Assembly (NCBI GenBank): GCA_051294905.1
Contig: CM119371.1
Span: 26,724,001-26,788,000, forward strand
Direction: 5' to 3'
DNA length: 64,000 nucleotides
From: Botryllus schlosseri
Taxonomy: Eukaryota
The notes beneath the pieces were generated by a model, which did no database searches, was not told the DNA's origin, and saw only the letters and a list, made by a program, of their open reading frames with translations. Made by a program: the position numbers and the translations under genes. Of this stretch, positions 1 to 64,000 are shown one piece after another; positions within the stretch are counted from its first letter, which is position 1, and each line of letters starts with the position of its first letter.

Positions 1-2355
1 GGTAAGTCCTACGAATTCATGATTTCGTCCGAGTTTGTATTTTAGTAATATATACTAATACCGCGTTTGTAACTTGTGCAAGTAGGCCTACAGGAATATC
101 ATAGGTAAAGTCTCTGTCTTGCATTTAGTTGCCGGCTCTGAAAGCAAGCAAAGTTTGTGGTATTTGCGCAACATCGAAATTTGTACACTTCACGCGGGGC
201 CTACGATACTTACGGCCTAATATGGCACATTACACTTGCTGGATATAAGAGGCCGACACTCCCAACCAGACATCACGACTGACTCAATGATTGCTTGCGA
301 TCTCACTTCTCGATACCAGACGCCTCGCCATACAAGTCTAATAAAGTATTATAACAGACAAAATTAGTTCTTTCAGATGAAACAACCCAATTAAGAGCCA
401 AGTGACAGCGTCGCAATGTATTTAATCGTTCGGGTAGACTTGAATCGTGATCCGGATCTCGTAACATAGTAAAATCGAGGTATGTAGTTTAATTACTCAC
501 TCACTACTCTATATGTTGGTGGTGGTCATACCCTGCAAACTTTTTTGCTGCGAACGTAGTGTTTCACCTTACATCAGTTGGTTCAATGTATGTACCGGGT
601 TGTGAAAACTGTCGCTGTTTTGACTATGTGTCACAATCAATACTAAATACGAGAATTCGTTACTCGTCGAAACGCCGCAGTCAGACATCGTTAACAGCGA
701 TTCCGTGTATGGCAATCTTGAGTTCAATTGCGGTTTTGTGATGTTAACCAAGCGGCTGTGTTTCTGCGGTGTGAAGACTGAATTCGTGTTGTTTCCCTGC
801 AAGAGTGCGATGTCTATTTCACACCTAGAGCAATTATAAAACGCATCTTCGAAACTTTTGGTCTAGTTCATCCGCTTGCATTTCGAAACGGACCATCACG
901 ACAAGACTCTAACCCACCACATCCGAGGTTTCAGTTGATCATATCGAAGAATATCATGTCCATCCGTGTTACCACCCACATCTTGGTTGAATGGCCGATG
1001 ATAAGCCAAATTTAATAACGGAATTACCATGCTTAACATTGAATCCCAACTCTAAACTTGATACGTAGTTGTAGGACAGTATGGCAATGCACCATGCTAG
1101 ATTTCATCACACATCTAATGATGGAACACCTTTGAAACTATCGCAGTCGAATACCGACTTTTACGCATATCTGTTTTTCGTGAACACAGCATATACCCAT
1201 ACATAGTCAATTTTAATAACAGAATTAGTATGCTAAATATTAAATTCTCACCTTGAACGTTGGTACGCAGTTGTAGGACATAATAAGAATGCACCATACC
1301 AAATTTCGTCAGACATTTCATGATGTAACACCTTTAAAACCAACGCAGTTCTATACAGAATTTTGGCTAAGTCTGTTTTTCCGTAGCGTAGCACGTACCT
1401 ACGCATATAGTCAACTTTAATAACGGAATTATCATGTTAATAATCGACTCCCAACTTTGAAACTCGCTACACCGTTGTAAGACATTATGACAATGCACCA
1501 TGTCAAATTTTGTTACGCATTTCATGATTGAACAACTTTGAAACTAATCCAGTTCCATGCCGACTTTTACGGGGGCGTAGCACGTACCTATGCATACTCA
1601 ACTTTAATAACGGAATTACCGAGCTTAACATTGAATGCGCAACTTGAAGATTGGTTCACAGGTGTAGGACATTATGACAATGGAACATACCACTGCGCTA
1701 ACTTTCAGAATTGTTAAGTATAGTACTCGCACTTTGTGAGAATACCCATGTAGGTTTTTGCCTACATGCACCAAATACTATCAAGTCCTTATGATATTGG
1801 AGTACATCAACTTCATGATAGCTAGAGTATTGAACAGAAATAGACCTAGAGTACTAACGTTTTACTTACTCGGAAATGTCTACTTCTACCTTATTTTAAA
1901 GGATACCTCGTTCGAAGCGAAATTTATGTGGTTTTGGATAATATCCAATATGTAGGCTCACTTTGAAGGGTACTTCCTAAAACTCAAATATTGCGCAAAA
2001 GTACAATTAGGGATTTAAAAGTAACTAATATAGATGGGTATTTTCGTAGATTACTTACCCTCTACTCAAGAGGTTTTTCAGGTGGAACTACCTACTTTTA
2101 GGACTGTGTATATCAAAGTAGTTTGAGCTTACGTTTATATCACCTTGACAAGTGACATTATCAGACATGAAAATGATATTATCACGTAATACCAGAAATT
2201 AACACACGTCAATGTGTTTCGGAATTCACTATAAATTGGTTACTAAGAGAAGTATATTCATGTGTACACAATAGCGGAGAGAATATTTAAAATGTAGTAA
2301 GCAGGCCGATGGATATGCATTGAGTTGTATAAGCATAAAAAACATTCCCGCGCGC

Positions 2356-2399
2356 TCCTAAACTCAACCCTGCCTAACCCTACCACCTAATCCTAAGAC
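2356..2399 (+). repeat. 44-nt palindrome spacer made of degenerate CCCTAA/CCTAA telomere-like units
   Basis: Reads tcctaaactcaaccctgcctaaccctaccacctaatcctaagac, clamped by cattcccgcgcgc / gcgcgcgggaatg. Confidence 0.7.
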
Positions 2400-3069
2400 G
2401 CGCGCGGGAATGTTTTTTATGCTTATACAACTCAATGCATATCCATCGGCCTGCTTACTACATTTTAAATATTCTCTCCGCTATTGTGTACACATGAATA
2501 TACTTCTCTTAGTAACCAATTTATAGTGAATTCCGAAACACATTGACGTGTGTTAATTTCTGGTATTACGTGATAATATCATTTTCATGTCTGATAATGT
2601 CACTTGTCAAGGTGATATAAACGTAAGCTCAAACTACTTTGATATACACAGTCCTAAAAGTAGGTAGTTCCACCTGAAAAACCTCTTGAGTAGAGGGTAA
2701 GTAATCTACGAAAATACCCATCTATATTAGTTACTTTTGAATCCCTAATTGTACTTTTGCGCAATATTTGAGTTTTAGGAAGTACCCTTCAAAGTGAGCC
2801 TACATATTGGATATTATCCAAAACCACATAAATTTCGCTTCGAACGAGGTATCCTTTAAAATAAGGTAGAAGTAGACATTTCCGAGTAAGTAAAACGTTA
2901 GTACTCTAGGTCTATTTCTGTTCAATACTCTAGCTATCATGAAGTTGATGTACTCCAATATCATAAGGACTTGATAGTATTTGGTGCATGTAGGCAAAAA
3001 CCTACATGGGTATTCTCACAAAGTGCGAGTACTATACTTAACAATTCTGAAAGTTAGCGCAGTGGTATG

Positions 3070-3750
3070 TTCCATTGTCATAATGTCCTACACCTGTGAA
3101 CCAATCTTCAAGTTGCGCATTCAATGTTAAGCTCGGTAATTCCGTTATTAAAGTTGAGTATGCATAGGTACGTGCTACGCCCCCGTAAAAGTCGGCATGG
3201 AACTGGATTAGTTTCAAAGTTGTTCAATCATGAAATGCGTAACAAAATTTGACATGGTGCATTGTCATAATGTCTTACAACGGTGTAGCGAGTTTCAAAG
3301 TTGGGAGTCGATTATTAACATGATAATTCCGTTATTAAAGTTGACTATATGCGTAGGTACGTGCTACGCTACGGAAAAACAGACTTAGCCAAAATTCTGT
3401 ATAGAACTGCGTTGGTTTTAAAGGTGTTACATCATGAAATGTCTGACGAAATTTGGTATGGTGCATTCTTATTATGTCCTACAACTGCGTACCAACGTTC
3501 AAGGTGAGAATTTAATATTTAGCATACTAATTCTGTTATTAAAATTGACTATGTATGGGTATATGCTGTGTTCACGAAAAACAGATATGCGTAAAAGTCG
3601 GTATTCGACTGCGATAGTTTCAAAGGTGTTCCATCATTAGATGTGTGATGAAATCTAGCATGGTGCATTGCCATACTGTCCTACAACTACGTATCAAGTT
3701 TAGAGTTGGGATTCAATGTTAAGCATGGTAATTCCGTTATTAAATTTGGC
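3070..3750 (+). repeat. Degenerate ~200-bp tandem array (mirrored at ~1005-1685)
   Basis: The marker ggtaattccgttattaaagttga and variants recur at 3135, 3322, 3526 and 3727. Confidence 0.85.
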
Positions 3751-5128
3751 TTATCATCGGCCATTCAACCAAGATGTGGGTGGTAACACGGATGGACATG
3801 ATATTCTTCGATATGATCAACTGAAACCTCGGATGTGGTGGGTTAGAGTCTTGTCGTGATGGTCCGTTTCGAAATGCAAGCGGATGAACTAGACCAAAAG
3901 TTTCGAAGATGCGTTTTATAATTGCTCTAGGTGTGAAATAGACATCGCACTCTTGCAGGGAAACAACACGAATTCAGTCTTCACACCGCAGAAACACAGC
4001 CGCTTGGTTAACATCACAAAACCGCAATTGAACTCAAGATTGCCATACACGGAATCGCTGTTAACGATGTCTGACTGCGGCGTTTCGACGAGTAACGAAT
4101 TCTCGTATTTAGTATTGATTGTGACACATAGTCAAAACAGCGACAGTTTTCACAACCCGGTACATACATTGAACCAACTGATGTAAGGTGAAACACTACG
4201 TTCGCAGCAAAAAAGTTTGCAGGGTATGACCACCACCAACATATAGAGTAGTGAGTGAGTAATTAAACTACATACCTCGATTTTACTATGTTACGAGATC
4301 CGGATCACGATTCAAGTCTACCCGAACGATTGAATACATTGCGACGCTGTCACTTGGCTCTTAATTGGGTTGTTTCATCTGAAAGAACTAATTTTGTCTG
4401 TTATAATACTTTATTAGACTTGTATGGCGAGGCGTCTGGTATCGAGAAGTGAGATCGCAAGCAATCATTGAGTCAGTCGTGATGTCTGGTTGGGAGTGTC
4501 GGCCTCTTATATCCAGCAAGTGTAATGTGCCATATTAGGCCGTAAGTATCGTAGGCCCCGCGTGAAGTGTACAAATTTCGATGTTGCGCAAATACCACAA
4601 ACTTTGCTTGCTTTCAGAGCCGGCAACTAAATGCAAGACAGAGACTTTACCTATGATATTCCTGTAGGCCTACTTGCACAAGTTACAAACGCGGTATTAG
4701 TATATATTACTAAAATACAAACTCGGACGAAATCATGAATTCGTAGGACTTACCTTAAACATATATTGTGTATAAACAACTTTTTACAAGAACTATAAAA
4801 TTCCACTCCAGGCGCTGCGGCTTAGCTCAAGCGAACAAGTATTTCGGACTTTAGGAGTCAAATTGTCTGTCTTATGGTAAATTAACATAGGGAGAATTAA
4901 TCAGAAAATTTTGTAGAGTATACTCTATACTGTAGGCATCGATACATTGAGTGAAATGGGCTTCCTTAAATTAAAACGGGTATAGAATAAATCGAAACAA
5001 TTTGCAAAGTCCCGTAGGCTTCAAGACATAGCTCAGGCTGAGATCATAGCCTAATAACGAGGGCTTCGAGTGCGATGTTATAGGAAGCAAGAAGAATCGT
5101 TGTAAAAGTGTTGAAACCTAATTACATC

Positions 5129-5680
5129 TGTAATTCCGTCATTAAAGTTGACTACGCATAGGTATGCGCTAAGCTCCCGCAAAACAGTTTCACGCAAATG
5201 TCGGTATAGAACTGCGTTAGCTTTCAAGTTGTTCAATCATGAAATGCGTAACAAAATTTGACATGCTACATTGTCATAATGTCTTACAACTGCGTACCGA
5301 GTTTCAAGGTGGGGAGCCGATTATTAACATGGTAATTCCGTTTTAAAGTTGACTATGTATAGGTACGTGCTGCGCTATGGATAACAGATTTAGCCAAAAG
5401 TCGGTATAGAACTGCGTTGGTTTTAAAGGTGTTACATCATGAAATGTCTGATGAAATTTGGTATGTTGTATTTTCATAATATCCTACAACCGCGTACCGA
5501 GTTTCAGGGTGGGGATTTGATTATTAGCATGGTAATTCCGTTATTGAAGCTTACTATGTATAGGTACGTGCTACGCTAGCGAAACACAGATTTACGCAAA
5601 AGTGTATAGAGAACTGCGTTAGTTTTAAAGGTATTGCATCATGAAATTGCGATCAAATTTGGTATGATGCATTGTTATTA
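5129..5680 (+). repeat. Second block of the same ~200-bp tandem repeat
   Basis: The marker recurs at 5129, 5331 and 5531; units share gaactgcgttggttttaaaggtgttacatcatgaaatg with 3403-3440. Confidence 0.85.
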
Positions 5681-6709
5681 CTTTTACTTCTATTTAACGG
5701 GTTTTCATATAAATCTGCTTACTTTTGTAACTTTGTTTTGTGAAGTAAAGAGTAGTTTACCGAATAAGTAGTTTACAAATTCCTACGATTTTTCTTGTTG
5801 CGTTCCGGGATAACATGTAATTTTTCGGTCTTTTTTATTTTTTATTTTTTAATTAGTATTCATTTTACAAAACGTCGTGTAAAGGTAAAGTACTTGTACA
5901 TTTCGTAGTGCTCAAGTATAAGTTTTTAACCTGTTAACTTGACAAAACTTTCAAGTACTACTTAAAGTGTTATAAAATGTGAAAATGTGTACAAGTAGAA
6001 TTATTATTATTATGTCATGAATAAGTAGTTTACAAATTCATACGATTTTTCTTGTTGCGTTCCGGCGATTTGCATAAGTTTCATCTATAACGTACAATGC
6101 GTTTACGCGGTCCAGAATGACTTATGGCGATGAAAAATAGCAAAAATGGTCTATTGAGCATTGAGCACGGTTCAAGAACTATGATATTCCTGTACTTGCA
6201 CTTCGAAATGGTTTACTGACCGTTGGTTCATTTAGATACCTAAGCTACTTTAAAATTAGTACTCGAGTATTTGGCTCAATTATACTATCGGGTAGTTATA
6301 GCCAGAGGGATTCGATGGTGACAACGGATGAGTTATCTCTGACCAATAGAGTAATATAACCGCCTATAGTTTAGTGGGGAATTGCTATAATGTATATCCA
6401 AACAATCGTTGCAGACTCTGAATGTTATCAAGGCCCTTATCACAAAAAATCATACATCAGAAGCGTAGGGATTGATATTATCAAGTCGCAGCGCTCAAAA
6501 TCGCATAGGTATTCAATACATATTGCTAAATACACATGGAAAATCGGTATTGAAATTCACAAAACATTGCAGTCGCCTAATTCCTCTGTGATGACATCAT
6601 AAACCGGGCATAGTCCGACGCAAATTATATTATGAGAGTGTTTACATTCTAAATAGCCTGAGGGGCGGTCTATAAGGTCGATAATAACACTACTGGGGTG
6701 CCTAGATAC

Positions 6710-7095
6710 CAGGTTTGTAATGACCCGACTCGAGTCACAATTTTCTGACGACTCGACTTGACTCGAGTCATTTTCTTAAAATACGGAAATGACTTGACTC
6801 GAGTCTATCTGTGTATTGACTGGTCTTGGACTCGAGTCATTGCGCATGACTCGAGCCAAGTCATATGACTCGAGACGCAGACGGGAATAGTTAAGTAACC
6901 ACACTATTGACATTTCGTCTTGGTACTGGTACTTGAAAAAGGGAGGGGAATCAGTAGATTATAGATACGAGCCATTCGATATCACCAAACAGAGTTATAA
7001 AAAGTGGGTTCATCAAGACATCAGTCAACACAATGACTTGGACTCGGATTCGAGTCATACTACCATGACTCGGACTCTGCTCGCTGACTTGACTG
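6710..7095. mobile_element. Fragment of a GACTCGAGTC-rich non-autonomous hAT-like MITE
   Basis: Dense gactcgagtc/gacttga motifs, the same motif class as 12332-13119, 17130-17443, 37524-38489 and 41810-42260. Confidence 0.65.
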
Positions 7096-8833
7096 GATTT
7101 ATTATGTAGAAATCAGATAATTTTTTTTCAAACTTTCTCGTTCGCCCCATAAAAGTTCTCGGTTGTCTACAGAAACGGTGATCACCAAATTTGGCTCAAG
7201 TCCAACATGTGGAAGCGGAGATATTGCAGTTCAAAAATTTGGATATACTGAAAATAGTAACCTGGTCACCGTAAACACTATTTTATTGAAATCCAAATTT
7301 TTCAAGTATAACTCCGCTCCCACTGGTTGAAATTGAGCCAAATTCGCTGACCATCGTTTCTGTACACAGCCTAACAATATCAGAACAGTAACAGAATTTA
7401 TTTTAATATTTTTAACAATTTTAATAATTATTATATAAAAAACTTTATCCCCTTGTAGCATTGAGGCCACTGGTTAGAATTGACCCAAATTAGGTGATCT
7501 ATTTGGTAATCTAGTTCATCGAGTAGTCAGTTCAATTTGAGAAAAAAAGTGATTTTTGAACACCCCTATTCTACAGAGGCTTGACAGACAGGCTATACAA
7601 GCAATATCTAACACCTACACATAATACACGCATTCAGCAGTCAATCCTTTCAGAGATATATTCTGATCGGTGCAAGGTCCGGTATCAGTCACAATCCAGC
7701 GCCGATGTATGGGCGCTACAACTCAACTAACACATTCATAATCGTAGTATATTTCGGATTATTGACGCTGTTTAAACTTGCGGCACATATTAGACTCATT
7801 CCGTTCTTTCACGCCACCCAGTTTCATAACCACTGTGCAATGTGATAAGATGCTTTGCTTTAAACTATATTAATGATTCAATTTGCAGGACAAGTCTTGG
7901 AGACTTATTATCATTTTAGAGTAGAATTTCTAACCACCAACACTGACGTGGAACTTGCATCACACAAGTGTTTTTCCGAAATCAACAATATTGAATTTCT
8001 ATTTAAAAAAATTGTATTAAAACAACCATTGCAGTGACCTCCACTGAAGTATAGGAAGTTGGTCAATGGGGACATGTAGGCTATGTACTGCCCTCAAGTT
8101 TTCACCTATTGTGATTTTAAATTTGTAATTTGAAAAGCTTGTTGGAGGTACAGAACTTCGATATGCGATTGAATAATCTATTCATATTGAAATAGACCCA
8201 ATTATTTTTGACTGATACTACATAGATGTAATCGTCAGCAACTGGAAGAGAATGGAAAAGGACATTAAATATCAACAGCCGTATCACAAAATAAACCAAA
8301 GCTCAATTTTATCGGAATCGGCTACATGTCAGAATGTACGACTTAATTTTTCCCGTGCATTCGATATCGCTTCTGCATTTGACGAAGGCATACGAATCAA
8401 ATCCCCTCTATCAGTGCCATGACAGAACATAGTAGTTGTAGAAGCCATAGTCCTTAAACCAGGGTATGTTGAGTATGCTGCATTTATCCTGTAATTTAGT
8501 AGGCCAATGCGGCATACCTGCAATAGGGGTGTTCAAATATGACTTTTTTCAAATTGTACAGGCTACTTGATAAAAAATTTTAGGTTACCTAATTAAAGGC
8601 GGCACACCAAATTTGGTTTAATTCCAAACAGTAGCCGTATTGCTACAAGAGAAGAAAGTTATGAATTTAATATTTAAAAAATAAATAGAAATTTGTTCAC
8701 GATTTTCTGTTCACCCCATTATATTGTTAGGTTGTCTATATAAACTACGCTCAGCAAATTTGGCTTAATTTCCACCAGTCCAAGCTGAGTTATTGCAGTG
8801 GAAAAACTTGGATTTGAATGTAATAGTATATAC

Positions 8834-10872
8834 CAGTGGTTCCCAACCTTTTTAGATGGCAGGGCCAAATTTAGAATTTCAGAGTACGGTCGGGGCCGCA
8901 CGAATACCAGGGCAATGAAAGGAACCACAAATAGTCACCAAAATATGAAAATAGGCATTGTTCCGATCATTCTCTTGTCGTCATAGGCCATTGTGTTGCC
9001 GCGCTCCCGTTGTTCATAACAATCAACATTTGCTGGCTATTTCGGAGTAGTTTCATTGCCCTGGCCAGATTTCAATTCGTATTTTTGGAATCAGTGCGAC
9101 ATTTGCTTTCGATAAACACAGACATATCAAATTATTCGGACGCTTGGCTCGCGAGCTATAGGACTACCAATTATGCTGCTTTTTGCCTGCTAAGCAGTAG
9201 GCATATCGGCGTATTCAATCGTGAGGCACTTGTTGCACGTCTATCCGTAAATTAGTTATCAATACCCAGGGCCGTAACAGCACTTCGTCGCCCCCATCCC
9301 CCCCCCAAAAAAAACGTTTCTCTTGGGCCCCCCATAGGGTGATACACCGAACTTCCAATCCCCCAGACCCACTCAGGTTAGATGACTGTTTACCGCTATT
9401 TATCATCTAAATCGGGTGTCCGTTTTAGGCAGCTTATCTCGACAAATCGCGCGAAGCGCGAAAAGTTTCTATAATTCATGATTGAATCGGTCAATATAAT
9501 CGGGAATTGCATATATATTGGTATCGATTTTTATCGTCTCTCTGCTCACGTAATCAGATTGACCGGTTGAGCCGAGTGAGTTGTTTTTGAAAAGGTAGGA
9601 CCACTCAATAATTATTAAACATCTTCGGGCGTATACCTGTTGGCAGGAACGAAACAGCACTTCGTCAGGCCCCCAAAACACTTAGGTCTTGAGCTCCTAT
9701 AGGGTGATAAACCGACCCCCCGTCCCATTGTTCGCTTCTGCCTCGAAATCAGGATCCCCGTTTAGTGAGCCAGCGTGGAGCGCGAAAATTTTCGATAATT
9801 CAAAATAAAATAGGTCAATAAGATCGGGAATTGCATATGTATTGCTAGCAATTATTCGTCCTCTCTGCTCACGTGATCAGATTTACCGGTAGAGCTGAGT
9901 GAGGTGTCTTGGAAACTGTAGGGCCCGTAAATAATAATTAAACATATTCGGACAGGCGGACCCGTTGGTACGACTTCGTTACATGACGTTATTTGTTATT
10001 TCGTGACCTCCAGTCTGCTATATCCAAAAATATAGAATCGCCCACTGCGTACTAAACTAAAAGATGCACACGATTTCTAATTGGTAGTTCTTCACCGGCA
10101 TATAATTCTTCGCTGCGGGATGGTAGCCTATTTGTCTCGTGACGTGCAGATTGTCAAGACAGGAACATTTGGCGCCAGTCATTTAGGCGCCTTTGGTCAA
10201 TTATGCCTATATGTATTTTGAATATACATAACGAAGTTTTCGGTCAGCGTAAGGGCAGTCCTTTTCGGCCAAGGTTTTCTCGCTGCCGATCGTTCTGGCA
10301 CACTTCTGGAAGTCGCATGTTACATGGCCTAAAACTTTATACGTCTTCGTGCGTCGTGGTGCGATAATGGCCAACGCCGATATGCCCACTTCTATAAATC
10401 TTGCGTACTTTATCTTGGTCGAAGAGTATACCCAATAATTAAGGTACTTGGAAACTTGAAATCTCGCGCAGCGCGAAAAAACTTTGAAAAAGTTGCATAA
10501 AATTTCATAAAATACTCTACAATTTATGGTAATTCACTAAATAATTTTGGGCCCCATTCGAGCTCGCCCCCCCCCCAATTGATGGCTGGGGGCTTGGGGT
10601 GAGGCAGTTCCTGTCCTGTCAATACCTATATCCATACCTATATCTATAGGTACTGCCCGTTCAACTGGAAAATTACGGCACATTGCATTGAAACAGCAGC
10701 GACGCCGTCTTAGCAGTCTACTCACAACTTGCCTGCAATCCTAATTGAAAACTCCAGACTCCAAGCCAAGCAAGAGTATTTTATAAATATTTTTTTTTTT
10801 ATAAATCGATTTCTCAATATTTTTGTGAGGGCCGCAAAAAGGCTAGCTGGGGGCCGCGGTTGGGAATCACTG
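8834..10872. mobile_element. hAT-type non-autonomous element, host of a nested MITE
   Basis: Termini cagtggttcccaacc ... ggttgggaatcactg; perfect 8-bp TSD GTATATAC at 8826-8833 and 10873-10880. Confidence 0.9.
9267..10618. mobile_element. hAT-type MITE (CAGGGCCGTAAC family) nested in 8834-10872
   Basis: 8-bp TSD TCAATACC on both sides; colinear with 58784-60094; contains an internal ~370-bp tandem duplication. Confidence 0.88.
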
Positions 10873-12331
10873 GTATATACAGTGGCCAGTTACAGAATTA
10901 GCCACCGTAAATACTATTTTAAATGTGAATATAGCTAGACTCAATTCTGTAAATTGGGCGTCTTATGAATTTTCAGGAGGGGGTACCTATTTACAGTGGC
11001 CAGTTACAGAATTAGCCATCGTAAATACTATTTTAATCAAATCCAAATTATTTGACTGCAATATCTCCGCTCCCACTGTCGAGCTATGTTACTTGCTAAG
11101 TGTGGTATTCATACGGCGCGTTGGGCGACAATCACATTGTCTAATATTTATGAAACAGCTAATGTTCAGCGGCACACTTCTCACCTTATAAATCTACCTA
11201 GTGTATTCCTATCAATAAAAAGTAATAGTTTTCCTAATGGTGTCGGAATTAATTATGGCAAGTACGAGAAAGCGCCGTATTGAAATTTGATTCAGTATTT
11301 GTTATATTGACCAAGGCTTTTGTGCGGTACCCGTAGCATACGACCATCGTTGGCTAGTATCACGCCATGATTATACATTTATATATAGGCTACGTTATTC
11401 AAATGTGGTCAATATAGTAAAGAAGGCTTCTCGTGTTGAAGTAGAAATGATGTTGCAGAATTATATATAGTCAAGTACGAGTTGAAGCAGTGCTGTTCGA
11501 AGCTGCTTAAAACTATTTCAAGTGGAAGTCGAATTGCTGTCTATGAAAACTACTCGAGTAAGTAAGTAGTTTTAAAAAGCATTAATAAACACGCTCTCAT
11601 AGATCGCTTAAACCTGGAAACTAAGAGCTGGTTCTGTGTTGCTACATCCCCGGGGAATCATTATGGCATAAGGATTCTCTTGCATCATGCAATACAAATG
11701 ATAGCTTTGCCATGAAAAAGTCGTTATGTACTTGTTTTGGCCCCAGTGCCCCTTTTCAGAATATATGACGGTTTTGCAATTTTTCTCGTAGTACAAATCC
11801 CGTAGTTAATAAGACGACGAACGATGCGGATACCACATTCACGCTTTAATCGATGAGGAAGAAACCTAGAAATATGGAGGATCATATAATTCCTAACATT
11901 TTGATGAGTGCCATATATTGTGATGAAACTGTCATAATCGCGATGATGCGGTCTGGAAGTTCGCACATAGGACATCTACATAAACCATTTCGAACGAGAG
12001 AGATTAGGCATATATATTTATATATTGCGGGAATCATGGTAAAACTTCCGAGAAAACAGCCCGAGAATTTCATCGTCTTGATTTTATTCTCTCTCTCTCT
12101 CTCTTATCGGATTAATAAAATACTTCTTCTTGACAAACTGTAAATAACGAAAATTAAATAAGTAATTCACCAAATAAACCGAAGTTAAAGTGGAAGTAGC
12201 AGGAAATTGCATTTACTTGTGTAAGTAGGTACTAAAAGTAGAGAAAACCTACTCAAGTACTTTCAAAAATGGGTAACGAAGGAAAGTAACAAAGTACTTC
12301 TACTTTTTCAAAGACCTTCGTTACCTCTTGA

Positions 12332-13119
12332 CAGTGTTGGGATCAAATCCCTACCTTCGAGTTACGAGTCATCTCGAATCATTGCACATTTTGACCCGAG
12401 TCAAGTTAAGTCAATCGGATTTTGAAGGTGATTCGAGTCAAGTCAAGTCACTCAAATTTTGTAGGTGACTCGAGTCGTATCGCCCACGCGTAGGCCTACG
12501 ATCAACTGCCTAACTTCCTATAAGTAACTGTATAGCCTCAGTTTATTATTATCAGCTAAAATAGAGAATAGAATATGAAACCTCAGAAAGTTAAAACGCA
12601 ATGATATGATGCAACGCAGTAGCAACCGACACATCAGTGTTGTGACCAAGTCGCAAGGTTCCGAATCACAAGTCAATCGCACTTATATAGTTTTGACTCG
12701 AGTCAGGTCGGGTCATTTTCAATTCACCATTCAGTCAAGTCCGAGTCCAAGTAATTATGATCACTACTCAGTTTTAGTTCAATCCGGTTCAACACACTTG
12801 TTTCAACTCTGCCTGAGTGATATAGAATTGCTCGCATTCATAATAGTAAGTTTCCTCAGTTTTAACAGTTTCTGGTCCTATTTTCCAAGTATCAGGACTG
12901 ATGGACAAAATTTCAATCATGTTGTGACTTCACTTTTCTTCGAATTTACAATGTCTGTCTCGGCCGCCCTAAACTCGAGGCATATGACTTGGTACGACTC
13001 ATGCACAAATTGACTCGAGTCGAGTCATTTTACGCATTTGAAAAAATGACTCGAGTCAAATATAGTCACCAAAAAATCGCGAGTCGCGTGGAGTCAGGAC
13101 TCGAGTCATTACATCCCTG
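12332..13119. mobile_element. GACTCGAGTC-rich hAT-like MITE(s), probably composite
   Basis: Starts cagtgttgggatc (reverse of the 38489 end) and ends cattacatccctg; no matching TSD. Confidence 0.6.
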
Positions 13120-13747
13120 CTACGCGTCCGTGAGATATGCGCCGACGGTTGAAGAATAATATAAACTCAAAAACTTCATTATAATTCGCTTTAAATTTTA
13201 CAAGCTAGGTACCGACCATTATAGGTGCTGAACTCTAATTTACCATTGGTATGAGGGATCGATGGCGTCATGAAGGGTTGACGTCATAATAGTCAGAATG
13301 GACAATGCCGACAATGCCGACTCGCAAACGCTCAATAGTCGGTTGTACATGGTGACAAAATTACGATTTAAAGGGGGCACTACTAGTTAGAAATAAATAT
13401 TTTGTGAAATTTCTTTTATTATCGATCTAGAACGGAAATTTCACGCTGATTCCGAATATGTAACTACTTTTTTGAAGTCCAACTCCTTCTTGGTCAAATC
13501 TATCTCATTGTGATGGCCATTTTAAATTACAGTCAAATTTCGAATATAGCCGTGTATATTCACCTTTATTGGAGGAAATAGCGCCATCTGGTGAATTCTA
13601 TACTAAGCAGAACTGGAAATAAGTAATATAGCCACTACTAGCCAGTCTGCTGCTTCCTTAAACCTGGCTGCTTGACTGATTCAGTACCGAAAGCAGGTGG
13701 TGTGAAGGCTTTGTTTTTATTTATTCTTCTATTCGTTGACTGATCAC

Positions 13748-14558
13748 TAGGGCGGTTTTTTTTTTACTTGAAAAAAAGAAAATTTTGACCTAAAAAATCA
13801 AAATTTTGACAAAATTTTGACCTAACGTATGCAAATTAGGTGTTTTCCCAAATAATGTCAAAATTGTACCAGTTATCTACATTTCCGGTTGTAACTGGCT
13901 GTCCCAACAAAGTAGTTTGGCCTGAAAAAACGTTTTTGGCATAGAAACAGGCAACTTTGTACATATAAAAAACAATATTTTAACGAAATCTGGCCCTATG
14001 AAGAATTCCAGTGGTTGCAATACGTATTATGGTGGAAATAATTTAAAAAAAATTGTAGTACAACGAGAGATACTTTCCTATATTCTTGGGTAAAAAGTGC
14101 ATGTCCTTACTTGCCAAGGACGTTCAACGGCAGCAGTTGTTGGCTGACAACACTCAAGTTGTGCATACACTACTGGTGACACACCATGTTGCTTCATTCT
14201 GACAATGTTGTCTATTACAATTTTCCATCATGCGCTTCTCAATATAAGAATGATGTCCCAGTTAGAATATTGCGGCACGTTGACCATAATACCATGTCCA
14301 CCTATTTGTTTTATTTGACCGTTGATGATTCAGTATGAGCAGACAATTAGCCGTTTACAACAGAGGCCTATAAAGTAGGCTACAAGCTGTAAAATATCAA
14401 ATGATACCTTCACCGACAGTGCAAAATCTACGATACAAACGAAATAAAGACGTCAAAAATTTTTTGACTTTATGAACAATTTTGACAAATTTTGACCTAA
14501 CGCTACAATTTTGACAAAATTTTGACAAATTTTGACATGTCAAAAAAAAACCGCCCTA
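13748..14558. mobile_element. hAT-type MITE (TAGGGCG termini, ttttgac repeats) nested in the Kolobok-like element
   Basis: tagggcggtttttt ... aaaaaaccgcccta; perfect TSD CTGATCAC. Confidence 0.9.
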
Positions 14559-15024
14559 CTGATCACTGACAATATTGGGTAGTATTTACTGTTTGTGGAT
14601 AACTATGCTGGATTGCTTTTCATTTCTATAGCTTTCAATATGCATAGATAGAGTCGAATGCGGAAATTTAGACATAGCCAAAAACATTTTGTACACACTT
14701 CGCAGTAGGCCAGGGGTTCTCAAGCCGCGGCCCGCAGAGGTTTATTTAGCGGCCCGCGACATCTTTCATCATCAACGCAATTATTACTGACAGGGCATTG
14801 TTACATATTAATTTATCTGCTTAGCTATCTTATCGCACCCCGTCTCTGTTTCGTTTGATTACTCATTTTTGATGTATTCTGGTTTCTTGATATATGCTCG
14901 ACTTTAGATTGTTATGAATCTGTATTAGGTTGGACTCTGTTTCAAGAGAATCCCGCTACGTAGTACATTTTTTAAAGAGTTTTTCACTCACCGCGAATGG
15001 TTTGAACAGAAACAGAACAAAGAA

Positions 15025-15330
15025 TTGGAAATACATACAAATGATCCAGCAGTGGGCCGAAAGAAAAAGCAACCAAAGCAGCTCCCAGCGTCTTTTTTGC
15101 CACACAATCTGCCACTCTGGCTCTGTAAGAGGTTGTCAGATGAATCTTTTTCGAGGAGATACATAAGTGGACTAGCCCATAGTGAATATGAGCCATTGAA
15201 CATGATCCTATGGCAACGGTATCGGAAAGAAGGATACTTTGGAACTGCAGCAGTCAAACGGGCAGTGGCGCTGAGTGTGCTCAACTGGAATGTTGGATGT
15301 AGTGTTTTTTTTTATGTTTTGATAGCCTGA
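15025..15330 (+). pseudogene. Kolobok/'Mutator-like' transposase C-terminal remnant
   Basis: KRLSDESFSRRYISGLAHSEYEPLNMILWQRYRKEGYFGTAAVKRAVALSVLNWNVG resembles the L..C..G.TQN.NES.N..IW...PK...G...V..A...AV..FN.G block recalled for this transposase class. Confidence 0.6.
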
Positions 15331-18300
15331 AGCTTACCAGTTGATACTCCTACAAAAAGTACTGGTTTTAGTGTACAAAAAAATGAAAAAAACGGCATCT
15401 TAACAGTCGTTTGCTGTCAAAAAGCGAAAAACTGAAAGAGTTCGCGAGTCCTTGGGCACATCCGATTAGGTACCTGGCGGGTATTAACGATCAATTTTTG
15501 TTAGAAATGGTTCACTGTGTGATGCAAATCAACTAACGTGACCATTGATATCATGACGAGCGTTCATATCCTTGTTTATCGAAGATATTGTGGTTGTAAA
15601 TTTTTAAAGTTTTTCTCAAAACTTACATTTTCTGCCCACAAATTTTATCTTCTCTGCACCTCATCTGAAATTTTGCACGAATAATGGTTTGGGTATATAT
15701 AATAAACAGATGAAGCGCTTTCTTAATTTTTTTCTGTGGAGATTTTTATACAGGAAAAAATGTTGCGATAAAGCCTAAATTTAGGGTTCGCTGCCAAAAA
15801 TTTCATAAATTGTGTTAGGAAACGTTTTTTTGAAAATCCCATTACGGGATTGTAGATAAATGTCTGTACTATCCCTCCACCAATTTTGAAAAGAATATCG
15901 ATAGTGCATTTCGACTTTTTAGGATTTTGGTGAAAGGGTGGTGAAAATTTACATATTTTTTTGAGTTCTTGTCCCCTTGGGGGGTATGCCTATGGTTCAA
16001 CGTAAAGGTCATATTTGGAAAGGAAATTCCCTGCCCTTTCCAGCAATATACGGATCATGGAGCTTGCATCTACTTTGTGGGAGATATGACCACAAACGTG
16101 AACACCTGTAAAATTCATTTTTAACTAGTAGTGCCCCCTAAGCTGGCGTAGAGCCAGCCGGGCCACCTGCTGATTTTATTTCAAATTTACCAAGGTAGCA
16201 TCAATTTATTAGGTTTAAGTACATGCCCATATCCTGATAATACATCGATCGCATCAGCTTCGTCGTGATAACGAACTGGCACGAATGATTATTATATATA
16301 CTCCACATCTCACGTTGCTATAAGATTACTGGCGGCTCCGCGCTCACAATCTCCCGTCAATACGCAATACACAATCGGTCCGTCTCGGGAACAAACGAAT
16401 TCGCATTTCGACGGCAAACGACGGCAAATAAACTAAATTTCCATGAGCTATTTTCACAGATGCCAAGTCTCTTCTGTAATGAAACTAACTACTCGCATTC
16501 GATCAATGTATTGCTGCTGATTATCCCGAGTGAACAGCAGCACTATGAAATACATTGCGTGACTAGTTGGTGAATTGTGTGATTTAGGAATCAGCAGTTA
16601 TATGCCTAATGGATTTCTGGGTGTGCCGCAAACCCACAAAAATTCATAGGTATACTCGACATAAGAAGCATACTTGATTTCGGCGCCTGTGTCGACCCCA
16701 ATGAGCACTGTAGAGTGCTGTTCAAAAATGATTCTTTTCTTTAATATTTCACTGGCTATTTTATACAATTATTATGTTGGCTAAAACAACGCTGTAAACC
16801 AAATTGGGCTCAATTCCAACCAGTAGAAGCTAGGTTCTTGCTGTAGTAAGTTTTGAACTTATTATATAAAAAATATAAAAAAATTCTGCAGATTCCATAA
16901 AGTTGTCAGGGTGTCAGTAGAGATGATGCAAACCAAATTTGGTTCAATTCCAACCAGTAGAGGCGAAGTTATTGCGGTAAAAAAATGTTGATTTGAATAA
17001 AATAGTATTTACAGTGACTAACTCTTTAATAATTTATTATAAAATTATAGAATTATTAATTGAGTAGTCTATAAAAGAGATATATTTTGCCATTAGAATA
17101 TCTTACTACTATAGTTTAGGAGCTCCGATCACTTCGTTTGCGGTCAATTTATTTATGATAGAAGAACGGAGACCCAGTAAAACGCACAATCTTTGAGTGA
17201 TTGCTCAGTGCTCACCCTCCTAGGTTACACCTGCGTATCGAGAACAATCCGAATATATGCAAGATCCGTCATTTTGATCGACACCGTTACTTGGTGACTT
17301 GAAATTGACTCGTAAATTTTGGTCCGAGTCACGAGTCAATCGACATTTCTGAAACGACGAGTCAAGTCAACTCATTTTTGCAAAGTGACTCGATTCAAGT
17401 CAAAGTGACTCGAATATGACTTAATCCAGTCATCCCAACACTGCCGCTTGATGTACATAGTATAGTACCACAGCCGAAAACGAACTAGGGCAGTCCATTG
17501 TACACACCGACGAAGTGACATCTGAACGCGTGTGCCTGGAAACCGGCACGATACCGTACGTTTTCAACCTTATCGGCTAGAAAACGGTTATAAGTTGGCC
17601 GTGCTACATGACGGCAGACAGACAAACAAAAAATAATATCGGTCTGGCGTAAATGACGGATGCAGTCGAAAAACGCCATGATTACCCGAAACAGCGACAA
17701 ACTCATCGGCTGGATCGAACCTAATCGTGTGAGAAAACACAATCCGCATCCCTGCACAGCAGCGACTTTATTAATTAATTATATAACTTGGCTGTGTCGA
17801 TGTTTGAGATTCACATATCCAATCGCACGCGCAAATGGATAACTTTTCATGTTTAATAGAGCAGTATCGCAGTAAGGCATACGCACTCTTTTATCTTCAT
17901 TTATAAAAAATGATCGGGATGAAAACTGATTACCGTGAATTATACTGGGCTAATTCGCCTTTAGTAAACATGAATATATTTCGAAAGACAAGTAAAAACT
18001 GTGGGTCTGATCTGTGTCTGGCAGCCTGGTAAACTAATTTTGCAATTTACATAAACAGGTTAGCAATTGAGGAGGAATTGAAGCGTCGCCCACAGAGTCA
18101 ACATTGGTATAATATCTGTTGTGGAGATGAAAGAGTCCATCACACCAATGTGACGTCTAGCAGCTTCAGATATTGTACAAAGTTGTTTTCCTGCATGCCA
18201 TATGTATATCATAGTTGAAACGGTTGCTAATTTGCTGTTCACGTCAAATATGAAAATTGCAGTCCTTCATACAATAAACCTAAACTACCGGTGGGCCTAC

Positions 18301-18692
18301 ATCAGATTATTGCTCCTATCTGATTACCGGTACTTCGATCTATTCGTGTTGTGCACCCAGGGATTTCTAGATATCCCTGTGTGCACCATTACTGAATCGG
18401 GGAAACGTCGAAATGATGCGCTTCGATGAACTCATGGTAACTCTAGAGGTGACATTTCAATTCTAACTCAAGTTCACATACCGTACGAATGTTTTCATGT
18501 AAATTGCAATGTAGCGTAAGAAATAGCCAGAAACATTAGTCAAATATCCACCGAAAAGCAAATCTGTTTCACTCGCCCTGTCAAATGGAATTTATTCGCC
18601 GAATTGGGTTTGGATACTAAAAAAGGAAATGAAAATGTTAAAATTGGCAAAATGATTGCTGGTTCGTGCTGATTTTTTTCGTGCTACCAGAG

Positions 18693-20897
18693 CAGGTGTG
18701 GGCAATTATTTTTCTCCGCGGGCCAAATCAGAAGTAGAAAATACATTGGCGGGCCGATTGAATTTTTTTAGCTATATTCTCCAGCGCATTTTAATTTTAT
18801 TTCTAAATTACATTGTTAATAAATGCTGCTCAGTGAATCTGTTGATGTTAGGTAATGAGAAAGGGACCGATGGTTAAAAAATATTTATTTACAGTCATGA
18901 TTCGAAACAATGTTAAACATGATACATATTTGGCTCTCTTTAATTCAGTATCCACGTTCTTCTAAGACACTAGAACAGTGGATTCTCAAACTTTTTTAGA
19001 CACTCCCCCCTTATCGCGATATCACAGAATGTTATTAATGAGAGAAATCAGAATACTATTAATCTCAATGAACTGTTTGATATCATGGAAGGTGTATGGC
19101 TGTTGCTGGGACAATCCTCAAATGCCAAAGTCTGACAATACACAGAGTAATACCCATGAGTTTGAGGGTGAATCGCGCGAAGCGCGAAATTTTTGTATTT
19201 CACTGCGGCTTCGTGCTCCTCAGATGCTTTCACGCCTCCCAGTTTGAGACGCCTGCAGTAAACTGTATTTGGGATGGTACAAAGCTTATTGTCTATAGTC
19301 GCCTTATGCCTTCACAGCAGAGTGCAGCTTGGTGAAACAGCCATGATGTTTAGTGAAGCTTGCAGTTCTTCTGAAATTCACCTTACCTTGACCGAGTGTC
19401 TGTCTTCGTGTTTTTGTCATAAGACCGACTTTAATTAGGAGCCTTAATCTCGGCGACCTGCTCCGCACAAACTAAAATGACGGGTTTACCCCTGACTCCA
19501 GTATACAAATATTCAATGCTCTAAACCAGTGGTTCCCAACCTTTATTGATGTCATAGCCGCATTTCGAATATCAGAGTACGCGTGGAGCCGCATGAAAAT
19601 GCTCAAGTACGTATAACGACCATTAGCATGTGTTAAACCATTAGCTGTTAAAAAAAACTGTTTTTTCCCAAATCTTTTTCGCTACTTGATTAAATCGTCA
19701 GATTGCCTAAAAAACGATGCACACCAAATTTGACTCAAATCTGCGGAGGCTTATACTTGTTAGAATCGAAACTAATTTGGTGTACAGCGTTTTTCAGGGT
19801 AACCTGACAATATAATCAGTGAATTGCTGGAATCCGAAAAAACGTTATTTTTGAGCAGCCCTAATGTGCATAGTGCAATTGTGCATTTAACTCATTTTCA
19901 AGGTAAAATTCGATACTTGAAAGGGCTGCTTAACTGATTTACATCCAGCTATAGGGATGAAATCCGGTAAATTCACCTATTTTCCACCCATAATGGACTT
20001 ACATTGCCTGCGAATATACGCGGAGTAGAATTGAACTCACGGCTATTATAGGCTTACCATATTTTGGAAATGTAAAAAGAGGACACTTTTACAGAAATTT
20101 CAGACATGCAAAACTGGAGAAGAATTCTCAAAAACCGGTAAATTTTTCCCACTTCGTGATCGATTGACTAAAAAAAAAGTTCATCACTTCCGCTCAGAGC
20201 TCAAAATAACGTTTTTCTCTCCACATTGCCAGTTGGATGACTAAAAAAAAGGTCTTTTTTCGCTCTGAGCTAAAATAACCGCTTTCCCCTCCGAAATACC
20301 CGACGGAGCTTCACTTCTGCGCTAATTTGCGGCATACCACTCGCAACTTCCTCTAAATCTGACCTAACTTTTCAAAGAAGAGGACAAAATCTCAAAAAAA
20401 GAGACAAAAGGGCGTCCTCCGAGGACACTTTCAAAAAAGTCCAAAAAGAGGACAAATCCTCTTAAAAGAGGACGTATGGTAACCCTAGGCTATTAGCTGT
20501 CATCTCGATGGTAGTAAAATTGTTTGGTCATTAGCTCGTCACAGAAAAATATCTATAGAAGTTTATATCACCACTACAGGTAGAAGTTAAGTCCATGAGA
20601 GCCTCAAGAAGGCTTGTACGGGACCGAATGCTGCTCATACATTGCTACATTGATTTTATTTTGAATGTGGATTACTCATGCTTCCAGGTACGTAACCAGC
20701 GTAATCGTGGCATATTATTGAACAGGCTTCAAAGTAAACCTGTTCCTGTTCAGTTTATACAGCCTATGGTTTTAGTTCACACAACAACATTAAAAATTAG
20801 GTTTGATGTTTTGAATTCAAAAAAAACCTTTCGCGGGCCGCACAGAATAGCTCCGCGGGCCGCATTTGGCCCGCGGGCCACACTTTGCCCAGGTCTG
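18693..20897. mobile_element. hAT (Charlie-like) non-autonomous element with several nested insertions
   Basis: caggtgtgggcaa ... ttgcccaggtctg with gcgggcc subterminal motifs; perfect TSD TACCAGAG. Confidence 0.85.
20049..20487 (-). mobile_element. hAT-type MITE (TAGGCTTACCATA family), copy 1
   Basis: TIR taggcttaccata / tatggtaacccta; TSD GGCTATTA on both sides. Confidence 0.9.
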
Positions 20898-21054
20898 TAC
20901 CAGAGGAATGCATGAGGATTACACATTACCGAATACTTGGCTACGGAGGGCATCGCATTGAAAAACACATCAGGTATGAATTCGATTCGATGAATGTAGA
21001 AAACCGCTATTTGTTGTTTTCCTACGAAAGCTATGATTTAATGAAGTGACTCAC

Positions 21055-21371
21055 GTGAATTCGATCCTTGATACACCTTGTTATGATGCCCAATAGCTCA
21101 TCGTCGATACTGCATCTGGCTAAATTCAAATAATGAAGACTTTGATTCCTTGCTGCAAGCGATCCAACGATATGAGCTTCATCCCGACTCAGTGAGATGT
21201 TGTATGCAGTGATGCCATCAAGGCCTTTCATGAGATCCTCGTCGTCTGATTCATAGATCGCTGTGTAAAGTTCCATGAGAATGAGGCTGTTCACATTCTC
21301 TCTCATGTTCTTCTCGAGTTGAAGGAGAAGCGATCGAGCAATAACTTGATGCTTCTCTGTTCCATCGGAGA
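21055..21371 (-). CDS. NLR gene coding exon 4: post-NACHT helical region and first leucine-rich repeat
   Basis: Acceptor ttgcttcttgcgtcacag|TC (phase 1) and donor CAC|GTGAGT (phase 0). Encodes SLHYLNLARCSIDDELLGII, an RI-like LRR. Its phase matches the NACHT exon donor. Confidence 0.8.
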
Positions 21372-21523
21372 CTGTGACGCAAGAAGCAATATCGTGGTAA
21401 TCGTTGACAGTGCACTCTTTCGTAACAATCGGAAGATATATGCTACTGTGGCGACACAGGGTTAGAATGAAGCGATTGAACTCTTTGGATCGAGTTCACA
21501 TGAGTATTTTTCATTCGCATTTT

Positions 21524-21716
21524 AATCCAATCAGGGCAATGTAAATCCCTTGAAATACACCTCAAAATCTGAAAATTGCCATTGTTCTAAATAATCTCAG
21601 CGGCTCAGCACAATGACCACGACAATGGCCCTTGCGTGGTTGCGATTATTCAGAACAATGCCGATTTTCAGACCTTGAAGAGTATTTCAAGGGATTTACA
21701 TTGCCCTGATTAGATT
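21524..21716. repeat. ~193-bp foldback (arms ~75 bp), MITE-like
   Basis: aatccaatcagggcaatgtaaatcccttgaaatac ... gtatttcaagggatttacattgccctgattagatt. Confidence 0.85.
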
Positions 21717-21909
21717 TTATTGTATATTTTCGGAATCAGTGCGACAGTAGCTTTCAAATAAGATCAACTTTATTGAATTTAAGCACGCGGTTCGTCAGCT
21801 TTGGGATTAGCAATTATGTTGCGTTCAGATTGCTGAGCAGTAATTTCCTTCGGGCAAACAAGCGTGACGACGGGTGCTGCGTATCTATCCGCAGGTTAGT
21901 TATCTATAA

Positions 21910-22295
21910 TAGGCTTACCATACGTCCTCTTTTAAGAGGATTTGTCCTCTTTTTTGACTTTTTTGAAAGTGTCCTCGGAGGACGCCCTTTTGTCCTCGAT
22001 TTTGAGATTTTGTCCTATTTTTTGAAAATTTAGGTCTGATGTGCCGCAAATTAGCACAGAAGTGACGGTCCGGCGGATATTTCGGAGTGAAACGGTGAAT
22101 TTAGCTCTGAGCGAAAAGATGACCATTTTTTATTTATTTATTTATTTTTTAGTCATCCATCTGGCAATGCGGAGAGAAAAACGGTATTTTGAGATCTTTT
22201 TTTTTTTTTAGTCGACCCGGTGTACTCCGGTTTTGTATCTTGCTAATTTCTGAAAAAGTGTCCTCTTTTTGCATTTTCAAAATATGGTAAGCCTA
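21910..22295 (+). mobile_element. hAT-type MITE (TAGGCTTACCATA family), copy 2, inverted relative to copy 1
   Basis: TIR taggcttaccata / tatggtaagccta; TSD ATCTATAA. Bases 21916-21995 are nearly the reverse complement of 20403-20482. Confidence 0.9.
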
Positions 22296-22946
22296 ATCTA
22301 TAACCTATCAAGGTTCGTTTGTGAACGTGAACCTCTAAATTTCAGAGGTTCACATATAGAACGCTTCAACAATTCTAATTATAATTCGATACTAGATTTT
22401 GACTGATACCGAACCTTGCACTAACCAGAATATGTTCCTGAATGATGAATAACTAGTAAATGCATGTAGCCCTGTCATTGGTTATTGATTGAGCTTATAA
22501 TCAGTTACTGCTACTATCTACCATTGCACATGATTATGTTTAACAAAATTATAGACTGGAAATCTTTTCGCGTTCCGCGCCACTCCCTTCCAGCTACAAT
22601 TTACTGTCCCTCCGTTCTTTCGCGTATTTGACGTCACGTTAACGTTTTGACCAGCGCGAAACTGTACTGTGATAGTGCAATTCAGCTTGCTACACGAGAA
22701 ATCTGTAGACACTATTCGGTACTTAGCAACGGGCCACCTCGGAGTTCATGATCCCCACAAAACCAAGTGATTCGTCAATCTTGTAAGGAGGTGCATGCGT
22801 AGATGACGCAGTCACGACGTGATTAGACCACGTGATCACGGATTGCGCAAGCGCGGGAATTAACACGACGTTCACATATCGACCATGCGTGGTCGGCTCA
22901 GTGTTGATTTGACTTGGCAAGGGACGGACGTACGGCGTTTAAGAAG

Positions 22947-23769
22947 ATGGATCTCTGTGTTTCATGTAATAATGAAGTTTTAGAGGATGAAGCTGCCTTG
23001 AAATGCGATGGGTGCGGCATGTGGCAGCACATCGCTTGTGGCCCACAAGATATTATGTTTCGAGAAGACTACTTAAGAATTGTTAAGGAAGATTGTAGCG
23101 TGGCCTTCAAATGTACAGAATGTCGACCTGATTTGATTGTGAGTAATTCGAATAAGCCTGCTTTCTGGTTTTTAGGTTTTATTCATCTTAATTTTATAGC
23201 CACCACCTCAATCTCCAATTATGCACGTCGCCGGTGCTCAACTTATTGAATGTGCATGTGAAGGGGCACGTGCCTTGGATGCAACTCGATCAGTGCCATT
23301 TTACAACCACGTAAGTCAAACAATGCTATGCAGTTGGATGTGATCAAGTTTTGGCCATATTTGTAATTTGCAGGAAGACGATATTGTTGAATCAACCGCA
23401 GGGATCACATCCAAAAATTTCAAGCCGCAGAATTGGAGCGTTTACGATACTGCAATCCGCACGAACAATGATGTCGATGGATGGCACACCCGCCTGAACA
23501 TGCGAGGACGGCACAACATGCCAATGTATAACCTCATTCTTCTCTTGAATGAGGAAGCGTCGTTCTCGTACGAACAGGTGGCCCTCCTCTCTGAAGGTAA
23601 GATAAAGAAACGACACCGCTGAGAGTGTCGATTGATTGATTGGCAATTATATAAACTCTGGAATCGATTAAAGAAAGGGTGGAAGACACCCCGTCGCCTA
23701 CTAGAAGAAATTGCTGGTATTAATGCCATTAATTTAATGGGCCTATTTGTGAAGAACAAACCTGATTAG
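22947..23769 (+). pseudogene. Internally deleted MULE (Mutator-like) transposase gene with an N-terminal PHD finger
   Basis: ATG at 22947 gives CVSC..CDGCGMWQHIACG..CTEC (C4HC3 PHD), followed by a gtgagt donor at ~23139. The downstream segment WSVY...RTNNDVDGWHTRLN matches the MULE RTNNxxEGWHxxL motif. In-frame TGA at 23620. Confidence 0.75.
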
Positions 23770-23774
23770 ATTAG

Positions 23775-23912
23775 ATTTTTATTTATATTAGCTGTGATTT
23801 TGTCGTTTATATTAGATGTGATTTTGTCGTTTTTATTTATATTAGATGAGATTTTGTCGCTTTTATTTATATTAGATGTGTTTTTGTCGTTTTTATTTAT
23901 ATTAGATGTGAT
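23775..23912 (+). repeat. 30-bp minisatellite, ~5 units
   Basis: tttatttatattagatgtgattttgtcgtt repeated. Confidence 0.9.
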
Positions 23913-25204
23913 ATTCTCTTTTAGCCAATGGGACTCGTATACCGGATTCAATTGCTTGTGTGAAGCTGATTAGAGTAGGGCAGGCTGTTGAAGGTTATGA
24001 TGTCAGTGTAAGTTATATTAAGTAACAGAGCACAAGCTGAGGCGAGATGAGGATACGTCATTCTTTCCATATGACCAAAGGCAACTAGCTGCTTGGCTGC
24101 GGCTTCTTATTCCAGATGATATTGTTGCGTCACAATAGGAAACTCAAAGTACCGAGTTCACTGGCAAACATTTCCGTAACTAATCATGGTGACCGGTACC
24201 GCTACGAGATCTACCACGGCACGTGATTCTTCCTTATCTGAGAATCATAATTCATATTTAAGGCTGTATCAGACGAGGCGATGTCGGCGGAGCGTTAGTG
24301 TTTGTTTTATCATCGCTGCTATCGGCCGGATCGCCGCCGAAGTTATTTGACAGTGTCAATCAACTCCGCGACATCGCCGGCGATGAGAGAAGTGGGAGAT
24401 GCGCTCATGCGTATCCATATATAAGCCAGTGTCGAGACTTGAATAGCGTCACTTTTGCTCAAGCCGTTTGGCGGACGGACCTTCTGGCGAAACATTGCGA
24501 AACGAATTACTGTAATGTAGTACTAAATTATTGAGCTGCTTCTCGTATCCCGTATAGGCCGGCGTTGCAAAATCGGATGCACACACCACCTTCGAGTAGG
24601 ACCAGCACGCGCACATTCTTCTGCAGCTATCACGGCAGTCAAAACTCGTGCTACTTTCAACTGTTTTGACCTACCCTTACAGATACCATACTACCATGGT
24701 TCCGAGAAGGTTTCATTCGACAAGACATTGTAGCATGAACACATTAGACGGGCATCATAACCATATTGCAGAATTAGTTTCGAATATTTTCGGCTAGTTG
24801 TTACTTTGTTTCTGGATAATTTTGACCAGAAGTGACGTGACTTTTAACTTCAAGTCGAAAGAAAAAAATCGTCAGCTCGACAGCCAAAACGGACAGTGTA
24901 CCCCTTGTTATAGGACTTATGGCACTCTTAAGTTGTTCTGTCAAAGGTCCAAGCAAATATAAACCGGCCAACTTTAGGCCCTAAATGTATGTAGCTCCTC
25001 TGCGCAATTGGGATTCTTCGGAATGTTTATTCTGTTCGGATTTTCTGGATTGTGGACAAGATTTTTCAGATTTGCATGGGTATTTGGATGAGACTGTTCT
25101 TATTCGGAAGGATTGCTCCTCAGAGCTTTGAGCTGTCGGATGGATTCGGATTCTCAGAAATCACTGTCCGCCCATCACTGATCATAATACGGTTGTATGT
25201 ACGT

Positions 25205-28200
25205 TAGGGTTGTTCAGAATTGACCGACTTTCAAAAAGTATAGGTTTTCAGTCCGTTTCCCATGCCTTATACCTTAAAAACAAATTCTGGCAACTTTTTT
25301 TTGTAATTCATCCCCTGCATCCGTGTGCATATTGCCGTTTTTTCATGCACCTAAAAATTTAATCCGAATTAGGGGATTCCCCCATTGTCAGTGACTCGAC
25401 AGGAATGGCCTGTGTTCTCATTGACGTGACGCGTATGTTGTAGCGTTGATGAAGCGCTGAGCACGGCTGTGAAACGGGAATCATTGATTAGTCAGGTGCC
25501 TTGCTGCTTTGTTGTTGATGGACTGTGTTTACGATTGAGGTGCAGGACTTATCAGGCGGCGTTTTGACTCATGTTATTAGCGAGTTTAGCGCGTAATTAG
25601 TGAACATAGTATTATAGCAGTGTACAACTATTTGATATAATAGACCTGATACTCTTTTCCTTTCTACTGGGATAGAAACAAAGCTTGCAAATGTATATTC
25701 CAGTGACTGGGGAAAACCGCCAGTCGGTTGCTCTAATTTTTTGTTATATCCCAAGATATCAATATACTGGTATGAGTTTTTCCAATTTAGGAATAATTAT
25801 CTTTGATAATCTATAACTGGATCTAATCTGGCTACTCCTGTGAAAGTTATGCAGTATGTGTTCGACCTAAAACTCTAAAAGAACTGAAATGTTTTCCACT
25901 ATTCTTTGTTGCTTGACTGAGTTTATGTATATCTGTTTTTCTAGGATTAGCTGTAGTGCGAAATGTCTGAAAAAAAAGAAAATCGTCATCTAGTGCAGCA
26001 GTACCGAAGAAAACTAGAAGAACACGATCGCAGGCACAGCATTTCTTAGTTGGGCCATCTGAGGAAGCCATTACAGGATCGAAGTTGCCCACTCTGAGGC
26101 AAGTTATGCAATATGTGCTACACCTGAGAGAGCATTCATTTTTAAAAAATGAACCAGTCAAGTCACACATCCAGATCGCAGTAGATGAAGTGATCGGTTT
26201 TTGGTTACTTGCTGGCATAAAGACTATCACAAAAGTCAATGCCACTAAAAGATTGGAAACAGTGTGGAAACAATGGCTGTCACTAAAGAAAACTGCAGGC
26301 CAGAAATATGTATCAAAAAAACAAAGCGACTTTGAAGCCAAGCTGAGTAAGCTATGGGATATAGGAGCCCCTGACGCGATAGCGACAATTGAAGCAAGTA
26401 GACTTCTTTCTGACGATAAAAAACGTGAAGACATAGCATTTTATCAGGATCAAAGGGGTCCGAGATTAGCAACGATCGGTGGCAAAGATAAAGTGTTGAA
26501 AGCGAAAATCATGCAACAAAAGAGACGGACCATGAGTGCAAGAGAGTCTGCACCAGCATCAAGTAGCGAAGGTGAATTTACAGAGAGCTCATCTATATCT
26601 TCACAGGTAGCTGAAACTTCTCACAGCACTGATTTTGAACTTGCACAGTCGACATCTGGTCATTCCGCTAAATTTGTGACTCTAAAAGCGCCTGTAAACC
26701 TATTCAGCGACGAAGACCTATGCCAGGTTTTTGATCGCTTGAAAGTCAGTGATAATGCCGCTACCATGATAACTGCAGCACTGATTAAAGCTTGCGATGG
26801 CAACCCTAATGACTTCCATCTTTCAAGATCTGGAACCTATCGATGGCGCATTGCAAATCGTTTGCAAATTTCCGAATCTATCTTTGAAAAAATATCCACC
26901 AATCCACCAGAGCACATTGCATTGCACTGGGATGGAAAGCTCACCAAGAGTCGTCTAGGAGATCAATTCGAGGCCTTGGCAGTGCTCGCATCGTCTGCGT
27001 ATTCCGGCGCATTTAAGAAAGGGAAACTTCTTGGCATTCAAACTCTGGAAAGTGCTACAGGAAAAGCACAGGCTGATGCATCATTTGAACTGCTGGAACT
27101 TTGGAATTTAACAAAATCTGTTAGAGCTCTTGTGTTTGACACAACATCCTCAAACAGTGGTAAAAACAAAGGTGCGGTTCCGTTACTAGAAGAATTGATT
27201 AACAGGAAAGTTTTCTACAATGCCTGTCGCCATCATATTTATGAACTGGTCATTCGAGAGGTTTGGAAGTGTTTGTTTGGATCGACAACCACAGGCCCAG
27301 AAAACACGGATTTTAATACCTTCAAGAAGAAGTGGAAACATATTGATAAATCAAGAAGCTATAAAACGCTGAAGTTTATTGAAGGCAGCTGGTTGGCGAT
27401 GAAAGCTGATGAAGCAAAGCAAGAAATAATTCCACTGATGAAACCCTATGATGGAAAGCAGAAAGAAGTCTTGATAAGAGATGACTACAGAGAATGTGCA
27501 ACAGGCACCTTGGCAATTTTGGATGACAAATATGTTGATCATCGTTTTCGCAAGCCTGGTGCTACTCATAGCGCTAGATGGATGAGTCAAGTCCTGTACT
27601 GTCAAAAAATGTTCATGTGGAGTGAGCAAATGGACTATTCTGAAGAGTTCCTTGAAAAGTTGGAACGAATCAATACATTCATTGCTTTGTTTTATGTTCC
27701 AGCTTGGTTGAAAACTGGTATTGCATGTGACGCACCTTGGAATGATCTCAAGTTCCTTCATGACATGAAAAACTTTTCATTATGCGATCTCACTGTTGCT
27801 GATGTGGCATACAAGAAATTGCGAAAACATCATTGGTATCTAACTGAGGAAATGGTGGTATTTACCATGTTCTCGGCTAATCCAAAGATTCCTGACAAAG
27901 TGAAGGAAGCGATGGCTGCTAAATTGCTGAAAATGCCAATCCCTGAACAATTTCGCAGAGGTATACCTCTCAGTCTGATCTCTGACTCTGTCTCTGAGTC
28001 AATGAGTATGGTCGATTTGATTGGGCCAGAATCGTGGTTTCTATTTGATGCTATACATGTGGGACATGATTGGTTGAGTATTCCAGTTTTGGAATGGCAT
28101 ACTGATCCGGATTTCGTGACTGCTCAAGAATTTGTGAATAGTGTTGAGGTAGTTAATGATGCAGCAGAGCGTATGGTAAAATTGAATACCGACTATGCTG

Positions 28201-28840
28201 CGTTCATAACGGATGACAAAAAACAGCGAGCGAGCCTCCTACAAGCCGTGGAAGATCACCGGAACAGATATGCAGATTTCTCGAAAGCAACCATTTCATC
28301 CACCTGATTTATGTAATATTTTTCCAAGTTGATCTCGTTCTTGCCTTATTTTTTCGTTTCCTGTGACGTTTATTATGTGGCTGTGAGTGGATGTTACATT
28401 TACAGTTGTATTCTTGCACACGGGGATCCAGGAAATTGATGAACAGTGCCGAGTAGGTTTGAGGGGTGTAGGATATGTGATCCAACAAAATGATTATCAG
28501 TTTTAGGTAGGTTTGAGCAGTTCTAAGGCAGTGTGGGACATGGAAATGATATCCTGAACTAGGAATGCCTTATATAGTGGGGTTTTGTAGCAATCCAAAC
28601 CGCAACAGCTGCATAAATCCATTTTATATGTTACTTTAACTGGGCTAGGGAAAATCGTGACACTCAGATTTTAGGGGAATCCCCTATTTTCAGCTGATAT
28701 TCTTCCAGCTCAACATGCACACGGATGCAGGGGACGAATTACAAAAAAAAGTAGCCAGAATATGTTTTTAAGGTATAAGGCATGGGAATCGGACTGAAAA
28801 CCTGGACTTTTTGAAAGTCGGTCAATTCTGAACAACCCTA
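25205..28840 (+). mobile_element. Full-length hAT-superfamily (hATm-like) transposon, 3636 bp
   Basis: TAGGG...CCCTA ends; the first ~35 bp of the TIR are perfect and imperfect TIRs extend ~130 bp; perfect 8-bp TSD ATGTACGT (25197-25204, 28841-28848). Confidence 0.95.
26085..28307 (+). CDS. hAT/hATm-like DDE transposase (740-aa ORF; probable true ATG at 25963 is one base out of frame)
   Basis: Motifs LHWDGK, FDTTSSNSG, ACRHHIYE (CxxH), PGATHSARWM and VVNDAAER; lies between the TIRs. Confidence 0.92.
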   Translation: MPTLRQVMQYVLHLREHSFLKNEPVKSHIQIAVDEVIGFWLLAGIKTITKVNATKRLETVWKQWLSLKKTAGQKYVSKKQSDFEAKLSKLWDIGAPDAIATIEASRLLSDDKKREDIAFYQDQRGPRLATIGGKDKVLKAKIMQQKRRTMSARESAPASSSEGEFTESSSISSQVAETSHSTDFELAQSTSGHSAKFVTLKAPVNLFSDEDLCQVFDRLKVSDNAATMITAALIKACDGNPNDFHLSRSGTYRWRIANRLQISESIFEKISTNPPEHIALHWDGKLTKSRLGDQFEALAVLASSAYSGAFKKGKLLGIQTLESATGKAQADASFELLELWNLTKSVRALVFDTTSSNSGKNKGAVPLLEELINRKVFYNACRHHIYELVIREVWKCLFGSTTTGPENTDFNTFKKKWKHIDKSRSYKTLKFIEGSWLAMKADEAKQEIIPLMKPYDGKQKEVLIRDDYRECATGTLAILDDKYVDHRFRKPGATHSARWMSQVLYCQKMFMWSEQMDYSEEFLEKLERINTFIALFYVPAWLKTGIACDAPWNDLKFLHDMKNFSLCDLTVADVAYKKLRKHHWYLTEEMVVFTMFSANPKIPDKVKEAMAAKLLKMPIPEQFRRGIPLSLISDSVSESMSMVDLIGPESWFLFDAIHVGHDWLSIPVLEWHTDPDFVTAQEFVNSVEVVNDAAERMVKLNTDYAAFITDDKKQRASLLQAVEDHRNRYADFSKATISST

Positions 28841-30032
28841 ATGTACGTACACAGTGTGCCTCACCTGTACAACAACAAAAAACCGATTCGCAGATGTCAA
28901 TCATCCCTGAGCAGGTTTAAATGCAACGGGTCAACGCCTTCTGAAACTAATCAAGTGCAACGATCTCTCACATGATGGTAGAGAAATTATCGGCCGACAT
29001 CGCCTCGTCTGATACGGCCTTTAATGCATTTTTAACACAAAATTTCCCGACGGCCGAATTCACCAAGTACCGAGTTCAGCGGCAACCCATTGATCACTTA
29101 CATGAAGTGGAATAATTCGGGCAACAGAATCATATCTTGCCTAGCAGAAACTTCGTCTTTTTGTGCGAGAGGCTTCTTCGGGAGATGGATTTTGTGAGGC
29201 CATGCACATTTTCTCACGGTATGTCGGAAGCTTTATGAAAACCTTTTTAGAATCGTTGAGGTTCGGGGTCACATAGTTCCCTCGGTCAAGATGGTACCTT
29301 CAAATCAGGGGTGGCCAACCTGCGGCCGTCGACCAGTAACTCAATTAGTACTATGTGCTGGCGGCGGGAAACATGGGTATTTGGCGTCCATTATGGGCAT
29401 GCCTTGGGATGCGGCCGTAGGCTACATAAGTAATCGGAATACTGCCGTGAATAGCAAAACGGTTGCTCCCCCTGCTTTAAACAGATAATGTTGGTAAAAT
29501 TTGTCGCAAAATTCTGACATCCTAGAAGTGAAATTGAAAGAGAGATCAATAGAGCATATGCAAAATACGGTTACCACAGCACTTGAAGTACTGTATGCAG
29601 AGGTGGACAAAGTAGTCAGCCCTGCTACTCAAGTAGAAATTGAGATAACTGTGTAAATATCTACTCGACTACAGACGATTACCCTTGGCAAGAGTGCCAG
29701 CTGAAAATATTTGAGTTCATTTCAATACCGGCATGATGTACAGGTAGATTCCTCGAAAATCTATTCAGTTACCTTGATACGGCTATATCACGTGGTTTTC
29801 AAGAAAATTTGTAAATGTGATGCAAACTTTTCCCGAATCAAATTTATACTTTTCGAAATCCACATTGTGAAAAGGACTTTTGACAGAAAACGGTTCCAGG
29901 TAGAACTGGAGGTATTCCAAGACATAGCCACCTGAAGAAGTAGTGCAGATAGGCAAAACGTTTACTAATGTATCCTATTATGAAAATGTAGAAATACTTC
30001 GTTCCTGACCACCAGCAACTAAATGTTATGAG

Positions 30033-30894
30033 TAGGGCGATTTTGTAACCTTGAAAACGGACGATTTTGACCTAAAAAATTATTGTTACACTTTTTGACC
30101 AAAAAATTTTGATTTTGATCAGATTTGACCTAGCGTATGAAAATTAGGTGTTTTCCCACATAATGTTAGAATTGTAATACTCATCTTCATTTCTGGTAGG
30201 AACCGTCTGTCCTTACAATATGAAGTAGTTTGGCCTGAAACATAACTTTTTTGCCTCAAAAACTGACAAATTTTTACATGAAAAAACTTTATTTTAACGA
30301 AGACTGGCATTATGAAGAATTCCGAAAGTTACATTCTAACATTACGCATTGTGGTAGAAATAATTCAATACGCATTATGTCAGAAATAATTTAAAAACAT
30401 TTGTAGTACAGCGAAAGATACTTTCCTGCATTCACGGGTAGAAAGTGTCTTTCCCCTCACTAAATAGCTTGCCAAGAATGGAGTAACAGCAGTAGTTTTT
30501 GGCTGACAACACTGAAGTTGTGAGTACACTGCAGGTAACAATAAACCGTGTTGCTTCAGTCTGGCAATGGTGTCTACATCACAATTTTCATCATGCGCTT
30601 CTTGATATAAGAACCATGCAATGCCCACGCAGTCTGGTCTCAGTTGAGATATTGCGATACGCTGAGCATAACACCATGTTTCCTTTGAATGTTTGTTATT
30701 CACAATAAGCAGACAGTGGGCCGTCTACAACGGTAAGCATATGTTACAAGTTTCCAAATGTCAAATGATAAGTTCACGGACAGTGCAAAATCTACGATAC
30801 AAACCAAATGCAGGTTGCAAAAACGTTTCAACTTTTTTGACACTTTTTGACTTGATGCTACAACTCTTTTTGACATGTCAAAAAAATCGATCTA
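30033..30894. mobile_element. hAT-type MITE, same family as 13748-14558
   Basis: Colinear with 13748-14558; TSD GTTATGAG on both sides. Confidence 0.88.
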
Positions 30895-31667
30895 GTTATG
30901 AGCCTCTATCGAAGCGCCAAAAATATGATGGTATGGGTGCTCGCTTACATCTCATTCATTTTTAGAAATTCCTCAATCTTCTGTCGGTGTCAACTGATCT
31001 CTGCATATTAACGCCGAAAACCACGCATCTTTGTCATCCATCAGTTGGTTGTTGTGAAATATATGTGCCTAAGATAACTTGCATAATCAGATGGAGATGT
31101 TTGAGTTACAATTTATACTTCCTGCTTGAGTGAACTATAGCACTTGTACTTGAATAATTGTTTCTGCATAAATGGCATTCACGCATTTATATAGCATATA
31201 TCTTTTGTCCAAACTGTGCAGAACAGAGTATTAATTTTGGTCAGATTAGTTCAAAAAAGTATTGCACTTTGATTATTATGATTGTATCATACAATTTATA
31301 GATATGCCTATTGAATTTTCCTCATACAACTTGCAACTTTGAGTATGCCTCTGGTCTCAACAATTTTGCTGACTCGTTGCCATATCTCTTGAATATATTT
31401 AATAAAGCCAATATCAACCCTGACTGGTGCTTGACCCAACGCTATCACAATATAGTGCAGGTAACTGTAAGTGGTTCTAGTTGGAAGGTTATCACTTGGA
31501 AGTCTTGTTCGTATGACTATGAAAAATATCAAGAAGATCTACCGCTGGACCTGCAATTAGTGATCCCCTCTCATCTCTCAAGTGATGCGAATGAAGGCAT
31601 TTACTACATATATGCTGAAATATATATTTGCAAATCCATTTACCAAGAGGAATTACCATGGTAATAA

Positions 31668-34600
31668 CCCAGGTAGCACGACTACTTGGGTACCACAAGG
31701 TATCAAGGTGAGATGAATTGCGGTAACCAGCTGGGGAAAACAGTCGGAAACCGTACATTTTTGGGCCGATATTATAGAGGTATTTTCTGGGGAACCATGT
31801 GGGTAACCCACTAAGCTGGTAGTGAAGACAATATCACGACCCCGGTCCTTGTAGCAGCAGCAGTAGCACTGACATTGTAAATGGGCCGAGAATTCGAAGT
31901 AGACATATGTGCTAAGGCGATGATAGGTAAACCCTACACCTTAGTTAACTTTAACATTGTATACTGTACAGTACATTAACCTGCTACCGCCACTCACTCA
32001 AACCAATATATACGGCAATCTGAGTATATAATAACCTTTACGGTGGGTGAGTGAGGCTGTCTTCACTGTACCGATTGGCACCGGCTGCAATTTTCGAAAA
32101 ATTTTGCTTCATTTTTCAAAAACGAAAAACTGTACCTTAATGGGATTGGAACACGGGAGCCAAGGTAGCGTTCGAATCAGAACGTCAACGCGGATCCGAT
32201 TGCTCCACTCGCTTTCATTTTGAGCCCTGTGTCTGGCCGCTTATATCAAGAGCAAGCCGAGAATTCGTTGATGAGAAACGTATTACATTTACTGCACTCT
32301 TATAAACCTTAACATGGATATCCGGTGACATGGGCTTTTTGTGAATCATATCGGCGATTAAATCATGATCATGGAGATGGCTCAGTCGATATAATACGCC
32401 CTAATATCGCCATTATCCAATAGATACAGTACTGACGGTTTGCACAATAAACACGCACCAGGCCGCAGAGTGAATGAGTCATCGGCGAGTGAGCGAGTGA
32501 CGCGCGTGTATTTATTAGGTAGCGTAGCCTTCCAGGGCATTTACAAAGCTTATAGAGCACGTAAATGGGTCACTTTAGTATTGATAAACGGAGATTGTCA
32601 AGACCTAACCATGAGGACAAACCACAAACGCATATCTTACTACTACGTAAGGTTTATGACGTTAGTTGGTAGCACTTCATACAAACATGATACACACGTT
32701 TGCGCGGAATACACTGCGTGTAGAATTGGTCTTGTTGCCATATATACATCACTATTAGCTGTTAGTCTGATGTAGATATGATCTTATGGGCATGTACTCT
32801 CCACAGAAACAATCTAAGAATGTCAACTACCGATAAAATTCAGGATATAACACATTATGTTACGGAATACGGATATTCGTCCCTGCGTTTGACACTAGTG
32901 TGGTCGTCTGCAGGGATTCTCTTCACGATTTTCAGAAGCGGCCTTGGGGTGACATAGGCATAACTAATTTTGTTTATTTTGACCTTGAAGGTGGAGATTG
33001 GCTTGTTCTATTGAAAGAGAAAATCCGTAAATGTCTTTCATTACTACAACGTAAGATATATATCGTTATACGACAGCTCTTTGTATATCCTGATGCACAC
33101 TTTTGCGTAGGTATATGCGCTGAGTAATATTGTATTTATTCCGAAATATACTTGACTAGTAGCCATTATTTAGAATCGTATAGGCAACAACTATTCACAG
33201 ACACAATCTATGAAGGTATATCACTATTAGAACTCGATATATATCCGGTTATGTGACCAGTATTCATCCATCTGCTTGAAGCTGGTACGGTAGGCTGCGA
33301 GAATTCTCTTCCCGATTTTCAAATGCAACCTTGGGCGATGCAGACATAACTAGTATAGTTGTTTTAGCAAGAAAATCAGAAGCTGACAAGCGCTATTCAT
33401 AGAAACCAACTACAACAACTGGCTATGACGAATACAACCAAATATACGACAGGTTATATGATGGGTATCGGGAACGCGCGTTTCCGCGAAATGATGCGGT
33501 CGGCGGATATCTTTGTCACGCGGCCTATCACATAGATTTTGAACACCTTATATGTAACTAATATCAGATATGAAGATATGTGTGAACTTGTATGGACACT
33601 AGCTTTTCATAGAAAGAAACAACTATGCTCTAAGACGGCCAGAACAAAACATACAGTACGTTATGTGAGAGTGGTCAATGACGCGCGTTGCCGAGACAGT
33701 GTATTTTGCAACATATTTATCTACGGTATTTGATGTCCGATTTCGACGTCTTAGATATAATATATATCAAATAATATGGTATCAATGAACTTGCACAAGC
33801 AATATCTATCCACAGAAATGAACAGTAGCGACCTAGCACGATTAGAACGGGACATATAGTGGTTCTATTACAGTACGCTTCCCTCGTACCGGCAATGGGT
33901 AAAAATACCCACGCCGGCGCCAAACGGTTAAGTGTAATCGTTGAGTTATATTCTCAACTGAACAAGACACACACAATGTACAATGCGATAAGACACAAAG
34001 TAATGTAATGAACAGATAGGAGGATGCCGACCGACGCGCAGTTGCCGTCTTTTAGACCGACATCTACCTCGGCTTAGAGTGCCCGCCGTCACAGTTACTC
34101 TCTATGTTGATCATTTTCGAGGCCACGGCCCTTGCTAGCGATTTCCATAACTTGTGAGTGCATTCTTTCGTCAAGTCATTCTCGGGTCTGATGTCGCAAG
34201 AAGAGGAGCCCGGACAAACCTCCGAGGGGAGTCGAACCGAGGCCGCCCGATTCTTAGGCGCTTATCGTCACCAGTACCCGAATTCAATTCATATGGAGGT
34301 GGAATTCAATTTGGAAATGTCCCAGCGACCAGCATCGCAAATGAATAAATAGGAAACCGATTATAATACGACTTTACTATATAGATGAACAATCCTTGCT
34401 GTAGGAAAATATAAAAGAAGCATCTATTTTGGAAAACTACTCGGTCACATGTGAGAGCCGTATGAAAAATCGACCCGTCTTCATTGACGAAAATAACAAG
34501 TTCCAACTATTTGATCACAGAAATTTTACGAGTAAAATTGATCCTGAGTTAAAAATAATAGATACAGATAAGGGAGAAAGGTAATGGGATCTACGCAAGA

Positions 34601-35144
34601 AAATTATAACGCACGCTGTGAGGAATTGAGTACTCTAGCAACAGAGATTTAAGTACACCAGTGTGACAAACGGTCAATTTTAAATAGTTCAAATCACATT
34701 GACGAAGTAAAGCATGGCATGGTAATGTTCGATGTTCGAGCAACCAACAGGGATAGCATAATAGCTAGAAAACTTTGCTACATACGGAACCACCCTTATT
34801 ATTCGATGAAATAAACCAAATAACATTGATGGAAAATTAGGTTGGTTCCTGTGTGGGTGATGTATGGGAAATCTGAGCTCCTCTATAAGTGGATTTCTCA
34901 TGTTTCAAGATGATTTGATATCAAAAACTCAACAAGTAAAACTCCCCCGAGTTCAAATTGATAGGTACAATTAGTAGAGACTTATTGCAATCTACCTGGA
35001 TTGGTATGGTATAACCACGCATCTTTATGGATGGAAATCCCGCTTGGTTTCGATGTGGGTTACATGTCACTAACCCATTCCGATTATCCATCCCACCTAA
35101 CCACCTAAATTCCACCTGGATACCAAGTGGGCGTGCTAGCTGGG
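31668..35144. mobile_element. Possible EnSpm/CMC-like non-autonomous element
   Basis: 13-bp TIR cccag(g/c)tagcacg with AA on both flanks; subterminal sequences are only loosely similar. Confidence 0.45.
31980..33927. mobile_element. Possible piggyBac-like non-autonomous element carrying a degenerate ~200-bp array
   Basis: TTAA|CC ... GG|TTAA ends with a weak TIR; the marker ca(c/t)aga..aa.cta occurs at 32802, 33196, 33398, 33608 and 33811. Confidence 0.35.
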
Positions 35145-35183
35145 AACATGCAATATAATCTCTGCATTCAAGCCATGATGGTA

Positions 35184-35509
35184 CACTACAAAAAATAATT
35201 TGTAATTTTGGTCTTAAAGTTAAGACATTGAGAAGATTTGGTCTCATTTTCAGCGAATTTAGTCTCTCTGATGAGGTGAGGTCTTAAAATCGAGACTGAT
35301 TCAGCTTTTCAAGACAAAATTAAATTGTCAAGATTATTCGGTCTTAAAATTAAGACGGATCAAACTTTTTAAGACCATGTTGAATTGTCAAGGTAATGCG
35401 GTCTTAAAATTAGGACTGATTCAGCTTTATAAGACCATATTGAATTATCAAGACGATTCTGTCCTAAAATTAAGACTGATCAAGCTTTTTAAGACCATAT
35501 TTTGTAGTC
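35184..35509. repeat. 60-bp tandem array with internal palindrome, bounded by short CACTACAAAA-type inverted ends
   Basis: gtcttaaaattaagac-like units at 35281, 35341, 35401 and 35461 (plus 35211); ends cactacaaaaaata / tattttgtagtc. Confidence 0.75.
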
Positions 35510-36154
35510 CAAACGATCTCCATTCAGGGTGTTAAAATGAACCCTGACTTCCATAAAAGAAATTCGTCGTCAGTTACTTCCGGCATAGATATTTTTCCAC
35601 GATGAATGCATTCGCAAAATGTCTTCATCAAGCATCAGTAATTCAGAGATAACGGGCCTTTCTGTTAATCGAATCCATTCATTTCCTCTCATAAGCGATC
35701 AAGGGCGTGGAATTCTTGTAACCGATACGCGTCTTGCACCACAGCTTCTAGCTATTCAATAAATTCCTTGAACTTTGCAATTCTCTTAGGTGTGTGACTG
35801 TAGGAATAGGATTCTTGGTGCCAGGCACAGGTCGCATTTGAAAAATTATAGAAACGTCGGATATATTACTTGCCTGATATGATACAAAAGACATGTTGGC
35901 GTAGATATAGCATGATAACGATAACATGCCGGTTACACTGCCTGAAAAACCTTACCGGCAGCAAAATTTGACATCTTAATTTATAAATTGATATCTCATC
36001 ATCAAGAATGACGCACAGAAATCATACCGCGCTAACCAATTAACTTCCTACATCTGATTAGAACACAACTTTTCCCTATGCTCAAGTGGCAGTGAATGCA
36101 TCTGGACGCAGCCTTCCCAAACGGCCGAAGCGGAACGATCGCTAGTGTCTACAC

Positions 36155-37400
36155 CAGTGGTTCTCAACCTTTTCCCCCTCGCGAACCGGTAAAATTTCAA
36201 AAAATGTCTGGCGGACCGGTGGACTTTCAAAAATAAATATGAAGTCAAAATGTAAAGTATGCAACCGTTCTTTGCAATTATATGGTGCTAGAGAGTGACA
36301 TTTAGAGGGTTTTGATCGTAACTAATTATCTTCATGATGGCATCCATGTGATTTTATAGTAGTGAGTCTGTTGAGTCGAGGCAAAATTGCCTTGTCCAGA
36401 TAAACGTGCTACCGCCGAGAGTCGTTTACAGCAGAGGTCACCAAAGCGGTGTCCGTGAGGACTAGATACGTAGCCCTCGAGCCTGTTCTAAAAATAGATC
36501 GAATGGCAGCATTTACCAATATTCGTCAGATTATTACCAGTGGGCATTTCAATATATAGATTGATTGGTTTATCGATTCTTGTTTATATCGCATTAACAT
36601 GTAACTTACAGATGTAACTTACAAATGAGAATATATAAACCCCTAAAATGATGATATCAAATATCGTCAATTACAATTAGTAATTACTAACATGTAATAG
36701 AATCACAAGATATCGAAGCCGTAGGATACGGCGCACTGACTATACATGCAACATGACGGAATGCCATCCATGGCACGGTCTTCCTGAAATGGAAGGGGTC
36801 CGTTATGGTAGCTCGACTTCCAGGAGAATGTAACAGCAGAATAGAAAATTACTATACGGTAGCTGTGTAGCAGACAGCCGTGAAGTACTAGCATATTTTC
36901 AATATCTTCAACATCTTTTGACAAAGCTTGTTTCCTATACATTCAACGCAGTTTAGTACCATGTTTCTAACTTTCTGTAATCGTTGCAGCAGTCCGGTAA
37001 AATGAAATCTGTCATGTCCGCATGCTGAACGGTTGGATATGGATATTGTAACACTGCAAAATGACCTCCACCTCAATGCCCTCCAGGCTGCAGTAAACTT
37101 GTGATGCCTTGCTGACACGGCAAGGCAACCTACGGTGGTGTGTGCGCACTGCGCGGTCCCTTGGAGAACAGTGCGCAACGACTATAAAAAGTCATCACTT
37201 CGGATTTTTTGTGCGCAGAGACCGTTTCAGCACTGCGCATTTGCGCACGTGCGCAGCTTAGAGGGAACATTGTCTGGAAGGCCAAGGATACAGCAAAGTT
37301 GAAGATAATTTTCTCCTCTTCCAATAAACAAGTCGGCAAGACAACTACTGACCTGTTATTGGGGGATACGGACCTGTTATTGAGAGGATATTTGGAATGG
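36155..37400 (-). mobile_element. Decayed hAT (Charlie/SPIN-like) element with transposase fragments
   Basis: cagtggttctcaacc terminus; fragments FTGLLQRLQKV...NCVECI and YRKQALSK resemble the G...RL.....HC..HRQALASK region. Confidence 0.5.
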
Positions 37401-37523
37401 TATTAACGGACGTAATTTCAGAATTGTGCTATTATTGACATTTTGTTAGATTCGACCATATGCGTCGTGATCCAAGCTTAGAATTAATGACCAAAGGTAT
37501 TATAAGCATCAGCGAGTTGCTAC

Positions 37524-38489
37524 CAGTGTTGGGATGACTCGAGTCATGACTTGTTTCGAGTCAGACTCGAGTCACCTTGGACTGGACGTGACTGGACTCG
37601 AGTCACTTTGCTAAAATGACTTGACTTGACTTGACTCGGAGTATCAGAAATGAGGATTGACTCGTGACTCGGAGGAAAATTCACGGGTCAATTTCAAGTC
37701 GTCAAGCAATCGGTGTCGATAAAAATCACTGTATCTTGCTTATGTTCGGATTGTTCGCGAAACGCTGATGTAACCCGTCAGAGCGACCAATCATTCAATG
37801 ATCGTGCGTTTCACTGAGCTTGGATTGTTCTCTCACAAATGAATTGACCGCAAACGAAGTGATCGATGCTTACAGCTTACGTGGTCGTAACTCTGGTAGT
37901 AAAGTAATAAAATAGCCAAATGTCTGTTTCCGTTCTCTGTTCTTACCTTAACCAATAAACCTATTGTTATATTGAAATTATATTCGAATATATAGTTTAT
38001 TTAGTCATCAACCATTGGCGCAAGCTCGAATTGTATCATATCTATTTGTAAACGGGTAATATATTGCATATTTTGTATTCTCCATTTTGGCTGGTAACTA
38101 TAAACTGTGGCTAAGCAATTACGTAATTGAACAGTTTTACGTATATGTGAGGGATACAGCGCCTTCTTGCGTGTATATATAACTCTATATTCGTTCATCG
38201 GTTCGGAAACAATGACCACTCAAACTGTATTTCAGACAGTTGGAAAATTGCAATGACGTAATCATGCCCCATACATACTTCGGAAAAGCAACTTGACTTG
38301 AAATGTGACTTGACTCATGACTTGACTTGACTTGACTCGACTTGACTCGAGTCACCTGCAAAAATAGAGTGACTTGACTTGACTCGTGACACCTTTTGAA
38401 AATCGAATGACTTGACTTGACTCGAGTCAAAATGTGCAATGACTCGAAATGACTCGCGACTCGAAGGTAGTGACTTGATCCCAACACTG
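37524..38489. mobile_element. Complete GACTCGAGTC-rich hAT-type MITE
   Basis: TIR cagtgttgggat / atcccaacactg; perfect TSD GTTGCTAC. Confidence 0.92.
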
Positions 38490-40301
38490 GTTGCTACATG
38501 GCTAAAACTACCTGCCATTACGTCTTGATATATATTGGGTAATATGGTTAAATGTGTGATTGTTATACATGGACTAATAATCTCTGTCATTTTTCATTTG
38601 CTTCTGATCCGAGATCCCACTTTCGTTCACACACTGTCTCTTCGCGTTGACCTTCCTATAATTAGAATTCCAATTGTTGTTCTTTTTGGTTTTGTTTATT
38701 CCATAGATACAATTCGTGATCTTCTAGTGCAGAACTGTATCTAAGCTCAGCTGTACAATTGATATTCTGCGATATCATTATTCGATTAGGATTTTTCGGA
38801 TTATTGGACGACATTTTTGGATATAGTCGAATAGTTGGATGAGGCTCTTCGGAGTCGGACGGATAGTTCCGCAGACACCAAAACTGTCGATCGGATTCGG
38901 ATTCTCAAAAATCAACATCCGCTCGTCATTTGCTCCAAGCCGAATTATAATTGATCTGTCAGTACGAAGAGGCGTGTTCATTAACGCTTACATACGTAAA
39001 CACTAATGTTATTAAGTTGATAGAGCCAACCCGTTGACGATACATAAAATAAAAATTATGGATAGGCCGCCATCATTACCACTTTGGTTATTTGACTTTA
39101 AAATCTTTTTAAGCTTTCGATGAATTTTCTTCAACCAGTTATTACTTCCCGTTTCTTTACTTCCCGCTTCTCTGTCACCTGTCAGCAAATATTTCGAAGT
39201 AATAGCTGAACATCATGCCATTTCGAACGAAATCTCACATCAGTATAAGTATCAGTAATGAGTTGCATAAACAACATATATAGCACATGTTATTTCCAGA
39301 TAATACATCAATCACCTCGCTTTATCCTTCACTTTGATAGATTTAAGCACTGGTTTTCAACAAGTAGGCCATAGTATTAGGCTATTTTTAGATGTGACAA
39401 AGACCTAATATCAAAATTTCATGAAGTTGGTTATAGCGACATGAAATTCGGCGACTTTATTGATAAGAACCTCGTTACCGCGGTCCTGGCGTGTTTCGTA
39501 TGACCAACAATCGGTGCACGTCGCTAACGTAGCTAAAGGCCAAGTTATAGGACTTGAGAATATCCGCGTCGACGCCTAAGAATGCAGGTATGGTTTTCCA
39601 GATGAGGAACAAATAAACATCCACACTTTAATGGGCTGGTATACATATGCATGTTATATAATCCTACATGATCGATCCTAAATTTAATGCGGCTGCACGC
39701 ATTTTATATTTGTTTGTGACATTTCAATTGAACAACTAAAAAGGAATTTCACACGTTTTCTCAGAACTTTAGTGAATTTCGCTGATCACGGTGGTCCGTA
39801 CACAATAAAGTACATTGTACGTGGCAATAGTCAAAAGCTTATGATTACATGTTAGGATATTGGAGTGGAACTGGCATTTAGCAGCATGTTGTTAGTTGCT
39901 TACATCAACACATCAATACAGCTATGTTTTGTGAGTTGATTATTATACCGAAACTCCGCCGGATAAGTCTATTCGGAGTATTCGAGACTACTATGTGTAA
40001 TTTAGGTAACGTCTGTTTATTTAAGACAATATTGGGTGGATTTATTGCCTATTCAAGCGGTTCTCAACTTTTTTCAACTTATCGCCCCCTTAACTATCTC
40101 GACACAAATTTTCGCCGCCCTTCCGCCATATTTACAAATCCGAAAAAGGCGACATTTATTATGGGGAAATTTATGCTCCCAACTGAATTGCTCAGACTCT
40201 ACCAATTTATGAGGCTCCATGAGTCGATTTTGTGTACCCATTAGCACTGCAGGAGTGGAAATCAGGCATCATAAAACACAGTAACATGTATGATATCTAA
40301 C

Positions 40302-41696
40302 CTTGGTAAAGATCATTTCCTGATTTCTTGAAAACGACGCCTGCCACGAATCTTCGAACGACAGACCATCGTTCTCCATGAAGATATTCTTCGTCAAAGC
40401 GAGTAAATTCGCTGATCTTCATTTCTGCTATGAAGATCGCTGCCAGATATTCTTGAAGGCTTTGATGACAAAAGAAGAATGTGAAATCTCCTTGCATCAA
40501 ATGTCGGCTGAGTAGATTGTTTCCCGGAACTTTTGTCATTAAATCTTGGACTTCCTCCGCGGTCAATTGAAATGTTTCCAAGTCGCTTTCTCTGAATACG
40601 ACTCTTCCTTTTTTCATGCCATGAAATGACAATGCCTTCAGTTTGTTGACGATCGATAAAATTTGTTCCCGATTTCGAATGTTTTCGACGCTTTGAAGAG
40701 CTGATATGATCCTGTTGTATAGCTCTGTTACCGTTGTTGGAGGGGGTTTATCTGGATCCCTTCCCATCACAACTGCCGTTAGAATCAGAAAAACGGGTAC
40801 AGAGATTAGGTTGAGCAATCTTGGTGATATGGTTTCAATCTTCTGCCAGAGCTCCTCACCATTCTCTTTAAGTAAATATGCAAATAGCCTATGCGCGTCT
40901 TCATACGTAAGGCCATTCAGCGTGATAATGGTTTCGGGTCGCGCCATCGCCGGTAACTCTGAAACCTTGAATTCACGTGAAGCTATGTAGACATTAACGT
41001 GACGTAGGATATTCCGGGATAAAATGTTGTACATGATTGTCCCGCCGCTTGCTTTTTCGTGCTTTTTCATTTTGCGTGGATTTTTCTCAAAATCCCACCT
41101 TGCTTGATCAAGTCCGTCGAATATTAGGAGTGCTTCGGATTGATGTTTATCCAGCCATTTAAATGCCTGATCCTCTTCAAATTCATTATCGAAGAGCCCT
41201 CCAAATAAAAATTTCGATGGTTTAATATCGCCCTTCACTTCGACGTCCTTCAATTCAATATAATGTACCATTTTTTTACCGTAAGGGGACAGATCTTCAG
41301 CACGCTCAATTATTGGGGATGTGCCGAGAGCTTGTCGAGCTATTCTGCGTGTAAGTGTGGATTTTCCCGATCCTGCAGATGCCACAATAGCGGTTATACC
41401 AACTGTTTTTGGTGAGTCAATTTCTTTCTTTTGCCATATGGATGCCACTACGTCACCGATTCCTATATTTTCCGCTTTCATTCTTTCCTGCCGCAGAAAT
41501 CCAACTTCCTGTGTCAGCTGATTATTGTCATAACGACCTTTGTAATAATCATCAACGTCAACTTGACGCATCTGTGGGTAAACCTCAAAGTCAGGTTGCT
41601 GAAGCTTTTCATGTCTAAATTCATCAAGGATACCAATGGCCGTCACATCCATAGCATTTTCGTTGCAAATTTGTATGAGTTTTGTGTAGCTTATAT
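40302..41696 (-). CDS. NLR gene coding exon 3: NACHT NTPase with helical and winged-helix domains
   Basis: Walker A ASAGSGKST, Walker B LLIFDGLDQ, sensor-1 IASRE, winged-helix motif FCHQSLQEYLAA. Acceptor tactttcttttcag|AT and donor CAAG|gttaga, both phase 1. Confidence 0.95.
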
Positions 41697-42404
41697 CTGA
41701 AAAGAAAGTAATATTGCAAATCTACTATTACTAGTTACCAGAACCATCCTTTCTTGTATGGCAATTCGACTGCGCATCAACTTTCTAAGGCGACTAGCAA
41801 TGAGGTCCGGCAGGTTTGTAAAGACTCGAGTCATAACTTGAGTTAATTTATGTATCGACTCTACACTCTACTTGTATTCGAGTCATTGCGCAAGAATCGA
41901 CACATGTTACGTGACTTATTCGAGTCACGTATATCAGGCAGTGTTGGGATGACTCGAATCATCTTTTTCGTGTGACTTGACTTGACACGAGTCACTTTGC
42001 AAAAGTGACTTGACTAGACTTGATTCGAAGTTTCAGAAATCCGGATTGACTGGTGCAGCAAAATTTAGGAGTCAATTACAAGTAATCAAGTAATCGACGT
42101 CGACTAAATCGCTTCATCTTGTTCAAATTGTTAACGATACGCTGGTGTGATCTGTGAGAGCAACCAATTACTCAATGATTGTACGTTTTACCGAGCCATC
42201 ATTGTTATATTACAAATACATTGGTTGCAAACGAGTTGATCGGAGCTTACAGCTTACGTTTTAGTGAACTTGTCGTAATATGCTATTAATATGCTTTTAG
42301 GATTTGTAGACAAAATGATTGCATAGATATACTGGTATTTGAGAGCTGCAAAATTCAATGGTCAAACATTTCTTCTTCATATCATAAATGATGATACTAT
42401 ATAG

Positions 42405-42741
42405 CAGTGGTTTCCAACCTTTTTCGACTCATCGCCCCCTTTTCAAGCTCAACGCTGATCATCGCCCCCCAGATTTTGTAAACCGAAAAATCGGTATACA
42501 ATCTGCAATCGTTGTCGAATTTTACACTTTTGCAACCAAATTTCCTTGGGTTGACTTAAAAAAAAGGTCATTTCTCCGAATTGACTCCAATATAGCTGTT
42601 TTAACGCGTCATCGCCCCCCTATCGCCCTCTTCGCTATTTTCGCCCCCTTTGTCCATTTTCGGCCACCTTCGTCATTTTCGCCCCCCTAGGCCGCTAAAT
42701 CGCCCCCTGGGGGGCGATATCGCCCACATTGGGAACCACTG
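42405..42741. mobile_element. Short hAT-type MITE rich in atcgccccc
   Basis: cagtggtttccaa / ttgggaaccactg; TSD CTATATAG / TTATATAG (7 of 8 match). Confidence 0.85.
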
Positions 42742-45700
42742 TTATATAGTGTTGTAGTCCACAACGTCTTGGGAATGGTATATAATATGAGTTGCTTTGT
42801 TTGGAATACCTTCATGTTAAAATTAATAACTTGGTGTAGCCTATAGTACTAAATTCAATGTAGGAAGTTATCTCCATCACATTCTCAGTTGATTTAGTAG
42901 TCACATAAAGCACTACAACAACACCCAATAAGTGCGAATTTGGGATTTGTACATCTGGTTCAAGCCACATGGTATGAGCCCGTACCCGATGACTGTTGAA
43001 ACAAGCTTGATTTGATCAAGAATAGCCTACGCCACGTACAATTATTATATCGTTTATTAGTCGAGTGGTCCTTGGGCGAGATTGAAGCGCGAAATATTTT
43101 CAATAGTAAAGTCTTAACCCGAAATGGCCGACCATGCCTTGACCTCTTACCAGGAACCCTCAATTTCAGAAGACGAACTTGAAGGGGCCCGAAATTATTG
43201 CGGTGAATAAACATCATTTTATTGGATAATTTATGCGACTTTTTTCAACTTTCGATTTGGCGTTGCAAAATTTTTGATTTTTGCGTACCCTTCCCCACGA
43301 AAAGATACGCATGATTCAAAGAAAATAGAAATTAGTATTTCGGCGTCGGCCATTACCACGCCACGATGCGCGAAGACATATCAAGTTTGGGCCAATATGG
43401 GTCTCAGAGAAGTGTGTCAAACAGATCGTCAGCGAGAAAACCTTAGCCGAAAATGATTGCCCTCATGGTGACTGTAAACTTCATTACAAATATGTCTAAT
43501 TGTCCACAGGTGGTTCAATGGTTCGTGCCGATTTATCCTGTCGCGACAATCTGAACCCCACAGATCAAATAACATCATTAAGATACAAATTATTTGACAG
43601 TGAAGATATATATCAATTTTTAATAGTTTGAGTCTTTTAGTTTTGTACGTTTATGTGATGTCAATATCATTTGACAGGAGGTCACAAAATAACAACATTT
43701 AACGAAGTAATTACACCAACAGGCTGGGGAAGCGAGTTCCGTAGTTGGTTAAACACTGTATAGTCAGGACATCGATGGCTGATGGTTCGAGTCTCGGCTC
43801 TGCCATGTTTCTATGTGTCGGAGGTTTATCTGGTCTCTTCATCGCCGATCCCGCTGTAATACAGCGCATTGAAAAGCCCAGACGAAGAGAGAGCCGAACT
43901 CGTGAAAGGAGGCAGCAAATGAGCCGAAAAAAGACTCAAGCTCAAGAAGACATGCCAATATGACATTATGAAATGTACTGTGTGGGCGCAAATAACCACG
44001 ATGTTGCAAGCGCTAATTATATGCGTTAATAAAAACAACAACAACAACACCAACAGGCCCGCTCGAATATATGTAGTTAATAATTACGTTCCCTACAATT
44101 TCCAAGACATCACCTCACTCGACGCAACCGGTAATTTTTATTACGTGGGCTGAGACGATGGGAAATCTACAGCAATATATATATGTAATTCCCAATATTC
44201 TGCTCCGATTCGTGCATGCAGTATAGACATTTTTCACCCCGAACACGACCAGGCCTCATAAACTAAGCTGACCATCGAAAACTCGCGACGAGAGTCTTGG
44301 GGGTGAAGTCCCCCATAAGTTTGGTTTATCACCCTATTGGGGACCAAAGCCAACGTATTTGAGAGTAGGAGCTGACGAAGTGGTCTTACTGCCTCCATCT
44401 TAATCGTTGTTTTTATTACAGTGCCTTAAATATGGAGTGGGGGCGTAGCGCACGGTATTTTTTGAAATTGGACGTTGGGGAATAAAAGGTCAAAAACCAC
44501 TACACTGTAAACGATCATGGTGTGTGTTCTGGAATTCACACCCCAGTGTAGGGTATTTTCTGAGTCATCACAACTTTTTGGGTGCTAAATCTGTCACTTA
44601 CACCTATGCTAGTGATATGAATAAGCCAAATACACCCATACCATAAGAGACACACCCCAAGCATTGGTATTTGGGGTGAATTATCAGTGATGACCAGCAT
44701 GATTCGTTCATCCAGATAGCTTATCTGCGACAAAAAGGAGAATGATTTACATATTTGACAGTGGCCACCTCTGACTAACTGGTAAGAGTATGTAACCCGT
44801 CAAACAAACTACTTATTTTGAAACTACTGTACTTATCTGAGTACTATTAATATATTTATTTTATTTAAAGTAGTTTCGACATGGATTTGACATTGCCAGC
44901 TTCATACACTCGTTCTTGAGTGAAAATTAACATCTACTGCTTGAGTATCATCGTACACTATTACAGCCACATCAGTGTGTAACAGTGCACGGATTAGCTT
45001 GGTCTTCAATGTTTTTATGAATATGATGAGACAAACATAGCCTTGCCAAGGTTAATAAACTGCACTTTTTTTATCAATGCACGAAAATTCTAATACAAGC
45101 ACTCCTTTACTCATGATATGAAATAGGCCTACACACGATCTGTGCATTGCATAATATGGACAAATCTTCTTAATGTTAGATTCAAGGAGAAATTGATATT
45201 AGTGGCAGACTCGTACTTTGTGAATGTGAAATCAAATATTTTGTTGGTGAGTAATATACTATACGAAGGTGAGCTGCAAAATTGTATTTTGACTCGCTTA
45301 TTTTCAAGCACAACGCCAGTCAATGCGACAACATCTGTGCACATATCAGATGCCTTAGCAGTTTAGAATCCAGTCCAAATTGCCAGCTAAACGTTTATGC
45401 CTCATGTTATTTTTTTCAATTTTAGGATGGTTACCATACAAAATCTTGTCAGGGAATTTCAACCAAGTCGACGTCACATCGAACTGCATTACCGTATGCT
45501 GCGCAACAGTCATGGATCGTTATCAAACAGCACATATTCCTAGGTAATCATTAACATCCAGCTAATTTGCTAACTTCTATAACAAAGGCAATTCGAGGTT
45601 TTCTAATCAAGACACACTCAGACCTGTATCTGTGGTCGCTGTGAATCCATTCTGAAAATCAATATTGCCTATAAGCAGAAAATGTTTCGTGTTTTGCATC

Positions 45701-47014
45701 AATATCACGTAGTCAAATTTAAATTGAGTACATGCATCATTTTCTCTGATTTTCTTCAAATTTTAGGATACTGCTTGAAGACCGCATGGTGCAAGGGCAG
45801 GATTATATCACAGAAACCAACCGAGTTTAGGATTATACTGCGAAAACTGAAAGACTTGTTATCAAGCCCGCTGGTATTCCAACTTTGTTAACGACACCGG
45901 ATGTCAACTTTCGTAGTCGGATATGTAAGGTAAATTGAAACTGCTATGTCCATTTCTGGTGAACTCCGGACTAATTTATTTAATGATAGACTTACTATGC
46001 GCATAAAAATCGCGAGTGGTCACTGGTAATGTTAAGGAAGGAAGTGCTCATAGTAGCGCGAAGCGCTAAAAAAATTCAAATTCACCAATGAAATTCGTCA
46101 TTGATATTAGTAGTTTTACATATTACCCTCAAACATTTATCCTTTCTCATCCAGTGTGATCATATTCACTGGTATATAGTTGATGTAGGGGTGTTTTCGA
46201 AAATTTAAAGCAAGTTATAAATTATGATGCATCTTCGGGTGGGCCAATTGGTATTAGTCACTTTGTAGTATGCTGTTCATTCTTGACCTTTCATCAGAAT
46301 TTTTAGTATAGTGAGGAGCAAACGATTCCAAGCTGATATTTGCATGTGAGTCGCATCATTTTCCACTGATGTTCGCATCTGTGTTGTGGGGCTCTGATTG
46401 CAAAGGGTGCTACTATATTAAAATCGAAAATGTAATCGCAGTCAATCGCGCGCAGCGCGAAGAAAATTTCAAGATTAAGATTAAAATTAAGATTAAAATC
46501 TTTCAGGAAATCGGGAGTCAATTCGTAAATTCGAATTGCAAGTCGACGGCCGCCAACACATACTAATTGAATTGCGTGTCTAGGGCCTCAAAATTTCCCT
46601 CTTACGGCGTCAGGTTGGCCACGCCTGGACTGAAGCAAAGGGCACACCTAAATATGTCTTCTTGTCGAGTCGAGCTGTTTGCTTGAGTGTTAGTATAATG
46701 ATATTAAACTAATCAAATTCGTAATGAAGTGGGACCACAATTTCTTTTTGCGTTCAAGTAGCATCGCTCCTTCACACGCCTTTAAAACTCTTCGTTACAA
46801 TTACCATCTAGCTTCTAGGCGATAGCACTAATGCAATGTTGGCCCACCGCTGACATTTAGTCGTACAGTTAAGTATCGGGCGAACGATACTTGAATGAAA
46901 AGCAGGTCTTCTCTTCGAAGTTCAGCCGGACCACACTGTTGGGTGCCATTGCGTATATCAACGCGCTGATACCCATAACACTAATGAAAATATCATGACT
47001 AGCAAGCCTTAAGA

Positions 47015-48068
47015 CAGAGGTCTCAAACTCAAATGTGCTCACGGGCCAATCTTCCAGTTTTGACGACGCCGCGGGCCGCAGCATCAATAGGGGTATTCCA
47101 TGTCTTTCCAAATGAGCCTTATTCGACGGGATGATTGTCCTATTGAAAGTGAGCTGAGCAGATGACTGACATTCAACACACATCATAAAAATGTGATATA
47201 CTCTTGGGATCAATTTAGGCCTGGCATGCCAGAAATCATCTCATTTATAACTATTTCAATGGAAGTGTTATTGTAATTGATATATATTAATTTAAATGTA
47301 TAGACGACATGTAAGCGGACAGATATATAATGTTATCATAAGAGCTACCACGTTATAATTTTTCAGCTACTATGAATATTTTGAATTCAACAGATTGATA
47401 ATAGAGATTGATCTGATATCACAGTATTTGCTATTTAGCAGTGTAGCCCAATCCAGGATTCGGGTAAAGTTCCGATGAGTGGGTTATTAAGCTCATGTTC
47501 AAATACCTTCGAATGTTGGAGCAGAAAAATAACAATATAAACATATTAATGAATGTGTCATAGTTAGAGGAATGACGGAACGCGGAACAACCAATTGTTG
47601 TTAGATGTTGGAGCGTACCACTACGGTTTAGCGATCCAAGATGTAGGTTGCCATAATTACTTGCTTATTTAGCGAATTACCAAGCTGCGACCTTCTGATA
47701 TATTATACTATATATTCCCATGACACGCGAATATAGTTTGTTGAGTGCATGGTTCCAACTAATTCACGGCCTTCCGAGTCCACTCGGGTCATTATCATAT
47801 GGCCATCGAGTCAGCCTAAGCATAATGCTGTAAACGACAATCGTCGAAGGGTCCGGGTTTCTCATCGTGAATTGGAAATGTGGCGAAATAGTGAATCTTT
47901 TACTGCATGGTCGCAGATAGTGACGTTTGTTGAATAGTTTCAGGCCTTCCGAGCAATTTAAGAAGAAATTTTCAATTTTAAACTTGTAAAGACATATCTG
48001 GCTCTTATATATTGTAAAACTAATGAAAATCTAAAATGTCGTCGCGGGCCGCGTGTTTGAGACCTCTG
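47015..48068. mobile_element. hAT-type MITE
   Basis: TIR cagaggtctcaaac / gtttgagacctctg; perfect TSD CCTTAAGA. Confidence 0.92.
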
Positions 48069-48178
48069 CCTTAAGATATTTTATAACACATTTTGCTCGT
48101 CATTGAAATTGTGCCTTGAAGTAGACCATTGTTCTCAATTACAATCAGTATTGAACGAAATTAAAACATTGCACCCAC

Positions 48179-48328
48179 CTTGTCCCAGGAGACTTGATTC
48201 TCCTTCAGCACTTGTAATGTTGCAGACGAACTTGTTTACAGTAATCTGCTGATTTCCGGCCACGACGTTAACATTGCTATTTTCGAACTTTTGTGTGACA
48301 TTTTCACCTTTCGCCAAGGTCGCAGAAC
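48179..48328 (-). CDS. NLR gene coding exon 2 (150 nt, symmetric phase 1-1)
   Basis: Acceptor gtgtcttag|GT and donor CAAG|gtgggt; open in frame with exons 1 and 3; encodes GSATLAKGENVTQKFENSNVNVVAGNQQITVNKFVCNITSAEGESSLLGQ. Confidence 0.75.
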
Positions 48329-48535
48329 CTAAGACACACGTGACTACTGTACAGAGTGCCAGGTTCCATAGATAGTCTTATAATAAACTAATATGGATTC
48401 TTTTATTATCTTCTGTATCTTATTCATGAAACGAGCGAAATGTGCTGTATTCAAATAACTTTACCACTATTCTATAAGTAACTTTTATTTCAAATTTCAA
48501 GTAATGTGCGGTCCAATACAACAAACACTACTAAC

Positions 48536-48611
48536 CGCTTGTTCCAGGTGACACTGATGTAGACATGACATCAGCGACACCAAAATCGTGATCTCGACCC
48601 CCTTCTGCCAT
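48536..48611 (-). CDS. NLR gene first coding exon (MAEGGRDHDFGVADVMSTSVSPGTS)
   Basis: ATG in a strong context (aacatcATGG); donor AGCG|gttagt is phase 1; upstream acceptor attttcag| at 48656. Confidence 0.7.
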
Positions 48612-49361
48612 GATGTTGTTCACGTGGTACGAATGAGATAGCGTCTACGACGATACTGAAAATATATGTAATACTGAAAATATACGTATTAATTGCATTA
48701 TATGATGCATCATTTCTGAGTTCAATCTAGTTTTTATAGTTCTATCCGAGTCTATCAGTTATTGGCACTGAACTATCGTAGATCTGATAGATATAGTCGA
48801 GCAATATGACCCGACAACAGTCACATGTCCACAAATATGTAATATCCTATATTATTTGGAAACGATGTGTTGAGTAACCATGCAATCAGTATGCTTCATG
48901 GGTATCTTCGATTAAAAGTCAATTCACGAATTCTGCTGCCCGCAAAACCTTAATAAATATTAGTACTACGATCTATAGTTCATACTTCGAAATCAGTCAA
49001 TAAGCGATACACTTGGACTAGTCACAGAGTGATATCGTTTAATACATGATTTGTTTGTTGCCCTTGACTTTAGGATACTGCCTAGAAGTGGGCGGGTTGA
49101 ACGCATTACAAATCTCTGTGGCAAATCAAAACTTTGTAGCGGATAATGTGCAGTGATCCGGAATCCGTATTACGCAACACCGAAGGTAAAGTAGGCCTAA
49201 ATATGGTCAGAAAACATCCCAAAGTATGTAAATATACTGCACCAAGCATTATCCGACTGTGCGGGTGGTGCGGTCCAATGTTCCCTTTAATTTTTCAAGA
49301 GTCTGCGCAAACACACCAACTCGCTGCGCGGGCCCTCGGACAACAGTGCGCAACCACTCTA

Positions 49362-50305
49362 CAATAGGGTGATAAAACTAACTACTGAGGGGCTTCGCCC
49401 CCCAGACCCCCCTGCGGCTCTAGGCTTCTTCCGGTACTTATCATGTACATTGGGTGCCCATTTAGTAGTCATTAACGGCCCTAAACGCGCGAAGCGCGAT
49501 AAAATTTCTATAATTTGTGATTGCATCGGCCAATATGATCGGGAATTGCATATAGCCTGTATCGCTATCAATTTATCCTCTTCTCACATAATCAGATTTA
49601 CCGGTAGAGCTGATCCAGTGAAGTGTGTTGGAATAGATAGGTCCTCTAAATAATAATAAAACATCTGCGGGCGTACCCGTTGTTATAATGACTTCGTTAC
49701 ATGATGCGATTTCGTGACCCCCTTCTGCTATGGCAAAAGATATTGAAATCGCCAAAACGTACTAAAGTAGAAAACGTAGCCTAAACGATTTCAAATTGGT
49801 ATTTCTTAACTGGAAAATTATGTTCCCTCGATATTGCATTTGTCTTGTTGTGGGACTCGGATCGCGAGGATAGGAACATTCGGCGCCAGCCATTTAGGCG
49901 CCCATGGACATCGCACAATTACACATATATTTGTATACATCGAAGTTTTTGGTCGGCACCGGGGCAGTCTTTTTCGCCCACGGTTTTCTCGCTGCTGATC
50001 GTTCTGGCGCACTTCTTGGATTCGCATGTTACATAGCCTTTAAGTTCATACGTCTTGGCGCGTCATGGTGCGGTAATGGCCGACGACCAACTGCCCATTT
50101 CTATAAATCATGCCTAATTAATGTTGGGAAAGGGTACCCAATAATCAGATATCTTACAATAATAAAACGCGCGTAGCGCGAAAAAAAAATTCTTGAAAAA
50201 TTTCAAAAAATACACCATGATTTATGCTACTTCTCGATATAATTTTGGCCCCCCTTCGAGCTCGGCCCCTCCAATGAGGGGGGGGGGGCGAAAGTTACGG
50301 TCCTG
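49362..50305. mobile_element. 5'-truncated copy of the CAGGGCCGTAAC MITE family
   Basis: Colinear with 9700-10618 and 59210-60094; ends gttacggtcctg. Another partial, inverted copy lies at ~43050-43800. Confidence 0.75.
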
Positions 50306-51494
50306 AGTAAATCTTACGCAATGTTCATGCCACGCGGAGAAGACTATCATTCGTTAGTTTCACGCAGATTAACTTCGAGCTAGCCCATTGTTATTCATAA
50401 CTTTGGTAAACCATGTTATTTCGCCATTCCCAGAAAATAATTCGCTATTGAAATGATATCAGTATCGTTCACGTGTACGAGGCCATACTAAAAAAATATT
50501 TTCCGTGAGGCGCAGGTGATTATGAACTCTCATTTCTTCACGGAGCGCAATAGTTACCTTTGCGGGGCGCACTTGTACCTCGGTTTCTGACTTCAATGAT
50601 AACACTATTTGGCCCTGGCAATGTTCCATTTTAATTTTCACGAATCTGCGCGCCTGGGTGGTCCATTGCACAACAATGCGCAACAACTATAAATAAAAAC
50701 ATCATTTCTGATTTTTTGTGCGCAGCGTAGATTTTCTGTGCGCAGAGACCGTTTCAGCACTGCGCATTTGCGCAGGTGCACAGCTTAGAGGGAACATTGG
50801 TGCGGTCACCTCCCAGTGCTCGGGAATAAGGAAGCATTCAGTGATACAATCAAACCATCAACCCCATTGCCGATGAGTTTCTCCAGAATAATATTGCGTG
50901 CTTCGCAGTATTTGACATGCTCAGTCTATTTGCGCAAATTTTTCATCCCACCAGAATATATTAGCGTGATTCCGATAACAGCAATCCCGCAATATGAGTA
51001 GAGGTTGCATTCGTCAAGTGACTCGACTGATGCTCAACAATCGGGCTTTGTATGCAGTGTAAGTAGCGTAGTATCACGAGAGTGACGTAGTTTGAACTGA
51101 AACTCATTGCTACCTAGTATGCCCTGCTGTGCGCTGGTTTCACAGTTTCCAAAGTCTTCGGCGGAAACATAATGTTGCGCTACACGCCTGCACTTTATCG
51201 TCGGTACTACAGAGCTACACGTCTACTATGGTCATTAGGGTTGTTAAAAAAAACTTATTCTTCCAAATCTCACTCGCCTACTGACTAAATTGTCAGGTTG
51301 TCCAAGAAAACGATGCACACCAAATTTGACTCAATTCCAACCAGTAAAGGCCGTGCAATCTTGAATTGAAATTTTTAATTTAATAATAAAAATTTAAAAA
51401 AAAAATCTCAAATTTTTCTGTCAACCCCATGAAATTATTGAGGTGTCTTTAAAGACGATGTAGAACAAATTTGAGTCAATTCCGACTAGTAGAA

Positions 51495-51578
51495 GCGGAA
51501 CTATTTGAGTTTTTCGTTGATAATTCCCGGATCAAGGTTAATCCGAGAATTATCAACGAAAAACTCGAATAACTCCGC
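51495..51578. repeat. 84-nt hairpin (38-bp stem, 4 mismatches, 8-nt loop)
   Basis: gcggaactatttgagtttttcgttgataattcccggat-caaggtta-atccgagaattatcaacgaaaaactcgaataactccgc. Confidence 0.85.
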
Positions 51579-53682
51579 AAACTCAACAAACTCATTCAAC
51601 ATAGTGATTTCGTGTATGCCATCAACGGTACGTATACGTATACCATTGTTGTAAATGTTGCAGGATATCAGCTGAGCACAAAGGCCTAAATTGTTGAACA
51701 GCGAAAATTCATTGACAGGTCAAGTATCATTTTACAAAAGTACTGTTGCACTCATTGACGCTCAAATATCAAGGAAAAAATCAACTACGGCTTTTCCATT
51801 TTCCATTCCATTTCCTATGCATGATATTTTTTCAAATTGGCCTATGAGTTCTTAAAGCCCACGCTGATTGTTTTTTAGCGTTCGTAATCTAGCATGCATT
51901 AAAATTACGCGGTGAATTTTTGCTATACGGCGATGCAGGTACTTATTTCCCAGCAACTATATCAACTGCGACTTGATTTTATATTCAGATGGTAACTGGT
52001 TTTATATGCATTGGAAATATATATTTCCCATGAGTATAAAATCCTTTCCCTTGGCTAGCTTCGCCTATGATTCAGTCAGCAGCAAGTTACTCCTGATTAT
52101 ACAATGCAGCATACATTGATCTCATAGTCAACGAGATATATGTTGGCGCAAGTCACCGAGCGATATGATTTGTTTGTTTCCGTTGCTTTCGCAACATTGC
52201 GTGGACCTTGGGCGAATTGACATAGTTACATATTTACTATGAGACGACTTCGAACTTTGTAACGTCGAATTCATGGCCATACAGAGTTCGTAACATAAAA
52301 CGGCGAAGTGCAAGCGTCTATTACAGAATGAAATGTTCACGAATTATTTAAATGCTATGCCGAGCAATACCGTTTGTGCTGGCGGGGCGGCTGCCCTCTT
52401 AGAACCCCAAATTATTCAAATTGTAAATCCAAATTACCCGCAGCCTTTGATGTTTCTTCGATATCATTAGGGACGGGAAACAATTACTGAAAATCTAACA
52501 AAATATCATATTGGTGATAAGTTTCTGTATAAATCGTATAGGATCTTCTGCGATATTTCAAATTCTTAGTGTATTCAAACACATTTCTGATTCCAGTAGA
52601 GTTTGTTAACACATTTCAGATAGCGGAATCTGCTCAATGTCAGCGGTAGTGGCAATCTTGCTCAGTATGCCGAGAAGGCAGTGTAATATCCCTACAGTAT
52701 CAAAGTATAAAATCCCAAGATATTGTCTGTAAATTAGTGCAGGCTATTAAACTGGTTTTACCGATACTGGGACATTAAATTATATTCAGTTCCTACCAAA
52801 TAAGATTTTATCTCATGGGTATGGTGTGCCAATACAGCAGAATGGGCTCGTTTCTCACTATACAGGTTACCTGTAGCATTTGCAGGAAACCAGTAATGAG
52901 ATTAGAATTATAGCATCGGAGCAATATGCCAAATATATATGCATACACCAATGACTTAGTTTGCACATGAATGCTTCAGACGTAAAAACGTGCGAGAAGG
53001 CTGGATTTTTTGTGGATAGCAGGATTTCCTACAGTCTTTGAAAATTAATATGCGTGTTCCTATATAAATAAAAGTGTAGCGATACTACTAGCTTCACCAT
53101 CCCCACTACCAGTTCGATCTGACGTATTTAGAATTACAACTATACTAAAATGTCTATATGCATCACCGGCTCTAACTGCGATTAGAACTCTGGACCTAGT
53201 ATAGCCTACCTCCTGGTTGTTAAACTACGTCAAACTGACAATTTATGGTACGGAGCCTGCGCATTGTGCGCAATCATGGATACGTAAGATCGGCACCTTC
53301 TGGACAACAAATATTCGTTTTAGGTATTCCGAAACCAATATATAATTTGCTAATCATTAGTGAAATATTGTGCCGAACTACTTTCTTGGAAGTTGACAAT
53401 TGTACGGTTTCTTACTGAAATGACTCCGATAACTGATTGGCCGTGACCTATCTTCTGAGTACCAACAATCGTTTTCGCTGCTATATATTGCTAAGTTGTA
53501 AAGGCGCAACAAGACACACGCTCTGCAATAATTCTTTTAACGCAATCCGTAACATCGTAATATAATAGTCTAATAGTTCATCGGCCGCCTTTTCTATCGC
53601 TAGCGGATCGTTATTTATTTACAATTAGCAAACATTCCGTACTCCTATAAACCAGAGGAGAGCGACCGAGCATTGATCTCGT

Positions 53683-54186
53683 ATGGACTGCGATATGATA
53701 CATAATGTTGACCTCAACTATCCGAGGCTTTACGATTTCGCTTCATTTCAGTTCTTTTTGCAAAACCTCATCAACGAGTCGACCATTCTAAGTTTTAAGT
53801 CCTATATTTATGTAGTGTACGAATATAAGTGCCACTGTGATTGTGGCTACGTGGGAAGAACGTCAAAACGTCTGCAGGAACGCATAAACCAACATGTCCC
53901 CAGATTTATCAGAACACGTGCTTCACACTCAGTGAAAAGCTCACCCTTAACTCATCCGCTTAAGATTGATGCTGACCGATCAAATGCCATTAATTCTGCC
54001 ATCAGCAAACATCTGTTAGATAATCCGATTTGTCCGAATAATTATCGAGACGACCGATTTCGAATCGTTGGGCGGGGCCGTTCAGAATTCCATTTGTGTG
54101 CCTTGGAGTCGACTTTTATCAAAATACACCAACCAAAACTCTGTCAACAAAATAAGTTCGTGTACCACCTAAAAATAGTACATTGA
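53683..54186 (+). mobile_element. 5'-truncated Penelope-like retroelement: GIY-YIG endonuclease C-terminus
   Basis: VVYEYKCHCDCGYVGRTSKRLQERINQH ... SAISKHL ... LESTFIKIHQPKLC; no upstream reverse transcriptase is visible, and similarity starts at ~53790. Confidence 0.85.
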
Positions 54187-56173
54187 ACGCTCTCTCTTTA
54201 ATGCTGGTGACGTCATATTTGTGATACGATTATTAATATACGATGTTCTTTCCAATTGCATCGTTTTATGCCAAGTCATTTGGAATTCCTAACGCACAAC
54301 ATCGAATTCTTACTCAAATTAGTACGGTTTTGAAATTTTCCAGCTCATGTGAAATCTGGTCGGAACGGAAAGGTTTGTGTGACTGCCTTTTTCGGCAAGC
54401 ATTTTGCTAATAATCAGGAGTTTTAGAATGCTATTCCCGTGTCTGTTCATTTTCCCTCATAAGCAGTCCCCTCAAAATAAACAGTCAGCCGAGTGGGTTT
54501 GCAAGTGTAGGTGAATAACCGCGTTTAGTTAAAAATCAACGTAACCAGATTACACTGGTCCACACTTTTGAACGAAATATTTGTTGACTTTGATTTTGCA
54601 ACTGATTTAGGCTAATTTTGTCGTGCTGATTCCAAAAATGCCACTGGTTTTCTTCCATCACGTTCAGTTTTTGCTCTACGACATATGCCCAAAATATGCA
54701 AATTTTCACGAATTTAGCCTAATTATTTTTCCATATCATATAAAAATCCACACTCCGACCATATAATAAAGTTATGTAGCCAAGGGCTCAATTGAATTAA
54801 TTAGAAAATAGGTACTGGTATCGATCTAGGCCGATGATTTCATCCATTTTTGGTTAGAAGATGCACCCATCCGAGGACATTTCACGCACATATTTGAGGC
54901 AAACTGCAGGATATGGCAAAAAAATAAATAAATAATACATCTACTATCAGATACAGGTCCAATGGTCCATTCAGCTTATTAGTGTAACTCAGTGCTTTTC
55001 AACCTTTTTGAGCTTCATTCGCACTTTTTTTGTAGAATAAATTTCATTCGCACAATCTAACCGAAAATTATTATACAAAAAGAAGATGTAAATACAACAT
55101 TAATTTGCTCAGATGTGCGACAAATTGGCTACTATCTATCTTAAGCTATCAAGTGTGTCATTAAAAACCCAACTACTTACGCTCGTTTTGATTTCGTCCA
55201 TTTCACTAAAACCCTTCTCGGCCAAACAAGTTGTTGGGTTTTGTACAAGAACGTCTAATAGTGCTTGGACAGCCATGTTTTAAAATCTGTTCTGCACTCC
55301 TATCCAAAATACAACGCATTTTCACCAGTGAAAAATGCTTGCTGGAAGAAATCGATTTTGAGAGCTGACAAAAAGGTCCGGGATGAGGCTTCAGTATGTC
55401 AAAATGGTGAAAAACGCACTTGTTTGTGTTGAGGCTTTTGCCTTGTGTCTTGGAAAATGAGGCCCAAACGATCAAGGAGAGTAAGCACATTTGAGCTCGC
55501 TACCTTATGATACGTTGCTCCAATTTTTTTTTCGATTTCCCATATTCTGTATCGCGAGTATGTGGGAAGAGCAACTAAACTCACGATGTAATGTACACAC
55601 GTGTGTTCTGCTCTTTAGCTCAATCTAACTTCAGAATTCATAACAGTTTAATAACGTTAAACCTGCTTTTTAGACTATACGACCAAATTCTGAGTTTTTG
55701 CGGCATCTATGACCCGAGCCTCACCCATGAAAATGAATTCATTTTTAAAATTAGACCAATATGCTATGATTTTACGGACATGCATGACATACAGAACGCG
55801 CACACCACAATTCCATCCAACACAGCTCTACAAAATGTATCTGACGCACGCGATCTCAAATTAGGGTCAATTAAATTCATCTGCCTGTCGCAGATGTACT
55901 GCTGTCTACTCAGTTTGCAAGAACGGGACTATTCCGTGCCGACAACGGAGCATATCCATATCGAATGGTTTGGTCATCCAGCATCGGTCATTTCGTGACC
56001 ACGGTTTTGTCGACGCTTTTGTTTTGACACCGCATTTTAACGGCCGTTTGTTGACCAGAACTTTACGTCTTCATTTGACCCGAACAGAAGGGGTTGGCCT
56101 CGAAATGAATGAGTCTCATAGACCTGGACTCGCTCGTTGCACATCCATAGTTTCTACACTAGTTCATCTCAAC

Positions 56174-57426
56174 TAGAGCCCGACCGATATTGGATTTCTG
56201 AGCCGATACCGATAAGACCGATATCCAGTACCTTCACCGATAACCCCGATATATTCAGCCGATATTCAAAAGATATGGAATCTAGCTCAAGACCCATATT
56301 TAACACCTCAGAGCATTCATTTCAACAACTTGACAGCCATTGATATGCTTGAACATGAAATAAATGATCTAGGAGCTATAAAAATATATCAAAAGCACCA
56401 GTCCAGCAGTTGCGGATTACAGTTCACGAAGCACAATTTCTCGGCCTTTTCTCCAAGGAGTGCACTTCTGTGGTCTTAATAAATGATGTATATAGTACTA
56501 AACACAGTGAGCAGTCTTTCACTTGGTACCATAGTTAGTGACACAGCAATTGTAAATCTTTCTTCAATTCGGTTCCACCGCTTCCTTGCAGGGGATCTTT
56601 CCTTCAATGGTTCCACCAAATATTGATATTCTTCTGGCAGTGCACCAGGAGCCTTCAGCACATCAATAACAAATAGCTGAAGAAAATGTGCAAAACAACT
56701 CACATTGTCCACGTCTGCAACTGCTCCACCCATCCCCCTTGGGTCTTGACCATGACCAGCATTTCAACAATCAATTGATCAATATTTCACGCTCGTTTGC
56801 CAGAATTGGCCAATGCCATCATGGAATCAAAAATTTTCGTAGCAATTATTGGCTTTACTCTACGGTTGCTTGATTTTCTTGCCCTCTATGCTCGCATATT
56901 TCCTATCATGGTGGCCCCGTAGGCCTCAGTCAGACGACTTCATACATTACTGGTATAATTCTCGCTGTTGGTACCGAACCAATAGCACTATCTTCAGAGA
57001 AATGTTTCGACGCGACGCTTTTCTCTATCATCACGAGGGTCAGTCCAGCATGATTGAAGTTCTCATTTCTCTTAGTGATTGAGATCTTCTGCAGACGACT
57101 ATCCATCCAGCTGCTCTCTGTCTTTGGTGATCGATCACTGCAGGGGGATTCCCACGAAGTCAGTGGGGCATAACGGAGGTTAGTGATCTATAATATTTTT
57201 CACATAGGCACGCCTACTGCCCTGTATGCAGTATTGCACTATACGCAGCTTGACCATTTATTTTTATAATTTACCGACTTCACATCTTCTCTGACTCACT
57301 GCCACCATGTTGTGACGTCACGAAAATGCCGATATTTTTTTACCTCCAATGGCCGATACCGATATTTCTCTCCAACCGTTATATCGACTCGATATTATCG
57401 GCGAGCCGATAATCGGTCGGGCTCTA
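56174..57426 (-). mobile_element. Internally deleted hAT element (ccgata-rich ends) with transposase scraps
   Basis: TIR tagagcccgaccgat / atcggtcgggctcta; TSD ATCTCAAC / ATCCCAAC; minus-strand CFAHFLQL and VPSERL motifs. Confidence 0.85.
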
Positions 57427-57870
57427 ATCCCAACGGTCTTCAACCATGTATTCCAGGAGAAAAAAGAGTAGTACAAATCTTATCATGAATTCTCTTGATA
57501 AAGCCATATTTTCCCCGTGTCTCGCTTATTGGCTACAGTAGGCCTACACAATACCTTCATATCAGATTTGTAAAAACTATAGCAGGGTTCAATAAATTCA
57601 ACAAATATTACATATACATATTAACAGATAGCTCTGGCACCGTGTCGACCCAAAATTATACCCTTTGCGGTCCATGCTTAATAACCCTTGAAGGGGTAAA
57701 ATTTGCGTTACAGTAACTTGCAAATGGGAGTCTGTAATGATGGTATTTATACTACTATCCTCGTGCCTCGCACTAATCGAACAGGTATTACGAAAGTATG
57801 ATGATTGTTTAGCGAAAGAAAGCAGAATATCAATTTAACGTCATTTTTCCAGTCTGTGGCAGGCTCAGAC

Positions 57871-57912
57871 TATAGATAACTAACCTACGTTAACCTAGGT
57901 TAGTTATCTATA
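57871..57912. repeat. Perfect 17-bp-stem hairpin
   Basis: tatagataactaaccta-cgttaacc-taggttagttatctata. Confidence 0.85.
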
Positions 57913-58783
57913 CTCGGACGTGCTGATATACTGTATGTCTGCCACTACACAAGTTCCCAAACCAGGCTTTTGGTAATGTAATAATTATAGTGCGAAAATA
58001 ATAATTCACTATGGCTTGTGAGAGCTACGATTTGTGATAGGTCGTAAGTTAAACAAGTTTTACTATTGCGTCGCAGCAACAAAAGTTACACTGCCTTCGA
58101 ATTTCATATTAGGTTTATTTGAATTATTCCAGGTCAGAAATATTAAAAATAACTATTCGCAATTTTCATTCGCACTTATCCGGGATTTTCATTCGCACCG
58201 TTCGCACCACCTTCGTCATTCGCACTCATCCGGGATTTTCATTCGCCCCGTTCGCACCATGTTCGTCATTCACACTGCAATTTTTTTCATTCGCACAAGT
58301 GCGAACCGTCACACAGGTTGAAAAGCACTGGTGTAACTTGAAACTGCTATAGCCTATGTTCGATAAATTGAAGCAAGATGAAGATGTTATGGATAGCAGG
58401 CCTAATGATGAAGGTTTTGAAGTCGAAGATGATTCAGAACGTGGTGTATTTCATCAACACAAGTTATTGATCTGACATAAGCTTTCGGACTTGGAATAGA
58501 AACTTTCGGAACCTTTAACATTCTTATGAAGTGAGAACAGATTACTTGGCAAGGTAAAGAAGTTATCTCACTTTCGATCAGGAGAATTAGCCTTTTCTTC
58601 GTCGGCCTACTATCGGTAGCTATTTGTATTGCCGTGATACTGGTATTGGCATAATACTGTCACCACGGATTACTGGAGGAGTTAGGAATTCCGATTTACA
58701 ACTCAAGTGAATGGCAAATGCCTATAGGCAGCTCAAAAAGGATCCTAAAAAGTGTGACATTCTACAAAATGGCACCGTCTTAG

Positions 58784-60094
58784 CAGGGCCGTAACAGAAC
58801 TTCGTCACCCCCCCCCAAAACGTTGGTCTTGGGCCCCCATAAGGTGACAAACCTAACGTCTGGGGGGCGAACCCTCACGCTATACGCTGTTTCCCGCTAC
58901 TTATCATCTACATTGGGGGCCGTTGGGTGAGTCAGCTTTTCCCATCTAAACGCGCGAAGCGCGAGAAAATTCTCGAACTCATGACTAAATCGTTCAATAT
59001 CATCGGGAATTACATATGCTATCAATTTTTCTTATCCTCTCTCTGCTCACGTAATCTGGGTTACCGGTAGAGCGGAGTGAGGTGTGTTTGAAAGGTGTGG
59101 GACCACTCAATAATAATTAAACACCTACCAGTGTACAGTACACCCGTCGGCAGGAACGAAACGGCACTTCGTCAGCCCCCCCAAAAAACAACAGCTTTGG
59201 TTTGGGGCTTCCATTGGGTGATAAACCGACCCACCATTACGTTGTTTACCTTTCGCCACGAAATTACAGATGCAGGCTACCGTTCAGTGAGCCAGCGCGA
59301 AGCGCGAAAATTTTCGATAATTAATGATAAAATCGGTCTATAAGATCGAGAATTGCATGTAATTGCTATCAATTTCTTGCCCTCTCTGCTCACCTAATCA
59401 GATTTACCGGTAGAGCTGAGTGAGCTGTCTTGAAATTGTAGAATCCATAAATAATAATTAAACATCTTCCGGCGGGCGGACCCGTTGGTATGACTTCGTT
59501 ACATGATGTTATTTCGTGACGCCCAATCGCCCAAACGTACTAAACTAAAAGATCACACGCTTTCAAAAATTGATATTTCTTCCTGGCATATAATTTTTCC
59601 CTGTAGTGTGGTATTTGTCTTGTGAGGTTCAGATTGCCAAGACAGGAACATTGGGCTTGGGCGCCAGTCATTTAGGCGCCTATGGGTAATTTAACCTATA
59701 TGTATTTTGTATATATAACAAAGTTTTCGGTCAGCTTAAGGGCAGTCCTTTTCGACCGATGTTGTCTCGATCGTTACCGATTGTTCTGACACACGTCTTG
59801 GAGTCGCATGTTACATGGTCTAAAACTTTATATTTCTTGGTGCATCGTGGCGCGGTAATGGCCAACGCTGATATGCTCATTTCTATAAATCTTGCGTACT
59901 TTTGCTTGGGAGAAGAGTACCCGATAATCAAGATATTTGGCAACCTGAAAACGCACGAAGCGCGAGAAATTTTTGGAAAAGTTGCATAAATTTTTAAAAA
60001 TACCTAATAATTTATGCTAATTCACGAAATAATTTTGGGCCCCTTCGAGCTCGCCCCCCAATGTGGGGTTTGGGGTGCGGCAGTTACGGCCCTG
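58784..60094. mobile_element. Complete CAGGGCCGTAAC-family hAT MITE
   Basis: TIR cagggccgtaac / gttacggccctg; perfect TSD CGTCTTAG. Confidence 0.93.
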
Positions 60095-62121
60095 CGTCTT
60101 AGGTGCAGTAACAATTGCACACTCATTTAGTCTTCTCGAACAATAAAGAAACATTGAGTAGTTGCAATATCACCAGCACGATTGGATCATATGCGTCAGC
60201 TTTTAAATATTGTTTTCTTTGCGGCCAGACAATAGGATGCACAGCTCATGCAACCATGATATATATGTGAAGATGATTGGGATAAGATACCAGAAAAGAT
60301 TGGAGCTTACATATGTTAGCTGACTATCACTCGAGTATCAAATTAGACAACCTACATAATTATGGGTTATGAGCGTAAATTTGGACTCTTTTGAGTAGTG
60401 CTATTTCAAGTGGCGGATTTTCAAAAGAGAGTCGTTTTAGTTCCAGTTGCAAGTTATAACAAATGAGTAGCTCTAGTTCTAGTTGAGTATTTCTAAAATT
60501 GAGTAGTTCCAGTTCCAGTTCTACTCGCGAGTTTTAAAAAACGATTAGTTGTAGTTCTAGTTCTGCATATAGAATATCCAGTAGTCTGTACAAATCTGAA
60601 TATGGAGCTACGCAAGAAACGGAGTTGCGACTTGATTCAAGTCATTGGAAACAACTCCCGGAAGGCCCTAAATTTGAGCTTGTCAATTAAGTTTTTGCGA
60701 ATTCAGTAGTTCGGAATACAATCTATATCCAAATAGAACTTTAGTCATGCTTCGAATGTAATGTGGAAGAAAATTACAGCTAAAATTATAATTATTACGT
60801 ATTTTGGGAAACTGAAAATTTTCTAGTCTGCTTATAGGACGATTCGAGTGCTCGAATCCGTATGCAATAACGATGATAATGATTCTAGCGGAGAAGAGAG
60901 AGCCGGTATATTTCGGCAACTGGAATTATGCGCCACTTGACCCTACAGGTATGAGCTGGGCAAGATCGTGGAGACATTTCCCTGCATCTAGTGTACCACC
61001 CGCAGTATTGTCACAAAGCGCAATGCAATATTTTTATGTTGGAAGAGCACCAAATAAATTTCAATGCAGTGTATCCCTGTAATTTTTTCCTGACATGAGA
61101 TCTATCTTTCAACTTACCATTTCTCCATACTGCTATGACGCCGTAATGTGCGATCCTCGAACCAAAGCCTAATATTTGATTCGAAATTGAATCACCTGCA
61201 AAATACCGTTTTCTGCGTCGTATTCAAATGGTTTTTGTCTACTCGCTCATGTAGACATGCTTTTTTGTACTACTTCCATTTGTCCTTGGACAATATTATT
61301 TGTCAAAACCACCTAATTTTCGGACCTTGGTTAATGTGTAAAGTATGATTACATCAATGCTAGTCAGGGGTCAGGTTTGCTGGAACACGAGCTCTCATTT
61401 CGATCTCGCCTTCAGACACATACCACCTCTTTTTGTCTCCTATCCTTTTTATTATCTTTCTTTACTAATCATTTAGTGGGCATATACAATGCACACTCTC
61501 TACATATCCTGGCCTGGTGGAAGTCCGACTTCAAAGACTACTCCAAGTCTATTCGACGCGTTCCTATCTTTTCATTGTATCGCAGTCTTGTGGTGGATTG
61601 AAATGATGAAATAGTTAATAATAAATTGAACCTACATAAATGAAATATGCAAACAAACCGCGCAAAGTAGCCGCTATGTCACAGCATCGGCCTCGACTTT
61701 CGAAAATGCCTCCTAATCATATTGTTAAAAATCTGCTTTTGTGCCGATTGAAAGGAGTAACTCCCGAACAACGATACCGAAAGTCTGGTACTCCTCGACA
61801 AAATCTGCCATTACAAACAACTTACTCGAAAACTTTCCATGCGGTACATTTCCTTTGCACGTGTCTTTGACATCGTTATAACTACTTGTACTCAACTCGG
61901 AATCAAAGCCGTTACACTTCCTCTCGTGTACCAACGATGACTCCTTTGCATCTTAGGTAGCACTCGGAACTAACACTATTTTATTTCCTCAGACTTACAC
62001 CATTGAATAGCCGTGAGATCTGTATTGAACCAAATCAACGATAATGATTTATGACGATCGAGTTAACATGACAAGACATCACGCAGCAGATCTAGTTGCC
62101 AAGTCCGGATCAAATCAGAAT

Positions 62122-64000
62122 TCACCATTCATTTACTTTCCCTGCCATAGTCGCCCGAATATTCTCCATACGAACTGAGCGATCTTTTGGATCTGTCTCC
62201 TTCATAATGCCGACTTCATGCATCCGACACACAGACACGGACGATTCTCCGGCATTCGACGTTTCGATAACGGCTACGTTACGATCCAAATCGTCCAATG
62301 CGAGAGCGCACACTTGTTGTTTTACAGAGATAAAACCCAACTGTTCGTAAATCGACGAGTCGGAAGTGCGGAATAAAATACATCAAACCTGACCGCTCTT
62401 CGGTGGCAATCTTCGTGGGCTCGTGGAGTACATAACACTCAGGCTACGATTGATAAGCAATTGGCATTGATCGAGAGCAGGTACCAACTGAATCAATTTA
62501 AAATCTCTTGTATCCCAAACTTCAGTGTTTATGATCACTTCCAAACGGTTCGGTGGAATACACCGCTGACGGCTTGGTTGAACTCATCAAATCTATGCAC
62601 AGGTAACGTCTGGTGCTTTCGGACATCCTAGAAACACCCGTCGCTTAGGACTAACCGGTCGTCATACGAAAACGTGGCGCGATGTTTTGGTAGAAACACG
62701 ACTGGTTGTCTTCTATATAGGTATCAGCACTCACGTCATTTCCGTAGGTGTTGATAGCCGTGCCAGTGTTGCGGTCGTAGATAATTGCTTGCATTAAAAT
62801 ACTCGTGGCGACTATTTTGTCTTGCACGGTCGTGTAAAATTCGACATAATCAATACTGTCAAAAGTTACCTTTATGTCGAACGTATTGTCCATATAGCTA
62901 AAAGAACACAGTTGTGGGAGTACCAGTTGGATGATCGGGTCAGCATCACGTCTCCGGCGTACGAGGGTTCGATGCTAAATAACGGCCGAATCAAAAACTC
63001 CTGTCTTGATGCGATCTTTGAAGTTTGACGCTTTGGAGAAGTGAAAATTTCCAGCACTGTCTCCGAGAATGAGCTCGCAATCGTCATCGTGACTGAACGC
63101 AACAGACGTGAAGCGCTAATTTTGATCCCTGGTAGGCCGGGTCTCTCCAGCAGGTCTGAATCGGCAGTAAATCATTCTCAATTCGTGCCTCATACCGCCC
63201 CATTCAGGATAAACCCCTTGTCGATAACAGTGTCGTTTTTGGATGTTGATCGATGCTTCAATTTTGTTCGTAGGCTTGGAGCAACGGCGGCGGATGAATA
63301 GAGAAAACGGCGGCAAAGGTACTACCGGATTTCGACTTTGAGTGTTTGTGATTGCTGCATTTCTCTATGAAAGAATTGAGAGTAACACACCGAGCGATAT
63401 CATGTTCTGCAATAAACCTTTTGCTAGGTTCGAATTTTTTCACATATTGATCCGTGAATAAAAAGTTATGATCTGCATCTGGAAAAGCCTCAACGATAAG
63501 TGTCCTGCGAGGATCCGACAAAACAGACAAATATAAATAATCGGCAGAAAGTCATCATCATACCCTGCGCCGCAAGTCTTTGAGGCAACATTACTTGTCA
63601 TCACATTCTTCCATTTAGCGTCGAGAATTGCTCTTCTTGTTACGATTCCTTTCAAGAGTAACTTCACATTGTTGCCAAACTTGACGTCTAGCTGTTTGTT
63701 GTCTTTGCGGATGGGCTTCCGGATAGATTCATGTATTTTGCTGGTCAACACGTGAAGCTTTGGTGAGATCTCACGCACTGGATGGTATTCCGCAAGTCCT
63801 ACGAGCGCTTTACAAGTAAAGTAACGGGTTTCGTCTGCCGTACGTGCCGGCTTCGTGACACCTAACAAAGATAGCAGGGTGTTCAAACCATCTGCCTGCC
63901 GAATGAGTTTCTTTAACTTCACGTTTCTTCTTGTTACACCATGGTGCAGCGTGCACTTTAAAAGGTTCACGTCTGGATGCATAATAGTGTTGATAACAAG
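62122..64000 (-). pseudogene. DCAF1: Intronless, frameshifted DCAF1/VprBP-like pseudogene (armadillo-like end through WD40), 5' part outside the window
   Basis: Successive blocks match DCAF1 as I recall it: GLNTLLSLL..TKP...ADETR..TCKALVGL; PPFSLF...[40 protein letters not shown]...SVCRMHEVG. They are spread over several frames, with a TAG at 62628-62630. Confidence 0.85.

Follow-up and report, generated by a model that had tools for sequence, protein, structure and literature searches.

The left edge of the analyzed window, a stretch of 64,000 nucleotides from Botryllus schlosseri, is occupied by a palindrome of at least 4.75 kb (Table 1). When the window was compared with itself, 2358 of the 2377 position pairs about the mirror axis i+j=4755 proved complementary, while the runner-up among the 1600 axes tried reached 30%. 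The arms (1-2355 and 2400-4754, at least 2355 bp each) align without gaps and with two mismatches (423/4332 and 2016/2739), i.e., they are 99.9% identical and diverge by 0.085% (95% Poisson interval 0.01-0.31%), whereas the remaining repeat pairs of at least 100 bp in the window exhibit identities of 66-94%. Both differences are substitutions rather than homopolymer indels, have the same direction and reside in the same ATT(C/T)AA context, which occurs nine times per 2355-bp arm. The original prediction had postulated a palindrome of this size with arms that are more alike than any other repeat pair and that run off the window edge, and it had likened the layout to a fold-back around a short inverted repeat. 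All of this agrees with our analysis, including the latter point, as a GC-rich repeat flanks the 44-nt loop. Position 1, for which the original prediction had asked whether it is the contig start, is not one. The window lies in the middle of a piece tens of Mb long, which extends for at least 26.6 million letters before and 13.8 million letters after it. Position 1 is thus the window edge, and the arms are cut off there, not ended.

Table 1. Features of the palindrome and the adjoining DNA (positions in the window)
Feature	Position	Strand	Basis
Left arm, visible part, cut by the window edge	1..2355	+	Self-comparison
Left-arm mirror of the 200-204-bp array	1004..1692	-	Self-comparison
GC-rich innermost stem, left side, CATTCCCGCGCGC	2343..2355	+	Arm comparison, folding
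Apex loop, 44 nt, degenerate CCCTAA-like units	2356..2399	.	Arm comparison, folding, telomere scoring
GC-rich innermost stem, right side	2400..2412	+	Arm comparison
Right arm, checked against the left arm, mismatches at 2739 and 4332	2400..4754	+	Self-comparison
Array 1, units of 187-204 bp, 73-79% alike	3063..3751	+	Self-comparison
Inferred rest of the right arm, partner outside the window	4755..6694	+	Common internal motifs (inference)
Array 2, units of about 200 bp	5127..5680	+	Self-comparison
47-bp direct repeat of 5762-5808 (46/47 identical), AGTAGT in both copies	6019..6065	+	Self-comparison
16-mer that recurs exactly at 4651-4666 in the verified arm	6179..6194	+	Tile comparison
ACTACT, candidate Maverick-type (ACT)2 right end	6689..6694	+	Motif according to passages of PMC8097293
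GGGGTG, predicted 6-bp target-site duplication, right copy	6695..6700	+	Prediction only
First dispersed host repeat, i.e., flank outside the element	6710..7053	+	Self-comparison

Apex loop and content of the arms

DNA folding assigns no structure of its own to the loop; 39 nt stay open and one bulge is present if two inner pairs form, and about 40-44 bases of the apex are unpaired. The claim that the loop is telomere-like is well founded: scored against (CCCTAA)n it reaches 38, whereas the best of 1321 window tiles scores 18 and none of 2000 shuffled versions of the loop attains 38. It comprises about seven degenerate telomere-like units on a single strand, with no exact CCCTAA among its 44 nt, and the G strand carries seven GG/GGG runs.

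Array 2 shares 80% identity with array 1, and their units are in register (unit pairs of 87% and 86%); both arrays are internal, with a distance of 1.4 kb between them. A search of 2400-5700 against 5901-64000 retrieved zero matches at E<=0.05, and the 200-204-bp arm repeats therefore appear to be the element's own. They do not look like unrelated host repeats, and the notion that the arms cut across unrelated repeats is not supported. Interpretation of the 204-bp unit as a coding repeat of 68 codons was dropped in view of unit lengths of 187-204 bp and stops in all frames.

Pfam yielded zero matches at cut-off for 24 open reading frames and 24 read-through frames, the latter covering the arm except for about 0.9 kb of its outer part, and PHROGs yielded zero for 11 open reading frames. 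No frame in the scanned parts of the arm exceeds 97 codons, and the open reading frame of that length (3893-4186) gave neither a homologue nor a usable Atlas match. Two matches of the read-through frame 3919-4290 were rejected, since they concern tandem-repeat proteins whose scores accumulate from 11 and 5 short stretches; the best BLASTP piece for the one tandem-repeat protein compared was 13/35. No transposase emerged from the Pfam scan of open reading frames and read-through frames, no Maverick gene remnant was found that would tie the element to a helper, no helper Maverick was detected within the window, and Rfam returned no match for 2300-5700 at E<=1. The only match of the apex pattern in metagenome contigs was a palindrome between bacterial genes that does not resemble the window, and the apex and stem patterns produced one and zero matches, respectively, in viral contigs and two in prokaryote genomes, all of them chance matches of at most 21 bp. 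The repeat-unit motif was absent from viral and genome contigs, and the terminal 19-mer from viral contigs. The terminal 16-mer occurred in 21 viral contigs, in none of them at the contig end and in none with a match extending beyond 26 bp. Phage records did not match the sequence.

Continuation of the right arm and its candidate end

Dispersed repeats make up 22% of 6695-64000 as opposed to 10 bp of 2400-6694, with the repeat-free stretch 2400-6684 ranking only third longest in the window. The segment 5963-6694 has a 16-mer in common with the verified arm, and none of 78 host tiles of equal size reaches even 15. Given this 16-mer and the 80% likeness of array 2 to array 1, the right arm seems to extend past 4754. 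It seems to reach as far as 6689-6694, where an end motif of the Maverick type borders on ordinary host repeats: the hexamer ACTACT, which has a chance of about 0.8-1.2% of occurring in an interval of 17-25 bp, ends 15 bp ahead of the first of them. Ends expected of a non-autonomous Maverick derivative read (AGT)2//(ACT)2 or (AG)3//(CT)3. Judged from the sequence, this is the most likely right end, a call that consists of one 6-mer at one end and has ACTACT at 5962 and 11554 as alternatives. An end at 5957-5962 is less likely, as it is crossed by internal repeats; the 47-bp repeat flanks this site on both sides, which argues against an end there. An end at 11554 is also less likely and would enclose 3.1 kb of host repeats, and the same verdict applies to CTCTCT sites, which sit within a dispersed repeat or a microsatellite. 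Positions 6688-6706, which overlap the preferred end, agree with the terminus of a host MITE at 13 of 19 letters (a weak match). From the axis and the candidate right end, the left arm is predicted to extend 1,940 bp upstream of the window, which would result in an element of 8,634 bp (window -1939 to 6694) with arms of 4295 bp each and a predicted target-site duplication GGGGTG.

Words of 2380-8000, a query of which 23% is flank, were shared to 0.36-0.45 by five sequencing runs with the same organism label from three other studies, some of them as small as 2 and 25 million letters. This points, weakly, to a part of the arm probably being present in high copy in other samples. Among the 24 listed runs, three that bear the same organism label and comprise 1 million letters each contained next to no query words, and metagenome and other-organism runs (word shares 0.20-0.39) were left out as evidence.

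Origin of the palindrome

Symmetry, loop, lack of recognizable genes, location within the piece and one candidate end motif beside host repeats form the observed basis for interpretation. With moderate confidence, we regard the palindrome as the centre of a recently inserted, gene-less, non-autonomous Maverick/Polinton snap-back satellite of about 8.6 kb with ends of the (AGT)2//(ACT)2 type, one of which is visible. The palindrome probably does not represent a chromosome end, nor is it likely to stem from faulty assembly. The original prediction had offered a recent chromosomal fold-back or hairpin-capped end on the one hand and a chimera on the other; both are probably wrong, considering the mid-piece location and an arm that apparently runs on as far as an end motif of Maverick type, and a palindromic mobile element, absent from the options it considered, explains more than either.

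Mobile elements of another kind have to be weighed as well. A palindromic or foldback transposon with satellite units in its arms, be it similar to FB, Galileo and Tetris or to Mutator and Rehavkus, or else the same element with a different end, is unlikely. Foldback-type transposons rely on a cut-and-paste transposase acting in trans, generate target duplications of 7-10 bp and typically carry tandem units in their arms. Long inverted arms with tandem subrepeats are indeed present here in the form of two arrays of 200-204-bp units, the non-coding character is likewise reminiscent of Drosophila FB, Galileo and Tetris, and the Maverick assignment depends on a single 6-mer with a competing MITE match. 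On the other hand, the arrays are internal and 1.4 kb apart and do not build the ends, the arms are 99.9% identical around a loop of merely 44 nt, and the candidate end is ACTACT, found at the host boundary where its chance occurrence is about 1%. The loop, telomere-like beyond chance, could also be taken for a telomere remnant at a hairpin-capped chromosome end or a telomere fusion point. A telomere fusion is expected to show head-to-head arrays. Neither these nor a terminal location were found; the site is mid-piece and has about seven degenerate units on one strand without an exact CCCTAA, such that this explanation is hardly credible.

Near-perfect arms would also be the product of a fold-back chimera that arose during amplification or in a long read and was then built into the assembly. 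Palindromic reads are frequent after amplification according to passages of PMC13265396, and same-direction mismatches in an ATT(C/T)AA context could reflect a systematic error. Nevertheless, we consider such an artefact improbable, because the mid-piece location would require a second false joint, the arms differ by substitutions instead of homopolymer indels, the fold falls on a distinctive telomere-like sequence and not on a random point, and the arm together with the DNA past it acts like a single element that has an end motif. Also quite improbable is a chromosomal inverted duplication formed only once, in which a double-strand break beside the short inverted repeat folded back and primed synthesis, as happens in breakage-fusion-bridge cycles or in the foldback inversions of yeast. 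The geometry seen here equals that of the yeast cases, where inverted duplications start from short inverted repeats that are 6-35 bp apart (passages of PMC10622511), but the arm is devoid of the host repeats, which occupy 22% of the remaining window, part of it appears (weakly) to be high-copy in other samples, and such events are described in the same passages as extending toward the chromosome end and requiring a second rearrangement.

Relation to Mavericks and other palindromes

Returning to the snap-back satellite, Mavericks/Polintons (Kapitonov and Jurka 2006, as cited in passages of PMC4196379, PMC6431247 and PMC8097293) offer the closest framework. In the vertebrate set described in passages of PMC8097293 (Barreat and Katzourakis 2021), (AGT)2//(ACT)2 is the commonest end motif, target duplications comprise 6 bp, and intact elements of 12.7-24.6 kb possess eight genes and inverted repeats of 46-1,447 bp. 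The element resembles them in its candidate (ACT)2 right end, its inverted ends, its occurrence in an animal genome and its predicted 6-bp duplication. It differs in that the inverted repeat accounts for 99.5% of the predicted 8.6 kb and that no gene was found here: the set of an autonomous Maverick (protein-primed DNA polymerase, integrase, ATPase, protease and capsid proteins) is missing from our search results, and arms of at least 2355 bp fall outside an autonomous format of about 13-25 kb with terminal inverted repeats below 1.5 kb (range from the same passages of PMC8097293). We found no description of such gene-less palindromic Maverick-ended elements in the literature, and passages of PMC8502044 contain nothing on palindromic or defective Maverick forms.

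A satellite of this kind could have originated from a strand that was produced by protein-primed, strand-displacing synthesis and then doubled back where the GC-rich short inverted repeat encloses the 44-nt loop. By copying itself, the folded strand would have duplicated one end region and lost the core genes. Both ends would then be the same origin, the polymerase of a helper Maverick could copy the element, and the helper's integrase could insert it with a 6-bp duplication. The telomere-like loop would represent the unpaired turning point and possibly a polymerase pause site on the G-rich strand, and the near-identity of the arms may be due either to a young insertion or to fold-back or hairpin repair that renews one arm from the other. 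Maverick replication is known mainly from a model in which an excised, racket-like single strand is copied by the element's own polymerase (passages of PMC4196379). If real, a single gene-less hairpin bounded by Maverick ends is what the Maverick cycle would naturally yield as a product of the defective-interfering type, and it would render this model testable via arm identity, apex conservation and extrachromosomal hairpins.

The snapback genomes of AAV (passages of PMC8235507) are similar in form, a comparison that leaves sequence relationship aside: an end region is copied back into a self-complementary, symmetric, helper-dependent molecule with a small loop. Unlike the element in question, they are packaged in single-stranded parvovirus particles, replicate in a Rep-dependent manner and are not integrated germ-line elements. 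Yeast foldback inversions (passages of PMC10622511) are likewise large palindromes whose centre is a short inverted repeat interrupted by an unpaired spacer, and the rDNA palindrome of Tetrahymena has the same kind of centre. These cases, however, are chromosomal rearrangements or programmed amplification, whereas the palindrome described here appears to be a bounded mobile unit. The locus contributes a short (predicted 8.6 kb), small-loop palindrome with a characterized apex, its value being limited by the visibility of one end, and perfect palindromes in the assembly ought to be checked before they are discarded as chimeras.

A bolder version, which we deem possible though doubtful, envisages a snap-back satellite of an animal Maverick virus in its minimal form: a gene-less germ-line element of 8.6 kb in which only the two identical ends, used for protein priming, and the telomere-like, quadruplex-prone apex of 44 nt would be functional. 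The apex would force the polymerase of the helper to turn, such that each replication cycle rebuilds one arm from the other. Should this apply, the two T/C arm differences in the same context would be deamination marks from a single-stranded stage.

Geometry of the palindrome and properties of its apex

Among the 1600 axes compared, the best one (i + j = 4755) renders 2358 of 2377 pairs complementary, and the runner-up reaches 30%. The arms, 1–2355 and 2400–4754, align without gaps around a loop of 44 nt (2356–2399) and differ at two pairs of positions (423/4332 and 2016/2739), corresponding to a divergence of 0.085% (95% interval 0.01–0.31%), whereas the remaining repeat pairs of at least 100 bp in the window are 66–94% identical. 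The original prediction of near-identical arms of at least 2355 bp, closer to each other than any other repeat pair, was thus confirmed. At both mismatches the left arm has T where the right arm implies C, in the context ATT(C/T)AA, which occurs at nine sites in the arm. Deamination, sequencing bias or chance may account for the two differences, a number too small to separate these causes.

The innermost stem consists of CATTCCCGCGCGC and its complement. In DNA folding, 44 nt stay unpaired in the centroid structure and 39 nt, together with a bulge, in that of minimum energy; the 44-nt loop folded alone gave no predicted structure on either strand. Aligned with (CCCTAA)n over 41 nt, the loop scores 38; the 1321 tiles taken from elsewhere in the window reach 18 at most, and none of 2000 loop shuffles attains the loop's value. 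Its telomere-like character, also predicted originally, therefore holds, yet an exact CCCTAA is absent from the 44 nt. The G-rich loop strand carries seven GG or GGG runs. In our own implementation of a G4Hunter-type measure it scores 0.89 (1.24 for the best 25-mer), a value that 7 of the 1321 tiles attain; a quadruplex is possible on this strand.

Extent and coding content of the proposed element

Beyond the verified arm, the 16-mer at 6179–6194 is identical to 4651–4666. Among 78 equally large tiles of host DNA, not one has 15 or more letters in common with the verified arm, and the link between the outer segment and the arm therefore exceeds background. In addition, 6019–6065 repeats 5762–5808 (46/47 identical). 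A comparison of 2400–5700 with 5901–64000 returned no match at E ≤ 0.05. Dispersed repeats make up 22% of 6695–64000 versus 10 bp of 2400–6694, and the first clear one begins at 6710, where 13 of 15 letters agree with the end of a copy at 13120. The candidate end, ACTACT at 6689–6694, is followed by GGGGTG. This motif occurs 28 times per about 58 kb in the window, so that its chance of lying within 17–25 bp of the host boundary is 0.8–1.2% in a directed test of a single motif. Given the symmetry about the axis and an end at 6694, the element is predicted to comprise 8,634 bp, its start lying 1,940 bp upstream of position 1.

The element does not contain any reading frame of at least 100 codons. 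Pfam yielded no match at cut-off for 24 ORFs and 24 read-through frames (the scan for the latter reached all but some 0.9 kb of the outer arm), PHROG none for 11 ORFs, a homologue search none for the longest ORF and Rfam nothing over 2300–5700. Two matches of one read-through frame were discarded as repeat artefacts.

Proposed origin, alternatives and occurrence in other samples

(AGT)2//(ACT)2 is the commonest Maverick end motif, duplications are of 6 bp, and vertebrate Maverick inverted repeats span 46–1,447 bp (PMC8097293). The following sources, taken together, led us to propose a fold-back route: Mavericks are modeled to be copied via a single-stranded structure resembling a racket, replicated by a protein-primed polymerase before integration (PMC4196379), a Polinton polymerase performs strand displacement (PMC5499653), fold-back synthesis is seeded at short inverted repeats with spacers (PMC10622511), and helper-dependent snapback genomes of AAV derive from one end (PMC8235507). 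A strand would have folded at the GC-rich stem and served as its own template; the resulting hairpin, whose two ends are identical, would be copied into a linear palindrome for insertion by the integrase of a helper. The anatomy of the element is observed, whereas we infer helper dependence, symmetry renewal and any role of the loop. The element does not qualify as an autonomous Maverick and probably works like a snap-back satellite of a Maverick. In the mostly openly readable literature that was searched, PMC6431247 and PMC8502044 included, we found no published account of such elements; in the same scope, the sole match for a 'non-autonomous Polinton' concerned Tlr1.

A foldback transposon of another type, or a different end, appears rather unlikely in view of the ACTACT so close to the host boundary. 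However, 6688–6706 agrees with another host MITE end at 13 of 19 letters (counted by eye), alternative ACTACT sites exist at 5962 and 11554, and the repeat-free gap at 2400–6684 is exceeded in length by two others in the window. An assembly or library artefact is improbable: palindromic reads of such a kind do arise by amplification (PMC13265396), but the palindrome lies mid-piece and is bounded in the manner of an element. A one-off foldback of the chromosome is slightly less probable still. A chromosome end can hardly be entertained. Other loci recorded on the same piece lie between 37,063 and 26.6 million letters to the left of the window and as much as 13.8 million to its right. Position 1 is therefore the window edge and not where the piece begins; a scaffold gap may lie immediately before it. 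The window content, including a NACHT ORF and transposon remains, is animal DNA.

As judged by word sharing, part of 2380–8000 is present in 21 of the 24 runs listed (12 studies). Four runs from one sample hold 0.54–0.78 of the words. Three other studies contribute five runs under the same organism label, of sizes including 2 and 25 million letters, and these hold 0.36–0.45; three further runs with this label, of 1 million letters each, hold next to none. As the flank makes up 23% of the query, other samples would, if word sampling is even, contain part of the arm, probably at high copy number; these shares are silent on symmetry.

Further features of the window

Features located in the window
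Feature	Position	Strand	Characteristics
Array 1	3063–3751; mirror copy 1004–1692		187–204-bp units; both arms
Array 2	5127–5680		80% identical to array 1, in register
AGTAGT	4247–4252; 5751–5756; 6024–6029		Outward-facing, within right arm
ACTACT	5957–5962		Within right arm
GC box (CCGCCCC) and TGATGTCA motif	6595–6670		Read inward from candidate end
Small foldback element	21513–21716		Arms 76 nt, 88% complementary; spacer 41 nt, on inspection not telomere-like; diverged relative at 8908–9082
Leucine-rich-repeat frame	21031–21495	−	154 codons; weak match, E 0.03
PHD finger-like frame	22908–23249	+	E 0.002, below cut-off
DNA transposon	25205–28840		3,636 bp, apparently intact; flanked by an 8-bp target duplication, ATGTACGT; inverted ends (TAGGG...CCCTA) of about 141 bp with 94% identity
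Transposon ORF	25971–28307		778 codons; 54 homologues, several called Cc8K15.2-like; no Pfam match
NACHT frame	40297–41721	−	474 codons; E 2e-15
GIY-YIG-like frame	53677–54186	+	E 0.006, below cut-off
Dispersed repeat family	9267–10618; 49364–50308; 58780–60097; 43157–43723		1.3 kb; at least 4 copies; 65–77% identity

The internal AGTAGT and ACTACT motifs could be relics of duplicated or nested ends. The GC box and the TGATGTCA motif near the candidate end presumably resemble sites for Sp1 and ATF in the ends of adenoviruses. An unrelated metagenome contig (L001) contains a bacterial intergenic palindromic repeat in two copies (699–795 and 1708–1824). The DNA transposon may be 'hATm-like', and the GIY-YIG-like frame is possibly a Penelope-type remnant. 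The NACHT frame likely represents an NLR-type gene, of which the leucine-rich-repeat frame, 19 kb apart on the same strand, is possibly an exon.

Follow-up and report, generated by a model that had tools for sequence, protein, structure and literature searches.

The gene studied here raises the question of how an animal NLR might signal when its N-terminus shows no death fold. It lies on the minus strand of a 64,000-nucleotide stretch of the Botryllus schlosseri genome (C1:26724001-26788000, hereafter the window), and the first-pass annotation had described it as lacking a death fold and carrying a RHIM/cRHIM-like candidate amyloid motif on its own symmetric exon. We examined the exon structure of the locus and the distribution of the motif exon across the 496-Mb genome. 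The gene belongs to a large NLR family of ascidian type, with a 25-residue motif at its putative signalling end.

All splicing of the locus and its paralogues was deduced from the DNA by means of phases, splice sites and paralogue comparison. The start exon (exon A, 48536..48655, minus strand) has a TTTTCAG acceptor at 48655 and contains a short 5' UTR, an in-frame stop that precedes the ATG at 48611, a 25-residue leader of acidic residues, serine and proline, and a phase-1 donor at 48536. The leader, called low-complexity in the first-pass annotation, is encoded by an exon that is conserved as well: 28 of 30 paralogue loci have a match to it, and most of these agree in UTR stops, ATG and donor. 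The ATG is missing in about 5 of these 28 matched start exons, and part of the family has therefore decayed. The motif exon (exon B, 48179..48328, minus strand) is 150 nt long, is bounded by AG...GT in phase 1-1 and encodes a 25-residue core (about 48323-48246) followed by a variable tail. The peptide quoted in the first-pass annotation is real, but its bounds have to be moved, as the conserved core starts earlier, at A-T-L-A, and ends in G-D/N-Q. An intron of 6.5 kb (41697..48178) separates this exon from the open, phase 1-1 NACHT exon (40302..41696, minus strand), and by the predicted splicing 76 residues stand ahead of the NACHT exon, in agreement with the earlier figure of about 75.

The NACHT exon encodes a pre-NACHT segment of mixed helix and strand, a nucleotide-binding domain with Walker A and B motifs, HD1, a winged helix and the start of HD2. 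It matched Pfam NACHT with an E of 2e-15, while NOD2_WH remained below the cut-off. Foldseek placed its AF2 model (pLDDT 71) with NOD2 and NLRP3 NACHT structures (E 4e-14 to 1e-13), and its closest named relatives are NACHT proteins of Clavelina (E 7e-34) and Styela (E 6e-29). The gene thus carries a NOD2/NLRP-type NACHT module. The sole coding exon found 3' of it within the window (21055..21371, minus strand) encodes helical domain 2 and the first leucine-rich repeat; it was recovered by tblastn and blastn in 4 of 4 paralogue downstream regions, and its one repeat matched LRR_6 with an E of 0.034, below the Pfam cut-off. One paralogue has a second small LRR-like exon that is without counterpart in the window, and no further LRR exons of the NLR were found on the minus strand of window positions 1-21054. 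The gene may have a very short sensor end, or one encoded in small exons that were missed.

Other features were observed in the window as well. A 778-aa open frame (25971-28307, plus strand) lies inside the 19-kb intron 3' of the NACHT exon; it has no Pfam match and gives the impression of a transposon gene. PHD-finger-like (22908-23249, plus) and GIY-YIG-like (53677-54186, plus) frames, both below the Pfam cut-off, are probably retroelement remnants. Three exon-like pieces with good splice sites (45428-45543, 45770-45930 and 49076-49186, plus) surround the motif exons on the opposite strand, and two of the three are interrupted by stops in every frame. At the window end, two open frames (62651-62974 and 63440-64000, minus; 107 and 186 aa) gave no Pfam match, and three arrays of a tandem unit of about 204 bp, with about 2.8 copies each, were found at 1007-1571, 3184-3748 and 5130-5675.

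The lack of a death fold, as first reported, was borne out by several observations. The motif ORF has no Pfam match at E<=1, the first 100 residues of the NACHT-exon model are mixed helix and strand, and a search of the 6.5-kb intron for phase 1-1 exons of at least 60 nt gave no candidate under strict splice rules. Among seven paralogue loci fetched for their short spacing, four join the motif exon to the NACHT exon across introns of only about 90, 160, 430 and 630 nt. We therefore give very little credence to the idea that the motif exon lies outside the NLR transcript or that extra exons add a death fold. The length of the intron and the joining of exons read from DNA alone leave it some room; against it stand the empty intron, the short-intron paralogues, the conserved start exon with its upstream stop and the phase statistics of the motif copies.

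These statistics come from the genome-wide comparison. The peptide of exon B gave 146 genome matches, and the best 30 of them were without exception open AG...GT exons of a length divisible by 3. Three extra queries raised the list to 163 motif sites, which is a lower bound; weak matches proved genuine on fetching, as 20 of 20 such loci re-scored strongly and the next set did likewise. In 82 distinct copies the strict acceptor phase was 1 in 75, 2 in two and 0 in none, and the strict donor phase was 1 in 69, with three copies in each of the other phases; the symmetric phase 1-1 exon described at first is thus a consistent property of the family. At least 163 sites are divided among 129 upstream of NACHT exons, six with kinases, three with TPR-like exons, three in short NACHT-less genes and 22 without an assigned host. 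A NACHT exon follows within 30 kb in 118 of the 163 listed sites and within 55 kb in 11 more, and, counted from the other side, 105 of 189 distinct NACHT loci have the motif within 30 kb. The NACHT exons that host it range from 84% down to 19% identity to that of the window, so that the motif spans NACHT clades only 19-30% identical to it, and some (loci L080 and L090) are preceded by tandem double motif exons. Conservation among paralogues, a check proposed with the original annotation, accordingly extends to at least 129 NACHT-linked sites.

Outside this genome the motif was traced with a profile. Protein databases yielded one real protein among longer sequences, and cluster databases yielded 34 representatives, made up of 13 short predictions with a single matching stretch and 21 repeat proteins with several; the latter 21 were dropped as low-complexity. 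Nine motif peptides were examined and are Logan/ENA gene predictions with 52-90% identity to the nearest copy in this genome; annotated proteins of named tunicates are not among the nine. Outside this genome the motif was recovered only in such predictions, and its presence there shows that it is not an assembly artefact. The profile gave no score on the N-termini of the Clavelina, Styela and other NACHT relatives (P0001-P0065). Segments rich in Asn, Val, Ile and Gln were observed at the ends of some of these ascidian-type NACHT proteins, Clavelina and Styela among them (residues 1-40 of P0001 and P0002, last 30 residues of P0003), and are possibly further motif families. No description of the motif in tunicates was found in the text of the literature searched, which included few subscription journals.

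The 82 copies share the consensus A-T-L-A-E-G-E-N-V-x-Q/L-x-F-x-N-S-x-V-N-V-V-A-G-D/N-Q, with L3 (77 of 82), A4 (78), F/I13 (81), V20 (70) and G23 (72) as the firmest positions. The most conserved stretch is the acidic N-terminal A-T-L-A-E-G-E, which is unlike RHIM. Positions 23-24 read G[DN] in 70 of the 82 cores; ten copies have Arg or Glu instead of G23, and proline occurs in 11 cores, always at position 17 in the presumed arc. As Asn replaces the closing Asp in 21 of 82, a caspase-type cleavage after this Asp is unlikely. The core is under purifying selection, in the kinase copies too. By pooled pairwise Nei-Gojobori estimates, in which the pairs are not independent, its dN/dS was 0.20 over all 82 copies, 0.30 in 31 NLR copies and 0.29 in the six kinase copies, and in 20 exons of equal length it was 0.25 for the core vs 0.79 for the tail.

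The layout reads as strand, arc, strand and turn, but it fared weakly in two formal tests. Hydrophobic alternation over columns 9-20 was no better than in shuffles (p 0.62), and a self-similarity of period 17, in which G-E-N-V is echoed in G-D-Q-I, was of marginal significance (p 0.036) and noticed post hoc. When the motif exon was modelled as a single chain by AF2 from an 84-row alignment (pLDDT 71, pTM 0.31), no secondary structure was assigned, two structure searches with this model found no fold match, and the best ESM Atlas score of the motif exon, 0.80, is a lead at most.

The RHIM label given to the motif at first has to be withdrawn. The core [IV]Q[IVL]G occurs in none of the 82 copies, and the Pfam RHIM model, whose use had been proposed as a check, matched 0 of 26 members at E<=10, where HMMER filters drop most matches above 0.1. 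A cRHIM has a large hydrophobic residue before the glycine, [VI]x[FIVL]G, and this form was found in 2 of 82 copies; the loose form [VI]xxG is present in 63 of 82, the window copy included, and to this extent the cRHIM-like label stands, VxxG being too short to be diagnostic. The available text of PMC13506858 gives VxxG as the shorthand for the core of the Imd/PGRP type of cRHIM, and the RHIM signature is written as G-phi-Q-phi-G in that of 10.1101/2020.01.06.895854 and as (I/V)Q(I/V/L)G in that of PMC4262963. Judged by its sequence, the motif is not a RHIM and forms a separate sequence family. It is highly improbable in our estimate that it is a true RHIM or cRHIM that has diverged, shares ancestry with the RHIM-NACHT proteins of amphioxus and could cross-seed with RHIM. 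The 63 copies with VxxG and the G[DN] ending would fit such descent, as would a position equal to that of the RHIM in Branchiostoma BF82280 as outlined in PMC4262963, whereas all 82 copies lack G-phi-Q-phi-G, 26 members searched against Pfam RHIM, HET-s and PP gave no match, and a profile search of solved structures returned no RHIM chain at E<=10.

The search for effectors that share the motif was more productive, and located the same exon ahead of six IRE1-like kinase exons, which are candidate effectors. These six, among 71 kinase exons, have the motif 1.0-5.0 kb upstream on the same strand; random uniform placement would give about 0.06, an underestimate owing to clustering. Kinase genes of this group lie at C5:3175232, C3:20181650, C3:20090065 and C3:57824. 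The kinase exons that were read have phase-1 acceptors, matching the donor phase of the motif exon. The kinase domains are single-exon, their nearest solved structures are IRE1 kinases (E 4e-28), and HRD(L/I)K is kept in five of the six motif-linked ones. In a tree of 20 kinases, where a kinase is labelled 'no motif' if up to 9 kb of DNA upstream showed none, the six are scattered, five label changes are forced, and a single clade is rejected (p-AU 8e-51). Between NLR and kinase copies of the motif, synonymous distance is saturated (pS 0.84) and pN is 0.28, and dN/dS is 0.22 among three close kinase copies (0.29 among all six, as above). Saturation together with constraint in the kinase copies indicates that NLRs and kinases have shared the motif for a long time and that the sharing has been maintained. 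The window's own motif is the fourth most similar match to the C5 kinase motif outside the kinase clade (E 8e-4).

The kinase genes were followed in both directions. No RNase (KEN) domain was found after the kinases in 20 of 161 downstream ORFs, which were those scanned, and 149 ORFs of at least 58 aa in front of the motif exons of kinase and TPR genes gave no credible Pfam match; no first exon could be assigned to these genes. Full-length relatives of a motif-linked kinase were absent at E<=1e-25. The motif also precedes 3 of 20 TPR-like exons. None of 70 caspase-domain matches lies within 30 kb of a motif site, and a genome scan with Pfam MLKL_N and Gasdermin was silent, as were its controls, so that it says nothing on the absence of these domains.

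Several observations concern these host families in their own right. The genome has at least 71 single-exon IRE1-like kinase domains, with clusters at C3:16.1-17.6 Mb and 20-21.7 Mb. A TPR-like exon lies within 10 kb 3' of three kinases, an adjacency from which we infer that kinase, TPR and motif exons were shuffled as phase 1-1 modules. The motif-kinase cassette on C5 (C5:3.17-3.18 Mb; L046:4400-8300 and L100:6197-6835) sits among PARP14-like exons, with KH_PARP14 below cut-off downstream and an ORF upstream that is RRM-like by eye and has no Pfam match. Upstream of a kinase without the main motif (C3:38.09 Mb, L060:2805-2900), a small exon-like ORF rich in Gly, Val and Asn is a candidate second motif. 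Twelve caspase-domain matches that are almost alike (a common span, scores of 48-51 bits and a 257-aa open frame) are spread over nine contigs in the manner of a mobile element, for example at C9:5666698, C1:36392876, C4:18143713, C13:24710226 and C16:4868672.

Three sites on C8 (L092, L093 and L098), and likewise the neighbouring L047 (all within C8:3.86-4.02 Mb), have the motif and no NACHT in the fetched DNA. The NLR start exon is retained in L092, L098 and L047, and the C8 motif loci end in a short stop-terminated exon ahead of out-of-frame NHL repeats. A motif-NHL fusion was considered and rejected, as in L092 a stop closes the exon that comes after the motif and the NHL repeats are in a shifted frame; L093 and L098 have the same stop. 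These NACHT-less loci may encode short decoy proteins or may be pseudogenes.

As to what the motif does, the patterns of sharing and constraint lead us to an evenly weighted proposal that it is a new family of homotypic signalling motifs, probably of amyloid type, that couples many NLRs to few kinases. Oligomerisation of NACHT upon ligand binding is established for NLRs, and IRE1 kinase domains activate by proximity. In the proposed mechanism, ligand-driven NACHT oligomerisation would gather several N-terminal motifs, which could stack as beta-arches composed of a strand V-x-Q-x-F, an arc x-N-S-x, a strand V-N-V-V and a closing G-D/N turn. The stacked NLR motifs would template the same motif on the IRE1-like kinases, which would be switched on by proximity, and the TPR-like and short motif-only proteins may be further sensors, adaptors or decoys. 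The proposal draws on the occurrence of one phase-matched exon under selection ahead of NACHT, kinase and TPR-like exons, and on a feature of the amyloid-motif class, namely a short N-terminal NLR motif in place of a folded effector domain. Against it count Arg or Glu at G23, the acidic N-terminal stretch, the lack of alternation beyond shuffles, the position of the motif before the kinase where fungi and bacteria have it at the effector C-terminus, the absence of a nearby listed motif at 65 of 71 kinases and at all 70 caspase matches, and the paralogues without an ATG. More tentatively, and somewhat short of even, we suggest that most NLRs of a chordate lineage (over 100 genes in several NACHT clades) may use one lineage-specific amyloid motif, not death folds, to seed IRE1-like kinases, with TPR-like and motif-only proteins as sensors or decoys.

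Two other functions have to be weighed against this coupling by amyloid. The motif could be a non-amyloid docking peptide, either a short linear motif to which a single folded adaptor binds or a part of a small discrete beta complex, through which NLRs, kinases and TPR-like proteins plug into one pathway. Such docking accounts just as well for sharing and for purifying selection, the near-invariant A1, L3, A4 and G6 resemble a specific binding face, and the tolerated change of Gly to Arg and the proline in the arc are easier to accept under it. Twenty-five conserved residues are nevertheless long for a linear motif, and the composition is dominated by Val, Asn, Ala, Gly and Gln, with proline excluded from both presumed strands; on balance docking appears less likely, though it deserves serious consideration. 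Lower still we rank a role within the motif's own protein or its handling, such as NACHT autoinhibition, localisation or turnover, with the kinase and TPR copies as by-products of exon shuffling. This would suit the NLR linkage of 129 of 141 assigned sites, the presence of the motif at only 6 of 71 kinases and the C8 copies, which resemble recent NLR 5' ends stranded before out-of-frame NHL repeats. It is unlikely in view of the kinase copies, which are constrained (dN/dS 0.22-0.29), separated from the NLR copies by a saturated synonymous distance and present in several kinase subclades, where a NACHT-specific contact would not persist.

NLR-coupled amyloid signalling has been demonstrated in fungi and bacteria, and has only been predicted for a few amphioxus proteins. 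In the present genome over half of the NACHT loci listed, and a set of kinases besides, have the motif in front, which names both the missing signalling end of these NLRs and a candidate effector. If the amyloid reading is true, a chordate would possess a network of amyloid signalosomes in the fungal style, in which both the motif and the effector class are new; should the motif prove non-amyloid, it still represents an unclassified module of immune interaction. NLR amyloid signalling is placed in fungi, bacteria and archaea in the available accounts (PMC7889193, PMC12881547, PMC12261475).

The nearest animal comparison is amphioxus, where, in the account available from Kajava et al. 2014 (PMC4262963), Branchiostoma floridae BF82280 is a RHIM-NACHT-repeat protein, RHIM occurs in several immune architectures, tunicates appear to be without RHIMs, and the glycine equivalent to the closing one here is critical in RHIM and HET-s. 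As far as that account goes, in both systems a NACHT protein of an animal carries a short, presumably amyloid motif in the death-fold position and the motif recurs in several architectures, whereas the motif of Botryllus has no RHIM core, heads over 100 NLR genes and stands ahead of IRE1-like and not RIP kinases. From the available descriptions of fungal HRAM/HET-s-NWD2 (PMC4518210) and of the Basidiomycota NLR motifs (PMC9815663), the likeness is in about 25 residues at the NLR N-terminus, spaced hydrophobics, a G[DN] end and many NLR but few effector copies. Closing G[DN] is named there as a feature of HRAM-like motifs, and basidiomycetes have dozens of NLR-side copies vs few on the effector side (PMC9815663). 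The motif is out of the HRAM register, which has Gly at 19 and hydrophobics at 5, 8, 10, 16 and 18 as given in PMC4518210: counted back from G23, hydrophobic residues stand at -14 (V9) and -3 (V20), whereas most copies have Ala at -1, and -9 and -11 are variable or polar. Unlike the fungal motif, which in these descriptions is C-terminal on HeLo-type pore formers, that of Botryllus stands in front of kinases and TPR-like domains, and its genes are unpaired.

One short motif common to receptor and effector is, in the available text of 10.1101/2020.01.06.895854, the defining criterion of fungal and bacterial amyloid signalling motifs. The bacterial BASS motifs of that work are alike by description, not by sequence, in being common to NLR and effector (here a candidate one) and occasionally double, and they differ in effector class and gene arrangement. 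With the RIPK1/RIPK3 RHIM necrosome and the insect Imd/PGRP cRHIM, as presented in the available part of PMC13506858, the motif shares VxxG and, as proposed here, the coupling of sensors to kinases by a short motif; unlike them it has no (I/V)Q(I/V)G core, its kinase is IRE1-like and lies 3' of the motif, and its sensors are NLRs.
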